Assembly: GCA_020848735.1 (NCBI GenBank)
Contig: JADLHO010000209.1
Span: forward strand, 6,086 to 30,085
Length of the DNA: 24,000 nt
From: Planctomycetota bacterium
GTDB taxonomy: Bacteria; Planctomycetota; UBA1135; UBA2386
Direction: 5' to 3'
Part shown: in pieces, positions 1 to 24,000 of the stretch
Position numbering within the stretch: the first letter of the stretch is position 1
How the letters are laid out: every line of letters begins with the position of its first letter
The notes under the pieces: generated by a model
Database searches by the model: none
Told to the model about the DNA's origin: nothing
What the model saw: the letters and a program-made list of their open reading frames with translations, nothing else
Program-made: the position numbers and the translations under genes

Positions 1-1
1 C

Positions 2-1240
2 GTGCTCGGCATGGTCATGGTCCCCGCCGGGCTCTTCCTCTACCGCAAGCGCCTGAACGAGCGCCTGGAGGCGCTCGCCGACAAGCCGGTGTCCCTCGCC
101 CGGGCCGTGGTGGTGCTGACCGCGATCAACTTCGCGGCGATCGGCACGCTCGGCTACACGGGCGCGCATTACATGAGCTCCGTGCAGTTCTGCGGCACGG
201 CCTGCCACGCGGCGATGGACCCGGAGTACGTCGCGTTCCAGCGCTCGCCGCACGCGCGCGTCGACTGCGTCGCCTGCCACGTCGCGCCGGGCACGAAGGG
301 CTACATCGAGGCGAAGCTCAACGGCACCAAGCAGCTCTACGGCTTCCTCACCGACAACTACCGCCGGCCGATCCCGACGCCCGTCGAGCACCTCGTGCCC
401 GCCAAGGACACCTGCGAGCGCTGCCACTGGCCCGAGAAGTACCTCGGCACCAAGCTCAAGGTGAAGTCGCACTACCGCGAGGACGAGAGCGTCAGCGGAT
501 TCACGAACGTGCTGCTGATGCGCACGGGCGGGACGCGCGCGGATGGGCAGACGGTCGGCATCCACTGGCACGTCAACCCCGACGTGACGATCGAGTACGT
601 CGCCAGCGACGAGAAGCGCACGCGCATCCCGTGGATCCGCGTGGTCCGCAAGGACGGCTCGGAGATGGTCTTCACCTCGCCCGGAGCCTCGCACGACGCG
701 CCGGCCGGCGAGCGGCGGAAGATGGACTGCAACGACTGCCACAACCGCTCGGCGCACGCCTTCGACCTGCCCGATGCGGCGCTCGACAACGCGCTCGCCG
801 CGGGCCTCATCCCGCGCGATCTGCCCTTCGTGAAGAAGTACGCGATGGAGGCGCTGACCACCGACTGGACGCGCGACAACGCGAAGGAGGGCATCCGCCA
901 GCACCTGCAGCAGGCCTACGCGAAGAGCGGCCAGCTCGACGAGACGACGCGCCAGAAGCTGGAGAAGGCGATCGAGGAGGTCGCGGCGATCTGGCTGCGC
1001 AACGTCTGGCCGGAGCGGAAGCTCGGTTGGAACGAGTATCCCGACCTCGCGACGCACGTCGGCTGCTTCCGCTGTCACGACGGCAAGCACGTGACGAGCA
1101 GCGGGCACGCGCTCTTCGGACCGGATCTCACGGCGAGCAGCAATCCGTCGCGCGATGCGAGCTGCGATCGCTGCCACGTCGTGCTCAGCGAGAACGAGGA
1201 GGACCCCGCGGTCCTCGAGTCCCTCGGGCTGCGGCGCTGA
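2..1240 (+). CDS. Membrane-anchored multiheme c-type cytochrome with a NapC/NirT-like N-terminal module (candidate inner-membrane quinol dehydrogenase, functionally analogous to CymA/ImcH). The 5' end probably lies outside the window.
   Basis: The frame is open to the window edge. Two hydrophobic helices (LGMVMVPAGLFLY, AVVVLTAINFAAIGTLGY) precede FCGTACH..RSPHARVDCVACHV..KLNGTKQLYGF..CERCH, which follows the spacing pattern I recall for NapC/NirT/NrfH proteins. Further motifs are CNDCH, CFRCH and CDRCH. Total: 5 CxxCH plus 1 CxxxCH. Stop TGA at 1238-1240. Third codon positions are mostly G/C. Confidence 0.8.
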   Translation: MLGMVMVPAGLFLYRKRLNERLEALADKPVSLARAVVVLTAINFAAIGTLGYTGAHYMSSVQFCGTACHAAMDPEYVAFQRSPHARVDCVACHVAPGTKGYIEAKLNGTKQLYGFLTDNYRRPIPTPVEHLVPAKDTCERCHWPEKYLGTKLKVKSHYREDESVSGFTNVLLMRTGGTRADGQTVGIHWHVNPDVTIEYVASDEKRTRIPWIRVVRKDGSEMVFTSPGASHDAPAGERRKMDCNDCHNRSAHAFDLPDAALDNALAAGLIPRDLPFVKKYAMEALTTDWTRDNAKEGIRQHLQQAYAKSGQLDETTRQKLEKAIEEVAAIWLRNVWPERKLGWNEYPDLATHVGCFRCHDGKHVTSSGHALFGPDLTASSNPSRDASCDRCHVVLSENEEDPAVLESLGLRR

Positions 1241-1251
1241 CGGGTTCACCG

Positions 1252-3087
1252 ATGACCAGAGCCCGGCGCCAGCTCAGCCTCGCGACGCGCGCGGTCGGCG
1301 CGGCGCTCCTCGCCCTGCCTTGCGCGCGGGCGCAGGAGCCCGAGCTCTTCGGCCCGCCGCCGCCGATCGGCGCGGCTGCGGCCGACCCCACGCGCGCCGT
1401 CGACGAGTCGGACGCGGCCGCGGCGTTCCTGCGGCGCAAGCTCGGCTTGAGCGCCGGGCCCGGCGGCTTCGGTCCGCCGATCCCGCCCGACTTCGTCCCG
1501 CCGGGACCGCCGCAGCCGCGCGTGCGGCCGCCGGTCCAGGATCCGAAGCCGGCCCCGCCGCCGCCACGCGTCGACGAGACCGACACGGCGCGCGGCGCCC
1601 TCGAGCGGATCATCCCGCGCGCCGAACCCGCGCGCGAAGCGCCCCTGCCGGTGGTGCCGCCGCTGCGCCCGGCGCCCGAGCTCCAGGACCCGGCGCGCCC
1701 GGCGACGGGTGAGCTGCAGGATCCGACGCGTCCCGTCGATCCGACGCAGCGCGCGGGTGAACTGCTCCAGCGCGTGCTGCCCGAGGCGAAGCCGCCGGAC
1801 TCGACGCTCGCGCCGGATCGACCGCAGCCAGAAGCCCCGCTCGATTGGACGCAGGCGGACGCGCGGTTTGCACGCGGGCGCGCGTCGCTGCGCTACCGCG
1901 GGCGCGAGGGCGACGGCGACTCGGATCACGACCTGATCGCCTACCTCGACCTCGATCTCGGCTCGGCCGAGCGCGACCCGATCAGCGCTCACGTGAGCGG
2001 GCGCGGCTATGCCGACCTCGACGGTCACGAGGACGACGGCAACTTCAACGGCCTCGACGAGACGCTCGGCGACGTCGTGCTCCGCCTCTACGAGGCGTAC
2101 CTCGACGTGCACGCGATCGACGAGCTCGAGGTGCTGCGCGTCGGCCGTCAGCCGCTCGTCGAGACGCCGGTGGAGCTCTCGTTCGACGGCCTGCGCGCCG
2201 AGTCGGCCCGCTTCTCCGCGATCGACGGCTTCGGCGGCGCCTACGTCGGCGTGCCGGTCCATCACTACGAGAGCTCGCACTCCGGCGATCTCGTCGTGGG
2301 CCTCAACGCGGGCGCGAGCCCCTGGGAAGGCGCGCGCCTCCGCGCCGACTTCATGCACCTCGAGGACGAGCTGCGCACGAGCTCGCCGACCGACGATCTC
2401 TTCGGGATCTCGCTGCGCCAGCGCCTGCTCGAGCATGCGACGCTCTTCGCGAAGCAGACCTGGCGCGACGGCGATCCGCGCGACTTCGTGCTGCGCGGCC
2501 GCGGCGAACTCGTCGACCTCGGCCTCGACCTGAACGCGGGCTACCGCGAACTGCTCACGGCGCAGCGCGCGCTCGTGACCGAGCTCGATCCCTTCCACGA
2601 CGTCTTGCTCGAGGAGCAGCCGTACCGACTCGCGGATCTCGAGCTCACGAAGGACCTCTCCGAGACGGTCTCGGTCGCGGTCGGCGGCGCCGTGCGGCGC
2701 CTCGCCGATCTCGGCGACGAGGGGCAGTTCAACCGCGAGTACGAACGCGTCTGGCTGCGGCCGATGCTCGACGATCTCTGGGTCGATGGGCTCTCGCTCG
2801 CCATCTCCGCCGAGGCCTGGCGCGCCGACGGCGATGCCGTCCGCAGCCTGGCCGGCGACCTGAGCTGGCGCGTCGACGACAGCCTGCGCTTCTCGCTCGG
2901 GACGGCCTACGACCTCTACAAGTACGACTCCTTCACCGGCATCGAGCGCGAGCACGTGCGCAGCTGGTATCTGCGCGTCGTCTCCCAGCCGCAGGCGCGG
3001 CTTCGCCTCGACGGCGGCTACGAGATCGAGTCCGCCGAAGGCGAGCACTTCCACCTGTTCCGCGTGGGCATCACATGGAGCTTCTGA
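1252..3087 (+). CDS. Secreted outer-membrane beta-barrel protein (611 aa) with a roughly 170-aa proline-rich N-terminal extension. Candidate porin component of the cytochrome cluster.
   Basis: ATG at 1252 lies 11 nt after the upstream stop and is in frame with tracked ORF 631..3087. Signal peptide MTRARRQLSLATRAVGAALLALPCARA/QE. A Pro-rich low-complexity segment is followed by about 400 aa with alternating-hydrophobic strand patterns. The LRLYEAYLDV...LRVGRQPL motif recalls alginate-export-type barrels. The C-terminus ...HLFRVGITWSF ends in an aromatic residue, typical of BAM substrates. The 631-1251 part of the tracked ORF overlaps the upstream cytochrome out of frame and is discounted. Confidence 0.7.
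   Translation: MTRARRQLSLATRAVGAALLALPCARAQEPELFGPPPPIGAAAADPTRAVDESDAAAAFLRRKLGLSAGPGGFGPPIPPDFVPPGPPQPRVRPPVQDPKPAPPPPRVDETDTARGALERIIPRAEPAREAPLPVVPPLRPAPELQDPARPATGELQDPTRPVDPTQRAGELLQRVLPEAKPPDSTLAPDRPQPEAPLDWTQADARFARGRASLRYRGREGDGDSDHDLIAYLDLDLGSAERDPISAHVSGRGYADLDGHEDDGNFNGLDETLGDVVLRLYEAYLDVHAIDELEVLRVGRQPLVETPVELSFDGLRAESARFSAIDGFGGAYVGVPVHHYESSHSGDLVVGLNAGASPWEGARLRADFMHLEDELRTSSPTDDLFGISLRQRLLEHATLFAKQTWRDGDPRDFVLRGRGELVDLGLDLNAGYRELLTAQRALVTELDPFHDVLLEEQPYRLADLELTKDLSETVSVAVGGAVRRLADLGDEGQFNREYERVWLRPMLDDLWVDGLSLAISAEAWRADGDAVRSLAGDLSWRVDDSLRFSLGTAYDLYKYDSFTGIEREHVRSWYLRVVSQPQARLRLDGGYEIESAEGEHFHLFRVGITWSF
1678..1743 (+). repeat. Two tandem imperfect 33-nt (11-codon) repeats inside the Pro-rich linker of the barrel gene
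   Basis: GAGCTCCAGGACCCGGCGCGCCCGGCGACGGGT (ELQDPARPATG, 1678-1710) is followed directly by GAGCTGCAGGATCCGACGCGTCCCGTCGATCCG (ELQDPTRPVDP, 1711-1743). A looser pair lies nearby: ERIIPRAEPA and QRVLPEAKPP. Confidence 0.7.
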
Positions 3088-4127
3088 TCGGGCCGAAGAG
3101 TCGACCGCGCGGGGCGCCGCGGCGGCGCGTGCTGGCGCTCTGGATCGGCGTTGCGCTCACCGGCCTCTCGGTGGCCGCGTGCCTCGGGCTCGCCGAGCCG
3201 CGTCGCAGCGAGCCGTCGTTCCCGCACGCCGTGCACCTGCAGGACAAGCAGCTCGACTGCGCGTTCTGTCACGGCACGGCGCGCTCCTCGGACGAGCCGG
3301 GCATGCCGCCGCCCGAACTCTGCACGACCTGCCACGAGCGCTTCGATCCGGAGAAGCCCCCGGAGCGGCGACTCGCGGCGTTCTACGGCGAGCGCGGTCG
3401 CTACCGAAAGGTCGCCGATGCGACGCTCCCCGAGGACATCCGCTTCTCGCATCGCCGGCACGTCACCGACGCGCGGCTCGATTGCATCGACTGCCACGGC
3501 GATGTGGCGGCGCAGACCGAGGTCCCGCTCGGCCCGCTGGTCGTGAAGGACGACTGCATGAGCTGCCACGAGCGGGTCGGCAAGCGCAACGAGTGCCGCG
3601 AGTGTCACGTCGGGATCGATCGCTCGACGCGGCCGCCGACCCACGACGCCGGCTTCGGCCGAGCCCACGGCGAGGTCTTCCGCCACGCGTCGACCCGCAG
3701 CGTCGACCGCTGCACCCTCTGCCACGACGAGGCGACGGGTTGCAGGGCCTGCCATGAGCGTGAGGCACCCCGCGATCACGACAACGGCTTCCGGCTCCGC
3801 GGTCACGGCCTCGTCGCCGCCTTGGACCGTGCGCGCTGCAGCACCTGCCACACGCGCGACTCCTGCACCGAGTGCCACCAGGACACCCGACCCCGCAGTC
3901 ACCGCGCCGGCTTCGGTGCACCGGCGAACCGGCACTGCGGCGGCTGCCACTCCTCGGCCGCCGAGGAGGGTTGCGCGGTCTGCCACCAGGGCACGCCGAG
4001 CCACGCGGCTGCCAACCCGCTGCCGGCCGACCACCATCCGGGCATGAACTGCAGGATGTGCCACGGCAACGGCGTCGTGCTCCGTCACGAGGACCCGGGT
4101 CTGAGCTGCACGAGCTGCCACCGCTGA
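3075..4127 (+). CDS. 13-heme c-type cytochrome (350 aa), c3/c7-like. Candidate periplasmic or barrel-inserted electron carrier, possibly lipid-anchored.
   Basis: ATG at 3075 lies within ATGGAGCTTCTGA, overlapping the barrel stop codon (3085-3087) by 13 nt. The N-terminus RRRVLALWIGVALTGLSVAAC is a signal with a lipobox-like VAAC. There are 13 CxxCH motifs: CAFCH, CTTCH, CIDCH, CMSCH, CRECH, CTLCH, CRACH, CSTCH, CTECH, CGGCH, CAVCH, CRMCH and CTSCH. FPHAVH..CAFCH and IRFSHRRH..CIDCH resemble c3/c7 units. The 1845-3074 part of the tracked ORF is an Arg-rich out-of-frame shadow of the barrel gene. Confidence 0.85.
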   Translation: MELLIGPKSRPRGAPRRRVLALWIGVALTGLSVAACLGLAEPRRSEPSFPHAVHLQDKQLDCAFCHGTARSSDEPGMPPPELCTTCHERFDPEKPPERRLAAFYGERGRYRKVADATLPEDIRFSHRRHVTDARLDCIDCHGDVAAQTEVPLGPLVVKDDCMSCHERVGKRNECRECHVGIDRSTRPPTHDAGFGRAHGEVFRHASTRSVDRCTLCHDEATGCRACHEREAPRDHDNGFRLRGHGLVAALDRARCSTCHTRDSCTECHQDTRPRSHRAGFGAPANRHCGGCHSSAAEEGCAVCHQGTPSHAAANPLPADHHPGMNCRMCHGNGVVLRHEDPGLSCTSCHR

Positions 4128-4204
4128 GGCTGGGCGCGCTCGGAGCGCTCGGCCTCGCGGATCGCGGAAGCGCCCTGAAGCAGGGTGGATTCGCCTGTCG
4201 TCCG

Positions 4205-4243
4205 GCAGCAGCGTTTTCTCGCGTGAGCGGAAAGACGCTGCCG
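4205..4243 (+). other. Long imperfect stem-loop with a GTGA (GNRA-type) tetraloop in the 180-nt spacer between the 13-heme gene and decaheme gene 1
   Basis: GCAGCGTTTTC (4208-4218) pairs with GAAAGACGCTGC (4230-4241) with one bulge. An inner CGC/GCG stem closes loop GTGA (4223-4226). No U-tract follows, so this is not a canonical intrinsic terminator. Confidence 0.3.
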
Positions 4244-4307
4244 CGTCCGTGATTCGACCGGAGACGTCCGTCACGGAAACGTCATCCGTCGCCGGAGCGG
4301 TTCGATC

Positions 4308-7088
4308 ATGAACGCCAAGGACCATCGCTCGACTGCGGCTCGCCATGCCCGCGGCGGGCTTCTCCACTGCTTCCTGCTCACCGGCCTGCTCTTCGGAGTC
4401 TCGGCCTGCAACGACAGCAGTGATCCCGCCCCGATCGGCGTCGCCGACGACCCGGTCGTCGGCACCTACGACGCCTTGCCCGGGGTCGTCGTCGCGATCC
4501 AGCGCGTCTACGGCGGCTCCGGCGCCGGCGGCGCGTTCCGCGTCGGCGACAAGCCGAAGGTGGACTTCACCATCGCGCGCAACGACGGGGAACCGCTCGA
4601 GCTCTCGCGCATGACGCGCGGGGCGATCATGGTCTCGGGTCCGACCGCGAACTACCAACGCGTCATCGCCTCGCAGTCCGACCTGATCGCGAACTCCGCG
4701 AAGACCGCGCTCGGCGCCTATACGTACACCTTCTCCACGGCGATCCCGGCGGCGTACCTCGCGCCGCTGAACGACAGCGCGCTGCTCAGCGACGGTGAGC
4801 TCACGGGCCAGGCGCTCGTCGCCGGCACCTACACGGTCGGCATCGAGCTCCGCAAGGACTACACGGTCGGCGAGACGACCTATCGCGACCCGGGCATCGC
4901 GACGGCGGACTTCCTCTTCGGCAGCGCGACGACGATCGCCGCGCGCGAAGTGGTGAAGAACGACAACTGCACGCAGTGCCACGGCGAGGTCCGCGCGCAC
5001 GGCAACAACCGCAATCACGTGCGCTCCTGCGTGCTCTGCCACACGGCGGGCGCCGAGGACGGCACGGGTGGCGGCGCGAGCGACGTCACGCCCGGCGCGA
5101 CGATCGACTTCGGCGTGATGATCCACAAGATCCACTCGGGGCGGCATCTGCCCTCGGTGCTCGGCGTCACCACGAACGCCGACGGCACGCGCAAGTACGA
5201 CTCGACCCCGCAGCCCTACCAGCTCATCGGCTTCCAGAACTCGGTGCACGACTACTCGGAAGTCAGCTTCCCGCAGTGGCCGAGCTTCTACACGGGCATG
5301 CCGCGCGACGCCGGTCACACGACGCTCTCGACGACGGCGCAGGGCCTCGAGAACACGATGCGCGCCGCGCCGGTCGGCTGCGCGAAGTGCCACGGCGATC
5401 CCGACGGCAGCGGCCCGCTCACCGCGCCGGCCCAGGGCGACGTGATCTTCACGAATCCGACCCGTCGTCTCTGCACCTCGTGCCATGACGACTGGGATCC
5501 GGCCAAGCCCTACCGCTCGAACACTTCGACGATGCCCGAGCAGAACGACGATGCGACCTGCAAGGATTGCCACGGCGTGAGCGGCGATCCGCTCGCCGTC
5601 GTCGATGCGCACCGTCACCCGCTGGTCGACCCGGCGCTGGCCACCGGTGTGAACTTCGACGTCACCGCGATCACCGACGTCGGCGGCAACGCCAACGGCA
5701 AGTTCGAACCCGGTGAGAAGGTCGGCATCACCTTCAGCGTGAAGGACGATGCGGGCAACGCGATCGCGGCCAGCAGCCTGAGCCGCATCGAGGTGGTCAT
5801 CAGCGGGCCGACGACGAACCCCCAGGCCCTGAACTACCAGCGCTTCGGCCAGGCCTTCTTCAGCGGCACCGGCCCCTACACGGTGAACATGCCGGCGATG
5901 TACTTCTACGAGCCGGTGGGCAGCTCGACGGCGGCGCTCGAGACCTTCACGACGGCGAACACGCCGCACTGGAACGTCACGAATGCGTTGACCTCGCTGC
6001 TGCGTCGCACGGGCACGGGTGCCGGCAGCACGCTGGCCGCCGCCGCCGCCGTGACGCAGAACTACATCGACGTCGCGCCGGGCACCGGCACGAGCTTCGC
6101 GAAGGACAACTACATCGTCATCGACGACGGCAACGTCAACCTGCGCGAGTACATGCCTATCCAGTGGGTCAACGGTGACCGCCTCTGGTTCGGTTCGCAG
6201 TTCCGCACGGGCTACAAGCCCAACCTCACCAAGGCCCACGCGGCGGGTGCCACGGTCACGATCGCGACGACGGCCACCGTGCCGACCGCGAGCTGGACCC
6301 TCGTCGGCGCCACCGGCGTGATCACGGAGACCGTCGAGTTCGGGACGGGCGAGATCCTCGCGACCTACACCGCCGACTGGGTGATCCCGGCCGTCTATCC
6401 GGGCGCGCTCGACGATTCGCCGGTGAATGGCCTCAACTGGGGCGACTGGACCGGCACGCCGCTGCTCGACGGCACCTACCTCTTCGACATGCACGGCGCC
6501 CGTAGCTTCACCGTGACCGCGGTGGGTGGCGAGGCGACGAGCTACACGGAGGGTGCCGACTCCACCGTGGTGCCGATGCTCTTCGGCGCCGCGACGGGCG
6601 TGGAGACCGTGGCGCGCATCGAGGGTGCCGCGACCTGCTACGCCTGCCACGACAACATCCAGTTCCACGGCGGTAGCCGCCGGAGCTGGGAGACCTGCAT
6701 CAGCTGCCACGGCACCGCCGGTGCCGAGAACACGCTGGTCTACGAGAACCAAAGCACAGGCAACCCGCTCGGCACGACCGTGGAGTTCCGCAGCTTCTTG
6801 CACCACGCCCACGCCGAGTTCCTGCCGATCACGCCGGGTGGTGTGATGGACTGCGCGAGCTGCCACGGTGCGAACAACACTGCATGGCAGGTTCCTGCCG
6901 ATCGCCAGCGGCCGAACCAGGTCACCCCGACCCGGAGCTGGATGATCGCGTGCAGCTCGTGCCACGACAGCTCGGCGGAGCGCGCGCACATCGACGCCAA
7001 CACGAGCGCTGCGGGCGCCGAGGCCTGCGCCATCTGCCACGGCAGCGGCGAGGACCTGCGCGTGGAGCACGTGCACGTCGTCCGCTGA
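4308..7088 (+). CDS. OmcA/MtrC-family decaheme c-type cytochrome lipoprotein, copy 1 (926 aa)
   Basis: ATG at 4308 with GGAG (4294-4297) 10 nt upstream. Lipoprotein signal ...LLTGLLFGVSAC. Ten CxxCH motifs are arranged as 5, then a 354-aa Cys-free insert, then 5. CTQCHGEVRAHGNNRNHVRSCVLCHTAG...IDFGVMIHKIH and YQLIGFQNSVHDYSEVSFPQWP parallel Shewanella OmcA as I recall it (CYTCH..LHGGRR..CASCHTA..FTYMIHAIH; YKIIGYGGKVIDYGKVHYPQKP). The second pentaheme unit repeats the pattern (CYACHDNIQFHGGSRR..CISCHGTAGAE..VEFRSFLHHAH). Confidence 0.9.
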   Translation: MNAKDHRSTAARHARGGLLHCFLLTGLLFGVSACNDSSDPAPIGVADDPVVGTYDALPGVVVAIQRVYGGSGAGGAFRVGDKPKVDFTIARNDGEPLELSRMTRGAIMVSGPTANYQRVIASQSDLIANSAKTALGAYTYTFSTAIPAAYLAPLNDSALLSDGELTGQALVAGTYTVGIELRKDYTVGETTYRDPGIATADFLFGSATTIAAREVVKNDNCTQCHGEVRAHGNNRNHVRSCVLCHTAGAEDGTGGGASDVTPGATIDFGVMIHKIHSGRHLPSVLGVTTNADGTRKYDSTPQPYQLIGFQNSVHDYSEVSFPQWPSFYTGMPRDAGHTTLSTTAQGLENTMRAAPVGCAKCHGDPDGSGPLTAPAQGDVIFTNPTRRLCTSCHDDWDPAKPYRSNTSTMPEQNDDATCKDCHGVSGDPLAVVDAHRHPLVDPALATGVNFDVTAITDVGGNANGKFEPGEKVGITFSVKDDAGNAIAASSLSRIEVVISGPTTNPQALNYQRFGQAFFSGTGPYTVNMPAMYFYEPVGSSTAALETFTTANTPHWNVTNALTSLLRRTGTGAGSTLAAAAAVTQNYIDVAPGTGTSFAKDNYIVIDDGNVNLREYMPIQWVNGDRLWFGSQFRTGYKPNLTKAHAAGATVTIATTATVPTASWTLVGATGVITETVEFGTGEILATYTADWVIPAVYPGALDDSPVNGLNWGDWTGTPLLDGTYLFDMHGARSFTVTAVGGEATSYTEGADSTVVPMLFGAATGVETVARIEGAATCYACHDNIQFHGGSRRSWETCISCHGTAGAENTLVYENQSTGNPLGTTVEFRSFLHHAHAEFLPITPGGVMDCASCHGANNTAWQVPADRQRPNQVTPTRSWMIACSSCHDSSAERAHIDANTSAAGAEACAICHGSGEDLRVEHVHVVR

Positions 7089-7147
7089 CGCCTCGCGACG
7101 ACGAGGCGTCTCGACACGGTCATCGTCCGCACCGCGGACGGTGACCG
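7087..7147 (+). terminator. Two consecutive GC-rich hairpins immediately after decaheme gene 1. Possible partial terminator, attenuator or mRNA-processing/stability element between the paralogs.
   Basis: Hairpin A: GACGCCTCG (7087-7095), loop CGACGA, CGAGGCGTC (7102-7110). It is a 9-bp perfect stem that overlaps the stop codon. Hairpin B: CGGTCATCGTCCGC (7117-7130), loop ACC, GCGGACGGTGACCG (7134-7147). It has 14 bp with one G-U pair and is followed by TCTGCATTCC, a weak U-tract. Confidence 0.45.
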
Positions 7148-7285
7148 TCTGCATTCCGAGAGCTTGCGACGCGCTGATCCCGAGTCCCTCGCGCCCTGGA
7201 TTCCGGTGCGCGATCCGTCCATCGTGCCGCACGCTCGTTCGCAGCGCGCTCGCGGGAGAGTGGCTGCTCCACGACCTGCTCGATC

Positions 7286-10123
7286 ATGAACGCCAAGGCA
7301 CTTCGCACGACCGCGCGGCGGTTCGCGCCCGCGGCTCTCCTCTCTTCCCTCCTGCTCTTCGGAGCATCGGCCTGCAACGACGGCAGTGACCCCGTGCCGA
7401 TCGGCGTGGCCGACGAGCCCATCGTCGGTGAGTACGACGCCCTGCCCGGCGTGCTCGTCACGATCCAACGCGTGCACGGCGGCAGCGGCCCCGGCGGCGC
7501 GTTCCGCGTCGGCGACAAGCCGAAGGTCGACTTCACGATCGCGCGCGACAGCGGCGACCCGCTCGAACTCGCGACCTTCGCGCGCGGCGCGATCATGGTC
7601 TCGGGTCCGACGGAGAACTACCAGCGCGTCATCGCCTCGCAGTCCGACGTGATCGCGAACTCGGTGAAGACGGCGCTCGGCGCCTACACCTACACCTTCT
7701 CGACGGCGATCCCGGCGAGCTACCTCGCCCCGCTGAACGACAGCGCGCTGATCACCGACGGCGAACTCACCGGCCAGGCCCTCGTCGCCGGCACCTACAC
7801 GGTCGGTCTCGAGTTCCGCAAGGACTACAAGATCGGCGACACGACCTACCGCGACCCCGGTGTCGCGACCGCCGACTTCCTCTTCGGCAGCGCGACGACG
7901 ATCGTGGCCCGCGAGGTGGTGAAGAACGAGAACTGCACGCAGTGCCACGGCGAGGTCCGCGCGCACGGCAACAACCGCAACCACGTGCGCAGCTGCGTGC
8001 TCTGCCACACGGCCGGTTCCGAGGACGGCACCGGTGGTGGCGCGAGCGATGCGACTCCGGGCGCGACGATCGACTTCCGCGTGATGATCCACAAGATCCA
8101 CGCGGGTGCGCATCTGCCCTCGGTGCTCGGCGTGACGACCAACGCCAACGGCACGCGCAAGTACGACGCGACGCCGCAGCCGTACCAGCTCATCGGCTTC
8201 CAGAACTCGGTGCACGACTACTCGCACGTCGGCTTCCCCGTCTGGCCGAGCCTCTTCACCCCGATGCCGCGCGACTCCGGCTACGCGGCGCTGAACTCGA
8301 CGCAGCAGGGTCTCGAGAACTCGATGCGCCAGGGGCCCGTCGCCTGCGCGAAGTGCCACGGCGATCCGGACGGCGCCGGTCCCATCCTGCCGCCGGCTCA
8401 GGGCGACCTGATCTACTCCCAGCCGACGCGCGCGGCCTGTGCCTCGTGCCACGACGACTGGCAGCCCGAGCTGCCCTACACGGCGAACACGCAGACGATG
8501 CCCGCGCAGGACGACGACGCCGCGTGCAAGAACTGCCACGCGCCGAGCGGTGATCCCCTCGCCGTCCTCGACGCGCACCGTCATCCCCTCACCGACACCA
8601 CCTTGGCGGCCGGGCTGCACTTCGACGTCACCGCGGTGACCGAGGTCGGGGGCAACTCCGACGGCAACTTCGACGCCGGCGAGAAGATCGGCGTCACGTT
8701 CTCGGTGAAGGACGCCGCGGGCAACGCGATCGCCGCGAGCACCCTGAGCCGCATCGAGATGGCGCTGCAGGGCCCGACGACGAACCCGAACATGGTGCAC
8801 CTGGTTCGGGCCGCGCCGGCCTACTTCAGCGGGACCGGCCCCTACACGTTCAACGTGCCGCAGCTCGTCTACCTCGAGGCCGTCGGCACCTCGAACAACT
8901 CGCTGCAGACCTTCAACACCGCGCGCTTCCCGCACTGGAACGTCACGGGTGCCGTGACCTCGCTCTGGATCCGCACCGCGACGGGGCTCGGCAGCACGCT
9001 CGCGGCGGCGGCGCCGGTGCTGCAGAACTACGTCGACGTCGCAGCGGGAGAAGGCTCGCGCTTCACGAACGGCGGCTACGTCGTCCTCGACGACGCCAAC
9101 GGCGGCCAGCGCGAGTTCCTGCGCGTGCAGTGGGTCGAGGGCGACCGCCTCTGGTTCTCCTCGCAGTACCGCCCGGACTTCCCGCCGCGCCTCAACCGCG
9201 CGCACGCCGCGGGCGCGACGGTCGACCCGGTCACGCTCACGGCCATTCCCGCCGCGAGCTACGCGCTCACCGCCGCCACCGGTGCGATCCAGGAGAACGT
9301 CGAATTCGGCGTCGGTGAGGTCATCGCCTCCTACACGACCGACTTCGTCATCCCGGCGCAGTACCCCGGCGCGCTCAACGAGTCGCCCGGCTTCGACTCG
9401 AGCTGGGGCGATTGGTCGCGGCTCGATCTCCAGTCGGGCACCTACTCGCTCGGGATGATGGGCGCGCGCGGCTTCACGGTGACCGCTTTCGGCGAGACGA
9501 CGAGCTACACCGAGGGCGCGAACGCCACGGTGTCGAATCTCCTCGTCGGCTCGGCGACCGACGTGAGCACCGTGGAGCGCATCGCCTCGGCCGACGCGTG
9601 CTACGCCTGTCACGAGGACATCCAGTTCCACGGCGGCAGCCGTCGCGGCTACGACACCTGCATCCAGTGCCACGGCACCGCGGGTGCGGAGGATGCGCCG
9701 CGCTACACGTACCCGAGCACGCAGGCCACGCCGGGCACGACGGTCGACTTCCGGACCATGCTGCACAAGATCCACGCCGGCAACATCCTCGATGCGGGCG
9801 CGAACTACGTGGTCACGGGCAACAGCGGGACGCCGCACACGTACGAGCACGTCGGCTTCCCCGTCACGCCCTCGGGCGTGATGCAGTGTGCGAGCTGCCA
9901 CGGCAGCAGCAACGATGCCTGGAAGCTGCCCGCGGATCGCAGCCATCCGGCGGGTGCGCTGCCGGCGCGTGCCTGGCGTGCGGCCTGCGGTTCCTGCCAC
10001 GACAGCGCGTCCGAGACGGCGCACATCGACGTGAACACGAGCCCGTCCGGCGCCGAGGCCTGCGCGATCTGTCACGGCTCCGGCGAGGAGAAGCGCGTCG
10101 AGCGCGTGCACATCCCGCGCTGA
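7286..10123 (+). CDS. OmcA/MtrC-family decaheme c-type cytochrome lipoprotein, copy 2 (945 aa)
   Basis: ATG at 7286 is preceded by the same TCGATC as copy 1. Lipoprotein signal ...LLLFGASAC. The ten CxxCH motifs are CTQCH, CVLCH, CAKCH, CASCH, CKNCH, CYACH, CIQCH, CASCH, CGSCH and CAICH. They have the same 5 + 353-aa insert + 5 layout and are co-linear with copy 1 throughout. Confidence 0.9.
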   Translation: MNAKALRTTARRFAPAALLSSLLLFGASACNDGSDPVPIGVADEPIVGEYDALPGVLVTIQRVHGGSGPGGAFRVGDKPKVDFTIARDSGDPLELATFARGAIMVSGPTENYQRVIASQSDVIANSVKTALGAYTYTFSTAIPASYLAPLNDSALITDGELTGQALVAGTYTVGLEFRKDYKIGDTTYRDPGVATADFLFGSATTIVAREVVKNENCTQCHGEVRAHGNNRNHVRSCVLCHTAGSEDGTGGGASDATPGATIDFRVMIHKIHAGAHLPSVLGVTTNANGTRKYDATPQPYQLIGFQNSVHDYSHVGFPVWPSLFTPMPRDSGYAALNSTQQGLENSMRQGPVACAKCHGDPDGAGPILPPAQGDLIYSQPTRAACASCHDDWQPELPYTANTQTMPAQDDDAACKNCHAPSGDPLAVLDAHRHPLTDTTLAAGLHFDVTAVTEVGGNSDGNFDAGEKIGVTFSVKDAAGNAIAASTLSRIEMALQGPTTNPNMVHLVRAAPAYFSGTGPYTFNVPQLVYLEAVGTSNNSLQTFNTARFPHWNVTGAVTSLWIRTATGLGSTLAAAAPVLQNYVDVAAGEGSRFTNGGYVVLDDANGGQREFLRVQWVEGDRLWFSSQYRPDFPPRLNRAHAAGATVDPVTLTAIPAASYALTAATGAIQENVEFGVGEVIASYTTDFVIPAQYPGALNESPGFDSSWGDWSRLDLQSGTYSLGMMGARGFTVTAFGETTSYTEGANATVSNLLVGSATDVSTVERIASADACYACHEDIQFHGGSRRGYDTCIQCHGTAGAEDAPRYTYPSTQATPGTTVDFRTMLHKIHAGNILDAGANYVVTGNSGTPHTYEHVGFPVTPSGVMQCASCHGSSNDAWKLPADRSHPAGALPARAWRAACGSCHDSASETAHIDVNTSPSGAEACAICHGSGEEKRVERVHIPR

Positions 10124-10168
10124 GAGCCCGAGCGAGAATCCGTCGTACGGGCTCCCCGGTGCTCGCTG

Positions 10169-10223
10169 GTGGCCGCAGCCGCGGCCACGCGGAGCTCGAG
10201 AGACGAACCGTCTCTCGAGCTCC
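10169..10223. terminator. Bidirectional terminator-like pair of perfect hairpins between convergent genes
   Basis: GTGGCCGC-AGCC-GCGGCCAC (10169-10188) has an 8-bp stem. GGAGCTCGAGAGACG-AAC-CGTCTCTCGAGCTCC (10191-10223) has a 15-bp perfect stem. Both lie in the 121-nt gap between the stop at 10123 (+) and the stop at 10245 (-). No clear U-tract is present, as is frequent in high-GC genomes. Confidence 0.6.
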
Positions 10224-10244
10224 GAGCCACGCCCGCGCGGGCCG

Positions 10245-11261
10245 TCAGCGCTTCTCGAGCTCGAGGATGAGCTGTGCGAGTTCGGGCGGCGGGCTGATCT
10301 CCAGCCTGCCGTCCAGCTCGGTGACGACGATGCGCTCGAAGCGCCCGTCGGGTCGCCGCCAGAAGAGCCCGCGATCGATCACGCTGCCCATCTGTGAGGC
10401 CGTGCGATCGACGAGCCGATGGAGCGCGGGGATGAGCGCCTTGATCCGGAGGTCCGCGAAGGGCCAGACGAAGATCGAGTCGCGCGTCGGCACGGCGACG
10501 ATCGCCCCGTGCTCCCCGAGCATCTCGGGATGCGCATCGAGATCGAGGACCGCCGCGCTGCCGTAGTACGAGCTCGCGGTGATCGCGTGGAGTTCGCCCA
10601 GCTCGCCGATCGGCTGCACGTCGATCCGCAGCTTGTCCTCCAGCTCCTGCCGCGTGTTCAGCAGGGCGAAGGCGAGCACCCCGCGTGGGTCCTGCTTCCA
10701 GCGCTCGAGCGAGCTGCTCGTGACGACGACCGCGGACTCGCCCGAGTCGATGAAGGCGAGGGTCACGGTGCCCGGCAGGTCGACCGCGCCCGCGAGGTCC
10801 TTCAGCTCGAGCCGGTACTCGGTGAGGTAGCTCTCGGGGTGGAGTCGCAGGCGCAGCCGCGCGCGGGCGGTCTGCCAGTCGAGGAGCTCGAGTTCGGCCA
10901 GGGCGTCGCGCATCGCGACCACGCGGCCGAGCTGCTCGGCGATGAGCTGCGGCCATTCGGCGCGCGGTGCCCCGGCACAGAGTTCCGCGAGGAGCCCGAG
11001 TTCGAACTCCGGCGTGCCCTGCTTCGCGCCGCGCACGCGCATCGCCCCGCCCGCCGTGAGCTCGGGAACGAGCTGCTGCGAGCGGAACCAGCGCTCGACC
11101 TCCGCCACGAACGCGAGGCGGGCGTCGGGCGCGAAGAGTCCATACCAGGCGGGCGTGCTCGGCTCCGGCTTCGGGCGGACGGCGACGACCTCGTCGTCGG
11201 AACAGGCGCTGCAGGCGAGCGCGAGCAGGCCGATCAGGGCTGGGCGTCGGTCGGGACTCAT
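10245..11261 (-). CDS. Hypothetical lipoprotein or secreted protein (338 aa), function unknown
   Basis: N-terminus MSPDRRPALIGLLALACSACSDDE is a signal with a lipobox-like LALAC/SAC. Amino-acid composition is balanced and third positions are G/C-rich. The opposite-strand ORF 10419..11282 is R/D/E/G-rich and looks like a shadow. I recognise no domain. Confidence 0.7.
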   Translation of the reverse strand: MSPDRRPALIGLLALACSACSDDEVVAVRPKPEPSTPAWYGLFAPDARLAFVAEVERWFRSQQLVPELTAGGAMRVRGAKQGTPEFELGLLAELCAGAPRAEWPQLIAEQLGRVVAMRDALAELELLDWQTARARLRLRLHPESYLTEYRLELKDLAGAVDLPGTVTLAFIDSGESAVVVTSSSLERWKQDPRGVLAFALLNTRQELEDKLRIDVQPIGELGELHAITASSYYGSAAVLDLDAHPEMLGEHGAIVAVPTRDSIFVWPFADLRIKALIPALHRLVDRTASQMGSVIDRGLFWRRPDGRFERIVVTELDGRLEISPPPELAQLILELEKR

Positions 11262-11343
11262 GCGGTGGGACAGGGACGATAACGACCGGGGACCGCGATC
11301 GGCTCAGCCCGGCGTCGGCTTGGCGCTCGCGCCGGGGGCCAGC

Positions 11344-13848
11344 ATGATCGGGCGCATGACGAGTCCATCGCGCTGGTCGCGGGTGCGCGCGGTCTTCGAG
11401 CGCGTCGTGGAGCTCCCGGCGGCCGAGCGCGAGGCCGAGCTCCTCCGCGCGTGCGATGGTGAGGACGAGCTGCGGCGCGAGGTCCAGGCCCTGCTCGACG
11501 CGGACTCCAGCGATCGCCTGCCCGAGGTCGTCGCGAGTCCTTCGGCGTTCGGTTCGCTCGCCGAGTCGCTCGCGTCGAGTGGCGCGGTGGAGATCGAGGG
11601 CTTCGTGGTGCGGCGCCTGGTCGCGACGGGCGGCATGGGGGCGGTCTACGAGGCGGAGCAGCTCCAGCCGCGGCGGCCGGTCGCGCTGAAGATCCTGCGG
11701 CCCGAGCTCTGCTCGGGTGCCACGCTGCAGCGCTTCCGCGTCGAGGCGGAGATCCTCGGACGCCTGCAGCACCACGGCATCGCCGAGGTCTACGCCGCGG
11801 GGGTGCACCGCATGCGGAGCGGGCCCTTCGAGCTGGAGCTGCCCTGGTACGCGCTCGAACTGCTCGCCGCCGCGCGCTCGCTCACCGAGTACGTGCGCCG
11901 CGAAGGCCTCGCGCTGCGGGACCGCGTCGAGCTCCTGCGTCGCGTCTGCGAGGCGGTGCACCACGCGCACCTCCGCGGCGTGATCCATCGCGACCTCAAG
12001 CCGGCAAACGTGCTCGTCGGCGCGGCCGGCGAGCCGAAGATCGTCGACTTCGGCATCGCGCGCGTCGTCGGCGACCCCTCGGCCGAGGGGCTCACGCGCA
12101 CCGGCATGGTGCTCGGCACTCCGGCCTACATGGCGCCGGAGCAGCGGCGGGCGGATGCCGACGTGGACCTGCGCTGCGACGTGTACGCCCTCGGCGTCGT
12201 GCTCTACGAGCTGCTCGTCGATCGCCTACCCGAGGGCGTCGCGGCCGCGGGTGATCTCCGCCCTTCGGCGGCGAAGCCCGGGCTCGCGCGCGAGTACGAC
12301 TGGATCGTCGGCACGGCGACGGCGAGCGAGCGCGAGCGTCGCTACCCCAGCGCGCTCGCGATGGCCGAGGATCTCGGGCGGGCCTTGCGCGGCGAGGGCG
12401 TGCAGGCCGCTCCGCCGGGTCGCGGCTACCGGCTGCGCAAGGCCCTCCGCCGACATCGTGCGCTGATCGCGACGGTGGCGACCATCGTGCTCGCGCTGGC
12501 CGGCGGACTGACCGCGAGCCTGCTCGCCCTGGGGCGCGCGCGCGACGCGGAGACCTACGCGAAGTCCCAGCAGGAACTGGCCGAGCGCTCGCGCGAGACC
12601 GCGGAGAGCGCGCTCACGGATCTCACCGAGCAGGGTCTCGTGACCGCGGGCGTGGTCCGCATCTTCCAATCCGCGGTGACGCGCGCGATCGGCAAGGATC
12701 GGGGCGAGCACGCGTCGATCGCCGATCTCTGCGTCGAACTCGAGGACCTGCTCGATGAACCGGACGAGCCGCTCCGCGTGCGCGCCGGGCTCGCCACGCT
12801 GCTCGCCAGCGTTCACGTCGCCAACGGGGACCAGGCCACGGCACTGCGTCTGAACCGGCGGTCCCTGGCGCTGCTCGATCAGGCCTCTCGACTCGCGACG
12901 GAGGACGCGCTCGTCGTGCGCTCCAACCTCGCGGAGTGCCTCGCCTATCTCGGTCAGGCTGCGGATGCGGAGGCCGAGCTGGATCTCGCGCTCGAGCTCG
13001 GCGCGCGACTCCTTTCGCCCGACGATCCGCAGTTCCTCGCGATGCGCGCACGCCGGGCGACGCTCCTCGCCGCGCGCGGCGAGTTCCGCGATGCGGAGGT
13101 CACGGCGCGCGAGGTGCTCGCGGCGCGCCGCCGCGCGCTCGGCAACGACGCCCCCGAGCTCGTCGACTCGCGCCTCGATCTCGTCTACTGCCTCATGGCG
13201 GCGAGCGATCTCGACGGTGCCATCGCGGAGGCGCGCAGCTCGATCGACGACGCGGTGCGCGTGCTCGGGCCTTCGCACTGGAAGACCCTGCGCGCGGTGA
13301 ACAACCTCGCCGTGTGCTTCGCGCGCCAGGGCAAGCCGGAGGAGGGCATCGCCGTGATCGAGCCGCGCCTGGCTCCGGCGCGCGAAGTCCTGCCGGCCGA
13401 GCATCCCGATCTGCTCGAGCTCGCGACGAGCTACGGGCAGCTCGTGGCGATGGAAGGCCGTGCGACCGAGCGCGCGGTGGGGGTCGTCACCGAGGTCCTC
13501 GCCACGCGGCGCGCCGTGGCGGGGGATTCGCATCCCGACGTGCTGAGGACCGCGCGCCTCCTGGCAATGCTCCACGCGAAGGGCAATCGCATGGCGGAGT
13601 CCGCTGCGGCGATCGAGCCGCTGCTCGTCGCGCTGCCGGAGTGCCCGGCGGAGTCGCGTGCGCGGATGATCGACCTGCACCTGGTCTTCGCGCAGGCGCT
13701 GCTCGCCGGCGGTCGCATCGCGGAGGGGCGCGCGGTGCTCGGGCGGCTCGCGCGCGAGATGCCCGAGCTCCTGCCCGCCGAGGATCCCGACCGCCAGCGC
13801 TTCACCGCGACGATCGAGGGGCTGCTCGCCGCACCGCGCAAGGACTAG
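11344..13848 (+). CDS. Membrane Ser/Thr protein kinase (Hanks type) with a single TM helix and a large TPR-like extracytoplasmic C-terminal region
   Basis: Kinase motifs are GGMGAVYEA, VALKIL, HRDLKPANVLV, DFGIA and GTPAYMAPE. An N-terminal helix RWSRVRAVFERVVELPAAEREAELL precedes the kinase domain. The TM helix is ALIATVATIVLALAGGLTASLLAL. About 440 aa of helical repeats rich in A/L/R follow. The start is ATG 11344 (MIGRM) or ATG 11356. The upstream 10942-11343 part of the tracked ORF is antisense to the lipoprotein gene. Confidence 0.9.
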   Translation: MIGRMTSPSRWSRVRAVFERVVELPAAEREAELLRACDGEDELRREVQALLDADSSDRLPEVVASPSAFGSLAESLASSGAVEIEGFVVRRLVATGGMGAVYEAEQLQPRRPVALKILRPELCSGATLQRFRVEAEILGRLQHHGIAEVYAAGVHRMRSGPFELELPWYALELLAAARSLTEYVRREGLALRDRVELLRRVCEAVHHAHLRGVIHRDLKPANVLVGAAGEPKIVDFGIARVVGDPSAEGLTRTGMVLGTPAYMAPEQRRADADVDLRCDVYALGVVLYELLVDRLPEGVAAAGDLRPSAAKPGLAREYDWIVGTATASERERRYPSALAMAEDLGRALRGEGVQAAPPGRGYRLRKALRRHRALIATVATIVLALAGGLTASLLALGRARDAETYAKSQQELAERSRETAESALTDLTEQGLVTAGVVRIFQSAVTRAIGKDRGEHASIADLCVELEDLLDEPDEPLRVRAGLATLLASVHVANGDQATALRLNRRSLALLDQASRLATEDALVVRSNLAECLAYLGQAADAEAELDLALELGARLLSPDDPQFLAMRARRATLLAARGEFRDAEVTAREVLAARRRALGNDAPELVDSRLDLVYCLMAASDLDGAIAEARSSIDDAVRVLGPSHWKTLRAVNNLAVCFARQGKPEEGIAVIEPRLAPAREVLPAEHPDLLELATSYGQLVAMEGRATERAVGVVTEVLATRRAVAGDSHPDVLRTARLLAMLHAKGNRMAESAAAIEPLLVALPECPAESRARMIDLHLVFAQALLAGGRIAEGRAVLGRLAREMPELLPAEDPDRQRFTATIEGLLAAPRKD

Positions 13849-14894
13849 TCCGGCACGCGGATCACGTCGACGCGCCAGACCCCCTCACCCTCGTCGTGCA
13901 TGTCGATGCGCACGGGGAGGAAGGCCTCGATCACGCGCGCGTTCGTCGTCGTGTGCGTCGTCGGACGGAGCGTGCGGAACGAGCCGCCGCCCGCGAGTGC
14001 GAACGGCAGGAGCAGCTGGTCGGCGAGGTGCGCGCCGACCGGGACCGGCGTGCGCAGGAAGGCCTTGGCGTCGCGGACGGCCTCGGCCGCGACGCGTTCG
14101 GCCGGCAGGCCGAGGCGCCCGAATGCGGCGATGACCTCGACGCCGGACCCGGTCTCGACGTCGATCGTGAGCACGTTGCCCGGACCGTTCTCCGCCATGA
14201 CCAGCGTGCAGCGGTCCTTCGCGATGCCGAGCTTCTGCTGCACGACCGCGAGCTCACGCTCCCCGACGTGTGCGGGCAGCCCCGCGACGATCGCCTGGGC
14301 GCGGATGGCGCGGAGTTCGCCGCGCGCGAGGATCGCGAGCGGGCGCAGCGGTCGGCCGCGCGTGCGCACGCGCAGCTCGCCGCCGCCGGCGGGGTGGAAG
14401 CCGTGACGGACGAGCTCCACGTCGAGTTCGGCGCCCATCGCGCGCAGCGCGGGCACGAAGCTCCGCGCGAGGAACTCGAAGGGCGGCGCGAGCGGGTTGT
14501 GCGTCCCGCCTTCGAGCACGAGCTCGCTCTCGCCTTCGGCGACCAGCAGCGCCGGCAGGACCGTCTGCGCGACCAGCGTGGTGCTCCCCGCGGACCCGAT
14601 CGCGCGCTGCCAGCGCCCCGCGAGGATGGTCTGCGGGATGAAGTCGATCTCCCGCGAGCCGACCTCGGCGCCGCTCACGCGCGCGGCGCCGATCGCCGCG
14701 GCGAGCTGCAGCGCCGCGAGGTGCTGGCGCATCAGACCCGGCTTCGCACGACCGGCGCGCACCGAATGCAGGTGGACCGGCCGGCCCGTGACGAGCGCCA
14801 GGGCGAGCGAGCTGCGCAGCACCTGACCGCCGCCTTCCCCGAGCGAGCCGTCGATGACGACGGCCGGGCGTGCGCTGTCGTTGCCTGGGTCCAT
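13845..14894 (-). CDS. rtcA: RNA 3'-terminal phosphate cyclase
   Basis: 349 aa starting MDPGNDSARPAVVIDGSLGEGGGQVLRSSLALALVTGRPV. It contains VGAHLADQLLLPFALAGGG, which matches the RtcA active-site His region as I recall it (E. coli VGEHLADQL). The start lies 2 nt after the rtcB stop. The upstream part of tracked ORF 13845..15752 is out of frame over rtcB. Confidence 0.9.
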   Translation of the reverse strand: MDPGNDSARPAVVIDGSLGEGGGQVLRSSLALALVTGRPVHLHSVRAGRAKPGLMRQHLAALQLAAAIGAARVSGAEVGSREIDFIPQTILAGRWQRAIGSAGSTTLVAQTVLPALLVAEGESELVLEGGTHNPLAPPFEFLARSFVPALRAMGAELDVELVRHGFHPAGGGELRVRTRGRPLRPLAILARGELRAIRAQAIVAGLPAHVGERELAVVQQKLGIAKDRCTLVMAENGPGNVLTIDVETGSGVEVIAAFGRLGLPAERVAAEAVRDAKAFLRTPVPVGAHLADQLLLPFALAGGGSFRTLRPTTHTTTNARVIEAFLPVRIDMHDEGEGVWRVDVIRVPD

Positions 14895-14896
14895 GG

Positions 14897-16120
14897 TCAG
14901 CCCTTGACGCAGATGACCTGCTTGAGAGTGGCGACGACCTCCACGAGGTCCTTCTGCGCCTCCATCACCAGGTCGATGTCCTTGTAGGCCCCCGGCGTCT
15001 CGTCGATCACCTCGGCATCCTTGCGGCACTCCACGCCCGCGGTCGCGCGGGCGTGATCCTCGAGGGAGAAGCGGCGCTTCGCCTCGCCACGCGACATCGC
15101 CCGCCCGGCACCGTGGCTGCACGAGTGGAAGCTCTCCGGGTTGCCCTTGCCGCGCACGATGTAGCTGCGGGCGCCCATCGAGCCCGGGATGATGCCGAGC
15201 ACGCCTTCGCCGGCGTGGACCGCACCCTTGCGCGTGACCCAGATCTCCTCGCCGTAGTGCGTCTCGCGCTGCACGTAGTTGTGGTGACAGTTCACGGCCA
15301 GCGTCTCGGCCTCGAAGGGCGGCAGTCGACCGGAGCCGCGCAGCGCGCGGAGGATCTGCGCCATCATCAGCTCGCGGTTCGTGCGCGCGAAGTCCTGTGC
15401 CCAGCCGACGGCGAACACGTATTCGTCGAAGTGCGCGGCACCCTCCTCGAAGTAGGCGAGGTCCTTGTCGGGGAGATCGGCGACGTGGCGGCGCATGTCG
15501 CGCCTGGCCAGTTCGATGAAGTACGTGCCGATGCGATTGCCCACGCCGCGCGAACCCGAGTGGAGCATGATCCAGACGCCGTCGGTCTCGTCGATGCAGA
15601 TCTCGATGAAGTGGTTGCCGGTGCCGAGCGTGCCGAGCTGGCCGACGTGACGACCGCGGTCGAGCTTGCCGTGACGGCCGACGATCCGCTCGTAGCCGGG
15701 GCGCAGCCGTTCCCACTCGGTCTCGTTGCGCGCCGGGATGCGGTCGCTCCACGCGCCACGGTCGTAGCGCCCGCCGTTGTCGCTGCGGCCGTGGGGGACG
15801 GCGATCTCGATCGCCGCCCGCAGCGGCCCGAGTTCGTCGGGAAGCTGGTCGGCGCGGAGCGAGGTGCGCAGCGCCATCATCCCGCAGCCGATGTCGACGC
15901 CGACCGCGGCCGGGATGATCGCGCGCTGGGTCGGGATCACGCTGCCGACCGTGGCGCCGATGCCCCAGTGCACGTCGGGCATCGCCGCGACCCAGGGGCC
16001 GACGATCGGCAGGGAGGCGACGTTGCGGAGCTGTTGGAGCGCGGCGGCTTCGAGCGGAACGCCGCGGACCCAGGCCTTGATCGGGACGTGGTCGGTCTGG
16101 ATGCGTTCGTAGGCGGACAT
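14897..16120 (-). CDS. rtcB: RNA-splicing ligase RtcB (3'-phosphate/5'-hydroxyl RNA ligase)
   Basis: 407 aa starting MSAYERIQTDHVPIKAW. RtcB hallmarks are MPDVHWG, DIGCGM, GTGNHFIE, HSGSRG, NCHHNY and SCSHGAGR. GAGG lies about 10 nt upstream of the ATG. The rest of tracked ORF 14897..17281 runs antisense into rtcR and is discounted. Confidence 0.95.
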   Translation of the reverse strand: MSAYERIQTDHVPIKAWVRGVPLEAAALQQLRNVASLPIVGPWVAAMPDVHWGIGATVGSVIPTQRAIIPAAVGVDIGCGMMALRTSLRADQLPDELGPLRAAIEIAVPHGRSDNGGRYDRGAWSDRIPARNETEWERLRPGYERIVGRHGKLDRGRHVGQLGTLGTGNHFIEICIDETDGVWIMLHSGSRGVGNRIGTYFIELARRDMRRHVADLPDKDLAYFEEGAAHFDEYVFAVGWAQDFARTNRELMMAQILRALRGSGRLPPFEAETLAVNCHHNYVQRETHYGEEIWVTRKGAVHAGEGVLGIIPGSMGARSYIVRGKGNPESFHSCSHGAGRAMSRGEAKRRFSLEDHARATAGVECRKDAEVIDETPGAYKDIDLVMEAQKDLVEVVATLKQVICVKG

Positions 16121-16223
16121 GGTGGCAGGACCTCGTGAGGCGTCTGATCGTGACGATTCGGATCGTGAGGAGCGGGCCGTCGCCGGGACAGGGCGTTCAC
16201 CGCGCGCTCCGCACGGCGCCGGG

Positions 16224-16239
16224 AGCACGCCGCGTGCCG
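16224..16239 (-). promoter_or_regulatory. Candidate sigma54 (-24/-12) promoter for rtcBA
   Basis: The minus-strand sequence is CGGCACGCGGCGTGCT, against consensus TGGCACG-N4-TTGCW. GG and GC have the correct 10-nt spacing. The site lies about 100 nt upstream of the rtcB ATG and is adjacent to the sigma54 activator gene rtcR. Confidence 0.5.
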
Positions 16240-16366
16240 TGGCGCACCCGCGGTCGGCGGATTGCCACAACGACTCTTCTCCCAGGGGCTTGCGGCGGAT
16301 GACGCCGGATGCGTGCCCGGGCTGGGGGCGCCAGGTCCTTATCCATGGAGATAGGATCCTAGCGCA

Positions 16367-18067
16367 ATGGATCAGAGCCGTCGCAGAGTCGTCTTCGGTT
16401 TCCTCGGCACGACGCTCGACGCGCAGCCGCCGTCCGAGCGCTGGAACCGCTGGCGACCCACGATCGGCCTCTGTCAGCAGGAGGACCTCCTCGTGCACCG
16501 CCTCGAGCTCTGGCACGAACCGCGCTTCGCGCGCCTGCTCGGGGTCGTCACGCGCGACCTCGCCTCGGTCGCTCCGGAGACCGAGCTGCGCGCGCAACCG
16601 CTCCCGTTGCGCGACCCCTGGGACTTCCAGGAGGTGTACGAGCGGCTGCACGCGTTCGCGCGCGCGTATCCCTTCGACACCGAGCGCGAGGAGTACCTCG
16701 TGCACGTGACCACGGGGACCCATGTGGCGCAGATCTGCCTCTTCCTCCTCACCGAGACCCGGCACTTCCCCGCACGCCTCGTGCAGACCACGCCGCCGAA
16801 GCCGAACGCGAAGAGCAAGGCCGGCGGCTACCAGATCGTCGATCTCGACCTCTCGCGCTACGACGCACTCGCGCGGCGCTTCGAACGCGAGCACGTCGAC
16901 GCCGTTGCCTTCCTCAAGTCGGGAATCGCAACGCGCAACGCCGCGTTCAACGCGCAGATGGACCTCATCGAGCGGGTCGCGATGGTCTCGCGCGAGCCCA
17001 TCCTGCTGATGGGGCCGACGGGGGCCGGCAAGTCGCAGCTCGCCCGGCGCGTGCACGAGCTGAAGCAGCAGCGTCACCAGCTGGGCGGCGCCTTCGTCGA
17101 GGTGAACTGTGCGACCCTGCGCGGCGATGGCGCCGCGTCGGCCCTGTTCGGCCACTGCAAGGGCGCCTTCACCGGGGCGGTGGCCTCGCGCGAGGGCCTG
17201 CTCCGCCGCGCGGACCAGGGCCTGCTCTTCCTCGACGAGATCGGCGAGCTTGGGCCGGACGAGCAGGCCATGCTCCTGCACGCTCTCGAGGAGAAGCGAT
17301 TCCTCCCGGTCGGTGCCGATGTGGAGCTGCGCAGCGAGTTCCAGCTCATCGCCGGGACGAACCGCGACCTCCGGCGCGAGGTCGCGCTCGGCCGCTTCCG
17401 CGCCGACCTGCTCGCGCGCATCGACCTCTGGACCTTCGAACTCGCGGGTCTGCGCGACCGACCCGAGGACATCGAGCCGAACCTCGAGTACGAGCTCGAG
17501 CGCTTCGCGGCGCGGCAGGGCCGACGCGTCACGTTCAACCGCGAGGCGCGCGACCGCTACCTCGCGTTCGCCCGGTCGGACGAGGCGCGCTGGACCGGCA
17601 ACTTCCGCGACCTCAATGCGAGCGTGACGCGCATGGCCACGCTGGCACAGGGCGGTCGCATCGCCGTCGAGGACGTGGAGGAGGAACTGGTGCGCCTGCG
17701 CCGCGCCTGGCGTCTCGAGGACGCGAGCGGGGACGCGTCGGCGGCCGACACCACCCGGTCGGCGGACTCCGGCGATGCGCTGCTGGTCGAACTGCTCGGT
17801 CGCGAGCGGGTGGCCGGTCTCGATCGCTTCGATCGCGTGCAGCTCGCGGAGGTCGTGCGCGTCTGCCGTGGGGCGCGCTCGCTCAGCGAAGCCGGACGCG
17901 CGCTGTTCGCCGTCTCGCTCGGCCTGCGCCGCACGAGCAACGACGCCGATCGACTGCGGAAGTACCTCGCGCGCTTCGAGCTCGAGTTCGCGACCATCCG
18001 CGAGCGCGGACCGGCGCGCCCGGAACTCAGAGGTCGTACCGCGTCACGAGCCCGGACCCCACGTTGA
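16367..18067 (+). CDS. rtcR: Sigma54-dependent transcriptional activator RtcR (N-terminal CARF-type sensor, AAA+ domain, C-terminal HTH region)
   Basis: The N-terminus RRVVFGFLGTTLD resembles E. coli RtcR (VAFGFVGTVLD). It has Walker A GPTGAGKS, the GAFTGA sigma54-contact motif and Walker B LFLDEIGEL. It is divergent from rtcBA. AGGA lies 10 nt upstream of the ATG. Confidence 0.9.
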   Translation: MDQSRRRVVFGFLGTTLDAQPPSERWNRWRPTIGLCQQEDLLVHRLELWHEPRFARLLGVVTRDLASVAPETELRAQPLPLRDPWDFQEVYERLHAFARAYPFDTEREEYLVHVTTGTHVAQICLFLLTETRHFPARLVQTTPPKPNAKSKAGGYQIVDLDLSRYDALARRFEREHVDAVAFLKSGIATRNAAFNAQMDLIERVAMVSREPILLMGPTGAGKSQLARRVHELKQQRHQLGGAFVEVNCATLRGDGAASALFGHCKGAFTGAVASREGLLRRADQGLLFLDEIGELGPDEQAMLLHALEEKRFLPVGADVELRSEFQLIAGTNRDLRREVALGRFRADLLARIDLWTFELAGLRDRPEDIEPNLEYELERFAARQGRRVTFNREARDRYLAFARSDEARWTGNFRDLNASVTRMATLAQGGRIAVEDVEEELVRLRRAWRLEDASGDASAADTTRSADSGDALLVELLGRERVAGLDRFDRVQLAEVVRVCRGARSLSEAGRALFAVSLGLRRTSNDADRLRKYLARFELEFATIRERGPARPELRGRTASRARTPR

Positions 18068-19130
18068 CGATGCCGGTCGCCTGATGCGAGCCCAGGAAGG
18101 CGACGCGACTGACTCCCGGGTTCGGCGAGGGGGCGATGAGCTGCCGCGCCATGCCATTCGAGGTGACGACGCCGAACGGGTTGGCCGCGGCATCGAAGGC
18201 CACGACGTGGTGGAAGAACGCGAGGCCGTGGTGCGAGGGTGCGAGCGGCAGGTTCATCTCCGGCGGGAAGAAGATGCCGGAGGCGTTGCTGTTGCCGGCG
18301 ATCGTCGTGAAGAGCTCGTTCTGGACGAAGCAGCGGCCCGAGCTCCCGCTCTCGGAGCCCGGGATCGCGAGCGGCAGGGGCAGGCCGGCCCACTGCGAGC
18401 TCGAGAAGCCGAGCGCGACCAGGCAGAGCGCGTTCGCCGGGGCCTGCGTGGCGCCGAATCCGATCCGCAGGTTGCCGTTCGGCCAATCCACCGTCAGCGT
18501 GCCGGACGCCGTCATGGGGCTCGTCCGTCCGGTGGCGATGCAGCCCGACCCGAAGCCGAGGATCGCGGGCATGGGGTTGGCGCCGGAGCTCGTGGGGTCG
18601 ATGGCGTCGAAGCTGACCTGGCTGCTGTTGCTCCGCCCGTAGATCTTCATCTCCCAGCAGATCGCGCCGTTGACGGTGAACGGCGCGTCGAAGGGGATCT
18701 GGTAGTCGAAGGGCAGCGGCAGCGAGCGCGATGCGGGACGGCTCGGGAAGCTGAGGATGCGCCGCGCGACGACCAGCGCGCCGGAGCGGCCATGGTTGGC
18801 GCTGAACGTCGGGCTCGGATTGGCGGCGCTGGCGTTCGGCGACGAGACGCCCAGGTCGAGCTCGACCCGGAAGACCGGGTAGCTGTTCGAATCGGCGTTG
18901 CCGCGGAACGCGATCCCGCGGATCGCCAGCGGCCGCTGCGGGAGCGCCTCGTCGATCTGCAGGTAGCGGACGAGCGGCGAGTTGGAGCCGAGCGGGTTGT
19001 CGTTGGCGCTGTTCGACTCCGCGGTCGCGAACTGCGGTGGACTGACGACGAAGTTCTGCGCGGCGAGTCCCGCGCCGCAGCCCAGTGCGGCGGCGGCGAG
19101 GAGGAAGGTCGGGAGGGGGCTTGGCTTCAT
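18027..19130 (-). CDS. Secreted hypothetical protein (367 aa). Its C-terminal roughly 140 aa are related to the C-terminal domain of the FG-GAP protein.
   Basis: Signal peptide MKPSPLPTFLLAAAALGCGAGLAA/QN. GAGGAC lies 4 nt upstream of the ATG. The protein is Ser/Asn/Gly/Pro-rich, like a secreted beta-rich protein. The GFGSGC...LPLPL..GRC...FDAAANPFGVVTSNG pattern is shared with the protein encoded at 20766-21179. Confidence 0.7.
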   Translation of the reverse strand: MKPSPLPTFLLAAAALGCGAGLAAQNFVVSPPQFATAESNSANDNPLGSNSPLVRYLQIDEALPQRPLAIRGIAFRGNADSNSYPVFRVELDLGVSSPNASAANPSPTFSANHGRSGALVVARRILSFPSRPASRSLPLPFDYQIPFDAPFTVNGAICWEMKIYGRSNSSQVSFDAIDPTSSGANPMPAILGFGSGCIATGRTSPMTASGTLTVDWPNGNLRIGFGATQAPANALCLVALGFSSSQWAGLPLPLAIPGSESGSSGRCFVQNELFTTIAGNSNASGIFFPPEMNLPLAPSHHGLAFFHHVVAFDAAANPFGVVTSNGMARQLIAPSPNPGVSRVAFLGSHQATGIVNVGSGLVTRYDL

Positions 19131-19131
19131 G

Positions 19132-19157
19132 GCGTCCTCGGTTTGCAGCGAGGACGC
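19132..19157 (-). promoter_or_regulatory. Perfect 9-bp hairpin that sequesters the Shine-Dalgarno of the 367-aa gene. It may also act as a terminator or attenuator after the hydrolase gene.
   Basis: On the plus strand, GCGTCCTCG (19132-19140), loop GTTTGCAG, CGAGGACGC (19149-19157). On the mRNA, the 3' arm CGAGGACGC contains GAGGA and ends 1 nt before the ATG (19130). A third copy, GAGGACGC (mRNA sense, 19196-19189), overlaps the hydrolase stop codon. Confidence 0.4.
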
Positions 19158-19194
19158 AAGCGCAGGGTCGCGGCCGACAGGATTCTTCGCGTCC

Positions 19195-20730
19195 TCAGGT
19201 CCCCTGCCGGCGGAACTCGAGTGCGGCGAAGTCGAAGTCCTCGATGGGGCAGTCGATGCGGAAGCCCTCGACCCTGCCCTCGACGTCGAGGGAGAAGCGG
19301 ATCAGCGCAAAGGGCAGGAAGCGGTCGGGGAACTCGACGCGGAAGACGTCGCGGTGCCAGTGCGAGAGCTTGCCGCTCAGGGTCGGCATCGAGGGCAGCA
19401 CGGCCAGCGTGAGCTGCTCGCCATCGAAGCCGATCTCCGCCGCACCGAGCGCCGCGTCGACATAGCGCCCCGTGAACTGCTCCAGCGGCAGCGACGGCGT
19501 CGTCCCCGGCTGCCGCGCGGCCTCTCGCTGCTGGCGCGCCGTCGCGGCCTGGGCCTTCCGCGCGGCCGCGAGTCCGGCGAAGCGGTCGAGGAGCGCCATC
19601 CCGTCCTCGCCCTTGCGCTGGGCCAGGATCGCGCGTCGCAGCGCGAGGTTGACGACGCCATCCATGCCGTTGTTGAGGATCACCAGGCCGAAGCGATCGG
19701 CGGGCAGCAGCGTGACCTTGCTGATGAAGCCCGGCATGCCGCCGTCGTGCTCGACGAGCTTCTTGCCGTCCTGCAGCGAGAGGAACCAGCCGAGCCCATA
19801 GCTCGCGAAGTCCTCGAGTGCGGCCGGCGTGCGCCCGCCGCCCATCCAGGTGTGCGGCTTCAGACACTCGTGGATCACCGCGAGCGGCAGGATCTCGCGG
19901 CCCTCGTGACGGCCCTCGTCGAGCAGCATGCGCACCCAGGCCGAGAGGTCGTGCACCGAGGACCAGATCGCGCCCGCGGGCTTCGCGGCGCGGAACGCGA
20001 AGGGCGCGATGCGCGTGCCCTCGACGTGCGGCTGGGCCGGCGCCGCATCGGCAGGCAGGAGCGAGTGGTCCGCGGCCGTGCCGCTCATGCCGAGGGGTGT
20101 GAAGAACTCGTCGCGGACGAACTCGGTCCAGGGCCGACCGCTGACGCGTTCGACGATCATCCCGGCCGCGAGGTACATCACGTTCGAATAGCCGAACTCC
20201 TCGCGGAAGCGGCGGTTGATCGGCAGCTTCGCGAGCCGTGCCAGGACCTGCGCGTCGTCGTATTCCGTGCCGTACCAGAGCAGGTCGCCATCGAAGGTCT
20301 TGAGCCCGCAGCGGTGGCAGAGGAGATCGCGCACGGTCATCGCCGCGGTGATCCACGGGTCGGCCATGCGGAACTCCGGCAGCAGGTCGACGACGCGGTC
20401 GTCCCAGCGGATGCGTCCGCTCGCGACGAGCTTGCCGATGCAGGCCGCGGTGAAGGCCTTGCTGCACGAGGCGATGTTGAACGGCGTGCCCGGCAGGACC
20501 GGTTCACCGCTGCCGACCGCGCGCTCGCCGAGTCCGAGCTCGAGCACGAGCTCGCCGTCCTCGATGACGGCGAGCGCGAGCCCGATCGGCTGGAAGCGCT
20601 CGAAGGCGTGCTCGGCGAGCTTGCGGTACTCCTCGACGCGAGGGCTCGCGGCGGCGGACTGGGCCGGCGCGAGTCCGGCGAGGGCGAGTGCCGCGCAGGC
20701 GGCACGACGGACAGGAGCTTGGGTCGACAT
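19195..20730 (-). CDS. Secreted serine hydrolase of the beta-lactamase/PBP (class C-like) family, with a C-terminal extension domain
   Basis: Signal MSTQAPVRRAACAALALAGLAPAQS. SxxK motif in FNIASCSKAF. YxN motif in FGYSNVMY. HxG motif in EHDGGMPGF. About 110 extra C-terminal residues (...FRVEFPDRFLPFALIRFSLDVEGRVEGFRI...) resemble the small beta domain often appended to these hydrolases. Confidence 0.9.
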   Translation of the reverse strand: MSTQAPVRRAACAALALAGLAPAQSAAASPRVEEYRKLAEHAFERFQPIGLALAVIEDGELVLELGLGERAVGSGEPVLPGTPFNIASCSKAFTAACIGKLVASGRIRWDDRVVDLLPEFRMADPWITAAMTVRDLLCHRCGLKTFDGDLLWYGTEYDDAQVLARLAKLPINRRFREEFGYSNVMYLAAGMIVERVSGRPWTEFVRDEFFTPLGMSGTAADHSLLPADAAPAQPHVEGTRIAPFAFRAAKPAGAIWSSVHDLSAWVRMLLDEGRHEGREILPLAVIHECLKPHTWMGGGRTPAALEDFASYGLGWFLSLQDGKKLVEHDGGMPGFISKVTLLPADRFGLVILNNGMDGVVNLALRRAILAQRKGEDGMALLDRFAGLAAARKAQAATARQQREAARQPGTTPSLPLEQFTGRYVDAALGAAEIGFDGEQLTLAVLPSMPTLSGKLSHWHRDVFRVEFPDRFLPFALIRFSLDVEGRVEGFRIDCPIEDFDFAALEFRRQGT

Positions 20731-20765
20731 CGGGCGCGGATGCTATAGCCCGCCGCCGCCGCCCT

Positions 20766-23639
20766 TCAGTTCCCGAGGACGAGGTGCACGCCGTCCGAGC
20801 TCGTGATGCCGAGCGCGTTCGCACCGGGGTCGAGGCAGATCCACTGCGCCGCGAGCGGCAGGCCGACGAGGGCCTGGTCGTTCGGCACGAGGAATCCGAC
20901 CGGGCGCGCCATGCCGGCGGCGTCGGTGAAGTACGGCACGCTCAGGAGGCCGGTGCCCGCGAGCAGGCGGCAGCCGGTCATGCCGAGCGCGCCGAGATCG
21001 AGGTCCATCGGGGTTCCGAGGTTCATGACGACCGAGCGCGCCGGCACGGCCCCGCGCAGCACGATGCGAAGGGTGCGCCCGATGAAGGGTGCGCCGTACC
21101 AGTCGACGTGCGGGCGGTGGCCGTTGGTCCCGGCACAGCCGACGCCGACGCGGCGCGCCCGCGCGGGCGAGCCGCGGTAGCCGACGTCGATCAGGTACGC
21201 CGAGCCTTCGTCGGAGTAGACGTGATCGGCGTAGGGCGCACCGACCGCGAGGTCGTCGAAGCGATCGCGATCGACGTCGCCGGCCGTCGCGACGCTGGTG
21301 CCGAACTGATCGCCCGGTGCCTCGCCGTTCCAACGGAGGAGCAGCGCACGATCCGCACCCGAGATCACGCGCACGGCGCCGGCATCGGTGCCGCGCTGAT
21401 CGTCCGCCGGTGCGCCGACGACGAGGTCGACGACGCCGTCGCCGTTCACGTCGCCGGCGGCCGCGACGCTCGCGCCGAAGCGATCGCCGCTCACGCCGCT
21501 GCGGAGGGTGGCGAGGAGTGTGCCGGAGCCACCGCGGTAGAGGTTCACGTAGCCGGCGGCATCGGCGCCGATCGCGACCTCGTCGAGGCCATCCCCGTCG
21601 AGGTCGCCCGCAGCGGCGACGCACCAGCCGAACTGGTCGCCGTAGGCCCCGCGCCACGTGTGCAGCAGGGTCCCGAAGCGTCCGGAGTACAGCCTGGCGA
21701 GGCAGGTCGTGTTGCTGTCGAGGTCGCGGTACGCGCCGACCACGAGATCGCGGTAGCCGTCGCCGTCGACGTCGCCGGCACCTGCCACGCTCCACGCGTA
21801 GCCGATCTCGCCGACGGGCATGAACTCGTGCAGCAGGGTCCCGTCGCGTCCCGAGAAGACGCGTGCGTACTGGACCCAGATCCCGGTGAGCGTCGAGAAG
21901 GCCCCGACGATCACGTCGTCGAAGCCATCGGCATCGACATCGCCCGCACCGGCGACGCTGACGCCGAAGCGGTCGAGCGCGAGGACGCCCACGAACTCGT
22001 GGAGCAGCGCACCCGTGCGGCCCGACCAGACGCGCGCGAGCCCGCGCTGACCCAGCGCGAGCGCCGCCCCGGCGATCAGATCGGCATGGCCGTCGCCGTC
22101 GACATCGCCGGCGCCGGCGACGACACGTCCGAGCTCGTCGTTCGTGGCCGTGCCGAAGAACTCGTGGAGCAGCGCGCCATCGACGCCGGAGTAGACGCGC
22201 ACCGCCCCGGAGTGCCAGCCGTTCCGGCTTGCGAAGAACGCGCCCACGACGAGGTCGTCGACTCCGTCTGCGTCCACGTCGCCGGCGTTGGCGACGACGC
22301 GGCCGTGCTGCTCGAACGGCGTATTGCCGTCGATGCGGCGGATCATCCACGGCGCCCCGGGTCGGATCCGGTACGCGCTCGCGGAGCCGTCGTTCAGCTC
22401 GATCGAGTCGTCGAGCGGCGCACCGACGAGGAGCTCGGGCAGCCCGTCCGCATCGAGGTCGCCGGCGGGGGCGAGCGCGCTTCCGAACTCGTCACCCGCC
22501 GAATCGCCGACGAGCAGGGCGAGCAGATCGCCCGTGCGTCCGGATTGGACCTGCACCGCGCCCGAGTCGAGGCCCCGTGCATCGCGGAGCGGTGCGCCGA
22601 ACGCGAGATCGTCGTAGCCGTCGCCGTCGACGTCGCCGAGTCCGGCGACCGCGAAGCCGAGGCGATCGCCCGCGGCGTCGCCGTACGCCGCGCGCAGCAG
22701 CGAGCCGTCGGCGCCGGAGAAGACGAAGGCCGCGCCGCAGTCGGCGCCGCGCGTGTCGTCGGACGGGGCGCCGACGAGCAGGTCCGCGTGGCCGTCGTGG
22801 TCCAGGTCGCCGGCGCCGGCGACGCTCTGCCCGAACCAGTCGTCCGCGTGGTCGCCGTGCAGCGCTCGCAGCAACGAGCCGTCGCGGCCCGAGTGGACGT
22901 ACGCAGAACCCGCGTCGCTCGCGGCATGGTCGTCGAGGTAGGCCCCGACGATGAGGTCGGCGAACGAGTCGCCGTCGACGTCGCCGGCGTTCGCGAGGCT
23001 CCAGCCGAGGTAGTCGTAGGCGGAGTCGCCGTTCACGGTGAAGAGCGTCGCGCCCGTCCGCCCCGAGAAGACGCGCACCGAGCCCGAGTCCGTGCCGTTG
23101 GGATCGTCGCGATAGGCGCCCACGGCGAAGTCCGCCGCACCGTCCTGATCGAGATCGCCGAGCGACGCGAGGCTCACACCGAAGCGGTCCCTCGCCGCGT
23201 CGCCGTAGAGCGCACGGACTTGCACGCCCGTGCGACCCGAGAGCACATAGGCCGCGCCGGCCTCGATCCCATTGCTGTCCTCCAAGGCCGCGCCGATGAG
23301 CAGGTCGGCGTGACCGTCGCCGTCGACATCCCCGGCGCCGGCGACACAGCGGCCGAACTCGTCGCCGCTGTGCGCGCCGTACCAGGTGTGGAGCGTCGCG
23401 CCGGTCGCTCCCGAGTAGACCGCCGCCCAGCCCGCGTCGGTGCCGTAGGTGTCGTCCTTGAAGGCTCCGACGATCAGGTCGCGGACGCCGTCGCGGTCCA
23501 CGTCACCCGCATCGGCGACGGAGAAGCCGAAGCGGCACTCGGCGGCCGGACCGTCCCGGCGCCAGACCGTCTCCTGGGCTGAGACGACGGCGAAGAGGAC
23601 GAGAGGGACTGCAATCCTCATGACGGCTGTCATCGACAT
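20766..23639 (-). CDS. Secreted FG-GAP/integrin-alpha-like repeat protein (14 blades) with a C-terminal roughly 137-aa domain of unknown function
   Basis: Signal M(SMTAVM)RIAVPLVLFAVVSAQE. The start is ambiguous among ATG 23639, 23633 and 23621. There are fourteen F/L-G-x-S-V-A-x-A-G-D-[VL]-[DN]-x-D-G units spaced about 60 aa apart. The C-terminus is VGVGCAGTNG...GMTGCRLL...LDPGANALGITSSDG. The longer 23783 start would overlap the divergent sigma-factor gene and precede the signal peptide. Confidence 0.85.
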   Translation of the reverse strand: MSMTAVMRIAVPLVLFAVVSAQETVWRRDGPAAECRFGFSVADAGDVDRDGVRDLIVGAFKDDTYGTDAGWAAVYSGATGATLHTWYGAHSGDEFGRCVAGAGDVDGDGHADLLIGAALEDSNGIEAGAAYVLSGRTGVQVRALYGDAARDRFGVSLASLGDLDQDGAADFAVGAYRDDPNGTDSGSVRVFSGRTGATLFTVNGDSAYDYLGWSLANAGDVDGDSFADLIVGAYLDDHAASDAGSAYVHSGRDGSLLRALHGDHADDWFGQSVAGAGDLDHDGHADLLVGAPSDDTRGADCGAAFVFSGADGSLLRAAYGDAAGDRLGFAVAGLGDVDGDGYDDLAFGAPLRDARGLDSGAVQVQSGRTGDLLALLVGDSAGDEFGSALAPAGDLDADGLPELLVGAPLDDSIELNDGSASAYRIRPGAPWMIRRIDGNTPFEQHGRVVANAGDVDADGVDDLVVGAFFASRNGWHSGAVRVYSGVDGALLHEFFGTATNDELGRVVAGAGDVDGDGHADLIAGAALALGQRGLARVWSGRTGALLHEFVGVLALDRFGVSVAGAGDVDADGFDDVIVGAFSTLTGIWVQYARVFSGRDGTLLHEFMPVGEIGYAWSVAGAGDVDGDGYRDLVVGAYRDLDSNTTCLARLYSGRFGTLLHTWRGAYGDQFGWCVAAAGDLDGDGLDEVAIGADAAGYVNLYRGGSGTLLATLRSGVSGDRFGASVAAAGDVNGDGVVDLVVGAPADDQRGTDAGAVRVISGADRALLLRWNGEAPGDQFGTSVATAGDVDRDRFDDLAVGAPYADHVYSDEGSAYLIDVGYRGSPARARRVGVGCAGTNGHRPHVDWYGAPFIGRTLRIVLRGAVPARSVVMNLGTPMDLDLGALGMTGCRLLAGTGLLSVPYFTDAAGMARPVGFLVPNDQALVGLPLAAQWICLDPGANALGITSSDGVHLVLGN
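21180..23542 (-). repeat. Intragenic array of 14 FG-GAP repeats (about 180-190 nt period)
   Basis: The Ca-binding-like loops are GDVDRDG, GDVDGDG, GDLDQDG, GDVDGDS, GDLDHDG, GDVDGDG, GDLDADG, then a break (RIRPGAPWMIRRIDGNTPFEQHG), then GDVDADG, GDVDGDG, GDVDADG, GDVDGDG, GDLDGDG, GDVNGDG, GDVDRDR. Confidence 0.85.
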
Positions 23640-23766
23640 GCCTCGCGGGCTTGGACCGATGCGGCGCGCCCACGGCGCCGCCATGGCGCAAACCCGCGGC
23701 AGCGCTCGGGACTTTCGCGGCGCTGCCGCCGCTTGATCGCGGTCCAGGTGCGCGGAAGATCCGCCC

Positions 23767-24000
23767 GTGACCTTCCAGCCCACGCGGTGGAGCCTCGTGA
23801 TGCGGGCGGGCGGCGCGGATGCCGCGGCCCGTCGTGCGCTCGAGGAGCTCTGCGCGCTGTATTGGCCGCCGGTCTATGCGCTCTACCGGCGAGCGGGTCT
23901 CGAGCCCGAATCGGCGCGCGACCTCACCCAATCGCTCTTCGCCGACCTGCTCGGGCGCCATGACCTCGAGCGCGTCGATCCGCAGCGAGGCAGCTTCCGC
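23767..24000 (+). CDS. ECF-type sigma-70 family RNA polymerase sigma factor, 5' fragment (runs off the window)
   Basis: The frame opens after TGA 23734-23736. GTG at 23767 gives VTFQPTRWSLVMRAGGADAAARRALEELCALYWPPVYALYRRAGLEPESARDLTQSLFADLLGRHDLERVDPQRGSFR. This matches the T-x-WSL...Y-x-P-x-Y...RR-G...A-x-DLTQ-x-F...RG-x-FR N-terminal pattern of a widespread ECF sigma group, from memory. The gene is absent from the supplied ORF track and its start codon is uncertain. Confidence 0.6.
   Translation, partial: MTFQPTRWSLVMRAGGADAAARRALEELCALYWPPVYALYRRAGLEPESARDLTQSLFADLLGRHDLERVDPQRGSFR

Follow-up and report, generated by a model that had tools for sequence, protein, structure and literature searches.

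A candidate porin–cytochrome electron conduit of hybrid, non-MtrCAB architecture in an uncultured planctomycete

Described conduits and the planctomycete locus

In MtrCAB of Shewanella, whose relatives include MtoAB, PioAB and DmsEF, the cytochrome MtrA sits inside the barrel MtrB (~700 amino acids, 26 strands), MtrC serves as surface decahaem lipoprotein, and electrons enter from a NapC/NirT-superfamily quinol dehydrogenase in the inner membrane. The Pcc conduit of Geobacter (OmbB-OmaB-OmcB, with Ext) has the order barrel, inner cytochrome, lipoprotein outer cytochrome, carries 8 + 12 haems and relies on inner-membrane cytochromes of the ImcH or CbcL type; as outlined in PMC4282303 and PMC4245776, OmbB is a comparatively small barrel with ~20 predicted strands. 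Two further porin–cytochrome clusters, PCC3 and PCC4, have been predicted in Fe(II) oxidisers (He et al. 2017, PMC5566968). PCC3 combines low-complexity cytochromes of 21 and 34 haems (median) with a five-helix b-type inner-membrane protein, and PCC4 has no extracellular cytochrome (PMC5566968).

ImcH, CbcL and NapC/NrfH-type proteins are the three quinol dehydrogenase types of extracellular electron transfer in Geobacter and Shewanella (PMC6295460). ImcH is defined by three transmembrane (TM) helices, a CX3CH motif beside TM3 and five to nine CX2CH motifs; its haems are low-potential (−150 to −358 mV). Its homologues are regarded as quinol oxidases and have so far been reported only from Fe(III) reducers, and in published surveys imcH often lies beside other cytochrome genes, never beside mtrAB or mtoAB (PMC6295460).

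We analysed a stretch of 24,000 nucleotides (the window) from an uncultured planctomycete. The five genes at its left end, A to E, probably form one operon for a self-contained quinol-to-surface electron conduit of the porin–cytochrome kind:

2–1240, plus strand: gene A, 1 CxxxCH and 5 CxxCH, 5′ end lost at the window edge
1252–3087, plus strand: gene B, barrel protein
3075–3087, plus strand: overlap of B and C, 13 nt, ACATGGAGCTTCTGA, encoding T-W-S-F-stop of B and M-E-L-L of C
3075–4127, plus strand: gene C, 13-haem lipoprotein
4308–7088, plus strand: gene D, OmcA/MtrC-family decahaem lipoprotein, 926 aa
7286–10123, plus strand: gene E, OmcA/MtrC-family decahaem lipoprotein, 945 aa, tandem paralogue of D

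An earlier sequence-only reading had described five co-directional genes bearing 39 haem motifs. Recomputed intergenic distances (+11, −13, +180 and +197 nt) agree exactly with those it gave, and the motif total is borne out by a tally of six in A, 13 CxxCH in C and 10 CxxCH in each of D and E, the last two with a 5+5 layout. As a chance control, all 38 CxxCH motifs of positions 1–10123 fall within two coding frames, with none in the other four frames of that interval and none in any frame of 10124–24000. The spacing and motifs are far from chance. Of the neighbouring genes named in that reading, the window has those for the FG-GAP protein and for the TPR Ser/Thr kinase; no ECF sigma gene was found anywhere in it.

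The same reading had proposed a candidate porin–cytochrome conduit of hybrid, non-MtrCAB design. The proposal is supported by the families to which the proteins were assigned, by the predicted barrel and by the recurrence of the cassette. The B-C-D order indeed mirrors ombB-omaB-omcB and departs from mtrC-mtrA-mtrB, whereas the haem counts of the inner and outer cytochromes (13 + 10) differ from those of Pcc. Like PCC3 and PCC4, the locus is predicted from genomic data by the rule of a barrel next to multihaem cytochromes, but neither of those clusters has OmcA/MtrC-type or ImcH-type proteins.

Conservation of the cassette in Planctomycetota

The cassette is found again, as one unit, in numerous Planctomycetota, and every source organism is a metagenome-assembled genome (MAG). 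In loci L001–L015 the genes run 5+1 haems, barrel, 13 haems, 10 haems, and these haem counts are conserved across loci. Nine of ten partner cytochromes drawn from different loci match the OmcA/MtrC model TIGR03507. One partner is a canonical 689-aa member of that family (437 bits) and adjoins a barrel only 25% identical to B; even at this identity, barrel relatives are still accompanied by multihaem neighbours and by an MtrC-family gene. The hybrid architecture is not a one-off: OmcA/MtrC-type cytochromes regularly pair with a non-MtrB barrel. The upstream inner-membrane gene is ImcH-like in the window and in most other loci, CbcL-like in L017 (11 haems and an FdnI-type cytochrome b domain) and of the NapC/NrfH type in L019 (205 aa).

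The sharing of 13 nt between the stop of B and the start of C, which implies translational coupling, is conserved in nearly all loci. The overlap is also found in L002–L005, L009–L012, L014, L015 and L019, and the junction sequence in L006–L008 is identical to that of B and C. In L016 and L018 the barrel and 13-haem genes abut.

Components of the proposed route

Because A is truncated at the left window edge, ~68 of its codons are missing; the N-terminus is supplied by a 480-aa protein that is 99% identical (P0182). This full-length relative has three hydrophobic helices (residues 26–44, 56–74 and 98–121) rather than the two first reported for A. A NapC/NirT assignment holds in that the Pfam N-terminal region is matched at 36.9 bits (cut-off 24.1), but the architecture is of the ImcH type rather than plain NapC/NirT, with the number of TM helices, the CX3CH near TM3 and the CX2CH count all as in the published ImcH definition (PMC6295460). 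Like ImcH of G. sulfurreducens (GSU3259), A carries its atypical CX3CH immediately past TM3 and has NapC/NirT-like first haems. By positions taken from the published description of ImcH, four of its five conserved residues (H137, K173, Q179 and Y188) are identical in A, and the fifth, E127, is Ser. By architecture and these positions, A appears to be an ImcH-like inner-membrane multihaem quinol dehydrogenase. It differs from ImcH in having six haem motifs in 480 aa, against seven in ~507 aa, and in coming from a phylum that lacked an ImcH homologue in the 2018 survey. Its gene, moreover, adjoins presumed outer-membrane partner genes, a placement within the operon that sets the locus apart from both MtrCAB and Pcc.

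The translation of B divides into three parts, as had been seen before down to the ITWSF end:

1252–1332, plus strand: signal peptide, residues 1–27, predicted cleavage ARA|QE
1333–1866, plus strand: proline-rich extension, residues 28–205, probably periplasmic
1867–3087, plus strand: beta-barrel domain, residues 206–611, 22 predicted strands, short loops, TWSF beta-signal

An A-x-A/Q N-terminus equivalent to the signal end is present in all aligned homologues. Proline makes up 25% of residues 27–205, against 2.7% of the barrel, and the extension carries three copies of an amphipathic motif, D[EP][ST][DQ]xAxxxLxRx[LI], starting at residues 51, 108 and 163, two of which are kept in the homologue alignment. 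In the AlphaFold2 model the extension, two short helices apart, has pLDDT below 50, whereas the barrel, mostly above 90, has 22 long strands by DSSP, short loops and no plug domain. Among 181 family members, the extension reaches 120 aa or more in ~30%, F is the last residue in 163 and W stands at −3 in 137; most relatives are ~450 aa long with no additional domain. A plug-less 22-strand barrel whose relatives mostly lack an extra domain would be an open hole unless filled.

No Pfam or NCBIfam model matched B at E ≤ 0.1, no solved chain matched its family profile among PDB sequences, and Foldseek returned only generic barrels (TM 0.3–0.5). The earlier statement that no MtrB-sized barrel is present holds, and there is no MtrB match by HMM, PDB profile or Foldseek either. 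B thus appears, from sequence and model, to represent a previously undescribed outer-membrane barrel family outside MtrB/PioB, its ~405-aa barrel domain being comparatively small, as in OmbB.

The count of 13 CxxCH motifs reported for C stands. Its description as a plain periplasmic cytochrome does not, since the lipobox Cys36 is invariant in 60 homologues, which argues for a lipoprotein, unlike MtrA and the inner cytochromes of Pcc. In the same 60 homologues the 13 CxxCH motifs and 13 further His residues are invariant or nearly so, and the latter suffice for all-bis-His ligation. Haem density is high, at one per 24 aa of the mature protein. If the Cys were unacylated, the N-terminal helix could serve as an inner-membrane anchor.

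No likeness of C to MtrA or DmsE was found in family-model, PDB profile or Foldseek comparisons, in line with the earlier report that an MtrA-like decahaem is lacking. Instead, residues 47–217 align over the haem-binding core of ActA from Alternative Complex III (6f0k_A, E = 2.4e-12), with further ActA-type matches to 8k9e, 6btm and 6lod (E = 2e-12 to 1e-11 overall), and ActA chains were the only Foldseek matches to the model, which is of moderate confidence (pLDDT 75.6, 50–70 in the C-terminal third). C differs from ActA in its eight additional haems, its conserved lipobox, its coupling to an outer-membrane barrel and its lack of ActB-F neighbours. We propose that C consists of an ActA/QrcA-like pentahaem N-terminal module and eight further haems, and that it may act as a trans-barrel wire. 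By sequence and model, its likeness is to a subunit of an inner-membrane complex and to no known trans-barrel cytochrome, which counts against the conduit reading. Its proposed placement in the lumen of B comes from anatomy and from single-chain models, of which that of C is haem-free.

D and E, 67% identical over their full length, belong to the OmcA/MtrC family, as had been suggested from signature stretches, and carry lipoboxes (FGVSAC in D, FGASAC in E) along with their 10 CxxCH motifs; both exceed the TIGR03507 cut-off of 209.3 bits, with E at 238.0 bits and D narrowly at 213.0 bits. The pentahaem domain PF22113 (MtrC II/IV) occurs twice in each (135 bits across two stretches in D, 147 bits in E), and D matches MtrF (3pmq) with E = 1.2e-11. 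They share this family with MtrC rather than being of the OmcB type, the separation from OmbB/OmaB/OmcB/Ext being drawn from descriptions of those proteins. Both are ~250 aa longer than MtrC and OmcA and have no cysteine pair in domain III, points that, with the narrow score of D, weigh against the conduit reading; mature D has no Cys outside its haem motifs. From their family membership, D and E are proposed to be terminal cytochromes at the cell surface. To our knowledge, surface export of lipoproteins has not been characterised in Planctomycetota.

Electron flow and competing readings

In the proposed conduit, A would oxidise menaquinol on the periplasmic side of the inner membrane through its six haems. 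Electrons could then cross the periplasm via unlinked soluble cytochromes, no shuttle cytochrome being encoded within the window, or by direct contact aided by the proline-rich, motif-bearing tether of B. Made 1:1 with B by translational coupling, C would sit within the plug-less barrel, as its anatomy suggests, and relay electrons over the outer membrane much as MtrA does inside MtrB. At the cell surface, D and E would take over the electrons for delivery to acceptors that are insoluble or large, for example Fe(III)/Mn(IV) oxides, humics or electrodes. We infer these locations and the formation of a complex from the features described above.

Outward flow is moderately favoured because ImcH homologues have been reported only from Fe(III) reducers, because the best-characterised oxidising conduits, among them MtoAB and PioAB, have no MtrC-type surface cytochrome, and because the L001 cassette has an uptake [NiFe] hydrogenase 2 kb upstream. 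Direction is not given by sequence alone, a point on which we concur with the sequence-only reading. The same parts could run inward, drawing electrons from Fe(II), Mn(II) or reduced humics outside the cell, or from a cathode, and handing them on to periplasmic reductases or the quinone pool. Reducers and oxidisers alike possess porin–cytochrome modules, and NapC/CymA- and CbcL-type partners are known from both groups (PMC6295460), the isolate names of cassette-bearing MAGs point to wastewater or soil, and a molybdopterin oxidoreductase is encoded just downstream in L022. With the low haem potentials of ImcH and the quinol oxidase role ascribed to its homologues added to the three points above, we consider an uptake conduit unlikely, if a serious contender.

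Two other readings deny B the role of a wire housing. The cytochromes could form a periplasmic or inner-membrane-anchored chain, with B no more than a co-transcribed porin or exporter of an ordinary kind and no electrons crossing the outer membrane. The homology of the N-terminal half of C to ActA and QrcA, both from inner-membrane quinone-interacting complexes, fits such a chain; lipoprotein orientation is not readable from sequence, and AlgE and Occ porins are the best Foldseek matches of the barrel. However, the window encodes no ActB-F or Qrc partners, the 13-nt overlap is kept in relatives as distant as L019, and multihaem and MtrC-family neighbours persist beside barrels at 25% identity. 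The sequence-only reading had allowed for a barrel that is too narrow or an unrelated exporter; with 22 predicted strands against the 18 of AlgE and Occ, the barrel does not appear too narrow, its likeness to those two is of a generic barrel-to-barrel kind (TM 0.3–0.4), and with short loops and no plug it makes an implausible diffusion porin. We regard this arrangement as improbable. Less probable still is a secretion or assembly pore, akin to an usher, that exports cytochromes into extracellular filaments or matrix. In the fold search the usher pores FimD and PapC gave the top TM scores (0.42–0.53), and a handover role could be compatible with the tandem surface cytochromes and the proline-rich tether in the periplasm, but B has neither an usher plug nor N- or C-terminal usher domains, its strands number 22 rather than 24, and a chaperone gene is absent. 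D and E, moreover, are MtrC-type lipoproteins, a family with no known polymerisation, and C is strictly coupled 1:1 with the barrel.

If A to E do form a quinol-to-surface conduit, this uncultured planctomycete would possess a haem route from the inner membrane through an outer-membrane barrel to the cell surface, which may serve respiration of minerals or electrodes.

The cytochrome gene cluster and its surroundings

The cluster consists of five co-directional genes, A to E, separated by gaps of +11, -13, +180 and +197 nt, as a sequence-only reading had described when it proposed a porin-cytochrome electron conduit at this site. The genes and their downstream neighbours are as follows.

Genes of the cytochrome cluster and downstream features (window coordinates, strand, description)
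2-1240, +, gene A, ImcH-like protein with 5 CxxCH and 1 CxxxCH
1252-3087, +, gene B, barrel protein
3075-4127, +, gene C, cytochrome with 13 CxxCH
4308-7088, +, gene D, cytochrome with 10 CxxCH
7286-10123, +, gene E, cytochrome with 10 CxxCH
10245-11261, -, unannotated lipoprotein of 338 residues (LLALACSAC), directly downstream of E, no Pfam match
~11367-13848, +, TPR Ser/Thr kinase, following the lipoprotein gene
13845-18067, RNA-repair locus rtcA-rtcB/rtcR, unrelated to the cytochrome cluster
~13845-14900, -, rtcA, part of the RNA-repair locus
14897 to ~16033, -, rtcB (Pfam RtcB, 427 bits)
16367-18067, +, rtcR, sigma-54 activator, divergent to rtcA-rtcB

Counted on the translations, A to E carry 39 haem-attachment motifs, the number reported earlier. 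The G+C content of the window is ~71%. A six-frame count places 38 of 38 CxxCH motifs in the two coding frames of 1-10123 and none in the other four frames of this interval, and the remaining 14 kb has none in any of its six frames, so the cluster of haem motifs is real rather than an artefact of composition. A scan for promoters and terminators gave no signal exceeding background, and the gaps 5' of D and of E resemble each other only loosely. Exact look-ups of B and D returned no recorded contig, and genomic context was drawn from homologues.

The downstream genes, which also include a beta-lactamase-family gene and an FG-GAP repeat protein, have no obvious link to the cytochromes. Both the FG-GAP protein and the TPR kinase noticed previously are present, but the TRWSL-type ECF sigma factor said to accompany them was not found anywhere in the window, including beside the kinase. 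The candidate stretch preceding the kinase is antisense to the lipoprotein gene, and the one at 13845-14900 is rtcA. A genuine pair of ECF sigma factor and TPR kinase genes does occur near a distant cassette, at 15712-17329 of locus L019.

Proteins D and E are members of the OmcA/MtrC family by sequence and are predicted to reside at the cell surface. Both pass the curated cut-off (209.3 bits) of the NCBIfam model for the decahaem family, TIGR03507, with E scoring 238.0 bits and D clearing it by a thin margin at 213.0 bits, which bears out the original assignment. Each protein has the ten CxxCH motifs, grouped 5+5, the two pentahaem domains and the N-terminal lipoprotein signal with lipobox that mark the OmcA/MtrC architecture, in which a beta-rich domain lies between the pentahaem domains, and each contains two copies of the Pfam MtrC/MtrF domain II/IV, PF22113 (135 bits in D, 147 bits in E). 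The two are tandem paralogues, 67% identical, and the sole solved structure related to them by detectable sequence is MtrF (3pmq, E = 1.2e-11). They differ from Shewanella MtrC and OmcA in being ~250 residues longer, with the surplus placed between the two pentahaem domains; Pfam searches with the enlarged domain III and with domain I of D gave no significant match. In Shewanella MtrC and OmcA a disulfide-forming Cys pair in domain III gates flavin binding and reduction (PMC9973256). Mature D and E have no Cys outside the CxxCH motifs and thus lack this flavin-controlling pair.

Gene A is truncated at the left edge of the window, and its N-terminus is restored by a database protein of 480 residues (P0182) that is 99% identical to A. 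ImcH proteins have three N-terminal transmembrane helices, an atypical CX3CH by the membrane domain and five to nine CX2CH motifs (PMC6295460). P0182 agrees with this definition on all three points, having hydrophobic helices at 26-44, 56-74 and 98-121, a CX3CH at 132-137 directly after them, and then five CX2CH. The motif count given for A in the sequence-only reading therefore stands, but its description as a two-helix NapC/NirT-like cytochrome gives way to a three-helix protein of ImcH design. In Geobacter sulfurreducens ImcH, haem 1 is bound by H137 and, unusually, by Q179 on the distal side, and the quinol site has the conserved residues K173, Y188 and E127 (bioRxiv 10.1101/2023.05.03.539133). 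P0182 carries H137, K173, Q179 and Y188 at the ImcH positions and Ser at 127, an agreement of numbering and not of alignment. Counted from the haem 1 His, K is found at +36 in 107 of 113 relatives of A, Q at +42 in 106 and an aromatic residue at +51 in 102. There is no ImcH model among the NCBIfam matches to A. Membership of A in the ImcH family is well supported but indirect, through its architecture and through residue numbers of the G. sulfurreducens protein (GSU3259). No Planctomycetota appear in a 2018 census of ImcH homologues; RMG45522.1, the only Acidobacteria accession among the cluster members of A, has an accession series that looks later than that survey.

The barrel and its 13-haem partner

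In protein B a signal peptide is followed by ~180 residues with a proline content of 25% and by a C-terminal domain of ~405 residues ending in TWSF. No Pfam or NCBIfam model matched it at E <= 0.1, and a profile of its family matched no chain among the PDB sequences. An AlphaFold2 model built with 16 supplied homologues nevertheless yields a confident barrel, with pLDDT >90 for most barrel residues, to which DSSP assigns 22 long strands; the loops are short on either face, and a plug domain is lacking. Foldseek comparison of this model with the PDB recovers only generic barrels (AlgE, Occ and FimD/PapC) at TM scores of 0.3-0.5, and MtrB is missing from the best 50 matches. AlgE and Occ have 18 strands and FimD/PapC have 24.

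The standard barrel-radius relation (n = 22, shear ~24) gives a C-alpha diameter of ~4 nm for B. TonB-dependent transporters are of similar size and accommodate a plug of ~150 residues. Hence B as modelled is wide enough to hold a cytochrome; too narrow a barrel was among the findings that the sequence-only reading had named as fatal to its proposal. If empty, the modelled barrel would be a large open pore.

The proline-rich extension (window 1333-1866, residues 28-205) is predicted by AlphaFold2 to be disordered save for two short helices, and Pfam finds nothing significant in it. An amphipathic motif of 14 residues, D[EP][ST][DQ]xAxxxLxRx[LI], occurs in it three times, at residues 51, 108 and 163. 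A proline-rich extension of at least 120 residues occurs in ~30% of 181 family members, and it may act as a periplasmic tether or docking element. The C-terminus is more uniform, with a final F in 163 of 181 relatives and W at position -3 in 137. The barrel family at first seemed very rare, with 16 matches in a word-indexed search, but an exhaustive profile search overturned this impression by recovering representatives of 911 clusters (50% identity), of which 489 reach E <= 1e-30. The few members that bear a name are all called 'hypothetical protein'.

In an alignment of 60 homologues of C (mean column identity 44%), the lipobox Cys36, all 13 CxxCH motifs and 13 further His residues are invariant or nearly so, and these additional His residues suffice to give every haem bis-His ligation. 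The lipobox is found in each homologue inspected; the earlier reading had recognized those of D and E correctly but overlooked this one. Mature C has 24 residues per haem, whereas MtrA homologues have roughly 33 and are less dense (PMC5566968). Residues 47-217 are homologous to ActA, the pentahaem subunit of Alternative Complex III (6f0k_A, E = 2.4e-12; also 8k9e, 6btm and 6lod), with weaker similarity to QrcA. The AlphaFold2 model of C is of moderate quality (pLDDT 75.6), and Foldseek matches it to ActA chains only, with MtrA absent. Likewise, TIGR03508, the MtrA/DmsE family model, does not match C at E <= 0.1, and MtrA is found neither by sequence nor by fold, as anticipated by the claim that an MtrA-like decahaem protein is lacking. 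By position and haem density C would take the role of MtrA, yet it lies outside the MtrA family.

The stop of B and the start of C share the bases ACATGGAnnTTCTGA, which encode TWxF-stop for the barrel and, in a different frame, M-[D/E]-x-L for the cytochrome. This overlap is kept in nearly all related loci, including the distant L019, and in L016 and L018 the genes abut. Its retention across loci argues for translational coupling and for a predicted 1:1 complex of B and C. A database protein of 976 residues from L001 (P0014) had the appearance of a barrel-cytochrome fusion that could serve as Rosetta-stone evidence, but was rejected as a frameshift artefact enabled by the 13-nt overlap. At L001 11650-12130, on a contig shared with L013, the true barrel end (LTWNF-stop) lies in a different frame, just 5' of the cytochrome start MELLTRL.

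Recurrence and variation of the cassette

B itself is on record at NCBI as a protein of a 'Planctomycetes bacterium' MAG. Relatives of B are present in 11 genomes in a scan of 185,579 species genomes. Their labels are nine Planctomycetota, one Brocadiaceae, one unclassified and one distant Nitrospirales relative. The locus labelled 'uncultured candidatus Brocadiaceae bacterium' (L015) has 71% G+C and an organisation near-identical to that of L009, and its label looks unreliable. Across L001-L015 the order ImcH-like protein (5+1), barrel, 13-haem and 10-haem cytochrome recurs with haem counts unchanged.

The partner cytochromes match TIGR03507 in nine of ten related loci, and seven of these score above the cut-off. 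A partner of canonical size (689 residues) reaches 437 bits over the whole model and adjoins a barrel only 25% identical to B. Judged from these matches, the pairing of an OmcA/MtrC-type cytochrome with a non-MtrB barrel is old and regular rather than a one-off hybrid. The 'hybrid' architecture of the sequence-only reading is thus upheld in its composition, but is recurrent and not unique.

The gene upstream of the barrel is ImcH-like in most loci. In L017 this slot (4466-6688) holds a protein of CbcL architecture, with 11 CxxCH and an FdnI-type cytochrome b domain at its C-terminus, and in L019 (7106-7723, minus strand) a NapC/NrfH-type tetrahaem protein of 205 residues, the size of CymA. The ImcH, CbcL and NapC/NrfH (CymA) types are the three quinol dehydrogenase types known from extracellular electron transfer in Geobacter and Shewanella (PMC6295460). 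The gene content of these loci shows that the predicted inner-membrane quinol dehydrogenase of the cassette is modularly swapped, an interchange to be expected if the cassette connects an outer-membrane conduit with the quinone pool.

A second subtype of the cassette (L004, L012, L019, L021 and L022) has no ImcH-like gene upstream. Its barrels are 442-492 residues long, compared with 611 for B, and are followed by a cytochrome of ~350 residues (13 CxxCH where counted) and, in most loci, a larger MtrC-type protein. This subtype also carries a small c554-like tetrahaem cytochrome of 196-244 residues that could serve as a periplasmic shuttle. L004 and L005 have a conserved gene of 226 codons between the 13-haem and decahaem genes, whose product matches no family.

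The most distant barrel relatives, ~25-27% identical to B, are those of L021 (4724-7996) and L018 (4147-7431), the latter being labelled Nitrospirales. These clusters may represent an intermediate between Mtr-type clusters and the cassette. Their neighbour is a canonical-size MtrC/OmcA protein (689 residues, 437 bits on TIGR03507), and the L021 barrel also adjoins a 351-residue cytochrome with partial similarity to the MtrA/DmsE (72 bits) and GSU2203 (87 bits) families, both below cut-off. Other redox genes lie near some cassettes. In L001, genes for an uptake [NiFe] hydrogenase, its cytochrome b subunit and hyp maturation proteins (1-5751) lie 2 kb upstream of the cassette, and L022 has a molybdopterin oxidoreductase gene (10734-12170) directly downstream. 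These may be hints of electron donors or alternative partners.

A putative route across the outer membrane

We propose that A would oxidise menaquinol, and that electrons would then cross the periplasm. The 13 haems of C, placed inside barrel B as the anatomy of the pair suggests, would carry them over the outer membrane, and D and E would deliver them to acceptors outside the cell. Outward flow is the likelier direction, because the known ImcH homologues all come from Fe(III) reducers (PMC6295460), because characterised oxidising conduits are without an MtrC-type surface protein, and because an uptake hydrogenase adjoins the cassette in L001.

The cytochromes might instead form a purely periplasmic chain beside an unrelated porin, an arrangement in keeping with the nearest relative of C being a subunit of an inner-membrane complex. 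That explanation is unlikely because the B/C gene overlap is conserved and because cytochrome neighbours persist across the whole barrel family. Kinship of C with Alternative Complex III is also confined to its N-terminal ActA-like module, and ActB-F, including the molybdopterin-like and NrfD-like subunits, are encoded neither in the window nor beside the cassette in related loci. Our tentative proposal, which we place somewhat on the doubtful side of even, is that a structurally distinct class of conduit across the outer membrane has the B/C pair as its core. Under this proposal, a lipoprotein haem wire derived from an ActA module may plug a 22-strand barrel of a family without known relatives, with OmcA/MtrC-type surface cytochromes that may dock on C and B. 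The B/C module may combine interchangeably with quinol dehydrogenases of the ImcH, CbcL or CymA type, and in the subtype found in the window the proline-rich tether of B might help to span the planctomycete periplasm instead of a dedicated soluble shuttle.

MtrB and PioB barrels have ~700 residues and 26 strands. B, with 22 predicted strands in ~405 residues, falls outside their family, and the absence of an MtrB-sized barrel claimed earlier holds by model, by profile and among the best 50 Foldseek matches. C differs from its counterparts in MtrAB, PioAB and MtoAB in lacking TIGR03508 membership and in having 13 haems rather than ten. The Geobacter Pcc conduit OmbB-OmaB-OmcB shares its gene order of barrel, periplasmic cytochrome and lipoprotein cytochrome (PMC4282303) with B-C-D/E, and the resemblance noted previously can be read directly from the sequence. 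By their descriptions the two systems are set apart by haem number, with OmaB an octahaem and OmcB a dodecahaem protein against 13 in C and 10 in D and E, and also by the OmcA/MtrC family of the outer cytochromes in the window. Searches of the literature found the cassette described nowhere; surveys name Planctomycetota 'PCCs' and 'novel multihaem clusters' only generically.

Porin-cytochrome conduits in general are already known, and the predicted cassette differs from them in four respects: its barrel belongs to a family without known relatives, its putative inner wire is a lipoprotein with an ActA-derived module, its MtrC-family outer component is separated from MtrAB, and its candidate quinol oxidase is encoded within the operon. 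To our knowledge, experimental tests exist for only two such designs, Mtr and Geobacter Pcc/Ext, and a solved structure for MtrCAB only. If our proposal is correct, the cassette would represent a third, distinct in both barrel family and inner wire, and OmcA/MtrC surface cytochromes would not be bound to MtrAB. Docking of these cytochromes on C and B would further imply that MtrC-family proteins can be transferred between barrels of unrelated families. With its proposed route from quinol oxidase to surface cytochrome encoded in one 10-kb operon, the system is small enough to be a good candidate for expression in other hosts and for bioelectrochemical engineering. For the non-anammox Planctomycetota, it would add a capacity to respire minerals or electrodes that has gone unrecognised, widening the range of respiratory extracellular electron transfer.
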